From: a phage
Direction: 5' to 3' (one strand)
DNA length: 64,000 bases
Assembly (NCBI GenBank): GCA_031520405.1
Contig: GCA_031520405.1_4842.1
In this document: one piece after another, positions 1 to 64,000 of the stretch
Position numbering within the stretch: position 1 is the first letter of the stretch
Layout: each line of letters opens with the position of its first letter
Notes under the pieces: model-generated
Databases searched by the model: none
Told to the model about the DNA's origin: nothing
The model's input: the letters and a program-made list of their open reading frames with translations, nothing else
Translations under genes and position numbers: made by a program

Positions 1-66
1 AAAAAAACATTTTATAGTATTCTAGGTCACGGCAACAACGCCTTACTTGACCAGAAGGACTATATC

Positions 67-453
67 ATGGATCTGAATTCCCATATTATGCTAGACGCCA
101 CCACCGCTTTCCCTATCCAAGGTTTGGCTTTATCCCTACCGTTTAAACAATATGTACCATATATGTTCACGGTTATCGGGAAGGAGTACCCCCGCTCTAT
201 TATCAGAGCATTGCGTGATGCCCTCCATGGAGGCGCTGTGTTACCCAAAGAGACCATGCGCTCGAAAAACGTTATGGTAATTGATCCTGAATGTTTATCT
301 GAAGACCAAAAATTATACAAAGAGTTTCAATATAATGCTAGACATGCGGAATTACTGTATCAATCTGAATGCCTCACGTTCAGAAAAGACAACCAACTTT
401 TATACGTGATCGACCGTGGTACGAACTTGCCGTTGGCTCTCTATATTCAGTAA
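67..453 (+). CDS. hypothetical protein (128 aa)
   Basis: Intact ORF from the track, followed by a GC hairpin terminator; no recognisable motif. Confidence 0.45.
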   Translation: MDLNSHIMLDATTAFPIQGLALSLPFKQYVPYMFTVIGKEYPRSIIRALRDALHGGAVLPKETMRSKNVMVIDPECLSEDQKLYKEFQYNARHAELLYQSECLTFRKDNQLLYVIDRGTNLPLALYIQ

Positions 454-468
454 AATCCAGTAAATTTG

Positions 469-498
469 AAGCCCCTCACAATGAGGGGCTTTACTTTT
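469..498 (+). terminator. intrinsic terminator-like hairpin
   Basis: Stem gcccctc / gaggggc with 5-nt loop followed by tttactttt, directly after the stop of ORF 67..453. Confidence 0.55.
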
Positions 499-802
499 GA
501 AACCTTCCCACCTATACTTCCCAGTAATTCATTGGCCAACGCCACAAATTGAAAGCGGGTACTACATCATGACCAACTCCGAAATATATCATGCATCTAT
601 GCATTATCACGACCTACGCGCCCGTCCAGGACACGCAAAACAAAAAGCATTCTGGGTGGCAGAACTCAGATTACGCCGTGCTGTCGTTAACCACCAAATA
701 ATCATGAATCGGAAAAACGACAAATCACCGTTGTTGGCAGATTCTTATCTTGAACTCCGCACAGCCTATGAACAAGCCAAACAACACGTAATAGGAGCAT
801 AA
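497..802 (+). CDS. hypothetical protein (start uncertain, possible internal ATG near 569)
   Basis: ORF from track; the 5' end overlaps the upstream terminator, so the true start is probably internal. Confidence 0.3.
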   Translation: MKPSHLYFPVIHWPTPQIESGYYIMTNSEIYHASMHYHDLRARPGHAKQKAFWVAELRLRRAVVNHQIIMNRKNDKSPLLADSYLELRTAYEQAKQHVIGA

Positions 803-803
803 T

Positions 804-1265
804 ATGTCAAACAAATTACTCACCAACCCCCGCCACAACTTTGGTTATATCCAATTACCAGAAGTGATAGACACGTTGTTTGCTGAAGACAAGGAAGAAG
901 TTTGTTGGGCACCAGCGACTCTTATTGAACGCGAAATTTTCAAATCTGAAGTAGACGTGATGTTCCGCATCGGTTCATCCGGAGACCTCCATTATTTGGG
1001 GAAAGTGACCGAGTTAAAGACCTGCCATGCTCAAAGATTTTTGCGCATTGACACCACTCAATGTGAAGACTTTTCATTCAGCATTCTGCGTGAATATGTT
1101 CAGGTCAACCGTCCTGTGTATCAACACCGTCCTTATTTGACGTCGATGCATATAGACAATTATATTTCTGACATTCATTTACGTGCATCAACTATCCATG
1201 AAGAAGATTCTGGTATCGCGGTTGATACAGTACTCAATATGATCGTCATTACTTTGGTGCCATGA
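804..1265 (+). CDS. hypothetical protein (153 aa)
   Basis: ORF with AGGAG about 5 nt upstream of the ATG; tightly packed after the previous ORF. Confidence 0.5.
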   Translation: MSNKLLTNPRHNFGYIQLPEVIDTLFAEDKEEVCWAPATLIEREIFKSEVDVMFRIGSSGDLHYLGKVTELKTCHAQRFLRIDTTQCEDFSFSILREYVQVNRPVYQHRPYLTSMHIDNYISDIHLRASTIHEEDSGIAVDTVLNMIVITLVP

Positions 1266-1266
1266 T

Positions 1267-1605
1267 ATGTACAAATTCCCGATATTAGAAACGGTGTACT
1301 CTACTCACAAAAAGGAAGGTCCTTTATTTGAAAATTTGGATATTCTGTTAAAGGAAAAAGTCCGTATCCCTCTGGTTCTAAAGGGAAAGCAAATAGGATA
1401 TAGCCATGATTGCCAAATAATGTGTTCTGAAGACACCGACGTCTTACGCATCCGTCTGACATTTGTGTTGACAGGTCATTTGGATGGTATGGTGGTTAAT
1501 CTGAAACCAACCACCATAGTCCACAGAACGGGTGGGAAAATATTATATCGTTTATTAACACATTTTGAGATAGTGACGAAACGTTCCGCCGCCGACGTTC
1601 TTTAA
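1267..1605 (+). CDS. hypothetical protein (112 aa)
   Basis: ORF from track, 1-nt spacing from the upstream ORF (operon-like packing). Confidence 0.45.
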   Translation: MYKFPILETVYSTHKKEGPLFENLDILLKEKVRIPLVLKGKQIGYSHDCQIMCSEDTDVLRIRLTFVLTGHLDGMVVNLKPTTIVHRTGGKILYRLLTHFEIVTKRSAADVL

Positions 1606-2015
1606 TTTGTCCGTTTCAACCATATGGTATCTGTTATCGGCTCTGGGTTGTTGACCACATAAAACGTTATGGTTACACCCAGAGAATGATAATCTTCAGA
1701 CAATGACACATCAACTGATTGTATCTCCGCTCTCGGTTCAAATAAAGCAATCGCGTCTTCAACTTTGTTTTTAACATCAACCTGAATTGTGGGATTCGTA
1801 TTTTCCCCCAGCATGGTATACAGCCCAGCCCCGATACTTGGGTATGTCGGCCAATCCCCAACTGTTGTCATCACGATATTTCGTACGGATTGCAACACGG
1901 CATAGACACCTGTTTTCTTTGTGACATCTTTGGTGACCGGATGCATGCCAAACTTCAGGTCAATGTCCTTGTACTCTTTCATGTTAAACCCCTTTGGATA
2001 TTGCCTCTCCGGCAC
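1602..2015 (-). CDS. baseplate wedge subunit, gp25-like (GPW/gp25 family)
   Basis: 137-aa protein with the size and residue pattern of T4 gp25 / P2 gpW lysozyme-like baseplate proteins; lies immediately downstream of the gp5-like gene on the same strand. Confidence 0.6.
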   Translation of the reverse strand: MPERQYPKGFNMKEYKDIDLKFGMHPVTKDVTKKTGVYAVLQSVRNIVMTTVGDWPTYPSIGAGLYTMLGENTNPTIQVDVKNKVEDAIALFEPRAEIQSVDVSLSEDYHSLGVTITFYVVNNPEPITDTIWLKRTN

Positions 2016-2046
2016 GAGAGGGCATTATCTACCCTCGCCAGTGTAA

Positions 2047-3672
2047 TCATGCGTCTTTACCACCAAAGTTGCCGCCATTATCCTCCAGTTCCGGTTTTAT
2101 ATCAATTGGACCAGGACCAGAAGTAGATACTGGAGTTGCCCCAGCGCGTGATGCAGCACGACCAGCACCTTCAGCATATTTGATGTTGCCTTCAATAGTC
2201 TGCGCCACCGACAACTTATCACAAACTATTTCACTCGCCAGTATTTTAGGCACTTTTAAAGTATTGGAAACTTCCAACATCTCACAGATGATACGCATCA
2301 CGTTTTGCGCCTGAATTTCGGCCAGCTGTGAAAATTTCATCAACGCCGTGCCAGCAACCACATTGGAGTAGTTCGATGAATGTAGATGATAGACCTCACC
2401 TGTCTTACGCTGTACTTCAGTCCCGCCGATAGTCAGGTTATGATCGCGCCCCACATAATAACGTTTGTCAAACATCGTCAGATCATAATGATCTTTGACT
2501 GATTTATTGACCACGTCCCCGTCAGGAAGCATCTGCTTATAAGACCCCGAGGAGTGCATCCAATGGAGACGTTCCCCGCCTGGTGTGTCATCAACCTCCA
2601 TGATATGCCCTGACCGAGATGCCATGACATTGTTGTAAGGATAACGAGACCCGCCAGCAGAAGGAACCGACACCTCTCCTGTGTTATCAATATCTTGAAC
2701 ACGCCCAGAAGGGGGCGGAGTTTCCTGAACTTTTGGTGTACGATCAGGGATTGGCTCAGACCATTTACCATTTTGTTGCGCAGGAGCCGCCGATGCTGTC
2801 GTAGCAGGACCAGGCCAACGATAACCCAACACAGATGAGCGGCTGAAGCGACTCACCTTCACAGAATCTGATTGGTTGCCTCCAATACACCAAACATAAT
2901 TGACATCGAATTTCTGCACGAACGCAACGTGTCCGAATGTTGGGTTGTTGCCACGCCGGAATACAACAACAGCGCCGTAGCGGGGTTCCGACAAAGGGGA
3001 ACCCCATTGCAAATATGAACGAGCCAAAGCCGAGCGCGTTGAAGTGTATCCTGCTTGGATCAACACCCATCCCACAAATGAAGCGCACCAGCTGACTTCA
3101 TCTTCCGAAGCGCCCAAAGATGTTGTCTTGTGATATTCCAAAATCCTTGGGTTATTATTGAATTTGCCAGAATATTCTTTGACACCTAATTCACCACGAG
3201 CCACTGTCATCCATTTCTCAGGATCATAACCGTCCACAGGCGGTTGAGGTTCTGGTTGTGGGTCGTCTTCAATCTTGACAGGAACATTTTCAACGGCGTT
3301 ATATTTCTGTCTTTCTATAGATTGAACAACCTGGCCCAGCGCCAACGGGTTTGTGTCTGAACCATCCGTTGGTGTCGCCGCTGGCCAAACCCAGGCGATA
3401 CGAATATTTTGGTATGCTTCATCCAAAGCAAATCCCATAACATCCGACCCGACTGTAATACCCGTTGGAGACCAGCCTAAACCTGCCGAGGAGGCGTTAG
3501 ATGCTGGCATGAGCATTTTACCCCAAGGCAATAATTCGGTAGGTAAGAGAGTGGTATCTTCCGTGTGTACACCATAGATGCGCACAGCGACGCGCCCGTT
3601 CTGGTCGGGATCATTCACGTCTTCAACGCGCCCGTAAAACCAACGCAAGTTGTCTAACATATTGAAACCCAT
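2047..3672 (-). CDS. baseplate hub / central spike protein, gp5-like, with CHAP-type cell-wall peptidase domain
   Basis: N-terminus (NLRWFYGRVEDVNDP..RVAVRIYGVHTEDTTLLPTELLPWG) matches the T4 gp5 OB-fold domain; the central region has a Cys..His peptidase signature (SWCASFVGWVL ... GHVAFV) where T4 gp5 has its lysozyme domain. Confidence 0.7.
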   Translation of the reverse strand: MGFNMLDNLRWFYGRVEDVNDPDQNGRVAVRIYGVHTEDTTLLPTELLPWGKMLMPASNASSAGLGWSPTGITVGSDVMGFALDEAYQNIRIAWVWPAATPTDGSDTNPLALGQVVQSIERQKYNAVENVPVKIEDDPQPEPQPPVDGYDPEKWMTVARGELGVKEYSGKFNNNPRILEYHKTTSLGASEDEVSWCASFVGWVLIQAGYTSTRSALARSYLQWGSPLSEPRYGAVVVFRRGNNPTFGHVAFVQKFDVNYVWCIGGNQSDSVKVSRFSRSSVLGYRWPGPATTASAAPAQQNGKWSEPIPDRTPKVQETPPPSGRVQDIDNTGEVSVPSAGGSRYPYNNVMASRSGHIMEVDDTPGGERLHWMHSSGSYKQMLPDGDVVNKSVKDHYDLTMFDKRYYVGRDHNLTIGGTEVQRKTGEVYHLHSSNYSNVVAGTALMKFSQLAEIQAQNVMRIICEMLEVSNTLKVPKILASEIVCDKLSVAQTIEGNIKYAEGAGRAASRAGATPVSTSGPGPIDIKPELEDNGGNFGGKDA

Positions 3673-4000
3673 TAGTCAATTAGAATCATGGGTTATTTAT
3701 GGCGGGGATTTGAAATCTGTCGAATAGTAATATTATAGGAAGCTCTGCTTCCGTTCAACTTTATTCTTTTCGTTTCTACTCGCTGAAGCTCGTAACACCG
3801 CCTTGACAGGCAGTCCCATTCCAATGCCATGGAGGCATAAAGGCGAGGAAAATACTGTACACCTCAGAACATGCGTAGAAAAGGATTATTTTTGCTTCAA
3901 AACAAATTCAAACCCCAATTTACACAACACTTACTTCAGCAACAACGGTGTTATAGCAATTTAAGGTTAAACGTTCCTGTCTTAACCTATAAAACAGGTA

Positions 4001-4030
4001 AACAAAGAAAACCCCACATTACGTGGGGTT
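4001..4030 (-). terminator. intrinsic terminator-like hairpin
   Basis: Stem aaccccac / gtggggtt with 5-nt loop; on the minus strand it is followed by a T-rich tract (tttctttgttt). Confidence 0.45.
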
Positions 4031-4179
4031 GGAAGATTTCTTGGACAAACGTATCTTTAGTGTCTCTGTTAGCAAATCAAGATGCCAAGGCATCGACTCG
4101 CTTATTTCAAATATGCTATAGCCATGTGCCTTTAATTCGTCACACATCACGAAGTAGGAGAGTAAATCAATTTCAAAAA

Positions 4180-4983
4180 TTAAATGAAAATTTCAGTGAC
4201 ACTGTTAAATTTGACTTCATGTTCTTTCCCACACGAAGGACATTTAATTTTCGTCGCGTAACGGATACGAGGAATCTTTTTAAAGAAATCGTCGGATATA
4301 TCTTGAACAATCTCAGATTCAATATTTTCCCCCACCCATTTAACAAATTCATCTTTGACACGTTGACGTTCTTTAGCAACATCGGGTGCTATGCCAGGCT
4401 CTGCCGGATTCTCTACTTTCCAAACCTGACCATCATCGTCATACAAACAATCAATAAATGTCGCGATCATTTGCTCCACAGATGATGCTTCGTTGAGCAC
4501 TGAGGCGTCCGAGAAGGACGGTTGACGCATCTTGATGTGATAGCCACCAGGGAGGTCAAATGTTTCCCTGAAGCCTTCTGGGGAAACGCATTTCACTTGG
4601 TTGAGGGGGATCGGTAAAACAAGTTCTTGACCACATTCTTTAAGGCCAGAAACTGGTTCTTCACCTTCATTTGTGTCGGATGGAACTTTGTTGTTACATT
4701 TGTATCGTATCTTCATGACCTCGCCGATAGATATACAGCGCATCTTTAAAAATACTTCTTCAGTAACACCGATTGGCAGTTTACTAAAGGGAACCCCAGC
4801 GTCAACACAACTATCAAACAGTTGCTCCAGCGTCGCTACACGTTCACTCATAGGAGTGTTCGGATCAGCAACCTGAAGTAACATGGTCTGTTGCCCTGCT
4901 GTGAAAGCGCGGTATTTAATCACCGTCGGCCAGAAATCACTTTTGTGTGTTCTCTCAGTTTTGGGCAATGATGGTAAATTCAT
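4180..4983 (-). CDS. late protein, putative baseplate hub component (gp26-like?) with C-terminal zinc ribbon
   Basis: Start chosen at the ATG of MNLPSLPK: GGAG lies 7 nt upstream and a TATAAATA late-promoter motif about 30 nt upstream. C-terminal CPSCGKEH zinc-ribbon motif. The product name is a guess from neighbourhood. Confidence 0.5.
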   Translation of the reverse strand: MNLPSLPKTERTHKSDFWPTVIKYRAFTAGQQTMLLQVADPNTPMSERVATLEQLFDSCVDAGVPFSKLPIGVTEEVFLKMRCISIGEVMKIRYKCNNKVPSDTNEGEEPVSGLKECGQELVLPIPLNQVKCVSPEGFRETFDLPGGYHIKMRQPSFSDASVLNEASSVEQMIATFIDCLYDDDGQVWKVENPAEPGIAPDVAKERQRVKDEFVKWVGENIESEIVQDISDDFFKKIPRIRYATKIKCPSCGKEHEVKFNSVTEIFI

Positions 4984-5012
4984 AATGTATCTCCACGGTA
5001 TATTGTAACCAT

Positions 5013-5020
5013 ATTTATAA
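5013..5020 (-). promoter_or_regulatory. T4-type late promoter core (TATAAATA)
   Basis: Exact TATAAATA on the minus strand about 30 nt upstream of the ATG at 4983, with GGAG between them. Confidence 0.5.
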
Positions 5021-5032
5021 TGAGGACCGAAA

Positions 5033-5557
5033 ATGCACGCGTTCTGTTTCAGTAAAGTTGGAGAACAACTTACCATTAATTATCCGGATACAAATACGGA
5101 TTTCTTTGTATTGCTAACGGATTTCGCGAATAAATTGGGGATCAAGAATATCGCCATGACTGTGGGCGATATGAAATTTGGTCGTCTGGGTGTAAAAGAT
5201 TTATTGAATTACGGATTCAACGTAATCATTGTCGATCAGACATACAGCCCAATTGACGAGGAAGATGTTATTCCAGTTTGGGTTCAACGAGACATAAACA
5301 CTCTGGATAAGCATTATCTCGATTGTGTCATCATTGGCGAATTAATACCATATTTTCATAAACGTCGTCGGCTTGAATCAATTAAAAGTTATTTTCAAGA
5401 TAGCGATGACGGATATAAAATGGATGTCCTTACGAGCGGTTGGGTTGTGAAGAATACCACAGGCAATGCCGACCGAATTACTTCCCGTCTTTATGAATAT
5501 GTTAAAGAACGGGATTATGAACTGGAGAACAATAATGCCAAACGTAGAACGCGCTGA
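5033..5557 (+). CDS. hypothetical protein (174 aa)
   Basis: ORF with GAGGA RBS 7 nt upstream of the ATG; no recognisable motif. Confidence 0.5.
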   Translation: MHAFCFSKVGEQLTINYPDTNTDFFVLLTDFANKLGIKNIAMTVGDMKFGRLGVKDLLNYGFNVIIVDQTYSPIDEEDVIPVWVQRDINTLDKHYLDCVIIGELIPYFHKRRRLESIKSYFQDSDDGYKMDVLTSGWVVKNTTGNADRITSRLYEYVKERDYELENNNAKRRTR

Positions 5558-6020
5558 TATTCAGCAGGTACAAGACGTCATCCTTCAACGCCTCCGCGCT
5601 GTGATCACAAATGAAAATGGAGAAATTGCGCCAGGGTTTGAAGGCGCATTCGACGGTTTCGTTGCCGATGATCAGGGGAACCCCGTTGTACAAACGATCG
5701 CTGGCATGATTATGCTGAATAGCGAATTTATGGCTGATGGTAAAATCCATTATTCTCCCAATCTCAGTGTTGACGGAGAATCTTTGGCTTCCGAAGTGGT
5801 TGATTTAACGGTTGCCGTTGGTGAGTTGGGTTATGTTTTGATGGTTTGCACCGCGCATTATGTGGACGCCAACGGCCATGTGTCATATGGTGATGAAGCG
5901 CGGGGAATCAAACGTCATGTGGATACTGCGGCAGTTCTGCAACAGATCCGCCAGATGCAAGACAATATGGATTCCAAACCCCGCCTGATTTTGCCAGATA
6001 GTAAAATCGTGACAAGATAA
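5535..6020 (+). CDS. hypothetical protein (161 aa)
   Basis: In-frame ATG with GGAG RBS inside track ORF 5466..6020; overlaps the stop of the upstream ORF (translational coupling). Confidence 0.45.
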   Translation: MPNVERADIQQVQDVILQRLRAVITNENGEIAPGFEGAFDGFVADDQGNPVVQTIAGMIMLNSEFMADGKIHYSPNLSVDGESLASEVVDLTVAVGELGYVLMVCTAHYVDANGHVSYGDEARGIKRHVDTAAVLQQIRQMQDNMDSKPRLILPDSKIVTR

Positions 6021-6057
6021 TCCGGTCTAAATACCCATAACACAATGAAACTTCGTT

Positions 6058-6669
6058 ATGGGTATTTTTATGAAATTTTGCGGAATCGACTATTCTTATG
6101 GCTGTCCTGCCATGTGCTTCTGGGATGATAAAGATCCTTTGGATTTTGACCATCTTCATTTCTATGCGCATCATACTGTAGAAAAACATTGCCGTCAGGT
6201 ACGGCATAACATCCTCATTTTACGCCAGCCGAAATATGAATCCCCAGAAGAACGCTTCTACAATATCTCCAAATGGGCCGAAGCTGTTCTTCTAACCGAG
6301 AAGCCTGATTTCATCACCCTTGAGGGGTACGCAATGGGCAACTCGAAGAATTCCAATAACATATGCCAAACCGCCGAGAACACATCTCTATTGAAACAAG
6401 CGATGCGCCGGAACAATATGGAATTTCAGATTGTTACCCCGTCTTTTGTTAAGAAACATTTTTGTGGTAAAGGAAATGCCGACAAATTGGTCATGATAGA
6501 TCACTTTGAGAAGCTGTTCAACGTTAAGATGCGCGGTATAATGGACATGTTGGACGTGAAGGATCCAAAGCCAATCGATGACCTCGTGGATTCGTTCGCA
6601 AATATGGTTTCTGGTCCTTACTTCATAGAAAATTATCCTGATTTCAATAGAGGTGTAAGAAATGATTAA
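6058..6669 (+). CDS. putative RuvC-like (RNase H fold) nuclease / Holliday junction resolvase
   Basis: N-terminal GIDYS, central ITLEGY and C-terminal ADKL/DHFEK acidic motifs resemble the RuvC catalytic residues; assignment by motif only. Confidence 0.4.
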   Translation: MGIFMKFCGIDYSYGCPAMCFWDDKDPLDFDHLHFYAHHTVEKHCRQVRHNILILRQPKYESPEERFYNISKWAEAVLLTEKPDFITLEGYAMGNSKNSNNICQTAENTSLLKQAMRRNNMEFQIVTPSFVKKHFCGKGNADKLVMIDHFEKLFNVKMRGIMDMLDVKDPKPIDDLVDSFANMVSGPYFIENYPDFNRGVRND

Positions 6670-6958
6670 CTACTGGCTGCTGGCAGATATACTGCTTTTC
6701 GCCTTGCTGTTGATGACGGCGTTTGTTTGGATTAAGGGATTCTTGACATTCCTTCATTCATTAAGTGCCATGGTATCTTTCTATGCGGTTTCGCCACATA
6801 GTGACGTCAATGTAAGAGCTGCAAATCAATCTGATATGTTGGCCGAATATGTTTTGCTGCGTGACAAAGCAATCAGGATTGTCCTGTTTTCTACGCTGGT
6901 GGGAGCAGTTATTATATTTCTACGACACGTATTGGAGGCGATTCATGCCGTTTTATGA
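6662..6958 (+). CDS. small hydrophobic membrane protein
   Basis: 98-aa ORF with two hydrophobic segments (LLADILLFALLLMTAFVWI and IVLFSTLVGAVIIFL). Confidence 0.4.
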   Translation: MINYWLLADILLFALLLMTAFVWIKGFLTFLHSLSAMVSFYAVSPHSDVNVRAANQSDMLAEYVLLRDKAIRIVLFSTLVGAVIIFLRHVLEAIHAVL

Positions 6959-7190
6959 TTATGCCTGTACAGGTTGTGGAAATTCGTTTAGTGCTCGAAA
7001 ATCTTGTGCTGAACGTCATACACCTGAATTAGAGCCATGTTCTGAATGTGGCGGTGAAATAAAAATGATTATTGGAGCACCAAAGATCGTATCTGGTGTT
7101 CGTGGTCCTCAGTCCGCGCCTGATGGCTTCAAAGACGTTTTGCGTCATATTAAGAAGCAATCAGGGAAGGGGAATACAATCGATGTCTGA
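6945..7190 (+). CDS. zinc-ribbon protein (FmdB-like CxxC..CxxC)
   Basis: MPFYDYACTGCGNSF...CSECGG pattern typical of FmdB-family zinc ribbons; ATG is in frame within track ORF 6849..7190. Confidence 0.5.
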   Translation: MPFYDYACTGCGNSFSARKSCAERHTPELEPCSECGGEIKMIIGAPKIVSGVRGPQSAPDGFKDVLRHIKKQSGKGNTIDV

Positions 7191-7425
7191 TCAACAAATA
7201 GCACAAGTGCTCACACCAGATTCTTTTTCCGAATTGGTGTTGATGAGAGCAAGCCAACGCAAGGAATCAATCCTTGAAACGATGGCCAGTGTTTGTGAAG
7301 AGTATGACATCGAAGAAGCAAAGGTCAAAAAATTGATCACGCCTCCTCTTCTGTCAAGGCTAACAGCTGAATGTTCTGATGCTCGGTTGTTGAAGGGTGA
7401 ATTGAAATCTAAAAAACTCATTTAA
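7183..7425 (+). CDS. hypothetical protein (80 aa)
   Basis: Internal ATG of track ORF 7072..7425 with GGGGAA RBS; overlaps the stop of the upstream gene. Confidence 0.45.
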   Translation: MSDQQIAQVLTPDSFSELVLMRASQRKESILETMASVCEEYDIEEAKVKKLITPPLLSRLTAECSDARLLKGELKSKKLI

Positions 7426-7434
7426 GGTTGTAAC

Positions 7435-7674
7435 ATGAGCAAAGAGCAAATCTATAAAATGTTGAAGGCGCAAGAGTATCTGCCAGGTTCTATCCGCTGG
7501 CGGCACGGTAGCCTCAATGAACATGCTGATGATATGGATCGTGTACGTTACACGACGCCGGAAGGTAAATCCTATGTCATCGAATACCATACATTCTTGG
7601 AAGGACACAAAACCTTCTCAGATGTGTACGACATTATTGAAATAGACCCAGCAAAACAAATGATTGCGGGTTAA
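7435..7674 (+). CDS. hypothetical protein (79 aa)
   Basis: ORF from track with AAGG upstream of the ATG. Confidence 0.45.
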   Translation: MSKEQIYKMLKAQEYLPGSIRWRHGSLNEHADDMDRVRYTTPEGKSYVIEYHTFLEGHKTFSDVYDIIEIDPAKQMIAG

Positions 7675-7770
7675 CTCAATAGCAAAACGCAGTATAATTA
7701 CACCGTCGGAATAATTGACAAATACATTTACAGAATAGCCCGAAGGGGCGGATTATAGAGGAATATTAAA

Positions 7771-8802
7771 ATGGGTAATTTATTTGATCGTCTTAAACAA
7801 TCTCGTGGCCAACAAGCCGAAGCTATGCAACAGCGACTCGCTCAGCAAGGCCAGCGTGTTGGTGGCGGTCGTGACCCGCGCATCTGGAAGTGGACCTGGA
7901 ATGACAAGGGTACTTCTGAAAACATCATTCGTTTCCTGCCGATCCCTTTGGTGGACATGAAGGCTCAAGAAGAAGGCACCATCCCTGAAGATGCTGTGTT
8001 AACTCCGTGTGCCATGATCATGAAACACGCATTCCAGGGCGCTGGTGGTTGGTATATCGAAAACTCTCCTCAGACTTTCGGTAACGATGATCCTGTTCGT
8101 GACCATGACCGTCCTCTGTGGGCACAACAGAAAGAAACGAATGATGAAAAGCTGAAAACAGTTCTCAAAAAACGTCTGCCGGACACCAAATACTACGCCA
8201 ACATCCTGGTGATCAAAGATGGTAACAATCCGGAAAACAACGGCAAGGTCTTCTTGCTTGAGTTCGGTAATGCCGTCAAGAAAATCCTGGATTCGGCTCA
8301 GAATCCTAAGTTCTCAACTGACCCTAAATTCGACCCGTTCGATATGTGGGAAGGCGCGAACCTGATTCTGAACCTCTTTGGTGAAGAGAAAGAGTTCGGA
8401 AACTGGAAAGGTCTGGTGGCTAACTTCACCAATGTGAAGTGGGATACTCCGGCACCTTTGGGGACAGACGAATACATTGAAGAGATCTGGGAAAAAGAAC
8501 ACAGTCTGTTTGAGTTCTTTAATCCGGCCAACTTCAAATCGTACGAAGATCTGGAAAAACGTTTGCGCAAAGTTCTGGCCATCCCTGACAATCAGCCTCT
8601 GGTTGAAGGTGGTGCTTCTACTATGGCACATGCGCCTACCCAGTCTCAGGAACCACAGCGCCCAACAGCGCAGGAAAGTCTGAACCAACAACAATCTCAG
8701 CCTTCTAATGCACAGCAATCTGTTCCAGCCAATAATGGTGGTGCCGATGCGAAACAGACGGCTACCATTGATGAGTTCGAGCAGTTCCTGAAGCAAGACT
8801 AA
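7771..8802 (+). CDS. 32: single-stranded DNA-binding protein gp32
   Basis: 343-aa protein with a T4 gp32-like core (IIRFLPIP, zinc-site-like Cys/His region) and an acidic, Q/S-rich C-terminal tail; GAGGAA RBS; strong terminator downstream. Confidence 0.8.
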   Translation: MGNLFDRLKQSRGQQAEAMQQRLAQQGQRVGGGRDPRIWKWTWNDKGTSENIIRFLPIPLVDMKAQEEGTIPEDAVLTPCAMIMKHAFQGAGGWYIENSPQTFGNDDPVRDHDRPLWAQQKETNDEKLKTVLKKRLPDTKYYANILVIKDGNNPENNGKVFLLEFGNAVKKILDSAQNPKFSTDPKFDPFDMWEGANLILNLFGEEKEFGNWKGLVANFTNVKWDTPAPLGTDEYIEEIWEKEHSLFEFFNPANFKSYEDLEKRLRKVLAIPDNQPLVEGGASTMAHAPTQSQEPQRPTAQESLNQQQSQPSNAQQSVPANNGGADAKQTATIDEFEQFLKQD

Positions 8803-8808
8803 TTTCGC

Positions 8809-8835
8809 TAAAGCCCCTTCGGGGGCTTTTTAGTT
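8809..8835 (+). terminator. intrinsic terminator
   Basis: aaagcccc ttcg ggggcttttt hairpin plus T-run immediately after the gp32 stop. Confidence 0.65.
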
Positions 8836-9771
8836 TTTGACAACATCCTGTAACAATCCGAGTAAACTACTCTTCTCAGACGCCGTCAGGTTATCATTGC
8901 CTAAGATATCCCTCTGGATGCCGATAGAGATCCTTTCGAAATCAGCCAAGCTGATACCAGCCAGATTGTTTACAAGCTGCTCGAGTTGCTTATAAGCCAG
9001 CAGGGCTTCACCTGTGAAGTTTCCTTCTTTGATCTTTTTATACAGCTGTCCGGCTTTTGACGCAGCGGTTTCCCAGTCTCCGGAAGCAAGAGCATCAGTA
9101 ATACCCAAAGGAAGAAAATCGCTGGCGAGGCTGCGCGTTTCATATTCAGTCTCCGATAATACTTTGTTATAAGAAAAGGAAATGTTGTACTGATTAAATT
9201 GATCGGCGGCGCTTTTATCCAGATCTATAGAACTGAAGTTGATGGGGTGAGCCTCAGTCACATAAACGCGATGAACAACCTGATCTTCTGTATCCATTTG
9301 CTCTATACAAATATCGGTCACGAAGTCTTCATAATAACCCATCTTGGTTGTGTATGGGTCGAATATCAGATTCTTCCATTTGTCCATGACCGACTTTTCA
9401 TAATAATCGTTGGCGAGGAGGAACGACAACTCCAGATCAATGTTCGTCTTGTTGTTCGGCATTTTAATGTGGTTGCCGTTGTTGGTCATGGGAGTAGTGT
9501 CAATCCCTGTACCAGGTAAAGATGCGACCATACACATCATTTGCAGGGAACGAGATGTTTGGTTTGTCCCTCCAAAGAATGCGTTTACAATACGGGCGCT
9601 TTGTTTGAATAAATCGCCGAATGAAGATGAAGGATATGCGTTCCCATCATTCGCTAGTGTCGCATTGGAATCAAATATTCCAGGCGGCAACGGAATTGTA
9701 ACACGAAATCTGTTCTTGCGGGAAATACCCCGTTGAAGCAGTTGCGTTAGAAAATTGCGATAGTCTTCCAC
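8830..9771 (-). CDS. late protein, putative virion (tail-tube-like / baseplate) protein
   Basis: Track ORF 8830..9966 trimmed to an in-frame GTG at 9771, which has GGAG 8 nt upstream and TATAAATA about 35 nt upstream; the longer version would overlap the divergent gene at 9826. Function is guessed from late-promoter context and a beta-rich sequence. Confidence 0.45.
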   Translation of the reverse strand: MEDYRNFLTQLLQRGISRKNRFRVTIPLPPGIFDSNATLANDGNAYPSSSFGDLFKQSARIVNAFFGGTNQTSRSLQMMCMVASLPGTGIDTTPMTNNGNHIKMPNNKTNIDLELSFLLANDYYEKSVMDKWKNLIFDPYTTKMGYYEDFVTDICIEQMDTEDQVVHRVYVTEAHPINFSSIDLDKSAADQFNQYNISFSYNKVLSETEYETRSLASDFLPLGITDALASGDWETAASKAGQLYKKIKEGNFTGEALLAYKQLEQLVNNLAGISLADFERISIGIQRDILGNDNLTASEKSSLLGLLQDVVKN

Positions 9772-9805
9772 GATGAGGACTCCATTTAAATAATATATCT
9801 GTTGA

Positions 9806-9813
9806 TATTTATA
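9806..9813 (-). promoter_or_regulatory. T4-type late promoter core (TATAAATA)
   Basis: Exact TATAAATA on the minus strand upstream of the GGAG and GTG start of gene 8830..9771. Confidence 0.5.
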
Positions 9814-9825
9814 AGGAGTTGACAA

Positions 9826-10530
9826 ATGGCTAAGAACGCTATGGGTGAAGAAGACCCGTTGTTGCTTCCCGCCGAGATGGACGCCCCAGAACTGGTCAAG
9901 CGTTACATCCGCAAATATCGTCAACATTTTGGGCCGGAAGCGAAGCGTAATATCCGTCGTTCTCATGTGTGGTTTATGGAGCGCGTATCGAAAGATGCTA
10001 ACTTATCTCCGAATCACATGATGAAAGCATTCGCTGAAAATAAACGTCCTGTTCAGGGTGTGCGTTATATTGTTGGTCGCATGTATTATTTCAAATATGA
10101 TGCGCTGACTAAAGATGAACTCCCGTATTGGGATATGTATCCTCTGGTGTTCTTCTTCAATTTTGTGAAGGGGGATGGGGTGAAATTCGGTGAACGTGGT
10201 GTAACCTATCTTTATGGCCTAAACCTCCATTATTTACCGCCTAAACTCAGATTGTTGGTATTTGAAGATCTTATTAAATTGAGAAATGAACGGGCATATC
10301 GTTCTAAAACACGTTTGAGACTTACCTGGGATGCGCTAAAGCGGTTTGCGAATCACCCTTTGTACAATCATTGTGTCAAATTATACCGCGCAGATCAATT
10401 TCGTTCACAACTTTATGAAATTGAACCGCAATATTGGGAGGTCGTTTTGTTTATGCGTACTGCTCGATTCCAGAAACAGAGTCAGATGTCTGTTTGGAAG
10501 GACGCACGTCGTAAACACAAAAATGGTTAG
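9826..10530 (+). CDS. hypothetical protein (234 aa)
   Basis: ORF with AAGGAG RBS 7 nt upstream of the ATG; basic, Tyr/Phe-rich; no assignable motif. Confidence 0.55.
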   Translation: MAKNAMGEEDPLLLPAEMDAPELVKRYIRKYRQHFGPEAKRNIRRSHVWFMERVSKDANLSPNHMMKAFAENKRPVQGVRYIVGRMYYFKYDALTKDELPYWDMYPLVFFFNFVKGDGVKFGERGVTYLYGLNLHYLPPKLRLLVFEDLIKLRNERAYRSKTRLRLTWDALKRFANHPLYNHCVKLYRADQFRSQLYEIEPQYWEVVLFMRTARFQKQSQMSVWKDARRKHKNG

Positions 10531-10536
10531 TTCTAA

Positions 10537-10572
10537 AAGCCGTTCTACGTGATAATTCGCGAACGGCTTTCT
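10537..10572 (+). terminator. hairpin, possible terminator
   Basis: aagccgttc / gaacggctt stem with a long loop after the stop of ORF 9826..10530; weak T-tract. Confidence 0.3.
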
Positions 10573-10591
10573 ATAAACATGAGGTTATGAT

Positions 10592-11338
10592 ATGTCACAG
10601 CTACATCGTATTTTTGGTATTGAATTCAGTTCTAATTGCGTTCGATATGATCGCACCCATAAAGATTCGGGTGGTAAAACCGGATATGAACTCGGTAGCC
10701 AGTTGGGATATTCCAAGGAACAATTGTTTAATCAGCACAGGCTGAATGAAACGGATCTTCTTAAGGTTATGGGTATTGAACTTGATTCCGAAGCCAGCTT
10801 GGATCTGGGCGACGAAATTCGTTTTGGCAAACCAGAAGCATTGGAATTCATTGAAGACTTCGTTTCTGGTTATACCCAAGCCGCTACGAACCGCCGCGCT
10901 GCTAATGATGCAGTGGGTAAATTCTACTTTGCGGCGAAATATCTTGCCGACAAACGTATACAGATGGAAGCGGAATTCAGTAAAGAAAATCTGAAAGCGG
11001 TTTTCGGCGAAGAAGGCGATTTCCGTTTAATGCCAGAATCTGGCACTGATTCAGCTCGTGATTTCTTTGAAAAACCATTTGTGGTCAAAGGCTGTAAAAT
11101 TCTTACCGACGAAGACCACGCTTTCGCAATCCATACTGAAGTCGTTTACAATGAAGAGAATTGCCTTGTTATTTCCAGATTGTTCAACAGTCTGTCATAC
11201 ACAGCGTATTCTTTGATTGAACGTTGTATGGAAGAAGAGCATCGTCAGGTAGTGGTGAATAAAATTCGCTTACACGTTGAGCAGAATTTTAACGGGTTTG
11301 GTTGTGAATCCGGCGAAATTCCTAATTTCTATCTGTAG
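10592..11338 (+). CDS. hypothetical protein (248 aa)
   Basis: ORF with GAGG RBS; acidic protein, no recognised motif. Confidence 0.55.
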   Translation: MSQLHRIFGIEFSSNCVRYDRTHKDSGGKTGYELGSQLGYSKEQLFNQHRLNETDLLKVMGIELDSEASLDLGDEIRFGKPEALEFIEDFVSGYTQAATNRRAANDAVGKFYFAAKYLADKRIQMEAEFSKENLKAVFGEEGDFRLMPESGTDSARDFFEKPFVVKGCKILTDEDHAFAIHTEVVYNEENCLVISRLFNSLSYTAYSLIERCMEEEHRQVVVNKIRLHVEQNFNGFGCESGEIPNFYL

Positions 11339-11355
11339 CACAAGCAGGGGGCTGT

Positions 11356-11643
11356 ATGAAGAAATATGTTCGCCTGAACACAGTACTGGAATCTGTAATC
11401 GAATATTTCATAATGCAGCACCTGAGAGCAGAAAATGATCATGTGAGCGATGCTTTGACTTATGACCACCGGATAGTGGTTCATTCCGTCGAAATAGTGG
11501 ACGACGAATTGTTGATTGCTAACATAGAACATGCTCTCTGGGACGAAGTTTTGGACCAGTATGTTCAACCCAAATTCACACAAATCGAGTTATCTGCCAT
11601 GTGGCCACCTGAAACAGTTTTCAATATTGATATACAAAGTTAA
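11356..11643 (+). CDS. hypothetical protein (95 aa)
   Basis: ORF from track. Confidence 0.45.
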   Translation: MKKYVRLNTVLESVIEYFIMQHLRAENDHVSDALTYDHRIVVHSVEIVDDELLIANIEHALWDEVLDQYVQPKFTQIELSAMWPPETVFNIDIQS

Positions 11644-11720
11644 TATTCACGTCAGTCCGCGCTGTTCCAGCGTTCCGTTGTCTAACACAGAAGTGTTAAC
11701 CAACTTTTCAATAAAAAGTG

Positions 11721-11749
11721 GTTTACATCTTCTAAAAAGGCAGTATATT
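11721..11749 (+). promoter_or_regulatory. candidate sigma70-type early promoter (GTTTAC-N17-TATATT)
   Basis: -35-like GTTTAC and -10-like TATATT with 17-nt spacing, preceded by an A/T-rich TTCAATAAA motif, upstream of gene 11817. Confidence 0.4.
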
Positions 11750-11816
11750 AATGTTCCAGACGCACAGTTGAACATTAGACTGCCAAAGAAGGTTACTACA
11801 CAAAAGGGTTTTTATT

Positions 11817-12776
11817 ATGTCCTATATTCTTCATATCGAGTCCGGCCTGAAATTTGAAATTGATGGTAAAACCGCTGCTGATCTTCAAGCAGAAATCAAA
11901 GGTGCAGACCTTATCATCGGCAACGTCACGTTACGCCGTATGATGGAAGGCGTCCTCCAGTCAGCCAACGGCTTTGAACTCATTGAAGGTCTGAGCCAGG
12001 AAGAGAAAGAAGAGACTCTCGAAGCTCTTGACCGCGCTGAAGCCGAAAAAGTTAAACCGACCGAAGATGCGGGGGTTAAACAGGGCGACGGTGAATCAAA
12101 TCCGGTGATTGACGCCGAAGAAACGGTTGGGCAACCTGTCGGTGATCAAAATTCCCAGACCGTCGAAGACGGTTCTCTTGAAGTCAACAAAGACGGTTCC
12201 ATTTCCCTGGTAGTTGAAGGCGAAGAAGTTCTTGACGAAGAAGCGCAAGCCCGTGCTGAAGAAGTTCGCCGTCGTATGCTGGGCACAACCGTTGCTGAAG
12301 CAATCGCCGACGTTGAAAATCCGAAGGATGATCAGGCTTTAGCGAACGCGAAGGCGGTTCTGGCCAAGAAATCTTCTGAAATGCGCCCTGCATCTTCTAC
12401 CGAAGAACGCAAGCGTCGTCATAACAAGCGTGAAGAAATGGTTGAAGCGGCTCGCGCATCCAATTATGGTCCTATCCTGGCTGCGGTTGAATCGGGGGTT
12501 GTGCCTGGGGTTTATTTGAGCTATGTGAATCCGGATATGCGCTGGTTCCAGTTCCCTGTTACCGAACTGGCAGATGAAGCCAATCCACACGCCCGCACCA
12601 ATACTTATGTTGATCTGGCGCCGATCGTTTCCGGCGGCTGGGGGTTCAGTCTGTATGTGAATGGTAAATCATTCACCAAACGCCAGAAAATCAAAGAAAC
12701 TGATGCCGAATCTCTGGTGAAAGCAATCAATGAATGGTTGCCACAGGCGTTGGCCGAAGCGAAAGCTGCTGCGTAA
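11817..12776 (+). CDS. acidic hypothetical protein (319 aa)
   Basis: Long ORF, E/D-rich central region; terminator downstream. Confidence 0.55.
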   Translation: MSYILHIESGLKFEIDGKTAADLQAEIKGADLIIGNVTLRRMMEGVLQSANGFELIEGLSQEEKEETLEALDRAEAEKVKPTEDAGVKQGDGESNPVIDAEETVGQPVGDQNSQTVEDGSLEVNKDGSISLVVEGEEVLDEEAQARAEEVRRRMLGTTVAEAIADVENPKDDQALANAKAVLAKKSSEMRPASSTEERKRRHNKREEMVEAARASNYGPILAAVESGVVPGVYLSYVNPDMRWFQFPVTELADEANPHARTNTYVDLAPIVSGGWGFSLYVNGKSFTKRQKIKETDAESLVKAINEWLPQALAEAKAAA

Positions 12777-12804
12777 TTTAATTCAGAAGCATTCAATAGA
12801 TGAA

Positions 12805-12834
12805 GGGGCTGCTATAATAGCAGCTCCTTTTGTT
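12805..12834 (+). terminator. intrinsic terminator
   Basis: ggggctgct / agcagctcc stem followed by ttttgtttatt; a TATAAT lies within the loop region. Confidence 0.55.
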
Positions 12835-12848
12835 TATTGGAGCACACC

Positions 12849-13511
12849 ATGTCGTATTCGCTCAAAGGGTTGTTGAAGCGCCCCGTACATCTATTTGTAA
12901 AACCACCTGCTGTCGAAGGGGAATATCCGGCACGAGGAGAGTTGTATTACGTTAAAGGCTCCAACGGTAGCGGCAAGTCCACTGTCCCTTCCTATCTGGC
13001 GGAGAATGATCCTCAGGCGTATGTCGTGACCTACAATGGCAAGATCATGCTCACAGTTTGCCCTTCCTATAACATTATCTGTATTGGTAAATATGACAAG
13101 TCTAAGTCTAAAGGTGTTGATTCCCTGAAAGATACCGAGCAGATGTTGTTCGCCTTGTCCATTGCTGATCAGCCGGAATATCTGAAATATGACGTGTTGT
13201 TTGAAGGAATCATCCCTTCAACTTTGCTCAGCTCATGGATTCCCCGCCTGACGCGCCCACCGCGCGAATTAGTCGTGCTCTTCATGGACACCCCGCTTGA
13301 AACCTGTGTTTCCCGTGTGAAATCACGCAACGGCGGCGCAGACTTCAATGAAAGCCTGGTTGTCGAAAAGTGGGAGAGAGTTCATGACCACCGCCAACGG
13401 CATAAAGGCTTGTTCCCTACCGTTCCCGCAGGTATGATGAAGTCCAATGGCCTGACTATAGAGCAGGCTGTTTTTGCGTTTCTCAATCGTGATTTTGGGA
13501 GTATTGATTGA
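12849..13511 (+). CDS. P-loop NTPase / kinase-like protein
   Basis: Walker A GSNGSGKST and Walker-B-like YDVLFEG; start set at the ATG with GGAG RBS (track ORF begins at an upstream TTG); first gene of the hydroxymethylase operon. Confidence 0.55.
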   Translation: MSYSLKGLLKRPVHLFVKPPAVEGEYPARGELYYVKGSNGSGKSTVPSYLAENDPQAYVVTYNGKIMLTVCPSYNIICIGKYDKSKSKGVDSLKDTEQMLFALSIADQPEYLKYDVLFEGIIPSTLLSSWIPRLTRPPRELVVLFMDTPLETCVSRVKSRNGGADFNESLVVEKWERVHDHRQRHKGLFPTVPAGMMKSNGLTIEQAVFAFLNRDFGSID

Positions 13512-14551
13512 TGGAAATTTTTGCTTTAAACAATAATGATATGCTGAAGAAGGCTGTGTTGGCCATCCGTGAACACGGCATTGAGTCAGATCCTGGCAAC
13601 GCAGAGATTAACACTGACGGCACTCGTTTCATTGATGGTGTAACAATTACAGTATCAGATCCACGTGACCGTTGGCTTTCCGTTGAAGGCCGCAACTCGT
13701 CGGCAATTGCTGCCATCGGTGAGACATTCTGGGTGTTGTCCGGACGTAATGATATCCGTTTCCTTTCGAAAGTCTTACCCCGCGCCGCCAACTTCTCTGA
13801 TGACGGTGTAACCTGGCGAGGCGCGTATGGCCCACGTCTGTACAATAATGGCCAGTTGGATAGTGTCATCAGCCGTCTGCGTAATAATCCCAACACCCGT
13901 CAGGCGTATCTCACCATCTATGATCCGGCGCTGGACTCAGATGAAGGTTTGGCCGCCCATAGTGAAACTGGAGAAGCCAAGACCAAGGACATGATCTGTA
14001 ATCTTGCTCTATTGTTCAGTATAACAGAAGGGCGATTGAATATCACTGTCATTAACCGCAGCCAAGATGTCTTGTGGGGCATGAGTTCAATCAATTTCAT
14101 TGAATTCTCTATCCTGCAAGAAGTTCTGGCGAAAGTGCTGAATGTCGAAGTTGGGTATTACAAACTGTTTTCTAACAATCTTCATTATTACAACAATGAA
14201 GTTAGTCGGAAACAACTCGGGGGTATCACTAAGAAGACCAAAACTTCTTCTGGGATGTACAATTCTTTGCTGGAATTCTCTTCAGAAAAAGTGAAGTCGC
14301 AAAAAGATATTTGTAATCTATTCCTCGGCGTGTTACATCACTGTGACATCGGCAGTGATTTTGGTAAAATCAGAGAACATCTGAAAGGATATCAAGCAGA
14401 CACGGGATTGATGATGGATATGTCATATTGCCTGTGGTGTCGCCTCAATGATACCAAAATTGACAAACGCCGTATCGCTGATGACGGTCTTCGTACTGCA
14501 TTACTGCATTCCCCTGTTGATCAGAAATTTATGTGGGGGTATGGCGAATGA
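13511..14551 (+). CDS. pyrimidine (dCMP/dUMP) hydroxymethylase, thymidylate-synthase fold, gp42-like, with about 100-aa C-terminal extension
   Basis: TRQAYLTIYDP and MICNLALLFSITEGRLNITVINRSQDVLWG parallel the T4 gp42 motifs SRRGIMIYTRP and FMCTNT...NMRSNDVVFGF (nucleophile Cys and downstream RSxD). Length 347 aa versus about 246 aa for gp42. Confidence 0.65.
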   Translation: MEIFALNNNDMLKKAVLAIREHGIESDPGNAEINTDGTRFIDGVTITVSDPRDRWLSVEGRNSSAIAAIGETFWVLSGRNDIRFLSKVLPRAANFSDDGVTWRGAYGPRLYNNGQLDSVISRLRNNPNTRQAYLTIYDPALDSDEGLAAHSETGEAKTKDMICNLALLFSITEGRLNITVINRSQDVLWGMSSINFIEFSILQEVLAKVLNVEVGYYKLFSNNLHYYNNEVSRKQLGGITKKTKTSSGMYNSLLEFSSEKVKSQKDICNLFLGVLHHCDIGSDFGKIREHLKGYQADTGLMMDMSYCLWCRLNDTKIDKRRIADDGLRTALLHSPVDQKFMWGYGE

Positions 14552-15117
14552 TGTACCAGAACCTTGAATTCTTCACGGGGCGCAAGCGCTCCGGCAAGGA
14601 CTTCTGTTTGGAGTCCCTGATCAGTTTTCATCATATTCAGGGTGATAAGGATATTCGTCGTCTGTCTTTCTCAGATGAACTGCGACGTGTCGCCAATTTC
14701 ATCTACCCATGGCTACCAGCGGAGGTGGAGGATGCTGTGAAGGACGTTCCATTCGTACACCCTGATAACCCCAAGGGCTTAACCCCACGGCAGATCTGGC
14801 TTCATCTGGGCAGCGATACGGGCTTGCGTTATGTACAACCAGACCTGTTCCTGTCATTCTTTAAACGATATCAACTTCCTTTGGTGGAGCAGAACCCACA
14901 CGTTCATTATATCGTGAGTGATTTGCGCACCCCTCAGGAATATGAATGGGCGCTGAGCACTAAATGTCCCATCACCCGCATTTCAAAGGCGGATCGCGGT
15001 GGTATCATAGAGGATGACATTGAGGCTTTCATTGATGAGATGAAAGTTGATTATGAATTTGTTAACCCATTTGAAGGTTGGCAACCATTCGTCAAATTTT
15101 ATAGGGATCGGAAATGA
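14548..15117 (+). CDS. deoxynucleoside monophosphate kinase, gp1-like
   Basis: GRKRSGKD P-loop variant matches the T4 gp1 signature (GVKRSGKD); ATG overlaps the upstream stop (ATGA). Confidence 0.6.
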   Translation: MMYQNLEFFTGRKRSGKDFCLESLISFHHIQGDKDIRRLSFSDELRRVANFIYPWLPAEVEDAVKDVPFVHPDNPKGLTPRQIWLHLGSDTGLRYVQPDLFLSFFKRYQLPLVEQNPHVHYIVSDLRTPQEYEWALSTKCPITRISKADRGGIIEDDIEAFIDEMKVDYEFVNPFEGWQPFVKFYRDRK

Positions 15118-15659
15118 TCACAGCAGAGCATATCAAAAATCTGCTCGAACTTCAAAAGGCCACCAACGTGGCCTATTTTGGGGAAGAGTGGAAGAAGCGC
15201 TGGACCGAAGTGGCGATAGCAAACTCCATCTATCGTGAGTGGGCAGAGTTTCTAGACGAAACAACCATAGACTGGAAGATCTATGGGGGTGGTAAGCATT
15301 GGCGACAAGTGGATGCCATATACGAGTTGGTGGACGTTGTTCACTTCATGCTCTGTGCTGTCCTGCAGGAGGAAGACAAACCACACGATATTCCAGAAAT
15401 GGTGAGATTCGTTCAGGCGCAGCCAATTCAAACCCCTCACGACCTCAGGAAAGTGACTGAACTGTTCACGTATTTCATGTCACACCCTCTTCGGAATGTT
15501 TTGGCTACCTTCTTGGCGTGTGCTTGTGGTTATCTAGGACTGGACGCCGAAACTTACATGCTGGCACACAAACGCAAAAATGATCGCAATCGGCTGCGTG
15601 CTGCTGGCGGTGCGAACTACGATAAGTCCGCAGAAACCCCTCTGACCCTGGAGTTCTAA
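15114..15659 (+). CDS. dCTPase/dUTPase-like all-alpha NTP pyrophosphatase (gp56-like)
   Basis: ELVDVVHFMLCAVL resembles the T4 gp56 ELVDIFHFVLNMFVGL core; start overlaps the upstream stop. Confidence 0.5.
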   Translation: MITAEHIKNLLELQKATNVAYFGEEWKKRWTEVAIANSIYREWAEFLDETTIDWKIYGGGKHWRQVDAIYELVDVVHFMLCAVLQEEDKPHDIPEMVRFVQAQPIQTPHDLRKVTELFTYFMSHPLRNVLATFLACACGYLGLDAETYMLAHKRKNDRNRLRAAGGANYDKSAETPLTLEF

Positions 15660-16189
15660 TGTTTACAGTTGTCGTATCATATTATGCGGAACATGCCCCG
15701 CGCATGGCAGAGAACTTCGCTGAGTTTATTAAACCAGGCGGTCATGTCGTTATTGCGACCAATTTCAAGAAAGAGCCAGATGGTGCGGCTACTGTAACAC
15801 AACATATTACAACCAAAGAGCCGGAAACACTTTTTAAACGCATTGAAGATTTTGCTTTTGGCGGGGAAGAAATTCCAGAGTCATTACAGCATATCTATTT
15901 TGAAGATGCGATATATTATGTTCATGCTATTCCAAAGGATGTTACAACTGAACAAATGATGTATATCCTGAATATCGCATTGAATGTTTCTTGTGTCAAC
16001 AGGGCACAGCACAATCGTCTGCGTAATATGTATTTAACAGAACGCGGGGGTTCCGAAATTAACGATGAAAAACTCCCGTCAATAATGGCGATTCATGAAG
16101 CAATCAATATATTGTCCAAGAAAGTCTTGGGCACCGATTTATTAATTACGATCAACAAGCAAGAGGAAACGAAATGGCCGATTCATTGA
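15659..16189 (+). CDS. hypothetical protein (176 aa)
   Basis: ORF from track, translationally coupled (TAATG) to the upstream gene. Confidence 0.5.
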   Translation: MFTVVVSYYAEHAPRMAENFAEFIKPGGHVVIATNFKKEPDGAATVTQHITTKEPETLFKRIEDFAFGGEEIPESLQHIYFEDAIYYVHAIPKDVTTEQMMYILNIALNVSCVNRAQHNRLRNMYLTERGGSEINDEKLPSIMAIHEAINILSKKVLGTDLLITINKQEETKWPIH

Positions 16190-17259
16190 TGGCTCGCATG
16201 CTCAAGACAGCAAAGAAACTGGACCCGAATGCCGAAGTGCTGTCAAAGACCGATGCGCTGAAGCCTGACATTATTTGCAGTACGGGTATTCCTATTCTGA
16301 ATTTGGCCTGGTCCGGTCGTATTGATGGTGGTCTGATATCAGGCATCAAACAGTTGGTGGGGGATTCTCGTACATTCAAAACCATGTTTGGGCTGGTGGA
16401 TGTTAAGGCTTACATGGATAAGTTTCCTGATGCAATTTGTATCTTCGCGGATTCAGAAGGCGGTGCGAATGAAAACTACTGGACATCTATGGGTATTGAC
16501 ATGGACCGTGTCTTGTATCTGCCGATTGAAAACGTTGAAAAGACGAAGATCAAGCTGACACAGCTTCTGAACGATGCACAGAAAGGTGACAAGATCATCG
16601 TATTCATTGACTCAATCAGCCAGTTGCCGTCTACCAAAGAAGTTGATGATGCCATCGCGGGCAAAGACACGCAAGATATGACCCGCGCTCGCGCTCTCAA
16701 TAGTTTTTGGCGTGTTATCACCCCGTTGGTCACTGAAAAGAAATTCGTTTTGGTATGGATCAACTCGTACTATGATGAAATCGGGAACCAATACGCCGAG
16801 CCGAACATCAAAGGCGGTAAACAGGGGTTCCTGTCTTCTAACCAATTGTGGTTCATCACGCGTTCTCAAGTTAAAGAAGACAAAGACCTTTTGGGATGGC
16901 AGTTTACAGTCAACATTATGAAAGGCCGCTTTGTCCGTGAAAAAGCCAAGTTCCCTGTCACTGTGTTGTATGAAGGCGGTATTGACCGTTGGTCCGGTAT
17001 GTTAGAAATTGCGCGCATGCTGGGGTATGTGGATTTGGTGAGTGGTTCTTGGTATCAACGCACTGCCAAAGGCGGGTTTGATCCAGAAAAAGAAAAGAAA
17101 TATCGTAAGGCAGAGCTGGGGGATGACTTCTGGTATCCGCTGCTGGAAAACCCAGACTTTGTTGACGATGTGAACAACATGTTCGGTATCTCTCAGAGTT
17201 CGGTTATGCCTGCAGATATGCTGGAGCGCCTCGATAATGTCATCAAAACAACCGAGTAA
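16174..17259 (+). CDS. uvsX: UvsX recombinase (RecA/Rad51 family)
   Basis: Collinear with T4 UvsX (IPILNLAWSGRIDGGL, LVGDSRTFKT, DAICIFADSEGG, IVFIDSISQL, DMTRARALNSFWRVITP); 361 aa. Confidence 0.85.
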   Translation: MADSLMARMLKTAKKLDPNAEVLSKTDALKPDIICSTGIPILNLAWSGRIDGGLISGIKQLVGDSRTFKTMFGLVDVKAYMDKFPDAICIFADSEGGANENYWTSMGIDMDRVLYLPIENVEKTKIKLTQLLNDAQKGDKIIVFIDSISQLPSTKEVDDAIAGKDTQDMTRARALNSFWRVITPLVTEKKFVLVWINSYYDEIGNQYAEPNIKGGKQGFLSSNQLWFITRSQVKEDKDLLGWQFTVNIMKGRFVREKAKFPVTVLYEGGIDRWSGMLEIARMLGYVDLVSGSWYQRTAKGGFDPEKEKKYRKAELGDDFWYPLLENPDFVDDVNNMFGISQSSVMPADMLERLDNVIKTTE

Positions 17260-17566
17260 TATTGCAGGGGGAGGAGACTCCCCCGTTAATTACAAAATCA
17301 TCGACCCTGGTTCTGATCAGTTAGCAATAATCGAAATAACGGAAGGCAAATTCCGTGGCGTTCAATTTCGTATAGGGAAAGTGGGTGTCCATTTAGATAA
17401 TGGAGAGCCTCGGTTATCCTTTACAACAGATATATTGAAGAAACCATGGCGTTTGTTATTTGTTAATTTGAAAGAAAATGACTTGTTCACTGTGGTGTCT
17501 GGGGATATCTTAGTTGATCTGATACAGCAAAATGCTCAGGATTACAACAAAATTTTGGTGGGGTAG
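17237..17566 (+). CDS. hypothetical protein (109 aa)
   Basis: ORF between uvsX and the helicase gene; overlaps the uvsX 3' end. Confidence 0.45.
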   Translation: MSSKQPSNIAGGGDSPVNYKIIDPGSDQLAIIEITEGKFRGVQFRIGKVGVHLDNGEPRLSFTTDILKKPWRLLFVNLKENDLFTVVSGDILVDLIQQNAQDYNKILVG

Positions 17567-17572
17567 TTGCCA

Positions 17573-18997
17573 ATGTTACTCGAATCTGTCGTGCTTTCCC
17601 AATTAATCTATAACGAAGAATATCAAAGAAAGATCCAGCCGTATTTGAAAGCCGATTATTTCGATAACGAAGGCGAGAAAATTATATTCGGTCTCATTGA
17701 CCATTACACTTGCGAATATAATGCTCGTCCTTCGGTTGAAGCGTTGTCTATTATGCTGGAAAAGACTTCGCTCAACGAACACGTATTTGAACAAGCTATT
17801 TCTGCTCTTGAGAATATCAATGACAACACATTCCATCAGGAATGGCTTGTAAAAGAAACAGAAAGTTGGGCGCGGCAGAAAGCTGTTCATAATGCGATCA
17901 AACACGCCGTCAACATCTATGGTGATGAGAAACGTAAAGATGAGATGAACACGATTCCAACTCTCCTACAAGAGGCGTTGGCGATAAGTTTTGATTCTTA
18001 TCTTGGCCATATCTATTGGGAAATGGCTGAACAACAATACGACCACATGAACTCTAATGAAGCGAAGATTCCTTTCGCTGTAGAGATATTCAACAAAGCG
18101 ACTCGTGGTGGTGTTGGTAAGAAAACGCTGAACATCGTGACGGGTGCAATTAATGCGGGTAAGACAACAACTCTGATTGATTTGGCTGCTGGTTACTCCG
18201 AGCAAGGGTTGAACGTATTCGTATTCACCCTAGAAGTGGCTGAGAACGTCTGGCGTCACCGCCTTGATGCCCGTATGATGCGCAGGGACTTCGAGTCCTT
18301 AGAGAAGCTCTCACGACATGAATATGTCGCCACGATACAAAAGTTGCGAACTCGTCAAGACGGTTCCATGAAGGGTGATATTGTTATCAAGGAATATCCT
18401 TCGGGCGCGGGGCATACAGGTTTGTATCGTCGTGATATTCTTGATTATGCGACTGCAACAGGAATTACACCCGATGTCATCATTATTGACTACTTGGGGG
18501 AATCTGCATCTTCTCGCCTTCCCGCTCACTTGATGCAAAACACCAACGTGTATTATACATCCGTGGCGCGAGAATTCCGTGCGCTTGGATTTGAATTTGA
18601 TTGCCCTGTATGGACAGGTATGCAATTTAACCGTGAAAAACAATCGGCGACTGATGGTGATATTAGCGACCTGGCAGATGCTATCGGTATTCCGAAGGTT
18701 GCAGACTTCATCATGGCGTTCTATGCCCCTGATGAACTGGCGGCTGTTAAGAAAGCCCGAGCGTCTATCTTGAAAAACCGTTATGCCAATAAACAGAAAC
18801 TCAAATCGTTCTTGTTCGGTATGGATCAAGATAAACAGATATTGTTTGACTTGGATTGGAATGAAGTCAAGCGAGACCTGACAGAAGAGGAAGCCCGTTA
18901 TGTTGAGAATGTTCATATCAAACATGACTTAAACAAAACAGGCGACGTAAATGATGTCAAGAAAGCCGAGACCGTGAATAATTGGAATTTCGGTTAA
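17573..18997 (+). CDS. 41: replicative DNA helicase gp41 (DnaB family)
   Basis: Walker A GAINAGKTT, DnaB-like C-terminal motifs, 475 aa; start taken at the ATG 6 nt downstream of the track TTG. Confidence 0.85.
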   Translation: MLLESVVLSQLIYNEEYQRKIQPYLKADYFDNEGEKIIFGLIDHYTCEYNARPSVEALSIMLEKTSLNEHVFEQAISALENINDNTFHQEWLVKETESWARQKAVHNAIKHAVNIYGDEKRKDEMNTIPTLLQEALAISFDSYLGHIYWEMAEQQYDHMNSNEAKIPFAVEIFNKATRGGVGKKTLNIVTGAINAGKTTTLIDLAAGYSEQGLNVFVFTLEVAENVWRHRLDARMMRRDFESLEKLSRHEYVATIQKLRTRQDGSMKGDIVIKEYPSGAGHTGLYRRDILDYATATGITPDVIIIDYLGESASSRLPAHLMQNTNVYYTSVAREFRALGFEFDCPVWTGMQFNREKQSATDGDISDLADAIGIPKVADFIMAFYAPDELAAVKKARASILKNRYANKQKLKSFLFGMDQDKQILFDLDWNEVKRDLTEEEARYVENVHIKHDLNKTGDVNDVKKAETVNNWNFG

Positions 18998-19060
18998 CTT
19001 CAATAATGGTGATCATAGGGTATAATCTCTATGATCTGAATATTAACCCAGGAGCACATC

Positions 19061-19393
19061 ATGTCGGATGTTGCATTTATAGCTGACCTGATTCGGGCGG
19101 CACAACAGGTGTGCCAGTCTGGAGAAACCAGTCTCAAACTCACTACAGAGCAGACTCTAGAATTTTATAAGAATCGTCGGCATTGGGGTAAGAATGTCAA
19201 GATACATTGCGAACCAGGTGAATTGGTTCAGCTTGATCTTCCGTCTTTTCCATTGCCAGTACAGACCAACACTCAGGAATATTACAATGTTGAAGGCGTT
19301 GATATTATTCCTAAGTTTGGTTTTCACAGTATCGTTTATTTCTTCCTGCGCCGTTTGGGAACCAGTATCGGTCCACTCGGTTCTCGTCATTAA
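19061..19393 (+). CDS. hypothetical protein (110 aa)
   Basis: ORF preceded by TATAAT at about 19032 and a GGAG RBS. Confidence 0.45.
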   Translation: MSDVAFIADLIRAAQQVCQSGETSLKLTTEQTLEFYKNRRHWGKNVKIHCEPGELVQLDLPSFPLPVQTNTQEYYNVEGVDIIPKFGFHSIVYFFLRRLGTSIGPLGSRH

Positions 19394-19405
19394 TGAGGAT
19401 ATATT

Positions 19406-19708
19406 ATGTCAGTTGAACAAATTGGTTTTTATCAACTCCCTTCTGATCCAAAACTGCATCAAAAGATGATGCAGACTTTAGAAAATTGTCGTGCCGCCCA
19501 GATCCGTATCAAGTCTGAACAGACCTTTGTTACCGAAGCCCTGGCCGAATTGGCAAAAGAAACAGGCATCAAAACCGTTGATCTGCGCAAAGTCGTTACT
19601 GACCGCGCTGGCGGAACATACACCAAGACCATCGAGACCAGCGCCAAATACCAAGATCTCTATGAGTCTCTTTATCCTAATGCAGCGCCTGATCGCACTG
19701 CTGAATAA
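19406..19708 (+). CDS. hypothetical protein (100 aa)
   Basis: ORF with GAGGA RBS; terminator downstream. Confidence 0.5.
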   Translation: MSVEQIGFYQLPSDPKLHQKMMQTLENCRAAQIRIKSEQTFVTEALAELAKETGIKTVDLRKVVTDRAGGTYTKTIETSAKYQDLYESLYPNAAPDRTAE

Positions 19709-19716
19709 TATCGGTA

Positions 19717-19743
19717 AAAGCCCAACATTTGTTGGGCTTTAAT
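19717..19743 (+). terminator. intrinsic terminator
   Basis: aaagcccaac attt gttgggcttt hairpin directly after the stop of ORF 19406..19708. Confidence 0.6.
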
Positions 19744-19769
19744 TCAATAAAACTTTACTTCAATAAAAC
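19743..19769 (+). repeat. tandem direct repeat of ttcaataaaac (16-nt period, 2 copies)
   Basis: ttcaataaaactttac ttcaataaaacttgcg read directly; it contains the recurrent TTCAATAAA motif. Confidence 0.6.
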
Positions 19770-19782
19770 TTGCGGCTATCAT
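19754..19782 (+). promoter_or_regulatory. candidate early promoter (TTTACT-N17-TATCAT)
   Basis: T4-early-like -35 (TTTAC) and a -10-like hexamer with 17-nt spacing, about 45 nt upstream of the ATG at 19826 (GAGAGG RBS). Confidence 0.4.
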
Positions 19783-19825
19783 TTAACCTACATTGAAAAG
19801 TTTCACTACATCATGAGAGGCAAAA

Positions 19826-21019
19826 ATGAAAGCCAAGACCTTCAGCATCCCAATTGATAACATTGGTCGTGTCAAGGAACGTCTGGCCAAACTTGAAAGA
19901 ACGGCAAACCGCCTGAAACTCGAGTTCCCTCTTGTTGAGTTCAGTGAACCATACAAAACACAACATCGCGATTCTATCACTGGCGAAAAATTTTATCGTT
20001 GGTGGCAAGATTGTACTCTAACTGGTGAAGGCATCGACCGCCCCGTTTCTTATGGTGGGTGGAGTATCATTGGACAATTCAACCACCAGTATCCAAAAGT
20101 CATTCTGAATAAACTGTCAGATGACATCCACCCAAATTTCGTTCAAAGATTCGAAGCTGAAAACGTATCTTGGTGCGAGCATTGCAACAAATCTGTGCGT
20201 CGTCATAACACATATGTCGTTCGTAACGAACAATCTGGTGCACAGATGCTCGTGGGTAGCAGCTGTATGCATCATTATGTCCCGCATCAGAAATCCCTTG
20301 ATGCAGTTATGTCTTATTACATGTCTATTCACGAAATGTTTACTCCCGATGAAGATGACCCAGAAGGGATTTATCGGGTTAATGAACCAGATTATGTTGA
20401 CACAGAAGGATATTTGCGTAAATGCTTTCAGGTTTTGCTGTCCGGCCTGAGCATTAAAAGTGATGATTTTGGTCGGGTTCTTGGTCATATCTCTAGCGGC
20501 ACTCGTCCGGAGAAAGGTTCCGACGTAGAAATGTTTTACAATAAGGCTATCAAAGCTCGCGAAGATGCCCAATCAGAGATGTATCATATGATGCTTTTCA
20601 TCGCCGCGTTGTCTGAGAACAATGATTTCAACGTTCGTCTGAAACGTATGTGTGAACCTGGATATCACCTCGTTAAGGACTCAACAACAGTTCGTTGGGG
20701 AGCAGCAAAGTATTATGATTATATTCACACCCCGCGCCAAACGCGCACTGTATCAAATTGGGTTGGTGAAGTTGGTGAAATGTTAGAAGTACAGGTCAAA
20801 TTTGAAGTAAGGATTTTTCTGTATTCGTCTGATTATGGTGACACGTATCTGTATACTTTCAAAACCAAGGAAGGCAATACCATTACATGGAAGACTTCCT
20901 ATATGGAAACCGAGTTTTTAGAAGGCGATATGATCATTCGAGGTCGTGTCAAAGAATTGACCGAATTCAAAGGTATTAAACAAACTCAGATCACAAGGGC
21001 AAAACTGAGGAAATTATGA
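19826..21019 (+). CDS. hypothetical protein (397 aa) with Cys/His cluster
   Basis: Long ORF with WCEHC...SSCMHH metal-binding-like cluster and a beta-rich C-terminal region; function unknown. Confidence 0.6.
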   Translation: MKAKTFSIPIDNIGRVKERLAKLERTANRLKLEFPLVEFSEPYKTQHRDSITGEKFYRWWQDCTLTGEGIDRPVSYGGWSIIGQFNHQYPKVILNKLSDDIHPNFVQRFEAENVSWCEHCNKSVRRHNTYVVRNEQSGAQMLVGSSCMHHYVPHQKSLDAVMSYYMSIHEMFTPDEDDPEGIYRVNEPDYVDTEGYLRKCFQVLLSGLSIKSDDFGRVLGHISSGTRPEKGSDVEMFYNKAIKAREDAQSEMYHMMLFIAALSENNDFNVRLKRMCEPGYHLVKDSTTVRWGAAKYYDYIHTPRQTRTVSNWVGEVGEMLEVQVKFEVRIFLYSSDYGDTYLYTFKTKEGNTITWKTSYMETEFLEGDMIIRGRVKELTEFKGIKQTQITRAKLRKL

Positions 21020-21131
21020 TTATTTTTCAATTTGTGTTAAAAGCGTTTGCATTCGGTCTGATAGCATGCGGGGTGATCACGGCTATGCTGATAATCATAG
21101 CCCTGGTCATCCCATTTAAGAGGAAACGCTG

Positions 21132-21341
21132 ATGGAATGTTCATGCGGAGGGCAAGGCACAAGTGCATACTTGCCATTTAACACCGTGAAGGAAGCCGAA
21201 GAAGCCGGATATGCCGTGGATAAGGCTCCCTGTGTAATCGCCACCAAGGATTGTCCGTGCTGTAAGAGGCACTCTCAGGACGTTTGGTATGCCCCAGAAG
21301 CAAAGGGCAAAATTAATTTATTGAATATGATGAGGAAGTAA
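21132..21341 (+). CDS. small Cys-rich protein (69 aa)
   Basis: CSCGG ... CPCCK cysteine pairs suggest a zinc ribbon. Confidence 0.45.
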   Translation: MECSCGGQGTSAYLPFNTVKEAEEAGYAVDKAPCVIATKDCPCCKRHSQDVWYAPEAKGKINLLNMMRK

Positions 21342-21342
21342 T

Positions 21343-21681
21343 ATGACCACACTTGTAGAAACATTATTCCCAGGATGCACCCTTGGGCGCGGTGGTAGCG
21401 AAGCCAACGGGCTGGCAATTGACGCCGAACCCCAGAACTGTGTTGTTATCGACAAATTCCATGACAACCACTACCCTTTGAGCCATCGCCGCGATCATTA
21501 TCTGGTTTCTGTTGGCGAAACATTGGTCTCTCTTCGTATTTGTGAAGCAATGCCTGGTTATGGTTACGATGCATTTGCATATATCCATAGCGTTTCCAAT
21601 GGGGAAATGGGGAAAGAATCCCTGACCGAACAATTTAAAGGATGGAAAGAATCTTTCACTTCTGTCAAGGAAAGAAGTTAG
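21343..21681 (+). CDS. hypothetical protein (112 aa)
   Basis: ORF immediately following the previous gene. Confidence 0.45.
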   Translation: MTTLVETLFPGCTLGRGGSEANGLAIDAEPQNCVVIDKFHDNHYPLSHRRDHYLVSVGETLVSLRICEAMPGYGYDAFAYIHSVSNGEMGKESLTEQFKGWKESFTSVKERS

Positions 21682-21739
21682 AATAATTCTATTGAAGTCT
21701 CTGGGGTTATAATAACAAGACGAATAACCCTGGAGACAC

Positions 21740-23167
21740 ATGATGCTTCCTCTTTTAGAAATAATTCAAAATCTTCGCGATACTAAAGGCACCAACGCCA
21801 AGAAAGCTGTGCTGACCGAGGCGTTCAGAAACAACCCAGAATTGGTTGATTTCCTTCAATACGTCTACGACCCGATGCGTTCTTATTACCGCACTCAATT
21901 CAATCTAAACGCATTCCCTCGCATGCTCTCGCGCGGCGTTGTTGGTAGCTGGGATCAGGTTTATGACGTTCTCGATATGATGGCCGAACGCAAGATCGGT
22001 GGGATGAAGGCAGATCAAGAACTTGCGAAGGCCGCGACCAACATTCATCCGGATTACCATACCCTGATACAAATTATACTCGACAGAGACATCAAAGCGG
22101 GAATTGCCGAGAAAGGTATAAACGCAGCATTCAACGCAGCAGGTGGTACAGGGCGTCTGATTAATATCCTTCCATATCACCGTTATGATAACATGACGAT
22201 TGACTTGCTGAAGAAGATGGACTTCAAGCGCGGCGTCTTCAGCCAGCTGAAGTCAGATGGCATGTTTGCCAACATCATCTGTCGTTATGGAAGAGACCCA
22301 GAGATTCGTTCTCGTTCCGGTTCTCTTATTGCGGGTGGTTCCGTTGATAACCTGTCATTGGTTTTCAAAGACCTGATCTACGATGCGGGGATTGGTGAAA
22401 GCGTCTTCCATGGTGAACTGCTCGTCATTGATCTGAAAACGAATACAGTGTTGCCTCGGGCTATCGGCAATGGTAAGCTCAACAGTGTTATCCAAACGGG
22501 TGAACCCCTGGAAGATCGTTACAAGGTGATCTATCGGGTATGGGACGTTGTGCCGTATGATAATTGGTTCAATGCTCAGCGTGTGGATACCCCATATGAG
22601 CGCCGTTTTGATATCATACAACAGTTGTTCGAAGGGGATGACGGACTGGTTCAGGTTCAAGAAACCCGTGTTGTTCATTCATTTGAAGAAGCTGTCGAAC
22701 ACTTCAAAGACGCTTTGGCTCGTCGGGAAGAAGGCACGATTTGTAAGGCCGCAGATATGCCTTGGGAAGATGGAACATCATCTGAAGGGTTAAAGCTAAA
22801 AATGGAAGTAGAATGTGACCTTGAAATCGTTGGCTTCAACGAGGCCGATAAGAAAGGGAAGCACGCCAAGACATTTGGATCTCTCCTCTGCAAGACCTCT
22901 GATAGCCTCTTAGTTGTTGGCGTATCGGGTATCTCAGATGAGTTGAGACTACGAATGTGGGAAAACCAAGAGGACTTCATTGGTAAGATTGCCGCCGTGC
23001 TCTCTAATGGTGTACAGGATAAAACCGATGACGCCATGAAGTCTCTATTCCTTCCACGTCTCGTTGAAGTACGCACAGACAAGAAAGTCGCTAATACACT
23101 GGCTGAAGTCTATGCTATCCAGAAAGCATATATCGAAAATATTTTGGTGTTGTTGGAAGCGGCATGA
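21740..23167 (+). CDS. 30: ATP-dependent DNA ligase (gp30-like)
   Basis: Adenylation motif I KSDG (QLKSDGMF), motif EGTICK and C-terminal LPRLVEVRTDK characteristic of ATP-dependent ligases; 475 aa. Confidence 0.85.
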   Translation: MMLPLLEIIQNLRDTKGTNAKKAVLTEAFRNNPELVDFLQYVYDPMRSYYRTQFNLNAFPRMLSRGVVGSWDQVYDVLDMMAERKIGGMKADQELAKAATNIHPDYHTLIQIILDRDIKAGIAEKGINAAFNAAGGTGRLINILPYHRYDNMTIDLLKKMDFKRGVFSQLKSDGMFANIICRYGRDPEIRSRSGSLIAGGSVDNLSLVFKDLIYDAGIGESVFHGELLVIDLKTNTVLPRAIGNGKLNSVIQTGEPLEDRYKVIYRVWDVVPYDNWFNAQRVDTPYERRFDIIQQLFEGDDGLVQVQETRVVHSFEEAVEHFKDALARREEGTICKAADMPWEDGTSSEGLKLKMEVECDLEIVGFNEADKKGKHAKTFGSLLCKTSDSLLVVGVSGISDELRLRMWENQEDFIGKIAAVLSNGVQDKTDDAMKSLFLPRLVEVRTDKKVANTLAEVYAIQKAYIENILVLLEAA

Positions 23168-23172
23168 AAATT

Positions 23173-23190
23173 GGGGTTCTTCGGAACCCC
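23173..23190 (+). terminator. GC hairpin (terminator-like, weak U-tract)
   Basis: ggggttc ttcg gaacccc right after the ligase stop, followed by TTCAATAAA and a TATAAT hexamer. Confidence 0.4.
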
Positions 23191-23244
23191 ATTCAATAAA
23201 GACAGTAGCAGTATAATTCCAAGAAATCATTACCAGGTGTTATT

Positions 23245-23508
23245 ATGAAACTTATTGATAAGAAACCAAGGAAAGACAATGATTCTCTTAATCTCATAAA
23301 CATTATGAGGGAATTGGGAGTTTCTGAATTACAGATGATGAAGATGATGAATTGTTCTGATGTCGTTTATAATTGGACCAACGGCTATCGTCTCATACCA
23401 AAATCTTTTCGGCGTTTTATTCTGGCGTTGGTTTTTATTCACCGACAAGGGAAGACAGAAGAGTTTCAACGTTTCGTTCGCACAGAGGAGAGATCACGTG
23501 GTTGGTAA
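23245..23508 (+). CDS. small protein with helix-turn-helix-like segment
   Basis: LINIMRELGVSELQMMKMM resembles an HTH motif; 87 aa; an alternative overlapping ORF exists in another frame. Confidence 0.4.
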   Translation: MKLIDKKPRKDNDSLNLINIMRELGVSELQMMKMMNCSDVVYNWTNGYRLIPKSFRRFILALVFIHRQGKTEEFQRFVRTEERSRGW

Positions 23509-23651
23509 AAATCCGCCGTCATATGCCAAGATTGGAATTGCTTTTCGAAACGCCATTCTCTTTATAAAGGAGAAAGGATTGCTGTCTGAGTACTACCAGT
23601 TTTGCCCAGAACGTCGCCGACTTCAAAGACAGAAACACAAGGAGAAACTCC

Positions 23652-24314
23652 ATGATAACTGAGTGGGAGAAAATGCAATATGAAAGGGCATTCAACGTTT
23701 ATTGCATCTATATGGCGATCAAATTGCATTTCACCACAAAAGACTTTGATTATGGCCTGTATGGACCGATGAACAATTACAAGTTTGAAACGTTCTATTC
23801 TAAACAGGGCGTGGCCAAACAATTTGCTAAACTTGCTCGTCGGTTCGAATCGTCCCAAGGTGAAGTGGTGGAAAATTATATTATTGCCAACTTTGTTAAA
23901 TCACCAAAGACGTGGGTGACAACATTACTTACAAGACAGGCCCAAGAAAATTATAATGAATATCGCCGCCTGTATGACAACTTCTCATATAATTTTCTTG
24001 AACATTTTGAGAGATATATGATCCCTGAGATAAAAGAAAGAGGCGTGAATTTTATCCAATATATCAAAGGAAATGGTAATGGGCATCCATCTTTACTGAC
24101 AGATATTATTGTTAAACGCTATCCAATTTGGTTTCTCGTTGGATTGAATAAAGTAGTGGGTTTCATCCATTTATATGATACAATACTCAAGGATGACATC
24201 TATTGGAACTCTGAGTCTTTTTTATTAAAGAAAACCAATTCAGTTGTTCCTGATGAAAACACAGAATACACAAAAGGAAAACTCCGTGAGCTAATCCTTG
24301 CCCACGGAATTTAA
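23652..24314 (+). CDS. gp59-like helicase loader
   Basis: N-terminal YERAFNVYCIYMAIKLHF..DFDY and IIANFVKSPKTWV parallel the T4 gp59 N-domain (YKLYLMIKQHMNGKYDVIKY; ISNLVANQDAWI); AAGGAG RBS. Confidence 0.55.
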   Translation: MITEWEKMQYERAFNVYCIYMAIKLHFTTKDFDYGLYGPMNNYKFETFYSKQGVAKQFAKLARRFESSQGEVVENYIIANFVKSPKTWVTTLLTRQAQENYNEYRRLYDNFSYNFLEHFERYMIPEIKERGVNFIQYIKGNGNGHPSLLTDIIVKRYPIWFLVGLNKVVGFIHLYDTILKDDIYWNSESFLLKKTNSVVPDENTEYTKGKLRELILAHGI

Positions 24315-26255
24315 TTACCAATCCCAGAGAATGCGCCCTGTATCAGTACGGTTGGACGGCTCCAACTGTGAACTATTGAAGTTGTTCGTCGTACTGACTT
24401 TCTTCGAGTTGTCCACATTTTGTTGTACTGGAACCACAACACTGGCTGGCGGGTTAGCATAGGCGGATTTAACTTCTTCGATGTTATTGGCTGCTCTTCC
24501 TTGAACCGGATAAGCCCCGCCCAGAGTACCTCCCCCAATCCCTGCGTATGCGTCTTTCAATTGTGAAGTTCTATCCGTAACGTTGACAGCGTCTGAGGAC
24601 ACCCCAGAAGGCATCGGAGTTAACGTGCTGATATTGGCATTGGGTTGTGCTGGTGATTGGCTGCTTGGAGGCGTAGACGCATTCTCAGGAGCCTTATCGT
24701 CTTGGCTGATTAGCATAGACTGTCTTGCTTCCGCCATTTTGTTCCTGGCTGCTTCACCACCCAGAGCATCAGGTATGATACTCACGAATTTATCCACGAT
24801 ATCAAACATGGCATTGGTTATGGCATTCAACATATTAAAGAATGGTTTCTTCACGTTTTCCGCAAATCCTTTCTTCATATCTTCAACGACTTTATTTGCA
24901 GCCGCCATGCCATCATCAATCAATCCTGATATCCCGCCCGTTACCCAATCAACCAATTTTATCAATTGGCCTTGTAAGTTGTCTGCAAGTTTACCAGGGA
25001 TTTCGGTCAGTGCTGTCCCTTTACCGATCCCAGCAAACAGATCGTTGGATACCCAATCAACGATAGAATTGAGCCAGCGCACTGGTGCTTCGGTCATCTT
25101 CAATACTTGTTCACGGAACGCCTTTCCAAATCCTGCGTTATCCCAACCAAATATTTCAGCCACCCAATCAGCCAGATCTCCGAAACTGCCAACAAGTTCT
25201 GTTATACCCGCCTGAACCCTGTCTACTATTGAAACTTGGGCTTTGCCAAGGATTTCTTTAGCATTGAAGAAACCTTTACCGAATTCAAATACAGATGTTA
25301 TCAGAGCCAAAGGTCCGACTCGAAGCATCTTGGTCGCTGCTTTCAAAGGCTTCAATAGACCACCGATGCCCATCCCGAATCCCATGAATAATTTGATGAA
25401 TCCTCCAATAAGTTTTAGGGGAGACATCAGGAGTTTCAATGCTCCCAAGCCGAGGAGTGCACCCAGCGCCGCGCCCATACCGGAAGATTGCCCGTCCTGT
25501 TTTGGTTCAGAAGGTGGAATAGAACCTGCTTCGGGATTGTTCTTGTTCTCTTTACCTTCTTCGCCGCGCCGGAATTTCTCTTCTTCTCGATATTTTTGAT
25601 CACTCTCATAGATACGCGTTAATGTGTCATTGAGGTCTTCATTCATGTACCCCAATTTATCATCAATGCTGTCAAGACGAGTAACGGTTTCGTTGTTGGC
25701 ATCTTTATTGAAGTCTAGCGTGTCCTTATGAGTCTGGAGCATTATGTCGGTCAGGTTTACAATCTTCCCTCCCACCAATGCCAGTTTGTCCTGTAATCCA
25801 TCAAGACGTTCTAGACTATCTTCATTCGCTGCTCCTAATTGATCCGATATCATGTCAAGATATTCAACAGACATATCATCAACAGGACCATTCGCCGCTT
25901 CGCCAAATTTTTCTATTTTGGTTGCGATTCGCATCAGTTCTTCATTTCCGTCCTTGGAAAGGCTGACAGTGTCTTTCATCCACGTGCTATAGTCCCTTGT
26001 GAAAATAGGACTAACGCGAACGAACCCACCAACGATGTCATTCACCGATGGGAATTTGATTGGAGGGACTTTCTGCTCCTGATTAGACGCCTGTCTTGTC
26101 TTCAGAGATTGCAGTTGTTTGTTGACATCAGCGAGCTGTTTATTCGTCTCGGATTGGGCGCGCAATTGCTTGCGCTCCATCATTTCCTTTTTGATTTTAT
26201 CCAAGACCTTGACGATGTCCTGCTGCCCTGGTGTCGGTTGATTGTTATCTGCCAT
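24315..26255 (-). CDS. tail tape-measure / baseplate hub protein (gp29-like)
   Basis: 646 aa with coiled-coil N-terminal region and a long Gly-rich hydrophobic core (GMGAALGALLGLGALKLL...GFGMGIGGLL) typical of tape-measure proteins. Confidence 0.6.
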   Translation of the reverse strand: MADNNQPTPGQQDIVKVLDKIKKEMMERKQLRAQSETNKQLADVNKQLQSLKTRQASNQEQKVPPIKFPSVNDIVGGFVRVSPIFTRDYSTWMKDTVSLSKDGNEELMRIATKIEKFGEAANGPVDDMSVEYLDMISDQLGAANEDSLERLDGLQDKLALVGGKIVNLTDIMLQTHKDTLDFNKDANNETVTRLDSIDDKLGYMNEDLNDTLTRIYESDQKYREEEKFRRGEEGKENKNNPEAGSIPPSEPKQDGQSSGMGAALGALLGLGALKLLMSPLKLIGGFIKLFMGFGMGIGGLLKPLKAATKMLRVGPLALITSVFEFGKGFFNAKEILGKAQVSIVDRVQAGITELVGSFGDLADWVAEIFGWDNAGFGKAFREQVLKMTEAPVRWLNSIVDWVSNDLFAGIGKGTALTEIPGKLADNLQGQLIKLVDWVTGGISGLIDDGMAAANKVVEDMKKGFAENVKKPFFNMLNAITNAMFDIVDKFVSIIPDALGGEAARNKMAEARQSMLISQDDKAPENASTPPSSQSPAQPNANISTLTPMPSGVSSDAVNVTDRTSQLKDAYAGIGGGTLGGAYPVQGRAANNIEEVKSAYANPPASVVVPVQQNVDNSKKVSTTNNFNSSQLEPSNRTDTGRILWDW

Positions 26256-26265
26256 TTGTCACCTC

Positions 26266-27654
26266 TCAGACCTTCTGGGCTTGTCCTTTCTCTGTTGGCG
26301 TCGGGGTTGGGTTAGAAGCCACAGTTTGTCCAGTCTGAAGTGGTAATACCTTCTGGATCATACTGTCTTTGGCAATCTCGGCGACGCATTGATAATCATT
26401 TGTCAGGCGTGAAATCTTATGGCGTATCTTTGTGACAATATAGTGGCCTGATGATAACTTACTTAACTCGGCAATGTTTTCATTAGATTTAGGGCGGTTA
26501 GACAAGTCTTCAATATAATAAACCTGACCAACGTTCAGGCGGTTATCGCCGACGACGAGCAAACGCATAACCGTAGATGCTAGACTGAATTCTATTACGC
26601 GGCGAGCATAATCTATTTGTTCAGCTCCATCTGGTTGTGCCTCGATATAACGAACATTTTCACGATCAAATTGATCTGAGAATAACGGGAACGGGTCAAG
26701 GTGAGCCGTGCTGTCAAACCATTCTGAATAAATGCGTTGGGTCGCTGTCGTGGATTTTGTACTAAAGTCATACACGCGCTCGTTCACTGCCAAGATATCC
26801 CGATAATTCGCCATGTACTGATCACGCGCCAGTTTCTTTTCAGCCTTGATGATAGTCCGCATAAAACGTTCTGAGTTGAAATTGTTATCCTGCATCAACG
26901 GCGCGTCTTGAGGGTCTCGGAAGAATTTCTTTTCAATAGAAGCCTCTTGCTTCTCTTCAGCAGTCATAGACTGGTTGCCCTGGTTGAACAACGTCGTCAT
27001 GCTTTTGAAGTGATAACCCGTAAAGTCTTCATAGAAAACGAATGGCATGAATAATTCGTCATATGCACGGCTGGCCATATAATCTATGGAGCGGAGTACA
27101 GGCCAAAGAGGGGTAGCGAACCTTTCTTGTATCCCATATGAAGGATCTATGTCTTCAAATTTGGTGCGTGAATTCAGTTGCTCAAAGATCTTAGCTGCCA
27201 TCTCAGAATAAGAACCGCTTAATCCAAGAGATTTACGCAACATGCTATCTCGATACGCGTCTGTTGTCACCAAGTGTAACCAGAATGCCTTTTTCGAAGA
27301 AGAGTTCGATTCATCAGCAACTCTCCCTACCCGACTGACTCGCAATGAAAGCGTAGTGTAATCAGAAGCTGCAGGCGATTTGAACGATACCACTACTTCC
27401 TCACCTCCGAGGATTGGCATTGTATCCAATATATCCCAGCCTTCTTTGATCAGAATATTAGCTGTCAGCGACGGTGAAGCATTCCCTTCCAGACCAAGAT
27501 CCTGATATACGTTGAATTCTTGAAACAACGATGAAAGGTCATAAGGCTTGGGAGTACCGCCTTCAGGCGTGTGTGGTAATATCGCCATATATTTCAAATC
27601 AAATGTTGTGGACGGAGTTAAAATTCCGTCCTGGGATTCTTTATTTTCGATCAT
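26266..27654 (-). CDS. baseplate structural protein (gp27-like by position)
   Basis: 462-aa ORF immediately upstream of the tape-measure gene in the same operon; assignment by synteny only. Confidence 0.4.
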   Translation of the reverse strand: MIENKESQDGILTPSTTFDLKYMAILPHTPEGGTPKPYDLSSLFQEFNVYQDLGLEGNASPSLTANILIKEGWDILDTMPILGGEEVVVSFKSPAASDYTTLSLRVSRVGRVADESNSSSKKAFWLHLVTTDAYRDSMLRKSLGLSGSYSEMAAKIFEQLNSRTKFEDIDPSYGIQERFATPLWPVLRSIDYMASRAYDELFMPFVFYEDFTGYHFKSMTTLFNQGNQSMTAEEKQEASIEKKFFRDPQDAPLMQDNNFNSERFMRTIIKAEKKLARDQYMANYRDILAVNERVYDFSTKSTTATQRIYSEWFDSTAHLDPFPLFSDQFDRENVRYIEAQPDGAEQIDYARRVIEFSLASTVMRLLVVGDNRLNVGQVYYIEDLSNRPKSNENIAELSKLSSGHYIVTKIRHKISRLTNDYQCVAEIAKDSMIQKVLPLQTGQTVASNPTPTPTEKGQAQKV

Positions 27655-28208
27655 TTTGTCAGCTCCTGTTCCAGCTGATTAACAAAGGAAGAAACATAAT
27701 CTGGGTCTAGAACCTGAATATTCCGTTTGGCTTCGTTTTTGTTTATAGCATCATCATGATATGTAATACCTGTCAGGCCATAGTTGGCGATAATCGTGGA
27801 ATCATCCATAGAACCAAGGCCATATGCTAAACGTATTGCTCTAGGATCTGTTTCATGACCGAATTCGTCAACATAGTATTTCACATCCCACATTCCGTCA
27901 AGGCCGTATCGAGCAGTCAGTTCTTCAATGATACGGCGCTCCGGTTTCGGCCAGTCCTCTACGATGTCCATGATACCATTGATAAGACATGGGATCCAAA
28001 ACAGCTCGAAGGAACCGTAGACGCGTTCGGCAAAAGACCTTGGGGTTTCCCCATCAAAAACAGTATACGGCAGGAGAAGCCCTTCTATGTCCCTAATTTT
28101 CTTAACAACCATAACCCGTCGTGTTAAGTTCTGCAACAGGACTTGGTCATCCTCCTTGACACCAATTAGTTGATGCCACACGAGTGGAAATTTCTCAAAA
28201 TATTTCAT
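27651..28208 (-). CDS. baseplate-associated hypothetical protein
   Basis: 185-aa ORF with AAGGAG RBS inside the baseplate operon. Confidence 0.4.
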   Translation of the reverse strand: MKYFEKFPLVWHQLIGVKEDDQVLLQNLTRRVMVVKKIRDIEGLLLPYTVFDGETPRSFAERVYGSFELFWIPCLINGIMDIVEDWPKPERRIIEELTARYGLDGMWDVKYYVDEFGHETDPRAIRLAYGLGSMDDSTIIANYGLTGITYHDDAINKNEAKRNIQVLDPDYVSSFVNQLEQELTK

Positions 28209-28220
28209 GGCATCTTCTCC

Positions 28221-29189
28221 TTAAAAGCTGTCGCCTTCGGTATCAAAGCGGCCTTTGTGCAACGGTTCTAGTTCTATAAACGTCATGTCGATTTGTGTCG
28301 ACACGATGCTGTCATCTTTGTGTACAGCATATGAAGAGTCAGGCGTCTCGTTGACAAACATATTTGATAGGACGCAAGTCGATATCCGATGCAACCATTT
28401 GTTGCGTTCTCCCTGGACCATGAACGTGATATCAAACGTGGATGGATGAAGATAGAATGCGCTGGAATTCTTGTTGTATTTGTATTCTGGATACATGTGC
28501 ATCTTGAATAAACGGATAATCTCCCGCACCATTTTCGCCTCTTTTTGCGATCTTGGAGTGAATTTGAATGTGAACGGGATTTCTCGGTTGCGCACCCCTT
28601 GGAAAATCATTTCCACATACGGGTTGGTCATCGTACCTGTAAACAATTCTAATGTATCATGAGCATTAATTGTCGGCAAGAAAGGAATTGCTTCCGAAGC
28701 AGATTGAATGGCCTTTGTTGCCGCAAATCTCCCCATTTCTTTCCCAACATTCAAAGCATCCCCAAGTTTGAATTGACTCATATCTTGGGCGGCGCGTGAT
28801 AAGAATTGGGCACCCATACCTGCTAATCCCAACTCGGAGCCGTTCCAGCCAACGCCATAGTTGGTTGTAATGGATTCGGGCATACACAACACAATTGACT
28901 CGTTAGAGCGGACATGACGCACCCAAGCATATTTGCTAATAGAACCCGATTTAGAACCATAAACCACAGGAGTCTTACCCAATGGATTTTGTATCGGATT
29001 TTCGACGGTTTGGGTTGTGGTGTCCCCATATGAAGAACCAGATATTCGGTTGATGTTGAATAGAACATAATGACCGAGGGTTTTACCCCCTGTTATGTCT
29101 AATGGATAGACCAATTGCTTCTGAGACTTGGCCAAGCCTTTTGTGTTCAGAACTTTGATCTTATCGATGGTCGACTTGAAATTCGCCAT
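28221..29189 (-). CDS. baseplate tail-tube initiator/cap-like protein (gp48/gp54 family?)
   Basis: First gene of the minus-strand baseplate operon; beta-rich with FTFKFTP-type segment reminiscent of tail-tube-fold proteins. Confidence 0.4.
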   Translation of the reverse strand: MANFKSTIDKIKVLNTKGLAKSQKQLVYPLDITGGKTLGHYVLFNINRISGSSYGDTTTQTVENPIQNPLGKTPVVYGSKSGSISKYAWVRHVRSNESIVLCMPESITTNYGVGWNGSELGLAGMGAQFLSRAAQDMSQFKLGDALNVGKEMGRFAATKAIQSASEAIPFLPTINAHDTLELFTGTMTNPYVEMIFQGVRNREIPFTFKFTPRSQKEAKMVREIIRLFKMHMYPEYKYNKNSSAFYLHPSTFDITFMVQGERNKWLHRISTCVLSNMFVNETPDSSYAVHKDDSIVSTQIDMTFIELEPLHKGRFDTEGDSF

Positions 29190-29242
29190 GGTCTGAAGCC
29201 CTTTAATTAGAATAGAGTGATGACACTATTTAGGACTAGAAT

Positions 29243-29983
29243 ATGGCTATGTATCTCGTATACCAAATTACCAATCTGATAAACAATAAAATATATGTTG
29301 GGGTTCACAAAGGAACTCCAGATGATGGTTATATGGGTTCTGGCCGAGTTATAACAAGAGCGATATTGAAATATGGTGTTGAGAATTTCCGCAAAGATAT
29401 ATTGAAAGTTTGTAAAACATCAGAAGAAATGTATGAAGAAGAATTCAGGATAGTGAATCAAGAATTTATAGATAGAGATGACACATATAATTTAACATGC
29501 GGTGGGCGTGGTTCATTTACGCACATAAATTCGGATCCATTAATCAGGGCCAACGCTTCGGAGAAGGCTCTCAAAACCCTAAGTTTAAAATCAAAAGACG
29601 AATTACAAAGAATTTACAAATCTAGGGGATTTCCTGGAGAAAGAAATTTTTGGTTTGGTAAAAACAGGTCCGGTGAAAATAACCCAAGATTTGGCTGTGT
29701 AATGGAACAAGAAACAAAGGACAAAATAAGAAATTCCAACAAGAAAAGAGTGGAATCCGGCCTCGTGGATTATTCTAATTGCAAAGGGCCAATCACAAAA
29801 GAAGGGAAGAACGCAATATCCCAAGCAAACTCCAGAGAATTCAAATTTGTTAATCCAGAAGGAAATTTGGTCACAGTTATCAACCTTTCTAAATTCTGTA
29901 AAGAAAATGAGTTGAGCGAAGGATCTATGAGACATGTCCATAACGGCCGAAACATACAACATAAAGGTTGGAGGAAAGCATAA
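29243..29983 (+). CDS. GIY-YIG homing endonuclease (Seg/Tev-like)
   Basis: N-terminal YLVYQITNLINNKIYVGVHKG (GIY...YIG), conserved R and NLTCGG, basic C-terminal DNA-binding region. Confidence 0.7.
   Translation: MAMYLVYQITNLINNKIYVGVHKGTPDDGYMGSGRVITRAILKYGVENFRKDILKVCKTSEEMYEEEFRIVNQEFIDRDDTYNLTCGGRGSFTHINSDPLIRANASEKALKTLSLKSKDELQRIYKSRGFPGERNFWFGKNRSGENNPRFGCVMEQETKDKIRNSNKKRVESGLVDYSNCKGPITKEGKNAISQANSREFKFVNPEGNLVTVINLSKFCKENELSEGSMRHVHNGRNIQHKGWRKA
29243..29983 (+). mobile_element. free-standing homing endonuclease gene
   Basis: GIY-YIG endonuclease ORF sits on the opposite strand between the baseplate operon and a gp4-like gene, typical of HEG insertions in T4-like phages. Confidence 0.5.
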
Positions 29984-30603
29984 TGGCATCGTATTTACAA
30001 GGAAAATTTATTCCCAACAATCCTCAAAAATATGTCGGAGACGTAAAAGATATCGTGTTTCGTTCCTCTTTAGAATTGGTTGCATTCAAATTCTGTGACA
30101 TGAATCCTGCTATCGTGAAGTGGGGTTCGGAAACTTGTGTAATCCCTTACATATCTCCGGTTGATGGCCGCGCCCATCGTTATTTCATGGATTTGAAGGT
30201 TTGGACTCGTCGGCAGGATTCTGATGAATTACAAATTACTCTTATTGAAATAAAACCCAAAGACCAGATTAAAGAACCTCGCAAAACTAAAACGATGAAG
30301 GAATCAACATTCAATAATTCAATGCGCACTTGGTTGGTAAATCAGGCAAAGTGGACAGCAACTAAAGAACATTGCGCAAAGGTAGGTTGGAAATTCATTA
30401 TCTGGACAGAAGAACATTTGGTGCCAGGTGAAGACCCAGAAGTTAAAAAACAATTTGCTCTTCGTTCTAAGAAAAAGCGCGAAGTCGAAATGGAAGATCG
30501 ACGCCGCGCTCAAAGGATTAATGCGTTGAAAGAGCAAATGAAGAAGGAAACTGCTAATAAACAACCAACGCAATCGGAAGATGATGGTTTGTTATTACCC
30601 TGA
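29983..30603 (+). CDS. PD-(D/E)XK-like protein, possibly gp4-like head completion protein
   Basis: YVGDVKDIVFRSS...IPYISPVDGRAHRYFMDLKVW...IEIKPK gives a D...E.K nuclease-fold pattern; GGAGGAAAG RBS; basic C-terminal tail. Confidence 0.4.
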   Translation: MASYLQGKFIPNNPQKYVGDVKDIVFRSSLELVAFKFCDMNPAIVKWGSETCVIPYISPVDGRAHRYFMDLKVWTRRQDSDELQITLIEIKPKDQIKEPRKTKTMKESTFNNSMRTWLVNQAKWTATKEHCAKVGWKFIIWTEEHLVPGEDPEVKKQFALRSKKKREVEMEDRRRAQRINALKEQMKKETANKQPTQSEDDGLLLP

Positions 30604-30813
30604 TTTCCTTGGATGTCCAGGGGCAAAGCAAGTTTGTTTGTCCCTGCATATCATCCACCCATCAGCACGGGCTTGTCTAGCACAGTCTCCCCAAGATTCA
30701 CCAGCATAAGACTTCATCCCACATCTGGGGTGATGTTCTTGCCAAGCCCAATTACAAGATTTGCATTCAACACACTCACAATACAAATCGACGGTGTATC
30801 CTGCAGTAATCAT
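30595..30813 (-). CDS. small Cys-rich protein (72 aa)
   Basis: Nine cysteines including CECVECKSC; possible zinc-binding protein. Confidence 0.35.
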   Translation of the reverse strand: MITAGYTVDLYCECVECKSCNWAWQEHHPRCGMKSYAGESWGDCARQARADGWMICRDKQTCFAPGHPRKSG

Positions 30814-31221
30814 TTAGTCACCCAGATGATCATAAATTTTTTGACGGAATTCGTTCCCTTTAGCACAACCTGTAGCCAACAGGCGAGTACCGCCCGTACC
30901 AATAACACTAATGGTCGAAAACTTCAGGATACGGCCTGTAATAGACTGGTCCACCTTAATGGTTTCTACTTTACCAAGACGGAGTTCATCAGCATCACGA
31001 CGAATAAATCCCCGTTTGACAATAACACGCTTGTTGGTGACTGCGAATTCAGTTGTCAATACATTTAAAATTGTTGGTATCAGAAATAACAAGCTGAATC
31101 CAAATGTTGGGATAATCGTTAAAATAACCAGAACATAAATCCAAAAACCGCTCCACCAAGTCGGGCGGGTGAAAGCGATGACATGTTCATTTTCGCCGAG
31201 CATGCGGTCTACATAACGCAT
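30814..31221 (-). CDS. membrane protein with bacterial PH-like (DUF304-type) domain
   Basis: Two N-terminal TM helices followed by a VTNKRVIVKRGFIRR segment typical of bPH_2 domains. Confidence 0.45.
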   Translation of the reverse strand: MRYVDRMLGENEHVIAFTRPTWWSGFWIYVLVILTIIPTFGFSLLFLIPTILNVLTTEFAVTNKRVIVKRGFIRRDADELRLGKVETIKVDQSITGRILKFSTISVIGTGGTRLLATGCAKGNEFRQKIYDHLGD

Positions 31222-31222
31222 T

Positions 31223-31744
31223 TTAATTCCTTACTTTGTCTGGGTTGGATAAGATTTGTTCGTATCCGACTTCGCCTTGATCGTCGAAAACATGCTGAAG
31301 AATCGCCATATCGTCTACCATCCGATAAACTTCAATTCCAGCGTTCATCAATTTTTTGATTCCATCCATGATACGATATGGCTCTTGATAATATACTTTA
31401 TCGATCTTGCCGTTGTCGATGATCTTCTGAGTGCAATCAGGGCATGGGCTATGTGTCACAAACATAACCAACCCTGTGAAATCATCTGCATTTTCGGGGA
31501 TACGCATTAGAGCATTTTCCTCCGCATGAATGACACACGGGTTTGTAACAATTTGCCCGTGTTGTTCCATCTCACAAACATTCGGCATGCCAGGAGGCGT
31601 TCCGTTCCATCCGATAGCCACAGGCTGATCAGTTTCAGGGTTTACGATAACACAACCGACTTGCAGACGCCGAGCATAACTGGTTACACCATATGCTGCA
31701 GCTGATCGCATATGGGCGAACATCATTCGTGGTTTGATAGCCAT
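31223..31744 (-). CDS. cd: dCMP deaminase
   Basis: Zinc-binding deaminase motifs HAEENAL and SPCPDC; 173 aa. Confidence 0.8.
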   Translation of the reverse strand: MAIKPRMMFAHMRSAAAYGVTSYARRLQVGCVIVNPETDQPVAIGWNGTPPGMPNVCEMEQHGQIVTNPCVIHAEENALMRIPENADDFTGLVMFVTHSPCPDCTQKIIDNGKIDKVYYQEPYRIMDGIKKLMNAGIEVYRMVDDMAILQHVFDDQGEVGYEQILSNPDKVRN

Positions 31745-32061
31745 TATTTTACCAGAGCCTTTTCAAGTAAAAAGATCATGTCATCCTGGTCGGCGCGGCC
31801 AAAGATCTGACCGAGTGACACCATGGAATGAACCTCTTTGACAATCAGGTCTTTGCCTGTTACACCGCTGCTGTCCAATTCGAGAATTGTAGACATGCGC
31901 TCAACCATATGAGGTGGATGATTGATATAACGTTGAAGATACTTTTCACGCAACGCAATTTTTTCGATAAGATCTGACATTTCTGCATTCTCTTCTGAAT
32001 ACAGACGTTCTTTAGATTTCAGTTCTTCGAGGCGTTCGTACATTTCTTTTAATGAAATCAT
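31744..32061 (-). CDS. hypothetical protein (105 aa)
   Basis: Start moved to the ATG with GGGAG RBS (MISLKEMY...), just downstream of a hairpin. Confidence 0.45.
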   Translation of the reverse strand: MISLKEMYERLEELKSKERLYSEENAEMSDLIEKIALREKYLQRYINHPPHMVERMSTILELDSSGVTGKDLIVKEVHSMVSLGQIFGRADQDDMIFLLEKALVK

Positions 32062-32082
32062 GTTTGTCTCTCCCAATAAATT

Positions 32083-32105
32083 AAGGGGAAGTATACCTTC
32101 CCCTT
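32083..32105 (-). terminator. hairpin terminator-like element
   Basis: aaggggaag tatac cttcccctt; flanked on the plus strand by CTTCAATAA. Confidence 0.45.
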
Positions 32106-32124
32106 TCTTCAATAACCTAAAATA

Positions 32125-32475
32125 TTATTCAGTACATGCTTTACCGAGGTCTGTAAGCCTATAGAATGTTACTTCAGACTTCGGCCAATGCTTATACTCT
32201 TCAGAGTTGTCATGAACCATTGTAAACGCAGGTTCTATCAGACCTTTAGACAACAAGGATTGACCTGAACGCGTATCCCATGGATCACCCTTTACAGAAC
32301 GAAACCCGCCAGATATCGGTGGCGCATGAAAAGTCCAAACCGTTTTCCCTTTATCGTTCGTCCAAGATTTGGGATTCAAATACCAATGACAAAGGCGTCT
32401 GGCTTCACCTTTTTCAAAATTCAACATTCCTAAAAGGACGCAGAGTTGATGTCCTGTGATGCGTGGCTTTTTCAT
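32125..32475 (-). CDS. hypothetical protein (116 aa)
   Basis: ORF from track. Confidence 0.5.
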   Translation of the reverse strand: MKKPRITGHQLCVLLGMLNFEKGEARRLCHWYLNPKSWTNDKGKTVWTFHAPPISGGFRSVKGDPWDTRSGQSLLSKGLIEPAFTMVHDNSEEYKHWPKSEVTFYRLTDLGKACTE

Positions 32476-32804
32476 AAGATCCCCAAGTCAGTAAGGTAAC
32501 GATAAAACAAGATTATAGACAGAAATACAATTAACACCCAAGACGACAGGATGGGCTTGCAATTTAGCGTAGTCTTTCCATTGGGTATGTTGGGACTTCC
32601 AGTAATAACAACCGAATCCGTTTTAGCTCTCAGCGTCATGACAGAACCCATGAGGATGATTGGGCGCACATAATGCCCTTCATGATTGCGCTTCACGATA
32701 CATGGTGAAGAAAATCGCAGGAACGGATCACCGCTTTTATAACCAAATAACTCGACCTTTTGTATTTCTTCGGGTACTTTCTGACCAGGAAAGAATATTC
32801 TCAT
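32472..32804 (-). CDS. hypothetical protein (110 aa)
   Basis: ORF from track, overlapping start/stop with neighbours. Confidence 0.45.
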
Positions 32805-33361
32805 AGCACAATTCCTAAATTTGTGTATAACAACTCAGCCAGGGTTACAGGACGCTTGAATTGTTCCCAACTGCAGTTCAGGTATTCGCGCTCTTCGCGA
32901 ATATTTTCGTGAAGATGACCATGGATATTATACGCCCAACGGTCTAATTGATAAGGAACATGTGTTGTCAACACACGGCCAACAGGCGTGTCACGTTCAT
33001 ACATAGCGCCGAAGGAGCTAATCCAGCCGTCCAGATACAGAGACAACAACATCTTAAAGCTGTCATGGTTGCCTTGTGCCACCTTGATGATAAAGTTCGG
33101 ACGCCAGTCATCGGGAACGGGGCGTCGCTTAAACTCATCAATGTTTCGCTTGGCACCCTCCCGCATCAGGCGAATGAACCCTTCAGCCCCGATGAAGCAT
33201 ATATCACCAGCCAGTTCAAGAACGTCCCGAGACTTCAACCCCTGAAAGATACTGTCAATGACCGCAGCGTCATGGGCTTCCTGTGTATCAAATCCACGCG
33301 GTTTAAAGACCTTCTTATGCCCAAGATGAGTGTCACCAAGGTGCTTTACAATTCCCGCCAT
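32801..33361 (-). CDS. calcineurin-like metallophosphoesterase
   Basis: Motifs GDTHLGH (GDxHG), AGDICFIG (GD), GNHD and IHGHLHE (GHxH) in canonical order; 186 aa. Confidence 0.65.
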
Positions 33362-33828
33362 TATGTCCTCTCCTTCTTCACGAGGTTATCATAGGCGTTC
33401 TTCAACATGGCATCCGACCAGCTAGTCCAATTGAACACATTAATCGGACTCACTCCTTTGTATAGTTCTAATATGGTTGGCGAAAGTTTGATTTCTATCG
33501 AGTTGTGGTCTTCACCTTCCACCACCGTTAACCAGAACAAATCTTTATCCAACAATTTGTGAGCAACGTGTACGTACTTGGATGCAGTTTCATCACACCA
33601 TTGTTCCAGGATTGAATACAATTCCCTTTCTATCCTCATGCGGGTCTCTGAAGAATTCGGGGTTCCGTAATAAGGGGAATTGGAATGATATGCCGTGGCT
33701 TCCTGTAAGCGTGACACCAATGGTATAGCAAAGCCAGCCTGGAACATATATTTCCAATGACTTTCAAGGGTGGAGATGATCTCGTCTCTTTCGACCTGCG
33801 ATAAGCGCATTATGGTTTCCTCAGCCAT
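33361..33828 (-). CDS. hypothetical protein (155 aa)
   Basis: ORF from track. Confidence 0.45.
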
Positions 33829-34151
33829 TCTAAAATCGGCACGTTCACAAACCCTTTATGCCAACGATGCGGTTTGTGACCTCTATTATGTTCGAGCAAA
33901 CACGTGTCTGGTGGGACACTGAAGTGGATGCCGTCGATGTCGTAGTAATGTCCGTCAATCAGAGTATACACATGACCTTCGATCTGGCTGTAATGGATCT
34001 CTGCTTGAGGATACACATGCTTCAGAACCAGAGCAACCTGATAGCACTTTCCGTTCTTCCCAACATACTCAACATCCACCTGTTGTGGGAAGACGTCTTT
34101 GATAAGATTTATCAATCTCGTGATGTCATTTACAACAACTGAACGTTTCAT
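33810..34151 (-). CDS. hypothetical protein (113 aa)
   Basis: ORF from track; His-rich. Confidence 0.45.
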   Translation of the reverse strand: MKRSVVVNDITRLINLIKDVFPQQVDVEYVGKNGKCYQVALVLKHVYPQAEIHYSQIEGHVYTLIDGHYYDIDGIHFSVPPDTCLLEHNRGHKPHRWHKGFVNVPILEWLRKP

Positions 34152-34153
34152 CT

Positions 34154-34816
34154 CTATGATAACTCATGGCGATGTCGAACACACGCAGGGCAATCACAAT
34201 TCTTTTTCAAAATTGGCAATTCACACCATGTCATTAAGTCATGTATTGGGGACATGTGATGATAGAACCAAGATTTCTTGAGACTAATCAATGGATATAA
34301 AATTTCAATAGGTCTTTCCCCGTCTCTGGTCATCATGTTGTACCCTTCAATGACTTTATTAAAGGCGGGTATCCAGTGTATTGCGTCATCGCCGTTAACA
34401 TATGCCAATATATACGTGGAAGGCAAGCTCCTGCCTTTAAATTGCGTGTTTAATAACCATATCGGGGCTTGTGCTAAACAAGAGCGAAAACCACCGTTCG
34501 GGACGTTGATGCTACTGATAGGTTCTTGATGATGTGTCCAACGATACATGAGAAGTGGGGCATTTTTATTAATCCAGTTGTGTATTTTATTCCTCGCCCA
34601 ATTTTCGCGCTTAGATTTAAATTTATTATTTTCGAGGTGGCAATACACAGTATGAACTGAATATCCTTTCGATAACAACCAAATCAACATGTATGTGCTA
34701 TCCACCCCACCAGACCAGAACAACGTCACTTCTTGATTATTCTCCGGTAATGGAGCATCCCCTTGAAGAACACGGTATACAAAATCACAATCAGATACTG
34801 AGACAACAATTTCCAT
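34154..34816 (-). CDS. QueC-like PP-loop ATPase with C-terminal zinc ribbon
   Basis: PP-loop LFWSGGVDSTYML (SGGxDS) near the N-terminus and C-terminal C-x8-C-x-C-x2-C followed by R (CELPILKKNCDCPACVRHR), as in QueC; 220 aa. Confidence 0.5.
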   Translation of the reverse strand: MEIVVSVSDCDFVYRVLQGDAPLPENNQEVTLFWSGGVDSTYMLIWLLSKGYSVHTVYCHLENNKFKSKRENWARNKIHNWINKNAPLLMYRWTHHQEPISSINVPNGGFRSCLAQAPIWLLNTQFKGRSLPSTYILAYVNGDDAIHWIPAFNKVIEGYNMMTRDGERPIEILYPLISLKKSWFYHHMSPIHDLMTWCELPILKKNCDCPACVRHRHELS

Positions 34817-35127
34817 TAAAATATTCCTCTTAAAGAATCATTTATCCTGCGCAATTCGTTTTCCACTTTTATCTTCATATTTTTATCGTCGTTCACGAAA
34901 ATCATTTTATCTAAATCTTCGCCATTAATCTTTGTATAAAAATAAATGTCATGCTCAAAGAAAATCGTTTTTCCAACAGAACGCATGGCAAAGAACGTTG
35001 CGATAGTTCTTGATAAAGGTTTGAATTTAATGGCATTGAAACGCAAAGCCTGATAGAGAGGTTTTAATGTTCCTAAGCGAATACAATGCTGGATAATTTC
35101 TTGCTCTTTCATTTTGTTGTGCGCCAT
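34816..35127 (-). CDS. hypothetical protein (start uncertain)
   Basis: Track ORF 34816..35283 trimmed to the first ATG downstream of the hairpin; no clear RBS. Confidence 0.35.
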   Translation of the reverse strand: MAHNKMKEQEIIQHCIRLGTLKPLYQALRFNAIKFKPLSRTIATFFAMRSVGKTIFFEHDIYFYTKINGEDLDKMIFVNDDKNMKIKVENELRRINDSLRGIF

Positions 35128-35159
35128 AAAGATATGATGGTACAATGATAATACATTAT

Positions 35160-35188
35160 ACAAATAGAAAAGCCCCGAAAGGGGCTTA
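35160..35188 (-). terminator. intrinsic terminator (bidirectional-looking)
   Basis: aagcccc gaaa ggggctt hairpin flanked by T-rich tracts on both strands. Confidence 0.5.
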
Positions 35189-35476
35189 TTTGTCTTCAGA
35201 TTCGTACAAACGCCAATTGCCGATGCTAAACCATTCCCCCACATTATTTGAATATCTGGTTGTTCGGACTCCTCCGACTTCATACGCCCATTTGAAGAAT
35301 TTCCATTTGGACGATAAAGAAGGACATTCGCTTCCGGATTTCAAAGAACACGCTGTGAGCCAACGCGTAATACCGAGAGCCTGAAAAATCGGATGGATAA
35401 ATGAAGAATACAATATCCAAAGCGTTATGGTAACAAAAACAATGGTCGTGATCACCCCGACAATTTGAAAGAACAT
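35186..35476 (-). CDS. small membrane protein (96 aa)
   Basis: N-terminal hydrophobic helix VGVITTIVFVTITLWILY. Confidence 0.4.
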   Translation of the reverse strand: MFFQIVGVITTIVFVTITLWILYSSFIHPIFQALGITRWLTACSLKSGSECPSLSSKWKFFKWAYEVGGVRTTRYSNNVGEWFSIGNWRLYESEDK

Positions 35477-35553
35477 TTAAGAACCTCCAAAATATTGAAC
35501 ACAGACTATGAAGAAAACTATGATTGTAAACAACCATGAAAACAAGGAAAGAA

Positions 35554-36186
35554 TCATCCTTCTACCTTCAGCCCCATCAGGTCTTCCATGGTTTTCTGAA
35601 TGCGTAGCCAGTCAAGCGCCGCATCATAACGAGGATCATGATAGACCATGCCTTCCAGTTCCCACGCCTTGATACCAGCATATCGATCCTGCTGCCCAAC
35701 ACCCTTCAGCCAGCTTACGATGTCAAATGTGTGGTGATAGTCCCAAGGTTCGTTGGAATCTTGCTTACACGTCACCTCAATGATGTGCTGAGCCTTGCGT
35801 AGGTCAAACAGATTCCTATCACACCAGTCAACCGATCGCGGGTCGATCCCAAGGCGATGGCATCCCCTGCGAATTTCATCGGCCAATTTGAAAATAGAAA
35901 TATCCTTGTCGGTCGGATATAGACTGATAGTTCGGGCGGCGTCGCACGGGTTGCGTTTACCTGTACCCAGCCACCATTCCACAGTGCCCTGGTCTTTCAC
36001 ACGGCCAAGTTCAATCTGTTCTTTGACATTCAGTTTGATAAATGTCGTGCGCTCTACAACAAGCTGCTGAAGAGTATAACGCTTGGTCAGGTCGGCGATA
36101 GTCTGTGCCCAAGACAACATGACAGCATCATCCCAACGACCGAGAGTTTCGCTATCAGCGACGGCCAAGAAATTAGATTTATACAT
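35554..36186 (-). CDS. dexA: DEDDh 3'-5' exonuclease, DexA-like
   Basis: Exo motifs FLAVADSETLG (DxE) and YHDPRYDAA (YH..D) parallel T4 DexA (IIDFETMG; AHDSIHDCA); 210 aa. Confidence 0.55.
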   Translation of the reverse strand: MYKSNFLAVADSETLGRWDDAVMLSWAQTIADLTKRYTLQQLVVERTTFIKLNVKEQIELGRVKDQGTVEWWLGTGKRNPCDAARTISLYPTDKDISIFKLADEIRRGCHRLGIDPRSVDWCDRNLFDLRKAQHIIEVTCKQDSNEPWDYHHTFDIVSWLKGVGQQDRYAGIKAWELEGMVYHDPRYDAALDWLRIQKTMEDLMGLKVEG

Positions 36187-36523
36187 CAGTTTCCCCTGCT
36201 TTCTCTAAAAGGAGTTTCAAAGGATATGTCCCACAAGCGGTGGCATACTCGACTTTGAAATATGAATTATCGTTCATGGCGAAATTGCGATGTGGGAAAT
36301 ATTCCCCGTCATCCAACCCGCCTAATCCCCCGCCGACGCGATATTGTTTTAACTCGACTTCGCCGCCATAACGGAGTTGGGCATATAGGCCGATAGGAGC
36401 GCGAACATAATGCTCCAGCCATACCCAATTTCCATCGTGTAAACGTGTAGGGATAAATGCAAAACGCACCTTGGGATGAAGAACGGCTTTGGCGAGCATC
36501 TCTTCTGTTATTTCACGCTTCAT
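36179..36523 (-). CDS. hypothetical protein (114 aa)
   Basis: ORF from track. Confidence 0.45.
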   Translation of the reverse strand: MKREITEEMLAKAVLHPKVRFAFIPTRLHDGNWVWLEHYVRAPIGLYAQLRYGGEVELKQYRVGGGLGGLDDGEYFPHRNFAMNDNSYFKVEYATACGTYPLKLLLEKAGETDV

Positions 36524-37140
36524 CCAATACCTTCCTCTTCGATGATATCTTCTTCACTAGCGACGACAGAGATTCCGTAGTCTACCATCTGGGAAAGTTC
36601 TTGTAAATCTTGTTCAAACCCGTCACCCTGTCGGATATAAAAGACGGGTACGACACGACGCCTGGTATCTTCGAAGATAGTATCCGCGATTTTATTAATC
36701 TGGCTCACCACATGAAACAGTTTCAATCCACCGATGCCACAGCCGATGGCGGGTAAACCAACATAGACTGTTTCGTCAGTTTTTGCCTCAATGATATCGT
36801 GAACTTGTTCAAACATAATCTGAACTGAACTGATAATGGAAGGCATGCGTGCGTTAGGACCAGGGTAGAACTGAGTGTACAAATTGAATCCCCAGACACC
36901 AGTGTCATGATCAAACGCATAGGACATGTTCCCCAAACGTTGTTCCGGACCACGTTCATCTAATTGGTCGGCTCGGTAAATTTCTGGGAAATCTAATCGA
37001 ACATGGTTGGCGATACCTGCGCCCATCACAGACCAACAATTTGCGCCATGAGCGAAAGCATTGATGAGATTAAAACTCGTAGCGGCTTTCAGTAAATCGC
37101 CGTTTGTGATAACATATGTGGTCATGCGTAACGTCTCCAT
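36520..37140 (-). CDS. macro domain protein (ADP-ribose binding / processing)
   Basis: YVITNGDLL, INAFAHGANCWSVMGAGIA and GLPAIGCGIGGL match the macro-domain motifs (xxGD, NAAN..G.G, G.G.G); 206 aa. Confidence 0.6.
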   Translation of the reverse strand: METLRMTTYVITNGDLLKAATSFNLINAFAHGANCWSVMGAGIANHVRLDFPEIYRADQLDERGPEQRLGNMSYAFDHDTGVWGFNLYTQFYPGPNARMPSIISSVQIMFEQVHDIIEAKTDETVYVGLPAIGCGIGGLKLFHVVSQINKIADTIFEDTRRRVVPVFYIRQGDGFEQDLQELSQMVDYGISVVASEEDIIEEEGIG

Positions 37141-37358
37141 TGTATAATTTCGTTGTTGACACAGCTAACCTGGATGATACACATATTCTGGCGATGGTCA
37201 GTGAGTGTCATAATAAAACTGTCTGTCTGTGCCATAACACAATTGACAGATATTCCTCGCATTATCAAACGAACACAGATTTCTTGATATAATCGTTTCA
37301 TGTATCCTGAAACTGAAGCGGACTCATACACGCGTTCAAATTCATATAACTCGTTCAT
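37122..37358 (-). CDS. hypothetical protein (78 aa)
   Basis: ORF from track. Confidence 0.4.
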   Translation of the reverse strand: MNELYEFERVYESASVSGYMKRLYQEICVRLIMRGISVNCVMAQTDSFIMTLTDHRQNMCIIQVSCVNNEIIQWRRYA

Positions 37359-37579
37359 TTATTCAGACCATCAATAGCGTGTTCGGAAATATATTCAACG
37401 AATTGGTTATCAGCTGCCATCTTTAAAAGTTCAAATAATTCCGTTCCAACGGTACTCCCAAACATCCCTTCCAATACACCCTGAACATCTTCATCTATTT
37501 CTTCGATGACGAGTCCATACGATTTCAGGCGGCGTGAAATAGCACGGAACTGGGCAATATCACCAATTTCATTTGCCAT
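37355..37579 (-). CDS. hypothetical protein (74 aa)
   Basis: ORF from track; acidic. Confidence 0.45.
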   Translation of the reverse strand: MANEIGDIAQFRAISRRLKSYGLVIEEIDEDVQGVLEGMFGSTVGTELFELLKMAADNQFVEYISEHAIDGLNK

Positions 37580-37628
37580 GTTATTTGTCTCATTATGGGG
37601 TTAGGCGGCAATTATACCGCCAATTTAT

Positions 37629-38042
37629 TCAATAGAGGTCTTCGGAAAAGAGTTCTTTGAAAGGAGTGTTCTTCAAACGGACCTGATTAGTTTGTCCGGC
37701 TTCACGAGCGACCACAGCGGCCTCTTCACGGGACATCCATTGCCCATAGTTATCAATAAACCCTTGTTCACGAGTGTGGGTGGTTTCGATAATACCTGCT
37801 TCCTTCAATCGTTTGAGTTGCGTGTTCATCAATTTGTCGTGATGTCGGGCGCTTACAACGATCACATCACCATATTTGTTGGCAGCAGCCACAACACGCC
37901 GATCAAACTTGGTTGGGTCAGGTATATCACGAGTATACAAGGCGATGTGAGTGTCGTCCACGTCCCCTTTCACCTCAGAATATAACTGACACCCATTAGG
38001 AGATCCAGTAGGTAAAGAACGAAAATATCCAAGTAATTTCAT
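37629..38042 (-). CDS. hypothetical protein (137 aa)
   Basis: ORF from track. Confidence 0.45.
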   Translation of the reverse strand: MKLLGYFRSLPTGSPNGCQLYSEVKGDVDDTHIALYTRDIPDPTKFDRRVVAAANKYGDVIVVSARHHDKLMNTQLKRLKEAGIIETTHTREQGFIDNYGQWMSREEAAVVAREAGQTNQVRLKNTPFKELFSEDLY

Positions 38043-38045
38043 AAT

Positions 38046-38405
38046 CTAATCTATCCATATTTCAGGTTCGGGGATATCAACCATCTCCACCGTTTGATTC
38101 TTTAATTCGTGGAAACAGTCACCAAGGAATTGTAATTTACCATCAGTCAAGAACAAATGACAACGACTCGCCGGATCAGAATGATTCACCAACAGACTAG
38201 GAGTGAAAGTCGGTGATTCGAGATCGTGATTCCATTGCCATATTGGGCCAGGCATTTGCCCTGAAATGCGATAAGGATGAAGCATATTACATCCAGGACA
38301 ATGAAAATATATGGAACCACCCATTGATAATAATTTTGGAGTCAATAATTTTGACATATCACGCCTCCACTTCTTCATCAGGATTGTATGGGTGTAATTC
38401 TCCAA
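38046..38405 (-). CDS. hypothetical Cys-containing protein (start uncertain)
   Basis: HCPGC ... C..H pattern suggests metal binding; the 5' end overlaps the upstream gene. Confidence 0.4.
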   Translation of the reverse strand: MENYTHTILMKKWRRDMSKLLTPKLLSMGGSIYFHCPGCNMLHPYRISGQMPGPIWQWNHDLESPTFTPSLLVNHSDPASRCHLFLTDGKLQFLGDCFHELKNQTVEMVDIPEPEIWID

Positions 38406-38637
38406 TTAACTTAGGGAATAATGCGAATCCAAATAAATTAAATGAACGCATGGTGCCAACCATACCCACTTCATCCGATTCGGTTACATCAGAAAGAGCG
38501 CAAAGAGGTATCCATAAATCTTGTTGGCCTTCATGATTGACAAAAGCAACTTCCTCTTTAATAAAACGAGGGCATAAGATATCGAACAACCAATAGAAGA
38601 AAGTCAGCAATGAGAGACTGCGGAAATATACAAACAT
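38359..38637 (-). CDS. small membrane protein
   Basis: Start set to the ATG with AAGGGG RBS (MFVYFRSLSLLTFFYWLF...); hydrophobic N-terminus. Confidence 0.4.
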   Translation of the reverse strand: MFVYFRSLSLLTFFYWLFDILCPRFIKEEVAFVNHEGQQDLWIPLCALSDVTESDEVGMVGTMRSFNLFGFALFPKLIGELHPYNPDEEVEA

Positions 38638-38679
38638 GGTGAACCCCTTGCTTGTTTGGAGGGAATTCACCCTCCGGAT

Positions 38680-40011
38680 TTATAGGCCCAATGCCTTTTC
38701 AAGATCATCTAAATCTTCAGTATAAAGATCGATGTCTTGCTTATTATTTAATTCTTCTCGTTGAACTTCTAAATTCTTTATCTGGTTCAACAAACGTTCA
38801 CGGGCATCTAGTGTAATTGATGATAAAGACATCTTGAATAAATCATCGAGATCGCCATCAAAATCAGGATAGTCTGTCTGGAATAACGCTTTCAGTTCCG
38901 TGAGGCTCCGGCGCATATCTGTAACGACAGCCCACCCAATGAATATGGCACGATTGTTCAAACGGTGTATTTTGTCGGTCAATTCCTTGATAAGATACTG
39001 ACGTCTATCTTCATAGCGACTCAGGCGATAATTGAAAAATGGAAGCAACATATCTTTCCAACCATCGTAACGGTGAATAACACCATCTTCATCCCAAGCT
39101 GTCCACACGGGCTTATTAGCTGAGTAGAGACGGAACATCTGTTCAACCTGTTCGTCATTCAACTTAGACAATTCACCCCGCTTGAATACAACAGTGATAT
39201 CCCAACCATCTTCGGTCGTATCGTTGGCGTACTCAGTGAGGACACCCGCCTTGTACAGAGGCAACAGCACTTTGGTCTCATAGGTTTTAGAGAACCAACC
39301 AATAGGAACCTCGGTGATGTTCAAAGTGGTTGCATTAACGCGGGTGAACAATCCACGACTGTATGCTCTTCCTTCCTCAGTATAGCCTGTCTCTCCTTTG
39401 AAACCATTCCAGTACGGTTTTAAGTCCTTCGGGTCTTCGCCACGGAGAAGTGCTCTCAGGGCACTGAGCACGGACTTAACGCAGTGGCATGGGGTGTCGG
39501 TGGCATAACCCGAGCCGATACCATTGATACCATTCACGAGAAACATGGGCAGGATGGGTAAAAAGAATTTCGGCTCCAGTTTCTCTTCCCCAAGATAATT
39601 GTATTCCAATATCCCATCGTCCTCCTTTCGGAAGATCTTACGGATAACTTCAGACACTGCCACTGAAATATAACGAGCGGAAGACGCTTCGCGCCCCATG
39701 ATTGAACCAAACTGTCCGTCGCGGTCAAAGTATGGGATGTTATTCGTACCTGGGAACCCCTGAGCCATGTTCACGATCGTACCGCTCATGTTCTCACCAC
39801 CGGATTTGTAATTCGTGCGAGCGGCGGCGAACATGCCAAGGCGGTCAACAATCTCCTCCTTGTTGTATTCAAGAGCAGCAAAGAGTATCTTACGCTGGCT
39901 TGGCTTCAGGCTGTCAATCAGCTGAGGGATTTGACGGATGCTGTTAACCACGGAAAACTCTTTATGATCCCCGTTGATAAATTCTGTTACGGTAATACTT
40001 TTAGCAACCAT
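38680..40011 (-). CDS. 52: DNA topoisomerase II medium subunit (gp52, GyrA-like)
   Basis: LIDSLKPSQRKILFAALE, DGQFGSIMGREASSARYISVAVS and FLPILPMFLVNGINGIGSGYAT parallel T4 gp52; start set at the ATG just after the stop of the large-subunit gene (AGGA RBS). Confidence 0.85.
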   Translation of the reverse strand: MVAKSITVTEFINGDHKEFSVVNSIRQIPQLIDSLKPSQRKILFAALEYNKEEIVDRLGMFAAARTNYKSGGENMSGTIVNMAQGFPGTNNIPYFDRDGQFGSIMGREASSARYISVAVSEVIRKIFRKEDDGILEYNYLGEEKLEPKFFLPILPMFLVNGINGIGSGYATDTPCHCVKSVLSALRALLRGEDPKDLKPYWNGFKGETGYTEEGRAYSRGLFTRVNATTLNITEVPIGWFSKTYETKVLLPLYKAGVLTEYANDTTEDGWDITVVFKRGELSKLNDEQVEQMFRLYSANKPVWTAWDEDGVIHRYDGWKDMLLPFFNYRLSRYEDRRQYLIKELTDKIHRLNNRAIFIGWAVVTDMRRSLTELKALFQTDYPDFDGDLDDLFKMSLSSITLDARERLLNQIKNLEVQREELNNKQDIDLYTEDLDDLEKALGL

Positions 40012-40012
40012 C

Positions 40013-41926
40013 TTATTCATCCTCGGTTTCAAATAGGCAAACATCGCTAAACCAGGTTTTTCGGTAATCAGCAGCCTCATCACCGAAACCATTCTTCAGT
40101 GACTGCTTGTATCCATCGTCCAGCGTGACCGTCGTAGTATACGCATCCAGGTTGTTTAGAATACGCTTGAAGTCTTCAGTGCTGTTACCGCCAAGACCTT
40201 TCAGATATTTCTTCTTCGTGATCTTCTTGGCGTCGGGTGTCTTCAGGAACTCCTCATATTCGGCATTGTTCATGAATTCGTGCATTATATTACCACACCA
40301 CACGCGCATGTATGGAGTACGAAGGAGCTTCAGCCTACCCTGACGAACGTATTCAGGCCAGAACGTACAATACAGAGTTATTAACAACCCACGGATATGA
40401 ATGCCGTCGTCATCCGCGTCTGTTGCCACGACGGTCTGTGGGTAGCGGCTGATGTCAAGCGGCTGACCTGGTACTGCACCGCCGTGGATTGTGCACAGGT
40501 TCTTGAACTCTTCGTTCGCCATCACTTTTGAGCGCGGGGCGTTCAAGCAGTTGATAAACTTACCACGAAGCGGGAACAAACCAATTTTCTTGGTATCACG
40601 AGCGTTCAGGATAGGGTTGGATGCGCTGTCACCTTCTGTCAGTAGCAGAGAACACCCACTGCGGTCGCCTCTGGCGGTCGCCGGATAATACTTCTCAATC
40701 TCACGATAATCCCGTTTGCTGATATCCTTCTTCGCCTTTTCAAATTCGGCATCTTCTTGTTCATTGCGTAATGAAGCCAGTTCTTTACTCAGCCCTGCTG
40801 TCACGAACTCAAGCGCCTTGCGAATCAGTTTATCGCTGGGCTTGTAGGACGTACCAAACTGGCTCACAGGAGTCGTCATGCGCTCCTTGGTCTGGCTGTC
40901 AAAGCGAGGGTTGTTGATGTCGGCGGCGATGAACAATGACATGTGGTTCTTGATCATCGCTGGCTTCAGTTCGGTCTTGAACTTCTTAACCAGCTGAGGG
41001 CGTATAGCCGCCACGATCTGGTCAGCAACATAATCAACGTGAGGTCCACCGATGTGCGTGGCGATTGAGTTCACGTATGATGCATGCATGAACGCACCAG
41101 ATGAGGGAGTGATAGCAACAGACCAATCATCCGTTTCATCAACAGCCGAGCCAGCGTAGAAGTAATCAACGAAATGACCAAATCGATCAATGCGGATTTG
41201 CTTGCCGTTGAGAACAACCTTCAGGCGCGGGTTGCATGCTGCCACTTCGAATGCACGACGGTAAATCATGAGCAGGTTGTTCTGGTCAAGCCCCTTAACA
41301 CCCAGGCGCGCATAATCAGGGATCCAGGCAATAGTGGTGCCGAACTCTTTCGGTGTATTGCCGATGACCGGATTGGACTTCTTGCTCATGTTGTCTTCAA
41401 ACAGCTGAGTATAAGACTTCTTGCCGTCACTGGTAGCAACGCGGAACCACTTTGAGAACACGTTGACGAGCGAAGCCCCTTCACCGTTCTGGCCGCCGGA
41501 CTTCTGGTTGTTGTACTCCTCGTCCTCATCGTTGAAGTTGCTGCCCGCATAGAGCGAGCCAAACAACATCTCAGGGAGCCACTCATTGGTGACGCCATGC
41601 TTGACCACAGGGATACCCCCGTTGTCGGAAACGATGATTTGACCGTTCATAGGGGAGACCGTGACGGTGATTTCCGTCAAGCCTTTACCCTCAGGGGTTT
41701 TGCTGTGGTCAACACAGTTGGTGATGATTTCATCAAACTGTTTGATCAGCGCAGGGGAGTACTCAAAGTTGTCACGAAAGATGACTTTGTCTTTGGTTGG
41801 GTCATACACCCACACCGTCCCCACAGACGAACGAATACTGCCCAGATGACGCTCTGGGCGAAGTAGGATATGCTCTATGTGAGTGAGCTTTTTGTATTTG
41901 CGTTCAATATCAATTTTGTTGGACAT
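40013..41926 (-). CDS. 39: DNA topoisomerase II large subunit (gp39, GyrB-like ATPase and TOPRIM; unsplit)
   Basis: 637 aa with GHKL ATPase N-domain and TOPRIM region (LLLTEGDSAS ... DADDDGIHIRGL); longer than T4 gp39, so the gp60-equivalent C-terminal part appears contiguous. Confidence 0.85.
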   Translation of the reverse strand: MSNKIDIERKYKKLTHIEHILLRPERHLGSIRSSVGTVWVYDPTKDKVIFRDNFEYSPALIKQFDEIITNCVDHSKTPEGKGLTEITVTVSPMNGQIIVSDNGGIPVVKHGVTNEWLPEMLFGSLYAGSNFNDEDEEYNNQKSGGQNGEGASLVNVFSKWFRVATSDGKKSYTQLFEDNMSKKSNPVIGNTPKEFGTTIAWIPDYARLGVKGLDQNNLLMIYRRAFEVAACNPRLKVVLNGKQIRIDRFGHFVDYFYAGSAVDETDDWSVAITPSSGAFMHASYVNSIATHIGGPHVDYVADQIVAAIRPQLVKKFKTELKPAMIKNHMSLFIAADINNPRFDSQTKERMTTPVSQFGTSYKPSDKLIRKALEFVTAGLSKELASLRNEQEDAEFEKAKKDISKRDYREIEKYYPATARGDRSGCSLLLTEGDSASNPILNARDTKKIGLFPLRGKFINCLNAPRSKVMANEEFKNLCTIHGGAVPGQPLDISRYPQTVVATDADDDGIHIRGLLITLYCTFWPEYVRQGRLKLLRTPYMRVWCGNIMHEFMNNAEYEEFLKTPDAKKITKKKYLKGLGGNSTEDFKRILNNLDAYTTTVTLDDGYKQSLKNGFGDEAADYRKTWFSDVCLFETEDE

Positions 41927-41975
41927 CGGCCTATCCCGTCAATGGTAAACACACAAGATTATGTATGGGGTTGGC

Positions 41976-42554
41976 TTATAGACCAAATTTAGTGCGCCAC
42001 TTTTCAACTTTGTGTTCTATAGCATGTTCTACTTTAACGATCGTGTTGATATGGTTTTGATTATACCCACACGCCAATTTGGCAGTATTGCGTATCAGAT
42101 TTGAAACCAGGTCTACCATATTATCTTCTGAACGTTGAGGTTGGTTCAGTAAACGAGTGATGCGGCCTTTGTAATGATTAACCATCGCAAGATATTTGTC
42201 TATAGTTTCAACACCACTGTAGAACCAATAATCCTCCAACGTATGTTGACTGAGATCAGTTGTGTGATTGGCCATAGCCAAAGCAAACACCATGGAGTCA
42301 AAGATTTCTTCTTTGGACATAGACCCATGTTGTTGAACTTGTTGATAATCCACAACATATAATAGATCCAGAGCCGAGATGATAACGTCCGCCACTTCAC
42401 CGTTCAGGGGTTCGGATGCAGCGATTCCATAAAGCACATCTGATAGTTCACAAGACTCTTCCACGAGTTTGCAATATACAAACACAGGAGAACGATTAGG
42501 ATCGCGCTGGCTGAGTTCATATGATGTGTTGAAGATAGTTTTTAGAAAATTCAT
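41976..42554 (-). CDS. MazG-like nucleoside triphosphate pyrophosphohydrolase (putative)
   Basis: KLVEESCELSDVLYGIAASEP...EVADVIISALDL resembles the MazG/HisE EExxE...D metal-binding helices. Confidence 0.45.
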   Translation of the reverse strand: MNFLKTIFNTSYELSQRDPNRSPVFVYCKLVEESCELSDVLYGIAASEPLNGEVADVIISALDLLYVVDYQQVQQHGSMSKEEIFDSMVFALAMANHTTDLSQHTLEDYWFYSGVETIDKYLAMVNHYKGRITRLLNQPQRSEDNMVDLVSNLIRNTAKLACGYNQNHINTIVKVEHAIEHKVEKWRTKFGL

Positions 42555-43051
42555 TTCAAATATCCTTCTAGACGGAAGCGGTTAATATGCTGTATGATAA
42601 AATCCATAGAGTTTTGAAAACTGTATTTCCCCTGATGCTCATATGCATGAATAAGGGGAAGACGGCTGTGGGCCAATTGGAATCTCAACTTGGATGGCAT
42701 TGTCAGCAATTTTTGACTCGTCGCTGCGATAATGTCTCGTTTAAATTTGGGATCATCAGGGGACAATACAACGATGCGTGACTTGGCCAGGGTTTGTCCA
42801 AATTGCTTGGCGTCGTTCCCGTAAAGACTACGCAAGTCGTCGTGGCGATATTTTAGCCAATACCAGTAGCCTTCTAACGAATTGAAATTACCATCAACAG
42901 TATCCATGGGATGGTATGCAAAATGGGAAAGGAATCTGCCTAGTTCTGTGCGGCTTCGACTGTATATGTTGTAATGGGTCTTGCCTTCACTATCCGGCGT
43001 CATACGTTCTTTTGGAACATTGAGTAATGGGAGCATGATATAGGGTCTCAA
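42551..43051 (-). CDS. hypothetical protein (166 aa)
   Basis: ORF overlapping the MazG-like gene start (operon). Confidence 0.5.
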   Translation of the reverse strand: MRPYIMLPLLNVPKERMTPDSEGKTHYNIYSRSRTELGRFLSHFAYHPMDTVDGNFNSLEGYWYWLKYRHDDLRSLYGNDAKQFGQTLAKSRIVVLSPDDPKFKRDIIAATSQKLLTMPSKLRFQLAHSRLPLIHAYEHQGKYSFQNSMDFIIQHINRFRLEGYLK

Positions 43052-43077
43052 ATCAAAATTGCTGTGTGTGAGTTAAA

Positions 43078-43269
43078 TCAGATCTTTTTGTACGCTTTCA
43101 AAGCACTAATAACCGAGACGCCGCCAAATAGAACTAACAATATGAATCGTTCCATCCTAAAATCAGGAAGGGAAAGCAGTCCCACAAGGCTGTCTAAAGC
43201 AATCATGAACGTTACTCCAGTCAGCATGCCCAACTTAAAGGAGTTGGAACCTCTTTTGCAACGTAGCAT
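43078..43269 (-). CDS. small membrane protein (63 aa)
   Basis: Two hydrophobic segments. Confidence 0.35.
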   Translation of the reverse strand: MLRCKRGSNSFKLGMLTGVTFMIALDSLVGLLSLPDFRMERFILLVLFGGVSVISALKAYKKI

Positions 43270-43315
43270 AAATCACCTCCGATTCAAATGGGGAGTTCTC
43301 TCCCCACACAGATAT

Positions 43316-43825
43316 CTAGCCCAGAAATACTACTAAAGTCAAATTTGTGAGACTGGTCCGAGCATCCTGCAACATTTCACGGGCAGCGGCTAAACGTTTT
43401 ACATCATGTAGAGTGTCAGAGAACACGATTATGTTAGCCTTATCGATCCTGGTCCCCATGAAATGGGTGATTGTCGTCGTGCTCTCTTTCTTGTCGACAT
43501 CAGGGATAAGTAATTCTTCGCCCGTCTGAGGGTTGCGGGAAGGATAGAAGAATGCATCACGTTCACGAGAAGTATGGAAGACGCCAAACACATATGCGTC
43601 GTTTTCGACCTGAAACTTTTTAGAAAGTAGTTTCTTCAGAGCGGCTGTATGTCCGGTCTGGCGGAGCATTCTGTAGTAGAGCATGTTGCCGGAGCAAATA
43701 GGGTCTATCACTCCCCTAATTTGACGTTCCTTTTGTATCTCATACGCATCTGCCACAAGCTGCTGGATCATATCGACATGGGCATTCATGGAGATTTCTA
43801 TTTTACGTTTGATCATAGATTGCAT
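43316..43825 (-). CDS. hypothetical protein (169 aa)
   Basis: ORF from track. Confidence 0.5.
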   Translation of the reverse strand: MQSMIKRKIEISMNAHVDMIQQLVADAYEIQKERQIRGVIDPICSGNMLYYRMLRQTGHTAALKKLLSKKFQVENDAYVFGVFHTSRERDAFFYPSRNPQTGEELLIPDVDKKESTTTITHFMGTRIDKANIIVFSDTLHDVKRLAAAREMLQDARTSLTNLTLVVFLG

Positions 43826-43885
43826 TTGGTATATCCTCAGTTAGGTTCCGCTCATGGGGAACGGGTCCATTATACACCCAATGCT

Positions 43886-43913
43886 GGAAATGAAAAAGAG
43901 GCCGAAGCCTCTT
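43886..43913 (-). terminator. intrinsic terminator
   Basis: agaggc cgaa gcctct hairpin followed on the minus strand by ttttcatttcc. Confidence 0.55.
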
Positions 43914-44134
43914 TAATCGTCGTATTGGCCTGTCCTGAAATTCCATTTTCGCGCCTTGGATAAATCCAAATCTTTGAAAATGCTGCCAAAGATCTTTTTA
44001 AAATCAGACTCTTCTTCAAGATCTTTTGGTTTTTTGACAGGCTCCTTAACCATACCGCCTTCGGGTTTCCCCACATCGGCGGTCGTGGTTGCCGGAGCAG
44101 AAGAGTCTTCAAGGAAATCCTGGAAGCTCTTCAT
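43913..44134 (-). CDS. hypothetical protein (73 aa)
   Basis: ORF from track; Lys-rich. Confidence 0.4.
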   Translation of the reverse strand: MKSFQDFLEDSSAPATTTADVGKPEGGMVKEPVKKPKDLEEESDFKKIFGSIFKDLDLSKARKWNFRTGQYDD

Positions 44135-44137
44135 AAA

Positions 44138-44959
44138 TTACACCACAGCCATTTCACAACGAGTAGACGTGACAGAATGGCCATCTGCATCAGAAACAAC
44201 ACACCAATATTCGCCTTCATTTGCGGCTTCAACTGCTGTGATAACCAGGTTAGCAGTGGCGGCGGTGGCATTAGTGCCAGCATCGATAACTGACCCCGCA
44301 CCCCCAGGAGTATCAGAGAAATGCCACACATAAGTGTATGGAGTTGTACCGCCCGCAGCAACAACACTAAAGGTTCCGTCTTGTCCAGAAGTCACGTCTT
44401 TGGTGGCAGGTAAATCAGTCGACAGCGATAGAGCGCCTGCAACTGTAATAACCGTAGAATCTGTGTGATTCCCTTCAACCGTGACACCATAAACCGTTAC
44501 AGTTCCTGAAGCCAGCAATTTGAATTTACCACCACCGACATGTACAGCTTTCGTAATATCACCAGAATACCAATTAACGCCTTGATATGTGGCATTGGCA
44601 GGGGATACCGTCGCTAGCAATTCAACAAATTGTCCGATCTCTCCGCTGGCTGTAGCTGGAGTAATCACAAGTCCGGTGGTTAAAATAGCATTCGGATCGT
44701 GGATTTCATAAGATACTTGAAAGCCGATAGGCTTGGTGGGATCCACTTTGGTGACACCGTCCGCTTGTAAATTGCTCTTGGTGAGCAGAGCGTCAAGACC
44801 TTTACATTCGGTCAGGATCTCATCAGGATCTTGGTTGAGGCTGGTCTTTTGCCAACCCTTTGCAACACCCGTCACGACATGATTGCGTTCGGTTTCGGGT
44901 TTGTTGCGGACAACTTCCGGTGCGACTAATACTGTGATTGTTGGCATGGTTTCCTCCAC
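44138..44959 (-). CDS. Ig-like domain protein, Hoc-like capsid decoration candidate
   Basis: Big_2-like segment and a C-terminal Ig-type Y.C signature (TPYTYVWHF...NEGEYWCVVSD...RCEM). Confidence 0.45.
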   Translation of the reverse strand: MEETMPTITVLVAPEVVRNKPETERNHVVTGVAKGWQKTSLNQDPDEILTECKGLDALLTKSNLQADGVTKVDPTKPIGFQVSYEIHDPNAILTTGLVITPATASGEIGQFVELLATVSPANATYQGVNWYSGDITKAVHVGGGKFKLLASGTVTVYGVTVEGNHTDSTVITVAGALSLSTDLPATKDVTSGQDGTFSVVAAGGTTPYTYVWHFSDTPGGAGSVIDAGTNATAATANLVITAVEAANEGEYWCVVSDADGHSVTSTRCEMAVV

Positions 44960-45318
44960 TCATCCAAATCGTTGTTCAGAGCCATCATCAGCTCATTATC
45001 TGGTTCGTATGAACCGGAACATAAATCATCTCGCCAAACTCCTAACGTCAACAGCGCTGCTTTAAGACGAGGATGTTGGTTCTTATCCGTTTTCAACACC
45101 AACATTCGGCACACGGCTTCGGTTTCAAAGGTATTGAAAAGAATAATCAATTGATTGATAAGTACTCGAGGACTTTTCCCTGGCACAAATCTTTTCAATG
45201 ATTGATTAATTAGCGAAATTCGCTGAATGTCTACCATCAAATCATCTCTTGAGACACCAGGGGTGATATAATGTCTTAGAGCGTACTCCATCAAATTGCT
45301 TTCGTCAACGATAGCCAT
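44926..45318 (-). CDS. hypothetical protein (130 aa)
   Basis: ORF from track. Confidence 0.4.
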   Translation of the reverse strand: MAIVDESNLMEYALRHYITPGVSRDDLMVDIQRISLINQSLKRFVPGKSPRVLINQLIILFNTFETEAVCRMLVLKTDKNQHPRLKAALLTLGVWRDDLCSGSYEPDNELMMALNNDLDEWRKPCQQSQY

Positions 45319-45350
45319 ATTGAATTATAATCAGCAGTTATACACTGGGA

Positions 45351-45764
45351 TTATTTAATCTGCAGTTTTTCAGCCAATTGCGAGATTATTTCATTACGGT
45401 CAGTCGCGTCGATACCCAGGGGTTCCGCAAGTGTTTTAAGATCATTGATATCGAGCAAAAGAAGAACTTCAACTGTAATATCGGTTGATACCACAGTACC
45501 TGGTTTCATCGGCTTACCGAATTTATCTAACCCATAACGGCGCAAAGTTCCGGCAAGTCCGGTGAGTTCCTCTAGAAGCTCCTTAGAGCCGTCTTTATAT
45601 TCACACACCCAACCGTAGTCACCAGCGTAGACAATACCGCCGTCGCCGCCCTGAGGCACGTTATCCACCACGCGTTGCAGATAACTGGGAAGTTTATTTT
45701 CTTCCTGTGCAGTGATTTCTTGGATGGTTTGGGTGTTTTCAATTTTCTTTTGTGTCTTCGCCAT
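45351..45764 (-). CDS. hypothetical protein (137 aa)
   Basis: Start set at the ATG with GGAG RBS (MAKTQKK...). Confidence 0.45.
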   Translation of the reverse strand: MAKTQKKIENTQTIQEITAQEENKLPSYLQRVVDNVPQGGDGGIVYAGDYGWVCEYKDGSKELLEELTGLAGTLRRYGLDKFGKPMKPGTVVSTDITVEVLLLLDINDLKTLAEPLGIDATDRNEIISQLAEKLQIK

Positions 45765-46038
45765 GATCAGTTCTCCTATAGACTGTAATATATTTACCAC
45801 AACAATTGCAGCAATAAACATGCATGGAATATCCGTCGTCGTTAAAGTCACAGCCGCCACAACGACAAAATAATTTCACGAACTGGTCGCCTATGACTTC
45901 TCTCGGAGGAAAATTCCTGAACGAGTATTCCTTGAGTTCTCCATCAAATTGGAATGAATCAACAAGGAACTTTGTTTTTCGGCGCAGTGATCCAAATGCC
46001 TGTTGCTCATACACGAAGTAAACATCTCTGGTTTCCAT
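45739..46038 (-). CDS. small Cys-rich protein (99 aa)
   Basis: CRCGGC ... CCNCCGK cysteine clusters. Confidence 0.35.
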   Translation of the reverse strand: METRDVYFVYEQQAFGSLRRKTKFLVDSFQFDGELKEYSFRNFPPREVIGDQFVKLFCRCGGCDFNDDGYSMHVYCCNCCGKYITVYRRTDHGEDTKEN

Positions 46039-46050
46039 ATCGACCTCAAA

Positions 46051-46078
46051 GAAAAGGAGGCCGAAGCCCCCTCTTTTA
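46051..46078 (-). terminator. intrinsic terminator (bidirectional-looking)
   Basis: ggaggc cgaa gcc(c)cctc hairpin with T-runs on both strands, downstream of the rIIB-like gene. Confidence 0.5.
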
Positions 46079-46091
46079 TGTCAGTTCGCGG

Positions 46092-47675
46092 TTACTTGTA
46101 TAGACCTTCAACATCAATGGATTTATGTTGGCGGTTGTATTCCGTGGTGTAATCGTCTAATACCAGATATTCACAGCAGCGGATTTTACTGGAGCCATAA
46201 TCATCAGTGATAGACACGATATCTTTCGGGTTCAGTTTGCAACGGACAACGCGTTGTCCCAGGCTACCAAAACATTGTTTCAGATAAGCCAGAGAACAAA
46301 CGTGAAGACCGTAAGAGCACAGATCTTTGTTGTTATCGTTCACGAATGAGCGAGCCATCCGAACAATGGTGCCAGGAGCATTACTAACTTTTCCTGTGCG
46401 CTTGTCCATGTAGTTACCGCGAACGGATTTATACAGGATGATATCACCGTCTTCATGAATTTCGATATCCGAATATGCCATGAATTCATAGATTCGACCG
46501 GACTGAACCAGCGCGGCGCTCGGGTTTTGGAACATTTTGTCCAGGAAACGACCCAAGCGTTCCAAGTTCGGATAATCGCCTTTTAATGCCAAAGCCAAAA
46601 TGCGTTTGGCAACGGAAGTTCCGGTGATATCATAGCCACCCCAGCGAACACGATTGTCTGAAAGGTCAACCATGCCTGTGGTGAATTGTTTGATGGCTTC
46701 ACGCGGTTTCATCAGAGTGTACGCTGTTTTGACGTCACGATTTTTAATCGCTTCAACAATACGGTCATACGCCTGGTGGCTCGTTGTGATCGTTTCCGGT
46801 TTACCATCAACCACGATCACGATACTTTCCGGCAAAATCATGATCTGGTGTTCGTTCAGGAACACAGACAGATCTTTTTCATTAAATGAATTCTGAGTTT
46901 GCTTGTCGCCTGTTTCTCCAACAACTGCAACAGTCTTGACCACGAATAATACGGATGACAATGCCAGACGAAGTGTACGGCCTAAAATTACATCAAAGTA
47001 ACCCACGCGCCGACGGGCATCAAGGGAACCGCGCATCGGGTATGTTTCGCCGTCATGTTGTACACTGATTACCACGCCATCATTGACTTTGGTAACGCCA
47101 TCAACCAGTGCTGTCGCCAATTCGGCCAACGGCGAAATATTTTCTTCATTGAAGCGGCTTGACCGAGTTTCTAACGGTTTCAGTTCTTCGCTTCTGAAAA
47201 GTTTGGCCTGAATAGCAGCAGAGCTATCGTAACGCATACAGATAAACACTGTTTGGTTTTCCAGGAAACGGCCAACATACCATTCTTCGCCTTCAGAATC
47301 GACAGACACCGAACCTTCCAGAACTTCATAGGTGTCGGGGATTTTCCCTTCTTCAGTCAATTCTTTAATTGGCGAAATCACGACCACGTTATTAGATTCT
47401 TTGATGATACGAACCATCAGGGCGCGGGCAATTGTTTTGGCACTGACGCCATAAACTGATGCCAGAGAAGAATTGCTTTCACCTTTGCTGCTCTTGGTTT
47501 GTATTTCTTGAATCTGTTCAGTGGTCAGAGACTTAATCGAAGCCGGATCCACTCCCAGTTCTTTATCCGACACGCGTTGTATCATTGAGCGCGGTACGCC
47601 CAATTCACTGGCTATTGAACTTTGACTTCTGTTCTCATTCAACAGCTTGAGAATACGTTTTTCTATAGCATTCAT
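46092..47675 (-). CDS. rIIB-like protein with N-terminal tandem HTH
   Basis: 527 aa immediately downstream of the rIIA-like gene; N-terminus has two HTH-like segments (SIASELGVPRSMIQRV; LASVYGVSAKTIARAL). Assigned mainly by synteny. Confidence 0.4.
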   Translation of the reverse strand: MNAIEKRILKLLNENRSQSSIASELGVPRSMIQRVSDKELGVDPASIKSLTTEQIQEIQTKSSKGESNSSLASVYGVSAKTIARALMVRIIKESNNVVVISPIKELTEEGKIPDTYEVLEGSVSVDSEGEEWYVGRFLENQTVFICMRYDSSAAIQAKLFRSEELKPLETRSSRFNEENISPLAELATALVDGVTKVNDGVVISVQHDGETYPMRGSLDARRRVGYFDVILGRTLRLALSSVLFVVKTVAVVGETGDKQTQNSFNEKDLSVFLNEHQIMILPESIVIVVDGKPETITTSHQAYDRIVEAIKNRDVKTAYTLMKPREAIKQFTTGMVDLSDNRVRWGGYDITGTSVAKRILALALKGDYPNLERLGRFLDKMFQNPSAALVQSGRIYEFMAYSDIEIHEDGDIILYKSVRGNYMDKRTGKVSNAPGTIVRMARSFVNDNNKDLCSYGLHVCSLAYLKQCFGSLGQRVVRCKLNPKDIVSITDDYGSSKIRCCEYLVLDDYTTEYNRQHKSIDVEGLYK

Positions 47676-47707
47676 CTTGTAGTTCTCACTGTGGGGTAAT
47701 GGGGCTA

Positions 47708-50449
47708 TTATGCCCCGAGAATACGTTTTGAAATAGCCTTCACAAATCTAGTGGCATCTTCAATCGCGTTGTGTGCCGAAGGCTGATATGTTGACATCAT
47801 GAATTTCACCAAACGATGACATTCAACTCGGTATCGGTTTTTGGCCTTTTGCTTTTGAGATATAGTGCTAGTGACCTTTATCTCATCAAATCCTTCAGCA
47901 GTTAATTTTTCATTCAATAAATCAACAACTTGAGTTAACTGGTTACAGGCGCGGAAAAATCTCGTAGTTGAGAAAGGCATTTCTATATGATAATGTAATT
48001 CCTCAACAGCCTTGCGGAAATAACCGTACCCCGATCCAGACGGATTTCGTTTGGCCAGCATACGAACAATCTTCCATTCTTCTTCAGTGATTTGTTGTTT
48101 CGCATAACTGATGATTGCTTTTGCCCTGTGTTGATGATGGGCATAGCCATCCGTAACTTTTCCATGGGAATCAATCAACAGCTTGGCACCATAATCAATG
48201 CGATGAGACATGATGTTTATGCCCTTGCGAAGTTTCAGGAGTTTCTTAGATTCAAGCGCCTGAAATTCATCTTTATAATGCTCAAGCAACATATCAAACA
48301 CTGCGTCAATGGGGATGAATACTTCTGGGAATTTCTTCATCATCGGAACAGATTTACGACGCGCAAGAACGATTGTTGGATGTGCTCCCAGCAAATCAAA
48401 CAGGTTTTCGTTTCCATTCTCGCCGAACTTCGTTCTTTCCATCGCTTCACGCAAATGTCCAGCCGCGGATTGTCGTAAGGTATTACCATGAATTTTATGG
48501 ATACCTTCTCGGCCAGATACTTCGATATATACGATCTTTTTGCCCGAATCAATAATATCTGAAACGGTTTTTCCATCTAATTCATAAACGCGGTCGAAGT
48601 TAAATGAATTGTAATGGAAACTAAACATCCCAGGATCTTTTTCAACGGTCGGGCGAACATATTCCATTTCATGCATGAAATAGACTTCATCCGGATTGAA
48701 TAAATCGCCAAAGACCTCGATCAGTTTATCGGCAAAGACCAGGTAGTCCGGCGTTGTTTCTTGTACACCGATCCATGATTCAAAATAAGACTTCAATTCC
48801 TCATGGTTGGTAAATGATTCTTTATGTGCCGCCAGCTGATTCCGATTACTGAAATAATTTTCATTCGGTTTGACGACGATAACGACATTGAAGTTATTGC
48901 GTGCTGTTTGTATCTTCAGGTTTCGAGCACGATTCGAGTTATCAATAATAACAGCAATTTTTGATTTAGATTTCAACCAATTTCCGACAGAGTTCACATA
49001 AATGCTGTCGTGTACTACACCGTTGTCGTGTACTTCAATTTCGTAAGGACTACCAATAGACCGGAAAGGTGCATCCAAAGAGTAATCGCGCACGACGTCC
49101 GGCGCTCCGATATAACGGAACGTGCCTTTGTAGAAACGGTTATCTGCAGGAAATTCTCGCTCCACTAATTTACGGAAACCGCTACCGAACATATCGGTCA
49201 ATTGAGCCTTCTTCATATAAAGCATAAGAGGACCCATAGATTCGGCCTGGCGAAGTTCATACATCTTCGCCTGCATAATATTGTCAGCCACATATTTGAA
49301 CACTCGGTTCAGGCTTTCACGGGTGAACTCGTCATATGACAAGTCTTCACGTGATGGAGGAACATTCAATTCTCCAAGTTCGAAGAAGGTATAGGAACTC
49401 GGGAATTTTTCCAGCACGGTGCATATTTCAGAGTCCAATTGGTCGAGATCTATCGGGTAAGAAACCCCGCCCATGACAGCATAGTGGATGTTGTCGGAAT
49501 CTGACTTCGGTTGGATATATGTGTTACCTACACGGTTTTCGAAGTTGATGTCAGACCAACGGAAAGAATAACTGGCGTTTTCAACCTTCGGTCGCATTGA
49601 AGGTCGCATCACTCGACCCAAACGGACCAACTCTTGTTCAAAGGCGGTAAACCGCTGATTCTTTACAGGAACTTTAACAGTCAGGCCGTTGAACTCATCA
49701 GTGTCCTCCGGTTTAGGATCACGGGTATCTAAATCCTTGGTAATGAGATCCACAGTTGGGATTCTGTCCGCATTCAGATACATCAGGAAACGATACAGTT
49801 TCCCTTCATAGCGACTTTCTACTGTAAATGAATCAGATACAGCAAATGGGGATTTAGAACCTAGCCCAAACGCCCCTATTTGCCCGTCGTCGTCCTCTTT
49901 TGTACTATGGAAGAGTGTTGTATACAAACCAGGTCCACGAATGATCTCGCCATCCTCAGCGCGGAATACCAGTACCCCATTATAATAACCAGGTGTACCA
50001 ATAACAGCAGTGCTATCAGGGATTTCGTCTTCCTTCACGACGATATTACCTTCAACCAGCACTTCATCTTCACGCGCTGTAATAGGCTCGCCGATGATCA
50101 TTTCTAATGGAAGACCAACCCCATAATCTTTAATTTCCAGCCAGGGTTCCATAACATCCGGTAAATGTACAACAACAGGAGTTCCCTTGGGGGCAAGATG
50201 TTTGCTGTATCGTTGAGGCATAGGAGTGAGAGGAGCATAATGCGATGGCATCCAGCGTTGTTGGCGATCACGCATATTATGTGAGTCTATACCATTACAC
50301 AACGTCTCACGCAAAGACGCCGCCTCTTTATATTTGTAGAGACTTGAAAATAATGTTTCAAATAATTTATCCGTCATCTTGACATTGAATGTCTGTCCGA
50401 CGATGGTAGAAGAAGAGCGCACGAAATGCTCGGACTTGCGCATTTTCAT
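47708..50449 (-). CDS. rIIA: rIIA-like protein with GHKL (Bergerat-fold) ATPase domain
   Basis: N-box ETLCNGID, G1 box DYGVGL, G2 box IGAFGLGSKSPF near the N-terminus; 913 aa; position upstream of the rIIB-like gene and near topoisomerase II genes. Confidence 0.55.
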   Translation of the reverse strand: MKMRKSEHFVRSSSTIVGQTFNVKMTDKLFETLFSSLYKYKEAASLRETLCNGIDSHNMRDRQQRWMPSHYAPLTPMPQRYSKHLAPKGTPVVVHLPDVMEPWLEIKDYGVGLPLEMIIGEPITAREDEVLVEGNIVVKEDEIPDSTAVIGTPGYYNGVLVFRAEDGEIIRGPGLYTTLFHSTKEDDDGQIGAFGLGSKSPFAVSDSFTVESRYEGKLYRFLMYLNADRIPTVDLITKDLDTRDPKPEDTDEFNGLTVKVPVKNQRFTAFEQELVRLGRVMRPSMRPKVENASYSFRWSDINFENRVGNTYIQPKSDSDNIHYAVMGGVSYPIDLDQLDSEICTVLEKFPSSYTFFELGELNVPPSREDLSYDEFTRESLNRVFKYVADNIMQAKMYELRQAESMGPLMLYMKKAQLTDMFGSGFRKLVEREFPADNRFYKGTFRYIGAPDVVRDYSLDAPFRSIGSPYEIEVHDNGVVHDSIYVNSVGNWLKSKSKIAVIIDNSNRARNLKIQTARNNFNVVIVVKPNENYFSNRNQLAAHKESFTNHEELKSYFESWIGVQETTPDYLVFADKLIEVFGDLFNPDEVYFMHEMEYVRPTVEKDPGMFSFHYNSFNFDRVYELDGKTVSDIIDSGKKIVYIEVSGREGIHKIHGNTLRQSAAGHLREAMERTKFGENGNENLFDLLGAHPTIVLARRKSVPMMKKFPEVFIPIDAVFDMLLEHYKDEFQALESKKLLKLRKGINIMSHRIDYGAKLLIDSHGKVTDGYAHHQHRAKAIISYAKQQITEEEWKIVRMLAKRNPSGSGYGYFRKAVEELHYHIEMPFSTTRFFRACNQLTQVVDLLNEKLTAEGFDEIKVTSTISQKQKAKNRYRVECHRLVKFMMSTYQPSAHNAIEDATRFVKAISKRILGA

Positions 50450-50520
50450 AGTATAGAATTCCTGTTCAGATCAAAGAAGAACACATTATTGGGTAAGGTT
50501 ATGATACTGGCGGGTGGTTC

Positions 50521-50548
50521 AATAGAAAAGCCTCCAATCGGAGGCTTT
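50521..50548 (-). terminator. intrinsic terminator
   Basis: aaagcctcc aatc ggaggcttt hairpin followed on the minus strand by tctatt; sits between gene 50557..50910 and rIIA. Confidence 0.6.
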
Positions 50549-50556
50549 AATCAGGA

Positions 50557-50910
50557 TTAACTTCCCTGAACGTTTACAACGGTGGCGTTGAAATTGAATA
50601 TCGGGTGGGTGGCACCTGGCTCTAACGTCTCTTCCAGATAACCCACAATATTGCGTGTCACAGATTTCGGCTCTGCGCGGGAAGGCTTCGTTGCGCCGAG
50701 GTCAATAATGCTCGAAGTGACTTGTTCAACCTGAGTGTGATTGACAACAAAATGATAACGACTACCGAAGGCCGCAACTTCAACTTCTGTTATTTCTAAA
50801 CCACTCAATTCAGAGCTGTTCAACTGCTTCACATTCAATTGAGAGCGGAGGTGCTCTACAATATTGCTGTAAACATATTGTGGTGTGATCAGCTGTTCAA
50901 TAGAACTCAT
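50557..50910 (-). CDS. hypothetical protein (117 aa)
   Basis: ORF from track. Confidence 0.5.
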   Translation of the reverse strand: MSSIEQLITPQYVYSNIVEHLRSQLNVKQLNSSELSGLEITEVEVAAFGSRYHFVVNHTQVEQVTSSIIDLGATKPSRAEPKSVTRNIVGYLEETLEPGATHPIFNFNATVVNVQGS

Positions 50911-51078
50911 GACATATCCTCATTTCTTTGGGGGTTTATTGTTACTTAAACGGATCACCTCTGCTCGAAGGAAGAGGATTTCATCGGCCATCATTTTACC
51001 TTCTTGAAACATAACATGACATCGTGTGATCTGGGTTCACCTTCCGATAATGCGTGAAGGCGATATTCGGGGATGACA

Positions 51079-51285
51079 TCATTTACGGCGTTTCTTTTTG
51101 TTCTTTCCATGGGTCTTGGCCTTTTTAGGACGACTGACGGAAGGACGAGCATGCCCAGGTTCCCCAGGGGTACACCCTTGTGCATAACGATGATCATCCC
51201 AGAGACGACCATTATGCGTCATATCTTCAGCCATGGCGGACAAAGCAAGGGTTGCTACAGCCGCAGCAGATAATGGTTTAGACAT
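51079..51285 (-). CDS. small predicted secreted basic protein (68 aa)
   Basis: Start at the ATG with AGGAG RBS 6 nt upstream; N-terminal signal-peptide-like segment (AAAVATLALSAMA) and K/R-rich C-terminus. Confidence 0.45.
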   Translation of the reverse strand: MSKPLSAAAVATLALSAMAEDMTHNGRLWDDHRYAQGCTPGEPGHARPSVSRPKKAKTHGKNKKKRRK

Positions 51286-51724
51286 TTGTTTCTCCTTTTG
51301 CTGCATACGACAGAGCTTTTACGATCATAACAGCCAAACCGATAGGATCGTATGCATTGTCGAATTCTTGTTCTATGTTCTGACGAATTTCATCAGAAGA
51401 TTGTACTTCAGAGCAGTTCTTACTCTGTCTGCGTTGCTCTTGCTCGACTAGATCTTTGAACAGAAGGTCTTTGAAAGAATACTCATCGAAGTTTTCAAGA
51501 TACCGTTGGATGCTTGGTTGTTTTACATCCATCGTTTGACGCAAATTGCTAATAGTTGAACTTGCCTGTTCGCGGTGTTTGTTCATAACAGCAAAGTTAA
51601 CGGGCTTGCCCCAAGCATTCATCACTGGATTAGAGCATACTTGGCCAAAGAGATCTTGGAAGGCATCATCCATGTGGATCAACGCAGTGGCCAATTCCTC
51701 ATAAGTCGGTTTTTGAGTAGTCAT
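51278..51724 (-). CDS. hypothetical protein (148 aa)
   Basis: ORF from track. Confidence 0.5.
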   Translation of the reverse strand: MTTQKPTYEELATALIHMDDAFQDLFGQVCSNPVMNAWGKPVNFAVMNKHREQASSTISNLRQTMDVKQPSIQRYLENFDEYSFKDLLFKDLVEQEQRRQSKNCSEVQSSDEIRQNIEQEFDNAYDPIGLAVMIVKALSYAAKGETNV

Positions 51725-52098
51725 TTTCGTTTACTCCGATTTTTATATTTCTTAGCCTGACGTTTATGTTGGGCGGCTCCATATAGGCGCGGCGGCTTTT
51801 GATAACGTTGTGACGCAATTATGTCTCTGTCATCGGCTTCACAATACGAAATATCTGCCTTCCGTAACTGAGCCACCGCTTGAGATACCAAGGTTTTGCG
51901 TTCACTTTCTACCAGATCATCACAAATTATCATGCGTTCACCTGGTTCACAACAACGTTTAGGAATATCGTCTACACTGATACATTCTACTTCAACACCT
52001 TTCAACTTTTCTTGAAGGATAATGGCCATAGTCCGAGCGCCGATTCCTCCTCCAATAATCGCTATCTTTCTTGTCTTGTCTGTCATGTTCTTGCCCAT
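51721..52098 (-). CDS. small protein with Rossmann-type GxGxxG motif
   Basis: KIAIIGGGIGARTMAII dinucleotide-binding-like motif; start taken at the first ATG after the hairpin (track ORF begins at TTG). Confidence 0.4.
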   Translation of the reverse strand: MGKNMTDKTRKIAIIGGGIGARTMAIILQEKLKGVEVECISVDDIPKRCCEPGERMIICDDLVESERKTLVSQAVAQLRKADISYCEADDRDIIASQRYQKPPRLYGAAQHKRQAKKYKNRSKRK

Positions 52099-52103
52099 GA
52101 AAA

Positions 52104-52138
52104 GGGGATAGAGCAATAATACCCTATCCCCATTTATT
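52104..52138 (-). terminator. GGGG hairpin element with flanking TTCAATAAA motif
   Basis: ggggatag / ctatcccc stem with 12-nt loop; T-tracts on both sides; paralogous to the element at 55335..55377. Confidence 0.45.
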
Positions 52139-52147
52139 GAAGAACTA

Positions 52148-52570
52148 TTAGTCTTCCGAACCTACAACCCCACCACGCAGATCCTGTGCTGGCTTACCAT
52201 CAGGTGCCATGACATAGATGGTATTGATAGTCTCAAACCAAGACAATAAATCAACTCCTTCGGTGTATGGCGTTACCGGAACAGAAGTTTTGATTTCTTT
52301 CTGTTCATCCTTCAAATCCGGATGACTTCCCGATAGGGTTAACCAAGCGAATCTTCCATTGGGATAAATAATGCCTTCTTTGAACATTACAATCTTTTTG
52401 CGAGGATTATTGGCTTCACCCAGGCACACCACCAGATGATGGATCATTTCGGGGCGCGTCAACAACGTGTCGTCACGGATAATGCCCTGCTTGACAGCAG
52501 AGATTACCACTTCATCCAGCAACGCCTGTTGCTGTTCCAGCTTCAGGGATTCAGTGAGTTTCACGCTCAT
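52148..52570 (-). CDS. hypothetical protein (140 aa)
   Basis: ORF from track. Confidence 0.5.
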   Translation of the reverse strand: MSVKLTESLKLEQQQALLDEVVISAVKQGIIRDDTLLTRPEMIHHLVVCLGEANNPRKKIVMFKEGIIYPNGRFAWLTLSGSHPDLKDEQKEIKTSVPVTPYTEGVDLLSWFETINTIYVMAPDGKPAQDLRGGVVGSED

Positions 52571-52574
52571 GATA

Positions 52575-52772
52575 TCAGCCTTTTAAGTTAAGAATTTCAC
52601 CAAGGACAGCGTGCAAATGCTTTGCAGATTCAATGTCCAACAGAATGGTGTCATAAAGACGCCCGTTGTCATCACTCCCAACCTGCTTTATCACCACTCC
52701 CCTGGGGTCTAAGCTCACCAAAGTTTCCTTGGCAGGCGTCGTGTACACAGAGCTAAATTTATCAGTGGGCAT
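52575..52772 (-). CDS. hypothetical protein (65 aa)
   Basis: ORF from track. Confidence 0.4.
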   Translation of the reverse strand: MPTDKFSSVYTTPAKETLVSLDPRGVVIKQVGSDDNGRLYDTILLDIESAKHLHAVLGEILNLKG

Positions 52773-52821
52773 AACAGAACCTTACTCGGTTTGGTTAGCT
52801 CCAGTTGGAGCTAACTGTGAA

Positions 52822-53391
52822 TTAGCCTTTAAAGCTGATCGGTTTCTGAACCCCGGCGTCGAAAGCAGCCTGGGTACGAGTATCGCTCACCACCTGACAG
52901 GTCTTGTCAAGATCGATGCGCGGGTATCCAAACACGCCAGCAATCAACGAACCAGGGAACTGGCCAAGTTTAGTTTCATAGATCGCACATGCGTCCAATT
53001 TTTTAGTTTGGCTAATGCGGAATTCATCCCGACCTGAGCTGATAACAACCTGAATCTCTTTGTACAAAGATGAATCAAACTGAATATTCTGTTCCTGAAT
53101 CCATTGCATTACTGCTTTAGAACCGTCTGCGCCATAACGGCCTTGGAAAGTATCTTTGATCACTTCCTTCAAACCGTTTTTGTACATGTCAGGAATCTGC
53201 GCCGTCTCCTGAACTTTGAGCGTGTAGTTGCTCAGGTGGTTTTCAGAATCTTTGTTGAACTTTTTGACCTGTTGTTCAATGCGGTTGAATTCATTGAAAT
53301 AGCTAACCACACTACCAATCCCAATTACAGCAAATGCTAGAATCGCCAACCCAACGATCCAACCAATTGAAATACCTTTACGTTGTGACAT
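52822..53391 (-). CDS. LemA-like membrane protein
   Basis: N-terminal TM anchor and C-terminal FPGSLIAGVFGY matching the LemA family FP..(I/L)(I/V)A..FGF signature; 189 aa. Confidence 0.55.
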   Translation of the reverse strand: MSQRKGISIGWIVGLAILAFAVIGIGSVVSYFNEFNRIEQQVKKFNKDSENHLSNYTLKVQETAQIPDMYKNGLKEVIKDTFQGRYGADGSKAVMQWIQEQNIQFDSSLYKEIQVVISSGRDEFRISQTKKLDACAIYETKLGQFPGSLIAGVFGYPRIDLDKTCQVVSDTRTQAAFDAGVQKPISFKG

Positions 53392-53406
53392 CTTTACTTC
53401 CTCTTG

Positions 53407-54516
53407 TTAAAACAAACGTTTATAAGTTCGACCATTGTACTGCATGCGGCCTAATATGAAAACTGCGGTAAAAGGGATACATCCAAACAGCACGACGATA
53501 ATCACTTCCCAAGTTTTAAGATCTCGCCATTTCAGATATTCCATTTCCTTCATCTCAACTCGGTTGTATCCCTTACTGATATTGACCGCAACTTCTTGGA
53601 ACACGGATATACCCATTGGTTTCCCAGTCAATGAAAGTCCGTTACGAGAATGGAGTTCCATGTTGTTCATGCCGTCGGCAAATGACGTAGACTTACCCCA
53701 ATTAATTTTCATATCCTTTGAAATATCGGTGACTACAATAACATCGTTCTTTTTACCGCCGGACCATGCATATAGAAGTCCCTGAAAATATTCAACAGGC
53801 TGGCCAGAAGTCACAACCCAAACGATATTAACCTGACGTGAAGCACCTAATGTTTTCAGAGTGTCGTTCAGATAATCATTCCAGTAATCAACAGGAATGT
53901 CCATCCCTGACATATTCAGAACACGGGTTACTCGGTAATAATCATACACCCTTGGATATGAAGGGATATGCTCTTTGAAATTCTCAGCGAATTGCTGGTC
54001 AGATTTAGAGAATAATGAATCTTTGTTGCCCAGCACATAATTCATATATGAATGTTCACGTGCCGCAGGTTCCCCGATTTTAACTTGTGCCCAACGCGGA
54101 GGCTCTGTAGTACCCTGACGATCAATACGGTCAATGCTCAGATCACCGACGGTTGTTAATACGTCCCAATCAACGTCATAAGAGTGCTCATAGCATGTGC
54201 TGCAATGACGCGTTTGTGTACAAGATCGGTTATTTCCTGAACCAGAGCAAGATGTTGTGTAATAGCACATACATTCATAAGAATGTTCACAACCCACCTT
54301 ATTCCGTTGCTTATCAGTTACATATCCATTCAAAATTTCCACGTCCCCAGAACTACCAAGGGAGAAAGCAGCATATAATCCCGACTGGATAAGGCAAGAC
54401 AATACGATAACAATGGCCGTGGCGATCAAAGTCTCCTTTGGCTCATGAGTCTTGCGGTGATATATCACAAACAAGATGGCCAAAATTACAGGAACCACAA
54501 ACAGAAGGTAAATCAT
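53407..54516 (-). CDS. membrane protein with Cys-rich module, LemA-associated
   Basis: 369 aa: two N-terminal TM helices, an 8-Cys cluster (CEHSYECMCYYTTSCSGSGNNRSCTQTRHCSTCYEH), a large soluble domain and a C-terminal TM helix; immediately upstream of the LemA-like gene. Confidence 0.5.
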   Translation of the reverse strand: MIYLLFVVPVILAILFVIYHRKTHEPKETLIATAIVIVLSCLIQSGLYAAFSLGSSGDVEILNGYVTDKQRNKVGCEHSYECMCYYTTSCSGSGNNRSCTQTRHCSTCYEHSYDVDWDVLTTVGDLSIDRIDRQGTTEPPRWAQVKIGEPAAREHSYMNYVLGNKDSLFSKSDQQFAENFKEHIPSYPRVYDYYRVTRVLNMSGMDIPVDYWNDYLNDTLKTLGASRQVNIVWVVTSGQPVEYFQGLLYAWSGGKKNDVIVVTDISKDMKINWGKSTSFADGMNNMELHSRNGLSLTGKPMGISVFQEVAVNISKGYNRVEMKEMEYLKWRDLKTWEVIIVVLFGCIPFTAVFILGRMQYNGRTYKRLF

Positions 54517-54899
54517 AACACACCATCCACGAGTTGTTCCTTCGTCATACCAAGGAGTTGATTTTTGTGAGAACTGTGCGCCCCGTTCAATTTGAGCAAT
54601 TCCCAGCGTTCTTCATGATACTGTGGAGTTATTGCATCGTCAAAAGAAACATGGTGGCGATGCATAATTGTTGCAACGGTGTGAAGAACGATTGCTGTTG
54701 CTCTTTTTAAAGCACGTGTATCCGTGATGTGGTCTTCGTATTCGATTCCCATCAAATCGAGTTCTTTTCGGATATATGCTATAGACAAATCACCTTCAGA
54801 ATGCAATTTAACAATAGTCGCTTTCTTAGGATGTAATGCGCCGTCTGTTTCTTTCATGAACAGATCGTACAAATATTGTTTGTATCCTGACTGCGTCAT
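54513..54899 (-). CDS. hypothetical protein (128 aa)
   Basis: ORF from track, start/stop overlap with neighbours. Confidence 0.5.
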   Translation of the reverse strand: MTQSGYKQYLYDLFMKETDGALHPKKATIVKLHSEGDLSIAYIRKELDLMGIEYEDHITDTRALKRATAIVLHTVATIMHRHHVSFDDAITPQYHEERWELLKLNGAHSSHKNQLLGMTKEQLVDGVL

Positions 54900-55108
54900 T
54901 TAGATTCTCCCATGACGATAACGGAAGCGCCATTACGGAAGCATCCATATTCGGGTGGAAGACCTTCGCGAACCTTCTGTGTGAACGCTTCAGAAACTAC
55001 CAGACGGCCAACTCGAGAGTCTTTTTGTTTCGGGGTAGATTCAAAATAGTCGCCAAATGTCGCTTCCATATCGAGCACAGACATGTCTTCAATTCGTTGC
55101 ATTGCCAT
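54896..55108 (-). CDS. hypothetical protein (70 aa)
   Basis: ORF from track. Confidence 0.4.
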   Translation of the reverse strand: MAMQRIEDMSVLDMEATFGDYFESTPKQKDSRVGRLVVSEAFTQKVREGLPPEYGCFRNGASVIVMGESK

Positions 55109-55119
55109 GATATAGGACC

Positions 55120-55311
55120 TCAGTATAATTTCGTATAAACTTGTTTAACGCCAATATCGGCAGGAGCTGTGCTCTGCTGCATATTATAGAATGCCAAATC
55201 TGCTTGTTCTTTGTTTTCAAAATCAACTACAACTGTGTGTACTGATATTGCTTCACCCTGTCCATAAGCATAACAACGGCTGGTGACCAATATTTTGTAT
55301 TGAGGTGTCAT
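55120..55311 (-). CDS. hypothetical protein (63 aa)
   Basis: ORF from track. Confidence 0.4.
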   Translation of the reverse strand: MTPQYKILVTSRCYAYGQGEAISVHTVVVDFENKEQADLAFYNMQQSTAPADIGVKQVYTKLY

Positions 55312-55321
55312 AAATCAATCC

Positions 55322-55364
55322 TTGCAAAAAGAAAGGGGAACGGGCTAATAATAACCCATTCCCC
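55322..55364 (-). terminator. GGGG hairpin terminator with flanking TTCAATAAA motif
   Basis: ggggaacggg / cccattcccc imperfect stem; on the minus strand it is followed by tttcttttt; near-identical architecture to the element at 52104. Confidence 0.5.
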
Positions 55365-55392
55365 TTTATTGAAGAACGCAATCGCAATCAGA

Positions 55393-55560
55393 TTACTTTT
55401 TCTTCAGCTCGTCCAGTTTGGCTTCGATTTGTTCCAGGATGTCTTTACCCTTCTGAACAATCACTTCACCGTCTTGCGCGTGTTTACGGAAGACCAGAGC
55501 GCCAGCTACGAAGCCGACAACAACGCCAGGAAGCGCGTACACCAACAGATCTTGTAACAT
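55393..55560 (-). CDS. small membrane protein (55 aa; below ORF-track size cutoff)
   Basis: Hand-translated ORF MLQDLLVYALPGVVVGFVAGALVFRKH... with GAGGA RBS 8 nt upstream; hydrophobic N-terminus; terminator immediately downstream. Confidence 0.4.
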   Translation of the reverse strand: MLQDLLVYALPGVVVGFVAGALVFRKHAQDGEVIVQKGKDILEQIEAKLDELKKK

Positions 55561-55596
55561 GATAATATCCTCACTTTATAGGTGAGGATATTTATA

Positions 55597-56832
55597 TCAG
55601 CGCTTCAACAAAGACATGAGGTTTACACTGGTCGACTTCGGATTGTCCTCTATCTTTCGGACGGGCATTTTCAGATTAGTGTAAACCTCAGATGGTTCCC
55701 AACGCGTACCCTGCTGCAGGTGCCATATATGTAGAGGAACACCCGTCTCAAAGAACACAGGCATCTTCCACTTCTGGACGCCAGGAACGTGCCCTGTAGG
55801 AGCTTTTTCGCACAACAGGGTATCTGGTAGCCAGAGGGAACGGGCTTCCCAGAGAGGCGCACAGGAGTATTCAGGCCAAATACGCTCCATATAATCGATC
55901 TCGTCCCATGTACGCTCGGCGTCCCACCCGATGTAACGGGTATTCTTCAGTCGGAAGAATTTCTTCAGCCAACAAGCACCGGAGGTCTCAAAGTTCAGAC
56001 GATTGATAAACGTGATGTGGCCGAACTCTTCAACGCATTCCTGAAATGCTTTCTCAAGGTCGGTTTCGAGTATATCACATTCTTCGTCTGTAATAGGACA
56101 ACCGTTGATCTTTTTCTTCCCGTGCTTGGTCACCCAGTCGTCACGGTTTGACAAGAATGCCGCGCCGTTGCGGTTGGACTCGCTGCCATCGCGGTCACGC
56201 AACATGAAGCCAGGGACGTCTATATCCCATATGTTACCGAAGACCATGTTCAGGGCTTCCAGGAAGTTCCATGCGCTCAGGCGACCGAAGTATTTCCATG
56301 ACATCGCCGTATTCCACAGTTCAGTGAACTGGTCTTCCTTGGTAGTGCATTCCAACATCCAACGAAAAGAATCCATTTGGGTTTTACCACCCAACCAATC
56401 GATATAGGACTGAACGCACGGAATCATCTTCGACTTACGATAACGACAATCTGTATCGAAGCGCATACGATCAAAGTTCAGGTTATACCAATCAGAAAAT
56501 CGCTGAAACTCTTTCGGAGATTGTGGGGGTACAGGAAATTCACTGTAAATTGTCCATGGTCCAATCCCATTATAGCAACAACCCCACAAAAAGGCCATCC
56601 AAATCTTGCGCTCGATCTTCTCGAGCTGTGTGATGCCTTCTGTAACCTCTATGGCATAATCCATCAGACGGACTTGCTGGTTATGCTCTTCAGTGTAGGA
56701 TAGCGCCTCCACCCATGCCTTGAGCAGGTACATGCGATTTTCTGGCTTACGATAATCTACTGCCAGATCAATCGGGTATTTCCATTTTTCAGGGGCTTTA
56801 TATCCCTGCGGCATTTTAGAAATGTGTATCAT
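55597..56832 (-). CDS. hypothetical protein (411 aa), Trp/Cys-rich, candidate enzyme of unknown function
   Basis: Long conserved-looking ORF with no motif I can assign; co-oriented with a P-loop kinase-like gene and small membrane proteins. Confidence 0.55.
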   Translation of the reverse strand: MIHISKMPQGYKAPEKWKYPIDLAVDYRKPENRMYLLKAWVEALSYTEEHNQQVRLMDYAIEVTEGITQLEKIERKIWMAFLWGCCYNGIGPWTIYSEFPVPPQSPKEFQRFSDWYNLNFDRMRFDTDCRYRKSKMIPCVQSYIDWLGGKTQMDSFRWMLECTTKEDQFTELWNTAMSWKYFGRLSAWNFLEALNMVFGNIWDIDVPGFMLRDRDGSESNRNGAAFLSNRDDWVTKHGKKKINGCPITDEECDILETDLEKAFQECVEEFGHITFINRLNFETSGACWLKKFFRLKNTRYIGWDAERTWDEIDYMERIWPEYSCAPLWEARSLWLPDTLLCEKAPTGHVPGVQKWKMPVFFETGVPLHIWHLQQGTRWEPSEVYTNLKMPVRKIEDNPKSTSVNLMSLLKR

Positions 56833-57014
56833 CCGATTTTACTCCCGAGTTCAACACGGAACGCCAGATAGAAGAAAGTGGCGATCGATACAGGACATAT
56901 CACCAAGAATGGGCGCTGTTGCACCCCTTCTGTGACCATGACGCCGACCAGCGAAACCGTAAAGATAACGAACATCAACATCATGAAGATAAAATCAACC
57001 TGCTTGATTTTCAT
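56829..57014 (-). CDS. small membrane protein (61 aa)
   Basis: Two hydrophobic helices. Confidence 0.4.
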   Translation of the reverse strand: MKIKQVDFIFMMLMFVIFTVSLVGVMVTEGVQQRPFLVICPVSIATFFYLAFRVELGSKIG

Positions 57015-57381
57015 CTTTCGCTTCCTCTACAGGAGAAACAACTTCAGGCTCAGCTTCGGGAGCCAGCTGAATTTCTTCGGGGCTTACTACGGGCTGTCCC
57101 AGAGACCAGATAGGCAGGAAACGACGATCATTCGTCACCAACCAAATTTGCTTGGCGGTTTTCGTCTTTTCGGAAATAAAATGCTGGGCATTGACTTGGG
57201 TACGAGCCAAACCCACCTGACGCCAAGAACCGAAATCCTTAGAAGAAGGATTGGTATTCAGTTGAAATTGTGGGACGATTTTATTCTGTTCCGGATAATA
57301 ACGGACAGCGTTAATCATCTTCGCATCACCACGGTAATCAATAGCAACAGCGACAACGTTGCGTGGAATGAGGATTTTCAT
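56995..57381 (-). CDS. hypothetical protein (128 aa)
   Basis: ORF from track. Confidence 0.45.
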   Translation of the reverse strand: MKILIPRNVVAVAIDYRGDAKMINAVRYYPEQNKIVPQFQLNTNPSSKDFGSWRQVGLARTQVNAQHFISEKTKTAKQIWLVTNDRRFLPIWSLGQPVVSPEEIQLAPEAEPEVVSPVEEAKDENQAG

Positions 57382-57382
57382 T

Positions 57383-57586
57383 TTAATTCCTTTTGAAACT
57401 CTGAATTATGTTATAGACGAAAGGCGTTAATAAGATAGCACCCCCCAAATAATATAACGCGTAAACGTTCAATATTTCGGTTGAATCCAACTCAACGATG
57501 CCCAAATATTTCATGACACCGACAAGCACAGCTGTGATACACATCACCAATCCGACGAACACAAAATATTTAGACATCTGTTTCAT
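57383..57586 (-). CDS. small membrane protein (67 aa)
   Basis: Two hydrophobic helices. Confidence 0.4.
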   Translation of the reverse strand: MKQMSKYFVFVGLVMCITAVLVGVMKYLGIVELDSTEILNVYALYYLGGAILLTPFVYNIIQSFKRN

Positions 57587-57588
57587 TT

Positions 57589-58494
57589 CTAACCCTTACT
57601 CAACAGGCCGAGAAGGGATACAGAGGACTTTGTTACCTCTCCCTTGGCGCTCGCCTTGGTTTTAGATTTGGTCGCCTTCTCAGGGACTCGATGCGCTAGA
57701 GGATCATCCCCACCGACTTCACGCGTCATTGGGTCAGTTTCACAGAATCCGTAGAAATCTTTGATGTCCAGACCCATGGCGTGAAACTCACCACGCATTT
57801 GATGATGAATAGCGTTGCCAATCACCCACAAAGGTGCATCAAACGGCATCATGGCTAATTCGCTATCATTTCCTGTTTTGAATTCTTGAGTGTTTGTAGA
57901 CGATTGGCGATACAACACGTCTTGACCGCTGTAATCATTGACCACCACTTCCCAACCCAGCGCCAGCATTTCAGTCTTCGACTTCTCAAACTCCTTGGAG
58001 TAAGATTCGTTGCGTGACCAGCCGGAGTCCCCCGCTTCCTTACCAGAGCGTCCACGGATGCGAGCATCGTACTGATAGCGGTCAGGGTATGCAAAGTACA
58101 GCAGTGCCAGTGATTCAATCGGATAGTTCTTGAACATCCATTCAGGACGCCATTTATCCGACAACATGAGGGGTTCACCCTCGCACACCAAAGTGTAACC
58201 CTGAGCCAGCCAGCCTTTGACCAGATCACGGGCGATATCACCCGAGCCTGTGGCGGCGTGGATGGCGTCCATGGAAGTCCAGGAAGCCAGACCGGATTTG
58301 TTGGACACAGTATACTGGCCAACGAAGATTAACTTCAGCTCTTCGAATTTCAGACCGAATGGGCGCGTCTTGTCACCAATGGTGTAGGTGAGTTCAGTAG
58401 GCTCCAGCTTAGTTCGGAGCCATTCGATGAACTGGACCACTCTCGTACCCTTGCCCACGCCACTTGTTCCCTTCACTACAATTATTTTAGCCAT
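57589..58494 (-). CDS. P-loop kinase-like protein (adenylate-kinase-type GxxGxGKGT) with C-terminal extension
   Basis: N-terminal VVKGTSGVGKGT Walker A of the NMP-kinase type; about 130 extra C-terminal residues of unknown fold. Confidence 0.55.
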   Translation of the reverse strand: MAKIIVVKGTSGVGKGTRVVQFIEWLRTKLEPTELTYTIGDKTRPFGLKFEELKLIFVGQYTVSNKSGLASWTSMDAIHAATGSGDIARDLVKGWLAQGYTLVCEGEPLMLSDKWRPEWMFKNYPIESLALLYFAYPDRYQYDARIRGRSGKEAGDSGWSRNESYSKEFEKSKTEMLALGWEVVVNDYSGQDVLYRQSSTNTQEFKTGNDSELAMMPFDAPLWVIGNAIHHQMRGEFHAMGLDIKDFYGFCETDPMTREVGGDDPLAHRVPEKATKSKTKASAKGEVTKSSVSLLGLLSKG

Positions 58495-58835
58495 TATGCA
58501 TCTTCCTCAATACGCCAGCTCACACCGCCCATCCATGGTGCCCAGAACACAGCAACCTGTGGGCGGCCATTCTCTTCAAACTTCACTTTATACTGGTCGT
58601 CGAAGTTATAGAAAATTTCATCGTCATCTGGTGCCATACCGTTTTCTATCAGAACACGCTTTAACTCCAGCGCCGCACCAACGGAAGTGGGTGTGGTTTG
58701 TTTACGAATGAAGTTGTTCACATGGATAATAACGCCATCCATATCGCTATCACCGGAACGCTTGTCTGGGGTTTCCCCAAACTTGGATTGTTCTTGCACG
58801 ATGTCCTCCTCAATGGACGTATTGATAATGGCCAA
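58494..58835 (-). CDS. hypothetical protein (113 aa)
   Basis: ORF from track; acidic. Confidence 0.45.
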   Translation of the reverse strand: MAIINTSIEEDIVQEQSKFGETPDKRSGDSDMDGVIIHVNNFIRKQTTPTSVGAALELKRVLIENGMAPDDDEIFYNFDDQYKVKFEENGRPQVAVFWAPWMGGVSWRIEEDA

Positions 58836-59592
58836 TCAGGCGGTTCACCACTTCGACAATATTGCGGTTCAGGAAGTCGAAGTGGTTCTGGCCTTCTACT
58901 GGTTTAATATAAAGCATATCTTCCGAGTTCGAAAGATCCAGTTTTTCATAATTTCCCTGAGGAACAAAGATGACAAAAATATTGTTCATCGCACAGGGTT
59001 CAACGTATTTCGGGTTATCATCAATTAAAACATCACCTGCCAAAAGATGCTTTTCGTCGGTGCTGACAAACCCGTTGAAGATGCCAGGGAACTTGTCATA
59101 GACAAACTGGCGCTTGCTGCGCTCGTGTTCTGGCTCACACTTAGATACTGCGATCAATTCAACATTTTCAAAGTCTTCGAGAAGGATCTTCTTCAGATTC
59201 ACCAGGAACTCGTAAGCGCCTGGAAGCGGGTTCATCTTGGCATACAGGTCCGGCATGCGCCACCAATCCATAGGATCACGTCCTGTAGGTGAATCCATCC
59301 ATTGACCAGCAACAAACACACGGCGCGTCAACCATGCTGGGTGAGCGCGTTCCCGCATGAGGATCGCCAAATCACCAGCATGAGCCATATAGCACTCTTT
59401 GGTGATACGCTGGAAATCATTGGGATAATCATGACAACCCATGTTTTCAGCAGCAGCTTTTGAATTGGAAATATTAAACCAATCCACCCAAGGGGAGAGG
59501 CTATCAACCAAAGTCAAGTCTACGTCTACCAGGATACGATACATTCCACCGATTTTAGAATTGGCATCATACAGACCAACATGATTATTCAT
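58810..59592 (-). CDS. HAD-superfamily 5'(3')-deoxyribonucleotidase-like protein
   Basis: HAD motif I VDVDLTLVD (DxDxT) near the N-terminus and a DD motif (GDVLIDDN) near the C-terminus; start set at the ATG with GGAGAAG RBS. Confidence 0.5.
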   Translation of the reverse strand: MNNHVGLYDANSKIGGMYRILVDVDLTLVDSLSPWVDWFNISNSKAAAENMGCHDYPNDFQRITKECYMAHAGDLAILMRERAHPAWLTRRVFVAGQWMDSPTGRDPMDWWRMPDLYAKMNPLPGAYEFLVNLKKILLEDFENVELIAVSKCEPEHERSKRQFVYDKFPGIFNGFVSTDEKHLLAGDVLIDDNPKYVEPCAMNNIFVIFVPQGNYEKLDLSNSEDMLYIKPVEGQNHFDFLNRNIVEVVNRLIGHYQYVH

Positions 59593-59929
59593 CAGACTTC
59601 TCCACTTGATCATAACCAGTTGCGGTGCATTGCTCTTCTGTGCAATCTGCATACAGAACCACAGAAGATTCCTTCACGTAAGTGGTACAGTGATAGGTTT
59701 CATCTTCCTGGATGGAATCGTCATAATTGCAAACAGTTTGCAACGGACCAGGAGTGGTGTTATCCAACGCAGCATGTGCCTTGATGGTGTCTTCCATCTT
59801 ATTCACCGCTTGCTGATTGGTGAACGTCGGCGCATCGAGGTCAACAGTAGACGCAACGTCCAGAAGGGTAGAGCATGCAGTGGTAGAGAAAGCCAGAGCA
59901 CACACCAGAAGAATCTTATTGAGTTTCAT
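59585..59929 (-). CDS. predicted lipoprotein
   Basis: MKLNKILLVCALAFSTTAC: signal peptide with a lipobox-like Cys; 114 aa. Confidence 0.45.
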   Translation of the reverse strand: MKLNKILLVCALAFSTTACSTLLDVASTVDLDAPTFTNQQAVNKMEDTIKAHAALDNTTPGPLQTVCNYDDSIQEDETYHCTTYVKESSVVLYADCTEEQCTATGYDQVEKSDE

Positions 59930-59957
59930 AACAATACCTGTTGTCAAAGGGATAACA

Positions 59958-59990
59958 GGGGGAATTATATCCCCCTTTGGTTTATTGAAT
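59958..59990 (-). terminator. GC hairpin with flanking TTCAATAAA motif
   Basis: ggggga attata tccccc stem directly downstream of the DNA polymerase stop; motif TTCAATAAA between the stop and the hairpin on the minus strand. Confidence 0.4.
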
Positions 59991-62986
59991 CAACCTTTCT
60001 TGCCCATCATGGACAACAGATTAACTCGACGTTTATGAGACCAACCAACCACATCCAAGATAGACTGAATTGGCTCTATAAAGGTCTTTTCAAACGTGGT
60101 GTGGTAATCCACCCATTTATCCAATCCCAATTCTGGAGGAAGGAAGTCAGGGAAGGCTATGCGATCATTCCCCACAGGATTGCCAGGTTTCAGGTTGATG
60201 ATTTTAACCTTATCGCCAGATTCGATAGGGGGAAGACCGAGATCTTCGTGCTTATCGATCAGCTTGTTGTACATAATACAAGCCTTGGCAGCAAAGTGCG
60301 TACCGCTGATGTAATTCCCGTTCGCGTCTAACCACTTCTCAATATCGCTCACACCAGATGCCTGAGCGATATCATCCACGGTGAGTTCCATATATTCCTT
60401 TTTGTATCCAGCGATTAATTCCTGAACCTCTGCCTCAGTACCGAGCAGGACTTTCTCATAACATTTAACCAGACGCTCACGACACCACTCAGGAGTGGTT
60501 GATTTACGCGCTTCCAGACCTTTGAATTTGATCTTTGGTTTCTCATACTTGATGCCTTCGCTATCGTATACTGCCATACAATACATCTTCTTGGCTCGCC
60601 ATACAGCAGACGATGCGATGACCTCACGTTCCCAGACCATGCGCTGCTCAAACCCGTTCATGGTATTACACAACAACTGCGCCCATTCACTGGTTTTTGG
60701 CTGGTAATTCTCTTTGATCCATTGGTCAATGTTATCAACGAGTTTGTGATGGTCCTTTTCTTCAGGCCACAATTGCTTGACCAGGCGTTCAATGCAAATG
60801 TAGTTGGAGTCTGTATCACCTGCGATAACAAAATCCTGACCAGTGGTGCCACAAAGTTTGTTCAGATAATCATCAGTGTGGCGTTTGTTCCATTTATTGA
60901 TCAGCTGGCCGGAAGTGGTAATTGCTTCAGCGATGTTGATGTTGAAGTATTCTTTAAACCAGACGTTAGAAATTGCACCATATCCTGCGTTCATCAAGAT
61001 CTTCAGACCTTGTTGTAACGTATCTTGGGCAACTCCCAAATCTTCCCACTTGTGCATGACTTCAGTCAGGTGATCAAGGTCGATATGCTTGTGTTCTTCA
61101 TACCATTCAGGATCGTAGAAACGAGACTTCATGGCAGATTCAAGGTGGAAATCACCTTTAGACATTTCCTTACACCAACCAGCCCATTGCTCATACTTCA
61201 GGCCAGTTGCTTTCTCTCCTTTACGGTCAGCGTATATGCCTCGCATAATTTCGGAAAGGAAAGACATCTTCTCATTACTGAAGAATTGAACGTTCGGGGT
61301 AAACGAAACGTTATATCGACGTAATGTTTCAAAATGGAATTCACCCAGCGCGACCAATTCATCAACAACTTGTATGCGTTCATCAATAGCACGCTGCAGC
61401 TTGTCGTGAAGATTTTTGAGATGACGGCGCTTGTTCATAGGCGTTGTCATATCATTCATCGCTTTGGTCAATTCTTCACACATGGACTCAATGATATCGC
61501 GACGTGTGTGCTTGTCAGAAACGATAGTCTCAGGACCAAGGTTGTATTGCTGTATGATGTGGGGATACAGGGAGTTTAAGTCCTCAGAGAATACCCAGAA
61601 ATATATCCCTGGTGCAACCTCCATGACATATGCGCCTTCAAAGTCCGTTGGACCATCATATACACGCTGTATTTTAGGGACAATCCCCTTTTCATAAAGA
61701 CGATAGTAACACATCGCCAGCCATGGTGCTACAGTCCCAAGACCGTCTTCATAGTTAGATTTGGTGCGATACGCCAATACGAACATCAGCTGTATCAAAC
61801 GCAGCTTTTGTTCTAAACGCCACACGAGTTTGACGTCTTTGATACCATATCGGGTGTGTTTGCAATAATCATTAAAATATAGATCATACAATGACTTGCT
61901 TTCACTATAATCCAACTTCTTCTCACCGAGTTCACAATAAGCGATCCAATCCAGTGAGTATTTTTCGCGGGTTGTGTACGTGTGTTTCTTGTAAACTTGC
62001 ATGTAGTCCATCATAGGACAACCCACGAATTGATAAGAAGTCACGTCGCCTTTACGGTCTTTGATGAAACGTTTCTTGAGTTTGCCCCAAGGACTGAGGC
62101 GCTCTGCCTGGGTTTCGCCGAGAACCTGCGTAATACGTTCAACCAAGTACGGGCTATCAAACGTTTCGATGTTCCAGCCAGTCCAACCATCAAATTGACG
62201 TTCAGACCAATAATCTAAGAAGGCGCGAAGAAGTTCTTGTTCAGTCGTGTATTCTTTGTATTCAACCTCAAGACCACCTATCTCTTCATCATTTGGATCA
62301 TATTTGAATTTATGGCGATCCTTAGAACACGGCATACCCCAGACATAGAACTTGTTGGTGTTCATGTCTTGAAGCTGGATGAGCGTAATAGGGAAGGCGG
62401 CATTCATGTTCTGTGTGATCTTCCCATTACTATCAATGATAGGGAACTGGTCAGTCACGTTGTTGGAAATAAAGGAACCTGGGAAATGCTCTCGAACGAA
62501 ATCATGGTTGGCCAACACTTGCTTATGGAATCGGCGAACACGCGCCTCACTCCCCTTAAACGTGTGGGATTCAATCGTCGCGTGAGGAAATGGGCCTTTA
62601 GTCATTTCTCCATCGCGCCACCCAGCCGAGAAAACTTCGATATCCACGTTGGCGATGTGAATATTTGAGTAATCGGGGGTAATCATCCCAGGAAAACTAT
62701 GCGCTATGAATTGATATGCATAATCCGTTTGTCCGTAAACGGCAGCGCCTTCGACCTCCTTATATTCCTCCAGATAGTTGTCGGCGTCACGCATTGACGC
62801 AAATTTTTTAGACACCAACGGTTCATTGAGGAGGCCAATCTTTTCAACTTTGGAATAATCGGCTGTGGGTAAATACAAGGTGGGTTCGAATTTCTTACGC
62901 AACATACGGCGATTGCCGTTGTCGTCTGCAATACGAATCAGAAGGTCGTTACCCTGTCGGGCAACGTTCGTATAGAAAACAGTCAT
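59990..62986 (-). CDS. 43: DNA polymerase (family B), gp43
   Basis: Exo I (IANVDIEV), motif A region (KILMNAGYGAIS), motif C (AGDTDSNYI) and an N-terminus collinear with T4 gp43 (MTVFYTNVARQGN vs MKEFYISIETVGNN); start set at the ATG with GGAG RBS, giving 999 aa. Confidence 0.9.
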   Translation of the reverse strand: MTVFYTNVARQGNDLLIRIADDNGNRRMLRKKFEPTLYLPTADYSKVEKIGLLNEPLVSKKFASMRDADNYLEEYKEVEGAAVYGQTDYAYQFIAHSFPGMITPDYSNIHIANVDIEVFSAGWRDGEMTKGPFPHATIESHTFKGSEARVRRFHKQVLANHDFVREHFPGSFISNNVTDQFPIIDSNGKITQNMNAAFPITLIQLQDMNTNKFYVWGMPCSKDRHKFKYDPNDEEIGGLEVEYKEYTTEQELLRAFLDYWSERQFDGWTGWNIETFDSPYLVERITQVLGETQAERLSPWGKLKKRFIKDRKGDVTSYQFVGCPMMDYMQVYKKHTYTTREKYSLDWIAYCELGEKKLDYSESKSLYDLYFNDYCKHTRYGIKDVKLVWRLEQKLRLIQLMFVLAYRTKSNYEDGLGTVAPWLAMCYYRLYEKGIVPKIQRVYDGPTDFEGAYVMEVAPGIYFWVFSEDLNSLYPHIIQQYNLGPETIVSDKHTRRDIIESMCEELTKAMNDMTTPMNKRRHLKNLHDKLQRAIDERIQVVDELVALGEFHFETLRRYNVSFTPNVQFFSNEKMSFLSEIMRGIYADRKGEKATGLKYEQWAGWCKEMSKGDFHLESAMKSRFYDPEWYEEHKHIDLDHLTEVMHKWEDLGVAQDTLQQGLKILMNAGYGAISNVWFKEYFNINIAEAITTSGQLINKWNKRHTDDYLNKLCGTTGQDFVIAGDTDSNYICIERLVKQLWPEEKDHHKLVDNIDQWIKENYQPKTSEWAQLLCNTMNGFEQRMVWEREVIASSAVWRAKKMYCMAVYDSEGIKYEKPKIKFKGLEARKSTTPEWCRERLVKCYEKVLLGTEAEVQELIAGYKKEYMELTVDDIAQASGVSDIEKWLDANGNYISGTHFAAKACIMYNKLIDKHEDLGLPPIESGDKVKIINLKPGNPVGNDRIAFPDFLPPELGLDKWVDYHTTFEKTFIEPIQSILDVVGWSHKRRVNLLSMMGKKG

Positions 62987-63065
62987 TGTTTGTCTCCGGT
63001 TAACCGTGCCGTTAGCACGTCCCCGTAATTTAGCTGAGGAACGTTCAATGACCAAGGAGTTTATT

Positions 63066-63638
63066 ATGGCAATCCCCTTTGTGAGTATTATCCCAGGGGC
63101 GCTAAAGCAACTCTGGAACCTCGGGACTGATTTGATCCAATACAAGCGGGAAGTTGTTCAGGCAAAACACGATGTCAAGCTAGAGGCTATCAAGTCCTCC
63201 TCAGATTGGGAGCTGTCTAAGATCACCGAAGTCGGCGGGTCTTGGAAAGACGAATTCTGGACTATCGTGTTGGCCGTACCCGCTATCCTCGTCATGACTG
63301 CTCCGGTTGTGGAACTAATTCTGTTCCCTGATGAGTATCATAAAGGGGATTTCATCAAAGCAGTAATCGGCGGCCTCCAGGCGCTCGATACCGCACCTGA
63401 ATGGTATACCTATTCGTTATTGACAGCAATTAGTGCATCATTCGGTATCAAGGGGTATAACCATTACAAAAGCAACAGCCGGAAGGCGCAAGCTGTGGAT
63501 GCTCTCAAGCAGTTTGGGGTCAAAGTGGTTAACAAAGATCCCACTGTTGTTACTCAGTCGGGTTCTCCCGATCTTGAGTCTGCTCCCCCAGCTGGGTCTA
63601 CTGCGACCTCTGGTGCGTGGCCTGATCTGAAGAAATAA
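63066..63638 (+). CDS. membrane protein (three hydrophobic helices)
   Basis: Start at the ATG with AAGGAG RBS within track ORF 63006..63638; divergent from the DNA polymerase gene. Confidence 0.5.
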   Translation: MAIPFVSIIPGALKQLWNLGTDLIQYKREVVQAKHDVKLEAIKSSSDWELSKITEVGGSWKDEFWTIVLAVPAILVMTAPVVELILFPDEYHKGDFIKAVIGGLQALDTAPEWYTYSLLTAISASFGIKGYNHYKSNSRKAQAVDALKQFGVKVVNKDPTVVTQSGSPDLESAPPAGSTATSGAWPDLKK

Positions 63639-63679
63639 GTTAGAGGGGAGGAAACTCCCCTTTCTTTTGGTGTTAAGGA

Positions 63680-63892
63680 ATGAAAGTGGTAAACAAGAGA
63701 TTGCTCGTCACCCAAGGCGGGGCGACGATAGTAAGAGGAAGGATTTACGAACAGATTCAGCTGGGTGATCATAAGACACGCCTGACTGTCAAGGCACCGG
63801 ACGGTGGATGGCCCACAAAGGTGGTTGTCCCCGACGGCCTCATAGAACGAGGGACAGCAGTGTACAAAGGAGCAGAGTTCAAAATTTATTAA
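63680..63892 (+). CDS. hypothetical protein (70 aa)
   Basis: ORF from track. Confidence 0.4.
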   Translation: MKVVNKRLLVTQGGATIVRGRIYEQIQLGDHKTRLTVKAPDGGWPTKVVVPDGLIERGTAVYKGAEFKIY

Positions 63893-63910
63893 AATATTTA
63901 TTGAATAAAG

Positions 63911-63938
63911 TTTACTTCTTCAATAACTGGCGTATACT
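63911..63938 (+). promoter_or_regulatory. candidate early promoter (TTTACT-N16-TATACT)
   Basis: -35-like and -10-like hexamers embedded in an inverted TTATTGAA / TTCAATAA pair, about 50 nt upstream of the ATG at 63988. Confidence 0.4.
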
Positions 63939-63987
63939 TCTAATTGTAGTACGAACAAACAACAATTTGAAGAGAAGGAAATACATC

Positions 63988-64000
63988 ATGGCAATCGAAA
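63988..64000 (+). CDS. 5' end of a gene continuing beyond the window
   Basis: ATG with GAAGGAA RBS; ORF is still open at the window end. Confidence 0.35.

Follow-up and report, generated by a model that had tools for sequence, protein, structure and literature searches.

The DNA analysed here, which we call the window, is a 64,000-nucleotide stretch of phage DNA (assembly GCA_031520405.1, contig GCA_031520405.1_4842.1). Its source genome is a Kuttervirus (Ackermannviridae, Vi1-like) with 98.7 % identity to Salmonella phage BSP101, and the label "T4-like" used in an initial sequence-only reading does not hold in the strict sense. That reading had placed a 369-aa ORF directly upstream of a 189-aa ORF on the same strand, and this arrangement is borne out with exact coordinates. 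The features of the locus are the following:

52104..52131, minus strand: strong intrinsic-terminator-like hairpin (12-bp stem and T-run), downstream end of the pair's transcription unit
52822..53391, minus strand: 189-aa LemA-like protein (PHROG 1383, E = 1e-87; homologs Vi01_204, LIMEstone1 ORF195, Sajous1 gp96)
52924..52959, minus strand: motif FPGSLIAGVFGY, aa 145-156 of the 189-aa protein, from HHalign to the canonical LemA motif FPxxxxAxxFGF
53293..53367, minus strand: N-terminal TM anchor of the 189-aa protein, aa ~9-33, from the AF2 model and hydropathy
53407..54516, minus strand: 369-aa TPM-like inner-membrane protein, the partner (PHROG 2087, E = 6e-167; homologs Vi01_203, LIMEstone1 ORF194, Sajous1 gp97)
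53434..53520, minus strand: TM helix 3 of the partner, C-terminal, aa ~333-361, from AF2 and hydropathy, followed by a basic cytoplasmic tail
53569..53922, minus strand: TPM-like alpha/beta domain of the partner, aa ~199-316, from AF2, Foldseek and weak PF04536 matches
54037..54348, minus strand: Cys/His beta-rich ectodomain of the partner, aa 57-160, from AF2 and Cys covariation
54355..54435, minus strand: TM helix 2 of the partner, aa ~28-54, from AF2, hydropathy and the positive-inside rule
54448..54516, minus strand: TM helix 1 of the partner, aa ~1-23, from hydropathy and an AF2 helix at 4-20
54513..54899, minus strand: 128-aa ORF (phrog_5047) whose stop overlaps the partner start codon (ATGA)
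55332..55367, minus strand: strong intrinsic-terminator-like hairpin (16-bp stem and T-run), upstream end of the pair's transcription unit

The two ORFs of the pair are separated by 15 nt, and the downstream, 189-aa gene has a good Shine-Dalgarno sequence (GAGGA) in front of it. Because of the strength of the PHROG matches and the hundreds of homologs, we regard both ORFs as genuine genes rather than chance reading frames. The 128-aa ORF is co-transcribed with them; it is Ackermannviridae-specific and is not kept beside the pair in other lineages, placing it, as judged from gene neighbourhoods, outside the conserved module. The LIMEstone1 annotation carries equivalents of both terminators, the downstream one after ORF196. 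In Kuttervirus the pair is located in a non-structural region with DNA polymerase on one side and rIIA/rIIB on the other. A sequence scan addressing the timing of expression found no enrichment of σ70-like sites, and the distance from the upstream terminator to the first ORF of the unit is too short to fit a promoter. A single T4-late motif sits upstream of the upstream terminator. The PADLOC defence-system models gave no match for the partner. Their weak LeoBC match to the 189-aa protein (E = 1.8e-4, 18.8 bits) covers the TM/coiled-coil segment only and was rejected as compositional.

The sequence-only reading attributed a LemA architecture to the 189-aa protein, with an N-terminal anchor and a C-terminal signature, and both elements are present. 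The anchor is the only TM helix and follows a basic N-tail (MSQRKG); the predicted topology is N-in with the C-terminal domain periplasmic. In the AF2 model the protein forms a helical bundle (helices 9-64, 68-82, 87-100 and 107-143) with a very long first helix, as also described for LemA-like domains (bioRxiv 10.64898/2026.07.15.738315). The combination by which a LemA protein is recognised, a TM anchor plus a ~150-aa helical bundle with a long first helix, is thus found in the model. Fold searches with the bundle were non-specific and did not separate LemA from other helical bundles.

Single-sequence searches of Pfam, NCBIfam and PDB sequences gave no meaningful match for either protein, and the 189-aa protein does not match Pfam PF04011 (LemA) even at E ≤ 1. 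Among 50 relatives of this protein LemA is the commonest weak Pfam match, with sub-threshold PF04011 matches in six (best E = 0.0016). When the family profile was compared with 177,635 PDB sequences, the LemA structure 2ETD ranked first (E = 0.025, collinear). An HHalign comparison of the full-length family with 28 Pfam-positive LemA proteins gave a probability of 96.2 %, a value that is inflated, as about 30 units of the score come from the TM helix, which by itself yields probabilities up to 81 %. Controls by reversal or full column shuffle are too lenient here since they destroy the TM helix. For these reasons we rely on the soluble domain only, which aligns with canonical LemA collinearly over 126 columns with a probability of 55.9 %, E = 1.1e-4 and a score of 33.5. 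Shuffled controls for the same domain scored 12.9 ± 2.9 (column shuffles, maximum 20.9) and 14.1 ± 3.0 (block shuffles, maximum 23.8), putting the observed score about 7 sd above the shuffles. With 2ETD as the top PDB match, this result indicates that the LemA-like assignment is not spurious and that the 189-aa protein is, on profile evidence, a remote LemA homolog lying below the Pfam threshold.

The divergence is extensive. Of the canonical LemA motifs the C-terminal one alone is recognisable in the 189-aa protein, and FPGSLIAGVFGY itself is conserved in the Kuttervirus branch only. Family-wide the motif shrinks to F/W...G...aG[YF]P, with conservation around it limited to G155 and P157. The motifs QRRxDLIPNLV and ENYPxLKA are replaced in the phage family by LSxYTLKxxExAQVPxMY and GRYGxDGSKAVMQWIQEQN.

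The 369-aa partner was modelled by AF2 with a pLDDT of 89.2 and a pTM of 0.79. It had been described as having N- and C-terminal TM helices; the C-terminal helix stands, while the N-terminal part consists of two helices rather than one. TM helix 1 lacks a positively charged n-region and is therefore not a classical signal peptide, and the N-terminus is predicted to be periplasmic. A short basic loop (HRKTHEPKE), cytoplasmic by the positive-inside rule, precedes TM helix 2.

The reported cluster of eight cysteines in the partner has to be corrected to seven cysteines (76, 82, 84, 90, 99, 105 and 108) and two near-invariant histidines (78 and 111); the protein has two additional cysteines, within TM helices. 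The cluster lies in a domain with AF2 strands at 57-74, 80-91, 98-108 and 114-121. Among relatives, C84 and C105 are both present in 44 and both absent in 12, and C90 and C99 are both present in 52 and both absent in four, with no sequence having a single member of either pair. H78, C108 and H111 are lost jointly in one subfamily (GAP32-like) that keeps the rest of the protein. We predict from the model a disulfide ladder on a beta-hairpin, and H78/C108/H111 possibly form a His2Cys metal site. This beta-domain is phage-specific and missing from the canonical bacterial TPM partners. Strictly covarying Cys pairs occur in both the 189-aa and the 369-aa proteins.

The second ectodomain of the partner (aa 199-316) has the order beta-alpha-beta-alpha-beta-beta-alpha-alpha in the AF2 model and is followed by a TM anchor, as in the bacterial partners. 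The family hallmark in this domain is W-x-GGKKND-V. The top five Foldseek matches to the partner include 9H70, the PF04536 protein LMTP1 (prob 0.99, E = 1.5e-3), 2KPT (prob 0.90) and 8C7I (Psb32), and TPM structures are the sole matches at prob ≥ 0.9. As the query has several domains, the TM-scores reach only modest values (0.44-0.48 on the target). AF2 and Foldseek together identify the alpha-beta-alpha sandwich with a four-stranded sheet that defines the TPM fold.

Sequence comparisons are less decisive for this domain. The partner does not match PF04536 (TPM; gathering threshold 22.1 bits) even at E ≤ 1, and its profile found no PDB sequence at E ≤ 10. PF04536 is nevertheless the commonest weak Pfam match in 56 partner relatives, with sub-threshold matches in 12 (best E = 1.8e-4; examples 17.6 and 12.4 bits), each time aligning aa ~202-260 with HMM positions 13-74. 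HHalign of the partner, run with the full length or with the TPM region alone, against a thin profile of five bacterial TPM partners scored 19.7-22.4 (probability 1.5 %) with shuffles at 17.2 or below; the score is not significant, and the alignment covers the expected TPM region, with W-GGKKNDV against GIG-K-NNGVLL. When the most divergent members of the pair were used as bridging sequences in Pfam, neither LemA nor TPM was matched.

One explanation for the weak likeness to LemA and TPM is convergence, the pair being an unrelated phage membrane module in which a TM anchor with a generic bundle meets a generic alpha/beta sandwich. The missing Pfam matches for both window proteins, the non-specific fold searches with the bundle, the non-significant partner HHalign and the high probabilities obtained from a TM helix alone are all compatible with this explanation. 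We nevertheless consider it quite improbable. The soluble-domain score stands far above its shuffles in a collinear alignment, 2ETD ranks first in the PDB profile search, and Foldseek singles out TPM structures. Two independent weak signals correspond to the two halves of one bacterial gene pair, which makes a chance likeness unlikely.

The sequence-only reading stated that bacterial LemA is usually found beside a partner membrane protein. In the bacterial genomes that we looked up, a TPM_phosphatase gene directly follows canonical LemA in four out of five; the domain of the phage partner resembles the very class of protein encoded beside bacterial LemA. The phage pair resembles the bacterial LemA (PF04011)-TPM_phosphatase (PF04536) pair in several ways: two adjacent co-oriented genes; an N-terminal TM anchor with a ~150-aa helical bundle ending in FPxxxxAxxFG[FY]; a TPM-type alpha/beta domain with a TM anchor after it; and both large domains predicted to be extracytoplasmic. 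It differs in that both phage proteins fall under the Pfam thresholds and that the motifs RRxDLIPNLV and ENYPxLKA (LemA) and GYGLEGxxPDGK (TPM) are replaced. The gene order is inverted, with the TPM-like gene first. In place of the signal peptide of the bacterial proteins, the phage partner begins with two TM helices; it also contains an additional Cys/His beta-domain of 100 aa and lacks a Gly-rich C-terminal tail.

The same pairing is widespread. In 24 of 30 metagenomic or bacterial loci, genes of the phage type are direct neighbours with the same orientation; in four of the 30 the partner has no LemA-like neighbour, three of these being in high-GC genomes. Lak megaphages have the LemA-like gene and no detected partner. 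These two exceptions count against the reading as a LemA-TPM module given below. The homology search found 487 and 498 phage records with each gene and near-identical counts per genus, so that ~490-500 phage genomes of many lineages carry both. Carriers include Ackermannviridae, T4-like and T5-like phages, ICP1, Rak2-like jumbo phages, Acinetobacter myophages and phiW-14. The partner family comprises 2,131 representatives at 50 % identity, with uniform length and full-length matches. We found no third conserved gene beside the pair among the loci compared; an apparent neighbour cluster at five loci consists of antisense ORFs overlapping the LemA-like gene. Loci from cultured Achromobacter and Variovorax have a RecA-like gene, an MscS-like gene and ORFans as neighbours, and clear phage genes were not found there. 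In phiW-14 the pair comes after the baseplate genes gp5/gp25.

Across Ackermannviridae genera the pair is 83-88 % identical while the flanking ORFs are 64-75 % identical. Identity to the Aeh1/PX29 homologs is 43-48 %, compared with only ~30-35 % for the DNA polymerase against T4-like phages. From these identities the pair appears to evolve about as slowly as core (replication) genes. Within the partner family, 13 columns are invariant and 28 near-invariant across sequences that are ~35 % identical.

The sequence-only reading put forward superinfection exclusion, envelope-stress sensing and lysis timing as candidate roles. The slow evolution argues against superinfection exclusion, in which the inner-membrane pair would block genome entry or the cell-wall-degrading activities of later phages. 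Exclusion genes are usually small, lineage-specific and fast-evolving, and the pair occurs in phages that differ greatly in host and in injection machinery; the number of invariant partner columns points the same way. The predicted inner-membrane anchors with large periplasmic domains, the non-structural location between DNA polymerase and rIIA/rIIB in Kuttervirus, and the absence of both proteins from virions (below) would suit such a role, which we judge unlikely. The T4 proteins Imm and Sp (superinfection exclusion) and the holin T with its antiholin RI offer a precedent, being phage proteins of the inner membrane that act on the envelope in infection through their periplasmic domains, with those of T and RI interacting with each other. 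They are unrelated to the pair in sequence and fold. They are also lineage-restricted, in contrast to the pair, which is found across many families of phages and has a homologous module in cells.

Both proteins are absent from two published Ackermannviridae virion proteomes: ORF194 and ORF195 from the 39 proteins of LIMEstone1, and gp97 and gp96 from the LC-MS/MS list of CsCl-purified Sajous1 virions, a proteome sensitive enough to show traces of RIIA/RIIB. The finding that would have overturned the membrane reading, detection of both as virion components by proteomics, was thus not made, and the label "virion structural protein" is unsupported in these two proteomes. That the 189-aa protein might be a minor particle component, structural or ejected, is suggested by the names "virion structural protein" or "putative structural protein" in RefSeq records of Ackermannviridae, Erwinia, Acinetobacter and Vibrio phages and in PHROG 1383, and by the position after baseplate genes in phiW-14. 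Its absence from both proteomes, its nature as a TM-anchored homolog of a cellular membrane protein and the position of the Kuttervirus gene outside the structural block render this very improbable. Where the names "virion structural protein" and "host lysis protein" come from could not be traced in the searchable literature.

The latter label, borne by the partner in the Vi01 record (Vi01_203), raises the possibility of a function in lysis: through its periplasmic domains the pair might work as a holin/antiholin-like system or a sensor for lysis inhibition, or as a regulator of either. Against this, the T4-like Aeromonas phages and ICP1, which also carry the pair, have holin systems of their own. 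We found no stated basis for the label. The vicinity of rIIA/rIIB and weak matches to holin families in a few relatives would fit lysis control, but those matches are restricted to TM helices, the endolysin gene is not next to the pair, and Aeh1 has no late-promoter motif within 7 kb of it. A list of core lysis genes of Vi01-like phages without a holin leaves room for the idea (PMC10892097). Nevertheless, known holins do not resemble a 369-aa protein that has two folded ectodomains and is homologous to a non-lytic module ubiquitous in bacteria, and we give this explanation little credence.

Alternatively the partner ectodomain may be catalytic on an envelope or periplasmic substrate, with the LemA-like protein as its membrane tether. 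For some TPM domains a phosphatase or ATPase activity has been described (PMC13456599), and the polar residues K255, K256, N257, D258 and R319 of the partner are strongly conserved. The jointly lost H78/C108/H111 triad is suggestive of a metal site. The enzyme could be a phosphatase/nucleotidase, or a metallo or redox enzyme at the His2Cys site, modifying or scavenging its substrate. Against this, the GYGLEGxxPDGK loop, invariant in the five bacterial TPM partners, is absent from the phage partner family consensus, several TPM proteins are non-catalytic adapters, and the GAP32-like subfamily does without the putative metal triad while retaining the remainder of the protein. We consider a periplasmic enzyme improbable.

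Taken together, these results suggest that the pair is very probably the bacterial two-gene LemA-TPM module of the inner membrane in a highly diverged form carried by phages, and not part of the virion. The proposal of a bacterial-type module in a phage, made from the sequence alone, is strengthened by the evidence for LemA, for TPM and for their pairing. In our model the partner would insert with its N-terminus out, TM helix 1 leading through the cytoplasmic loop to TM helix 2. Its ectodomain, a disulfide-stapled Cys/His beta-domain plus the TPM-like alpha/beta domain, would reside in the periplasm and be anchored back into the membrane by TM helix 3. The 189-aa protein would be single-pass and N-in, with its LemA-like bundle in the periplasm. 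We infer the periplasmic location from the positive-inside rule, from the covarying Cys pairs in both proteins and from the literature, in which the LemA C-terminal domain is predicted to be extracytoplasmic (PMC3905215).

Both proteins may then join in one periplasm-facing inner-membrane complex, before or independently of virion assembly. Such a complex could serve as a scaffold or adaptor: by binding and modulating some machine of the inner membrane or envelope that the hosts have in common, it would sustain or reprogram an envelope function over the long infection cycle of large virulent phages. The scaffold/adaptor mechanism is a tentative proposal that may well be wrong in itself; for the whole picture, a diverged LemA-TPM module acting as a periplasm-facing scaffold or adaptor, we lean slightly towards acceptance.

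The scaffold role is proposed by analogy to MamQ, ML0451c and the TPM adapter subunits AscF, MOLO-1, CcoZ and Psb32 (PMC13456599, PMC8267372). MamQ is a LemA-family protein of magnetotactic bacteria required for magnetosome membrane formation (PMC4902198, PMC3905215), and is the sole LemA member tied to a cellular process, membrane organisation (PMC4902198). Like the 189-aa protein it is single-pass with the LemA-type bundle on the non-cytoplasmic (lumenal) side; unlike it, MamQ can be recognised as belonging to the LemA family and has a specific insert of its own. It acts with other Mam proteins and not with a TPM partner, and membrane invagination is unreported in infections by phages bearing the pair. 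MOLO-1, AscF/AscG, CcoZ and Psb32/TLP18.3/LMTP1 share with the phage partner a membrane-tethered alpha-beta-alpha sandwich of very low sequence conservation and are adapters or maintenance factors of membrane complexes, not obvious enzymes. Unlike the partner they have no LemA-like pairing and no fused Cys/His beta-domain.

It is conceivable that the pair forms a widely conserved "envelope-takeover" complex with which large virulent phages remodel or re-tune the inner membrane of the cells they infect. This periplasm-facing, disulfide-stabilised and possibly metal-binding LemA-TPM assembly might organise an infection-specific membrane domain, as with MamQ, or control a respiratory or PMF-linked complex, as with AscF and MOLO-1. 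We regard this bolder hypothesis as doubtful, but if it is true, phage genetics would provide the first functional handle on a ubiquitous and uncharacterised bacterial module.

The bacterial LemA-TPM genes are among the most widespread membrane gene pairs and have no established function. Large virulent phages from many families, ~500 of them sequenced, inherit together a diverged version of the two genes that includes an extra Cys/His domain, and metagenomes contribute more than 2,000 protein clusters. This wide co-inheritance together with the slow evolution implies a conserved, selectable role in infection. Current annotation obscures this role under the name "hypothetical protein" or, with the names "virion structural protein" and "host lysis protein", probably gives it a wrong label. 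Genetically tractable and biologically important carriers are at hand, among them Kuttervirus CBA120/Vi01, the Vibrio phage ICP1, and therapy candidates against Acinetobacter and Klebsiella. With deletion mutants of such phages it would be realistic to uncover a new interaction between phage and host envelope and, by the same means, to learn what the bacterial module does.

Both open reading frames that the sequence-only reading had placed in this Kuttervirus (Ackermannviridae, Vi1-like) are present on the minus strand, within a seven-ORF unit bracketed by two hairpins:

53407-54516, minus strand: partner ORF, 369 aa
52822-53391, minus strand: LemA-like ORF, 189 aa
55367-55332, minus strand: strong terminator-like hairpin, one end of the seven-ORF unit
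52131-52104, minus strand: strong terminator-like hairpin, other end of the seven-ORF unit

A gap of 15 nt separates the two genes, with a ribosome-binding site (GAGGA) ahead of the 189-aa gene. A 128-aa ORF lies upstream of the 369-aa gene, its stop overlapping that gene's start codon. The bracketing hairpins agree in position with annotated terminators of Dickeya phage LIMEstone1, and the unit has the DNA polymerase/ADDT (amino acid:DNA transferase) region on one side and rIIA/rIIB on the other. By megablast, the 3.2 kb around the pair matched 232 phage records, Salmonella phage BSP101 being 98.7 % identical. A further hairpin at 52794-52815 (minus strand; perfect 9-bp stem, 4-nt loop, GTTAGCTCC-AACT-GGAGCTAAC) lies about 6 nt past the LemA-like gene's stop codon; since no T-run follows, its role may be in RNA stability or processing instead of termination.

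Several small membrane-protein genes cluster in this early/middle region, among them a 61-aa ORF predicted to have two TM helices (56829-57014, minus strand) just upstream of the ADDT gene, equivalent to LIMEstone1 ORF187. A 55-aa ORF (55393-55560, minus strand), whose product has a single TM helix and a coiled-coil tail, lies between a late-promoter motif of T4 type, TATAAATA, at 55589-55596 (minus strand) and the very strong terminator at 55332-55367 (minus strand), making up a compact, apparently late unit of one membrane-protein gene; LIMEstone1 ORF191 is annotated with the identical arrangement. Its product could be a small membrane protein related to lysis or assembly. Vi1-like phages have a thymidine hypermodification pathway, to which the 411-aa ORF at 55597-56832 (minus strand) presumably belongs, as it strongly matches Pfam ADDT (E = 1.9e-57) and weakly aGPT-Pplase3. 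Phage phiW-14, which also has hypermodified DNA, likewise carries the pair, probably by coincidence.

The proposal that the 189-aa protein is LemA-like was upheld by profile comparison with Pfam silent, no LemA match being found even at E <= 1. The profile of an alignment of 50 relatives, compared with all PDB sequences, best matched the Thermotoga LemA protein 2ETD, collinearly and weakly (E = 0.025). HHalign aligned this profile to 28 Pfam-positive canonical LemA proteins at 96.2 % probability over 137 collinear columns, a full-length figure inflated by the TM helix (soluble domain alone 55.9 %, E = 1.1e-4), the alignment ending at the motif FPxxxxAxxFG[FY]. LemA is also the commonest sub-threshold Pfam match among the relatives (6 of 50).

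With 56 relatives as input, AF2 modelled the partner confidently (pLDDT 89, pTM 0.79): two TM helices at the N-terminus are followed by a beta-rich domain (aa 57-160), an alpha/beta domain (aa ~199-316) and a TM helix at the C-terminus. Foldseek ranks LMTP1 (9H70, prob 0.99) first in the PDB; 2KPT (prob 0.90) and Psb32 (8C7I) are likewise among the top five, and all three are TPM-domain proteins (PMC13456599). TPM is the commonest weak Pfam match among the relatives (12 of 56, best E = 1.8e-4), invariably at aa ~202-260 against HMM positions 13-74. HHalign against the bacterial TPM partners aligned aa ~202-260 without significance; TPM domains keep their sandwich fold while their sequences diverge extremely (PMC13456599). 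An exhaustive HMMER search returned 2,131 representatives (50 % identity), almost all 340-390 aa long and matched over their full length; the family is thus discrete, its architecture fixed.

Canonical LemA genes directly precede a TPM_phosphatase gene in Bacillus, Thermotoga, Carboxydocella and Sporosarcina, bearing out the idea of a bacterial-type module, whereas the phage order is reversed. A scan of 185,579 species genomes turned up 30 partner-encoding loci; in 24 of these the LemA-like gene directly adjoins the partner gene on the same strand, a contig end cuts off two more, and four have no adjoining LemA-like gene. The pair recurs in related phages and across many lineages: 487 records of the isolate-phage collection carry the partner and 498 the LemA-like gene, and the two tallies nearly coincide in each host genus. 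Carriers comprise Ackermannviridae, T4-like Aeromonas phages (Aeh1, PX29), Rak2-like and other jumbo phages, ICP1, T5-like Vibrio/Providencia/Pectobacterium phages, Acinetobacter myophages, phiW-14 and Atu_ph07. No recurrent third gene family was found next to the pair. In Lak megaphages the LemA-like gene stands by itself: Prevotella phage Lak-B6 (locus L044, 3336-3881) has a clear homolog (E = 6e-33 to the family HMM), and no TPM-like partner could be detected up to 3.5 kb away on either side, whether read with genetic code 11, 15 or 4. The original observation stands with minor corrections and its interpretation is supported and sharpened: the pair is a phage-specific version of the bacterial LemA-TPM module, for which we found no prior description in the searchable literature.

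Partner homologs without a LemA-like neighbour occur in three high-GC MAGs (L024, L027, L028: Kofleriaceae, Deltaproteobacteria and one binned as Enterobacteriaceae). A nearby ORF in L024 and L028, judged by eye, has N-terminal sequence resembling Ser/Thr protein kinases, so the partner family may have a chromosomal role unconnected with phages. Large contigs of the cultured bacteria Achromobacter anxifer LMG 26857 (L005) and Variovorax sp. WDL1 (L013) carry the complete pair among ORFans, a RecA-like and an MscS-like gene, in regions that may be prophages, mobile islands of another kind or chromosomal loci.

The 189-aa protein falls in phrog_1383, labelled 'virion structural protein', a name also used in RefSeq Ackermannviridae copies (L032, L001, L041). 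The records of Pectobacterium phage DU_PP_V and Serratia phage Yaphecito give homologs the name 'major capsid protein'. Virion proteomics found neither protein: the 39 proteins of LIMEstone1 lack ORF194 (partner) and ORF195 (LemA-like) (PMC3296691), and the LC-MS/MS list of CsCl-purified Sajous1 virions lacks gp97 and gp96, respectively, with trace RIIA/RIIB present (PMC10892097). A virion role is thus very improbable. The Vi01 record (NC_015296) names the partner Vi01_203 'host lysis protein', beside the LemA-like Vi01_204; lysis control by the pair is in our view unlikely. The original submissions read 'hypothetical' or 'conserved uncharacterised', no origin for the 'virion structural protein' or 'host lysis protein' name was found in the searchable literature, and the labels seem to have been passed from record to record without support.

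Between genera of Ackermannviridae, identity is 83-88 % for the pair, 64-75 % for flanking ORFs and ~87 % for the ADDT gene; Kuttervirus and Aeh1/PX29 pairs share 43-48 %. The DNA polymerase is 85 % identical to that of a Klebsiella Ackermannviridae phage and ~30-35 % to those of T4-like phages. Such identity across lineages indicates strong constraint on the pair, its transfer from one phage lineage to another, or both. This pattern is unlike that expected of an arms-race exclusion factor, and we consider superinfection exclusion a doubtful role.

Hydropathy and the positive-inside rule predict a periplasmic position for the partner ectodomain and for the LemA-like bundle; the partner's cysteine cluster has seven cysteines rather than eight. 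C84/C105 (both in 44 relatives, neither in 12) and C90/C99 (52 and 4) never occur singly. The two pairs disappear in separate lineages, each with its own substituting residues, and their positions suit the cross-strand register of the predicted beta-hairpin. The two cysteines of the LemA-like protein covary as perfectly (29 both, 21 neither, 0 single), all these counts coming from related sequences and so not independent events. The paired cysteines fit an oxidising compartment. Joint loss of H78, C108 and H111 in the GAP32-like subfamily hints at a putative His2Cys metal site.

TPM proteins mostly serve membrane complexes as adapter subunits and are otherwise weak phosphatases (PMC13456599, PMC8267372), and a periplasmic enzyme role for the pair seems improbable. 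Only one LemA member, MamQ, has been linked to a process, the formation of the magnetosome membrane (PMC4902198), a mycobacterial LemA-like domain has been proposed as a membrane scaffold (bioRxiv 10.64898/2026.07.15.738315), and lemA and a TPM gene rise together in Flavobacterium under envelope stress (PMC13236525). By analogy with these systems we tentatively favour a scaffold/adaptor: the phage pair may form a periplasm-facing inner-membrane complex, which would act on some envelope or membrane machine that hosts have in common.

Follow-up and report, generated by a model that had tools for sequence, protein, structure and literature searches.

The closest described system is the 5-NeOmdU pathway of Salmonella phage ViI, in which gp243 and gp247 work together with gp67, gp160 and gp226 (Lee et al. 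2018 PNAS, PMC5889632; Lee et al. 2021 NAR, PMC8989533). The ViI thymidylate-synthase-like protein was described as a hydroxymethyltransferase (PMC5889632). In vitro, gp243 showed kinase activity on 5-hmdU in DNA and yielded a phosphorylated nucleotide of 418 u, and purified gp247 acted as a serine:DNA transferase on kinase-treated 5-hmdU DNA (PMC8989533). Activity of gp247 was lost in the Cys-to-Ala as well as in the Glu-to-Ala mutant. A further relative of this transferase is gp46 of Pseudomonas phage PaMx11, a 5-PmdU glycinyltransferase known as PUGT (PDB 8Z2M/8Z2N; PMC11472151).

The window analysed here is a stretch of 64,000 nucleotides from a phage (GCA_031520405.1), colinear over its whole length with ViI, which belongs to the same genus. 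It possesses a minus-strand gene block at 55597-59592, and Kuttervirus genomes 99% identical to this block were found. Adjacent genes of the block either share 1 to 20 bases or lie 1 to 10 bases apart. With a probability of about 0.9, the block represents the already characterised kinase and transferase pair of the ViI type, which forms the post-replicative half of the pathway. The initial annotation had guessed a thymidine hypermodification module from gene content, and on this reading the guess was right; it is supported by profile matches and by 86% and 91% identity to gp243 and gp247, respectively, both with published in-vitro activity. The gene order, polymerase, DUF7292, HAD, DUF7254, kinase, small genes, transferase and 55-aa gene, is the same as in ViI, except that the interval between kinase and transferase holds two annotated genes in ViI and three here. 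The transcription unit probably begins near 59990 and ends at a strong terminator-like hairpin on the minus strand at 55332-55367 (16 pairs followed by a T run). A unit of that extent would probably also take in the 55-aa gene and the gene of a DUF7292 lipoprotein-like protein (59585-59929, minus strand; Pfam PF23964, E 2.9e-53), which was delimited by hydropathy and a start-codon check and has a signal-peptide-like N-terminus, MKLNKILLVCALAFSTTAC.

The kinase gene (57589-58494, minus strand) encodes a protein of 301 aa, earlier read as an adenylate-kinase-type P-loop protein and proposed as a possible 5-hmdU DNA kinase. The profile search bore out this proposal. The protein matches Pfam PF18747, 5-hmdU DNA kinase 2 (HMUD2), with E 2.5e-150 and 500.1 bits (gathering cut-off 25). 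The match places residues 1-300 of 301 on profile positions 1-298 and is thus full length; the roughly 130 aa taken earlier for a C-terminal extension belong to the HMUD2 profile and do not form a separate part. Residues 6-17 read VVKGTSGVGKGT and include the Walker A motif GTSGVGKGT (residues 9-17), which is conserved in the orthologue gp243 of ViI (YP_004327565; 86% identity). From this identity, the 301-aa protein is predicted to phosphorylate 5-hmdU within DNA in an ATP-dependent manner. The orthologues are labelled guanylate kinase in RefSeq and PHROG 4409 bears the same name, which would fit a conventional guanylate or nucleoside-monophosphate kinase with free nucleotides as substrates, beside a 411-aa protein from an unrelated family. 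We give this reading practically no chance, as it is already contradicted by the full-length HMUD2 match and by the activity of the ViI orthologue on 5-hmdU within DNA. No nucleotide-kinase family matched the protein up to E 0.1 in the Pfam search, NCBIfam gave no match to it, and the 411-aa protein has family and structural matches of its own.

The 411-aa protein (55597-56832, minus strand) contains 22 Trp and 11 Cys residues. It had been thought to hold no assignable motif, which proved wrong, as residues 49-292 match Pfam PF18724, amino acid:DNA transferase (ADDT, aGPT-Pplase clade 2), with E 1.9e-57 and 195.1 bits (gathering cut-off 26.2). The HMM searches with kinase and aGPT-Pplase profiles and the structural prediction suggested in the initial annotation gave matches to HMUD2 and ADDT and an all-helical helix-hairpin-helix glycosylase-like fold as in PUGT (8Z2M), and the candidacy of this protein as the transferase is confirmed by the ADDT profile. 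It is the orthologue of ViI gp247, with 91% identity. The catalytic motif is E282-T283-x3-C287; among 57 homologues, E282 and T283 never vary, and the conservation of C287 is at least 90%. C287 aligns one column after C247 of PaMx11 gp46 (ETSGAC versus ETILC; E243, T244 and C247 in PaMx11). By its identity to gp247, the enzyme would transfer L-serine through the hydroxyl to 5-PmdU in DNA. Members of the family move glycine, serine or putrescine (Table 1 of PMC8989533), and 9% of the transferase residues are unlike gp247, so that a real module installing a group other than that of ViI, for example another amino acid, may be considered. This is highly improbable, because most of the differences fall within the N-terminal 25 residues and residues 145-205, and the protein agrees with gp247 in the catalytic motif and at almost every family-invariant position. 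The transferase is also 100% identical in Escherichia phage PhaxI and Salmonella phage vB_SenAc-pSK20, 5-NeOmdU is present in both ViI and CBA120, which are Kutterviruses (PMC11721090), and the matching PLP decarboxylase is retained in the closest relative.

The hydroxymethylase operon named earlier as the partner of the block was found in the window on the plus strand. It is composed of the gene of 5-hmdU DNA kinase 1 (HMUD1, the ViI gp67 orthologue; 12837-13511; Pfam PF18748, E 1.7e-116) and a thymidylate-synthase-family gene (13508-14551; Pfam PF00303, E 1.3e-14), which occupies the position of ViI thyA (orf00066) and is taken to encode the dUMP hydroxymethyltransferase making 5-hmdUMP. Among the ViI-type gene set, the hydroxymethyltransferase, the 5-hmdU DNA kinases and the serine transferase are therefore in the window, and the decarboxylase and the gp160 paralogue map outside it. 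The PLP decarboxylase, orthologue of gp226, would be about 3 kb past the window end; in the 99%-identical phage SJ3 it is situated at the expected place and is 93% identical to gp226. Completeness of the pathway thus rests on near-identical relatives.

The steps of the pathway are established for the ViI orthologues, and the 86-91% identity to these allows the same steps to be proposed for this phage. The thymidylate-synthase-like enzyme would make 5-hmdUMP, and the family-B polymerase of the phage would insert 5-hmdU in place of T. The HMUD2 kinase would then transfer the ATP gamma-phosphate to the 5-hydroxymethyl of 5-hmdU in DNA, giving 5-PmdU. The 411-aa transferase is expected to flip this base into its helix-hairpin-helix glycosylase-like pocket, where C287 would attack C6 and the phosphate would leave to form an exocyclic methylene. 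Addition of the side-chain hydroxyl of free L-serine to this methylene would give 5-O-serinylthymidine, from which the PLP decarboxylase would take off CO2 to form 5-(2-aminoethoxy)methyl-dU. This base shields DNA against many restriction enzymes. The same Pfam families are present here as in the ViI 5-NeOmdU pathway, and no functional difference from it was detected by sequence comparison.

The first gene of the block (58810-59592, minus strand) encodes a HAD-superfamily, NT5C-like 5'(3')-deoxyribonucleotidase of 260 aa from the MNNHVG start. Its earlier identification as an NT5C-like nucleotidase from VDVDLTLVD (residues 22-30) agrees with the DxDxT and DD motifs, the Pfam match and the fold. 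Motif I (D23-V-D25-L-T27) and motif IV (D191-D192) are invariant among 31 homologues and correspond in an alignment to lvDmDgvlaD and liDDrP of the mitochondrial enzyme, and the nearest folds are 3bwv and 6g2n. The match to Pfam PF06941 (NT5C) scored 32.7 bits (gathering cut-off 24.8) and covers only residues 130-223 of a 280-aa reading. Compared with the NT5C family (human cdN and mdN; Staphylococcus 3BWV), the protein differs in this partial Pfam coverage and in having about 80 residues inserted after motif I, ahead of the core (30-110). It would act as an NT5C-type deoxyribonucleotidase on free nucleotides and probably shapes the pyrimidine pool; its membership in the pathway is tentative, and phages in which hypermodification is not known can have NT5C-like genes as well. 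A direct role in hypermodification, either as a phosphoserine phosphatase supplying serine or as a phosphatase of 5-PmdU in DNA, where phosphate removal would hold the modification to about 40% of T, is improbable. In both sequence and fold it matches 5'(3')-deoxyribonucleotidases best, the protein has no polymerase-like tail, unlike the DNA-acting enzymes described below, and a five-protein ViI lysate mixture made 5-NeOmdU with no phage HAD protein added.

Three small membrane proteins had also been assigned to the block. Two of them lie inside it, namely a 61-aa protein with two hydrophobic segments above the threshold used (56829-57014, minus strand; phrog_7943 'membrane protein') and a 67-aa protein with one such segment and a weaker second stretch by eye (57383-57586, minus strand; phrog_4514). 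The third, a 55-aa single-helix protein encoded by the last gene of the unit (55393-55560, minus strand; phrog_3879), is situated just outside. Vibrio relatives lack the 67-aa gene in the interval from kinase to transferase. These membrane proteins appear to have been inserted in particular lineages and have no evident part in the chemistry. Hydropathy distinguished two hydrophilic proteins, one of 128 aa with no hydrophobic segment (56995-57381, minus strand; phrog_4163, E 4e-77) and a soluble DUF7254 protein of about 101 aa from a GTG start (101 or 113 aa; 58494-58799 or 58494-58835, minus strand; Pfam PF23912, E 1.3e-52). In Serratia, Erwinia and Vibrio relatives, a small gene is likewise located between the HAD gene and the kinase gene, at the position of the DUF7254 gene.

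A possibly new side observation concerns the C-terminal peptide of the DNA polymerase, which recurs at the end of the kinase, the transferase, ViI gp160 and a small zinc-ribbon protein. The polymerase, a family-B enzyme of 998 aa resembling T4 gp43 (59990-62986, minus strand; Pfam DNA_pol_B and DNA_pol_B_exo1), ends in RRVNLLSMMGKKG (59993-60031). The kinase tail, SVSLLGLLSKG (57592-57624, minus strand), follows a Lys/Ser/Thr-rich linker and was identified by six-frame scans and lineage co-variation. The transferase tail, SVNLMSLLKR (55600-55629, minus strand), follows a disordered linker (residues 393-403, pLDDT below 50 in the predicted model). The Cys-rich zinc-ribbon-like protein of 69 aa, orthologue of ViI Vi01_049c (21132-21341, plus strand), ends in KINLLNMMRK. 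Six-frame scans of the whole ViI genome found the strict motif only at the C-termini of the polymerase, gp243, gp247 and the zinc-ribbon protein. All tails are within the last 13 residues. They change in step in all these proteins across four lineages with a readable polymerase tail, and in three further lineages the enzymes have a tail in common that is peculiar to them. The classes co-varying within genomes are the NLLSMM, K[KR]LW, SLxDFF and xxLW types, with a mean similarity of 21.3 within a genome versus 6.6 between classes. The zinc-ribbon homologue Vibrio p0210 (E 3e-5) carries the Vibrio-type tail KQTKRLW. HMUD1 has no polymerase-like tail, as checked at the C-termini of the ViI and Vibrio homologues. 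Synonymous codons of the tails differ between genes of one genome, hence selection acts on the peptide.

We lean slightly towards the view that the tails of kinase and transferase, placed after a flexible linker, dock on a gp45-type sliding clamp, in which case modification would follow the replication fork. Like the clamp-binding C-terminal peptides of T4/RB69 gp43, gp33 and gp55 (Geiduschek and Kassavetis 2010, PMC2988020), they are short and hydrophobic, form the very end of the protein after a variable linker, and have the same motif as the cognate polymerase tail. BLASTP of the polymerase to T4 gp43 reaches the last residues, aligning RVNLLSMMG residue for residue with KASLDFLFG of the clamp-binding peptide in the same L-x-x-hydrophobic-hydrophobic pattern. 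The T4 peptides are hydrophobic and acidic, whereas in Kuttervirus and Vibrio the tails have Lys and Arg as flanking residues; L013 (EELSLFDF) is the only acidic class. This basic character, the lack of an NLLSMM-type tail on ViI gp33 and gp55, and one Vibrio record in which the 'LW stop' codons share bases with an annotated start codon would suit another origin, in which the peptide is real but docks elsewhere (ssDNA-binding protein, the polymerase itself or a protease adaptor) or is a by-product of overlapping translation signals. We consider this rather unlikely, since, besides the polymerase alignment and the codon differences, most tails have no overlapping downstream gene, a Vibrio gp33 homologue carries a similar tail (KTRKLF), and ADDT proteins lacking the tail are found in small phages, with no T4-type replisome gene seen in their neighbourhood.

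With docking on the clamp as the favoured reading, the locus resembles T4 in that one peptide is common to the polymerase and other clamp clients. T4's own glucosyltransferases have no such tail, and in a 2025 preprint the claimed clamp interaction of the T4 alpha-glucosyltransferase was not reproduced. The candidate clients here are DNA base-modifying enzymes, unlike those of T4; Kuttervirus has basic tails, and in marine lineages the last two residues are LW. In eukaryotes, DNMT1-PCNA couples DNA methylation to replication. Although the two cases differ in enzymes, clamp and chemistry, and binding in the phage is predicted, a base-modifying enzyme would in both cases be recruited to new DNA through a short clamp-binding peptide.

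The gene block at 55393-59947 belongs to a known thymidine hypermodification system, whose biochemistry has been worked out in Salmonella phage ViI, a member of the same genus, so the finding itself is ordinary. The only part of it that may be new is the presence of polymerase-like C-terminal tails on the modification enzymes. The block consists of densely packed minus-strand genes, overlapping by 1-20 bases or separated by gaps of 1-10 bases, and is situated immediately downstream of the family-B DNA polymerase gene (59990-62986, minus strand). Its transcription unit probably ends at 55332-55367, where there is a hairpin of 16 pairs with a T run. The promoter scan gave 16 sites, a number close to the 15.0 expected from shuffled sequence, so no promoter is claimed. 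NCBIfam and PADLOC scans of the block returned nothing useful. Many Kuttervirus genomes, among them those of Salmonella phages KFSST3, SJ3 and SeSz-1 and Escherichia phages FEC14 and PhaxI, share 98-99% identity with the block, which has matches in 271 phage records altogether. In reverse orientation, the window is colinear with the part of ViI (NC_015296) that begins at about 51.2 kb, crosses the origin of the record and finishes at 144.1 kb.

The initial annotation had proposed a thymidine hypermodification module, and the family matches of the kinase and the transferase together with their identity to ViI enzymes support it; the motifs it quoted are present in the block. The 301-aa P-loop protein (57589-58494, minus strand), suspected to be a 5-hmdU DNA kinase, matches Pfam PF18747 (HMUD2, 5-hmdU DNA kinase 2) over its full length with E 2.5e-150 and is 86% identical to ViI YP_004327565 (gp243). 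ViI gp243, M6 gp54 and ViI gp67 all turn 5-hmdU in DNA into a phosphorylated nucleotide of 418 u (Lee et al. 2021, PMC8989533). No sequence relative of this kinase was found among solved structures, and HMUD1 and HMUD2 of the window are scarcely alignable (22% identity, E 0.05).

The 411-aa protein (55597-56832, minus strand) is indeed rich in Trp and Cys (22 and 11 residues). It had been put forward as the transferase candidate with no assignable motif; the candidacy is borne out and the lack of a motif is not, as it matches PF18724 (ADDT, amino acid:DNA transferase) with E 1.9e-57 and is 91% identical to ViI YP_004327568 (gp247). Purified gp247 attaches L-serine to kinase-treated 5-hmdU DNA; the product is 5-O-serinylthymidine, a synthetic N-linked isomer having been ruled out, and mutation of a conserved Cys or a nearby Glu abolishes activity (PMC8989533). 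An AlphaFold2 model built from an alignment of 57 homologues was confident (mean pLDDT 92.6), and Foldseek of this model against solved structures found nothing significant. Single-sequence and profile searches of PDB sequences did not reach the 5-PmdU glycinyltransferase PUGT (Pseudomonas phage PaMx11 gp46), and pairwise BLASTP between the two was not significant. The active-site residues of PUGT are E243, T244 and C247 (PMC11472151), and E282, T283 and C287 of the transferase correspond to them, with the Cys shifted by one alignment column (ETSGAC versus ETILC). In the 57-homologue alignment, E282 and T283 never vary, and conservation of C287 is 90% or higher. The catalytic Cys of the Kuttervirus transferases (ETSGAC) stands one column after that of PaMx11 gp46 and the mycobacteriophage homologues (ETxLC), and the Vibrio phage transferases have Cys at both positions (ETSLCC).

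The other pathway genes of the window correspond to the suggested hydroxymethylase operon. A gp67-type HMUD1 kinase (12837-13511, E 1.7e-116) adjoins a thymidylate-synthase-family gene (13508-14551), and next in line are a weak match to a P-loop kinase, in the position that 'dnk' takes in ViI, and a dUTPase_2 gene. Beside these pathway genes, the window encodes a phage ACT-like domain protein (15659-16189, plus strand), next to dUTPase_2, and a QueC/ThiI-like PP-loop ATPase at 34154-34816 (minus strand). The window does not extend to the genes for the PLP decarboxylase gp226 and for gp160, the second HhH protein. In phage SJ3, 99% identical over the block, a decarboxylase 93% identical to gp226 is found about 3 kb beyond the polymerase gene. 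Given the high identity of the kinase and the transferase to the ViI enzymes, the mechanism in the window phage would follow the published ViI scheme. As a gene-function call this adds little, being one more Kuttervirus with the characterised ViI enzymes, while the routine annotations of the kinases and the transferase are corrected. Public labels are misleading: 'terminase small subunit' is attached to HMUD1 kinases and 'guanylate kinase' to HMUD2 kinases, and the transferase appears as 'hypothetical protein' or, in one record, as a thioredoxin-like protein. The loci concerned are ViI Vi01_061c and Vi01_196, PaMx11 gp49 and the window genes at 12837-13511 and 57589-58494; 'guanylate kinase' in RefSeq for the gp243 type is a historical misnomer.

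Gene arrangement varies between lineages. The module of Vibrio phage 1.244.A fits inside about 9 kb, in the order polymerase, HAD, 92-aa gene, HMUD2, ADDT, gp160-like, HMUD1 and TS-like. In marine Ackermannviridae-like phages (1.244.A, 3147-13161; L011; the 141-kb contig L020) the hypermodification set of HAD, HMUD2, ADDT, gp160-like, HMUD1 and TS-like genes forms one contiguous cluster beside the polymerase, while the Kuttervirus set is scattered over three loci. HMUD2 is present as a tandem pair of genes in L020, and locus L014 encodes an HMUD2 of 537 aa whose N-terminal extension is long. Elsewhere, ADDT homologues adjoin Tet/JBP-type oxygenases, Ploopntkinase3 kinases and ParB-like proteins (Mycobacterium phage Heath, 1-3465; L013, 8616-11734; L021, 7860-11077). 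These loci resemble the T-dioxygenase systems described recently in phages, in which 5-hmU is made on DNA and not from dUMP; the Heath oxygenase is annotated as 'queuine tRNA-ribosyltransferase'. Vibrio phage 1.244.A has its kinase and transferase genes side by side; the 67-, 128- and 61-aa genes are therefore enterobacterial-lineage-specific insertions outside the core of the system. Three small membrane proteins had been counted in the block; the 61-aa and 67-aa products are membrane proteins, the 128-aa and the approximately 101-aa products are hydrophilic, and a third, one-helix protein of 55 aa lies just outside the stretch for which they had been counted. Just downstream of the module and in the same orientation, 53407-54516 (minus strand) encodes a Cys-rich protein of 369 aa, hydrophobic at both termini, whose ViI orthologue is labelled 'host lysis protein'.

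The HAD protein (58810-59592, minus strand) has a Pfam NT5C match above the cut-off with partial coverage. In HMMER alignments its motif I (lvDvDltlvD) and motif IV (liDDnPk) align with 3bwv, a bacterial deoxyribonucleotidase-like protein, and with human mitochondrial 5'(3')-deoxyribonucleotidase, and the catalytic residues of both motifs are invariant in 31 homologues. Its gene keeps the position between polymerase and kinase in Serratia, Erwinia and Vibrio Ackermannviridae, and NT5C-type genes are also found near ADDT genes in other lineages. Because 5-NeOmdU was made in lysate mixtures by five ViI proteins that did not include it, it is treated here as a nucleotide-pool enzyme linked to the module. 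5-hmU Bacillus phages induce a dTMP 5'-nucleotidase, which a dTMP-directed role would echo; the parallel sits badly with the Tet/JBP-type phage L013, which has an NT5C-type gene too.

The transferase ends in ...TSVNLMSLLKR (coded at 55600-55629), the kinase in ...SSVSLLGLLSKG (57592-57624) and the polymerase in ...RRVNLLSMMGKKG (59993-60031). The consensus in the window is V-[NS]-L-[LM]-x-[LM]-[LM] followed by basic residues. The strict motif occurs on these three proteins, and a looser pattern adds the 69-aa Cys-rich orthologue of ViI Vi01_049c (gene 21132-21341), which has Ile for Val. A six-frame scan of the complete ViI genome (ORFs totalling 154,707 residues) for V[SN]L[LM][GS][LM][LM] gave four occurrences, on the polymerase, gp243, gp247 and the 70-aa Cys-rich Vi01_049c, every one within the last 16 residues of a protein. 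A looser copy ends ViI gp160 (...GSVNLLDRLKKPE). The motif is missing from about twenty replication and recombination proteins; in ViI the NLLSMM-type tail was not found on gp33, gp55, ligase, RNase H, helicases, gp32 or clamp-loader subunits, nor on kinase 1, the PLP decarboxylase, the TS-like enzyme or the HAD protein. The product of 21132-21341 (plus strand) is a small zinc-ribbon-like protein (MECSCGG...CPCCKRH...) with a polymerase-type tail, and may be an unrecognised replisome or clamp-associated factor. The gene for its Vibrio homologue, which has the tail of that lineage, is directly upstream of DNA ligase.

The tail differs between phage lineages and stays the same within each genome (ViI and loci L009-L020). 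In Serratia phage 3M the polymerase, kinase and ADDT end in KKRVNLLSMMGKR, KSSNLLAMLLRNKK and KSVNLLSMLGGKK, and in Erwinia phage Bue1 in RRVNLMAMLKKQQDKG, RTNSILRHFGASK and KSNNLLSLFGR. Vibrio phage 207E48.1 has NKSKRLW on the polymerase, AKTKRLW on the kinase, KTRKLW on ADDT, ATKRLW on the protein of the gp160-like/HMUDK_hel class (gp160-like below) and KQTKRLW on the Vi01_049c homologue; 1.244.A has K[KR]LW on its four proteins. In the L020 contig the polymerase has TSALW, the two kinases TNDLW and KSSLW, ADDT ENALW and the gp160-like protein ENSLW. In L013 the tails are EETVSLEDFFS (polymerase), EEILEFFDIFH (a kinase of Ploopntkinase3 type, not HMUD2) and EEELSLFDF (ADDT), with no gp160-like protein annotated nearby. 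Three loci do not include the polymerase: L012 has TTKNVFDIF (kinase), TNANVLDFFG (ADDT) and TTKSILDLL (gp160-like), L014 has TTASLSGFFGN, STANLNAFFS and STTKSVFDI in the same order, and L019 has STARPLFD on ADDT, TTASVFDLI on the gp160-like protein and STAKPLF on a 122-aa protein, its fused 615-aa kinase having no tail. ADDT proteins of small phages (PaMx11, contig L021) have no tail, and no T4-type replisome gene was seen near ADDT in L021.

In a 7-residue BLOSUM62 comparison of polymerase with enzyme tails, the mean score was 21.3 within genomes (n = 24) versus 6.6 between tail classes (n = 128), a descriptive difference and not a probability, as the genomes are related. In the whole 207E48.1 genome a C-terminal [KR][KR]LW occurs in 6 of 1552 ORF segments; five belong to the polymerase, kinase, ADDT, gp160-like protein and Vi01_049c homologue and the sixth is an unannotated opposite-strand ORF. 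The K-R-L-W-stop tails could be a by-product of ribosome-binding sites or start codons of overlapping downstream genes. This was rejected because the genes do not use the same codons and, for most tails, no start lies next to them. Within one genome the conserved Leu is coded by CTC, TTA, CTG or TTG and Arg by CGC, AGG, CGT or AGA, so that selection acts on the peptide and not on overlapping translation signals.

From these sequences, the tailed enzymes and the polymerase probably share a docking partner. The alignment of the window polymerase with T4 gp43 extends through the C-terminus, where RVNLLSMMG is paired with KASLDFLFG. In T4, gp43, gp33 and gp55 have similar C-termini that bind the gp45 sliding clamp, can replace one another and are attached by variable linkers, and the RB69 clamp was crystallised with the polymerase C-terminal 11-mer (PMC2988020). 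The tails of the proteins described above show L-x-x-hydrophobic-hydrophobic spacing or an L-W/F ending, the transferase tail is preceded by a disordered linker in the model, and the gp33 homologue of the Vibrio phage, with 37% identity to the ViI protein, ends in KTRKLF. Since the DNA-acting enzymes carry the putative clamp-binding tail of the polymerase, they would work as sliding-clamp clients, and this is the simplest reading of the tails on DNA-acting hypermodification enzymes. We give a probability of about 0.55 to kinase 2, ADDT and the gp160-type paralogue being clamp clients acting directly behind the fork in thymidine-hypermodifying phages with a T4-type replisome. Neither primary paper on the pathway (PMC5889632, PMC8989533) mentions the clamp, and full-text literature searches linking clamp and hypermodification returned nothing relevant. 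If the tails bind the clamp, they would provide a concrete, testable mechanism coupling post-replicative base hypermodification to replication, and an easy sequence-based way of recognising DNA-acting modification enzymes in the genomes of other phages. Clamp tethering could also help explain why only some of the thymidines are modified. The tails offer a direct experimental handle on this coupling.

Comparison with T4 also gives points against clamp binding, as the Kuttervirus and Vibrio tails are basic while those of T4 are acidic, and ViI gp33 and gp55 lack the NLLSMM-type tail. The T4 glucosyltransferases have no gp43-like tail. Clamp tethering of T4 glucosylation is an old proposal which has recently been disputed, the proposed clamp interaction of the alpha-glucosyltransferase not being reproduced in a 2025 preprint. 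The tailed enzymes of the hypermodifying phages would, if the clamp reading is true, make a clear example, supported by sequence, of a phage pathway for DNA modification that is linked to the clamp.
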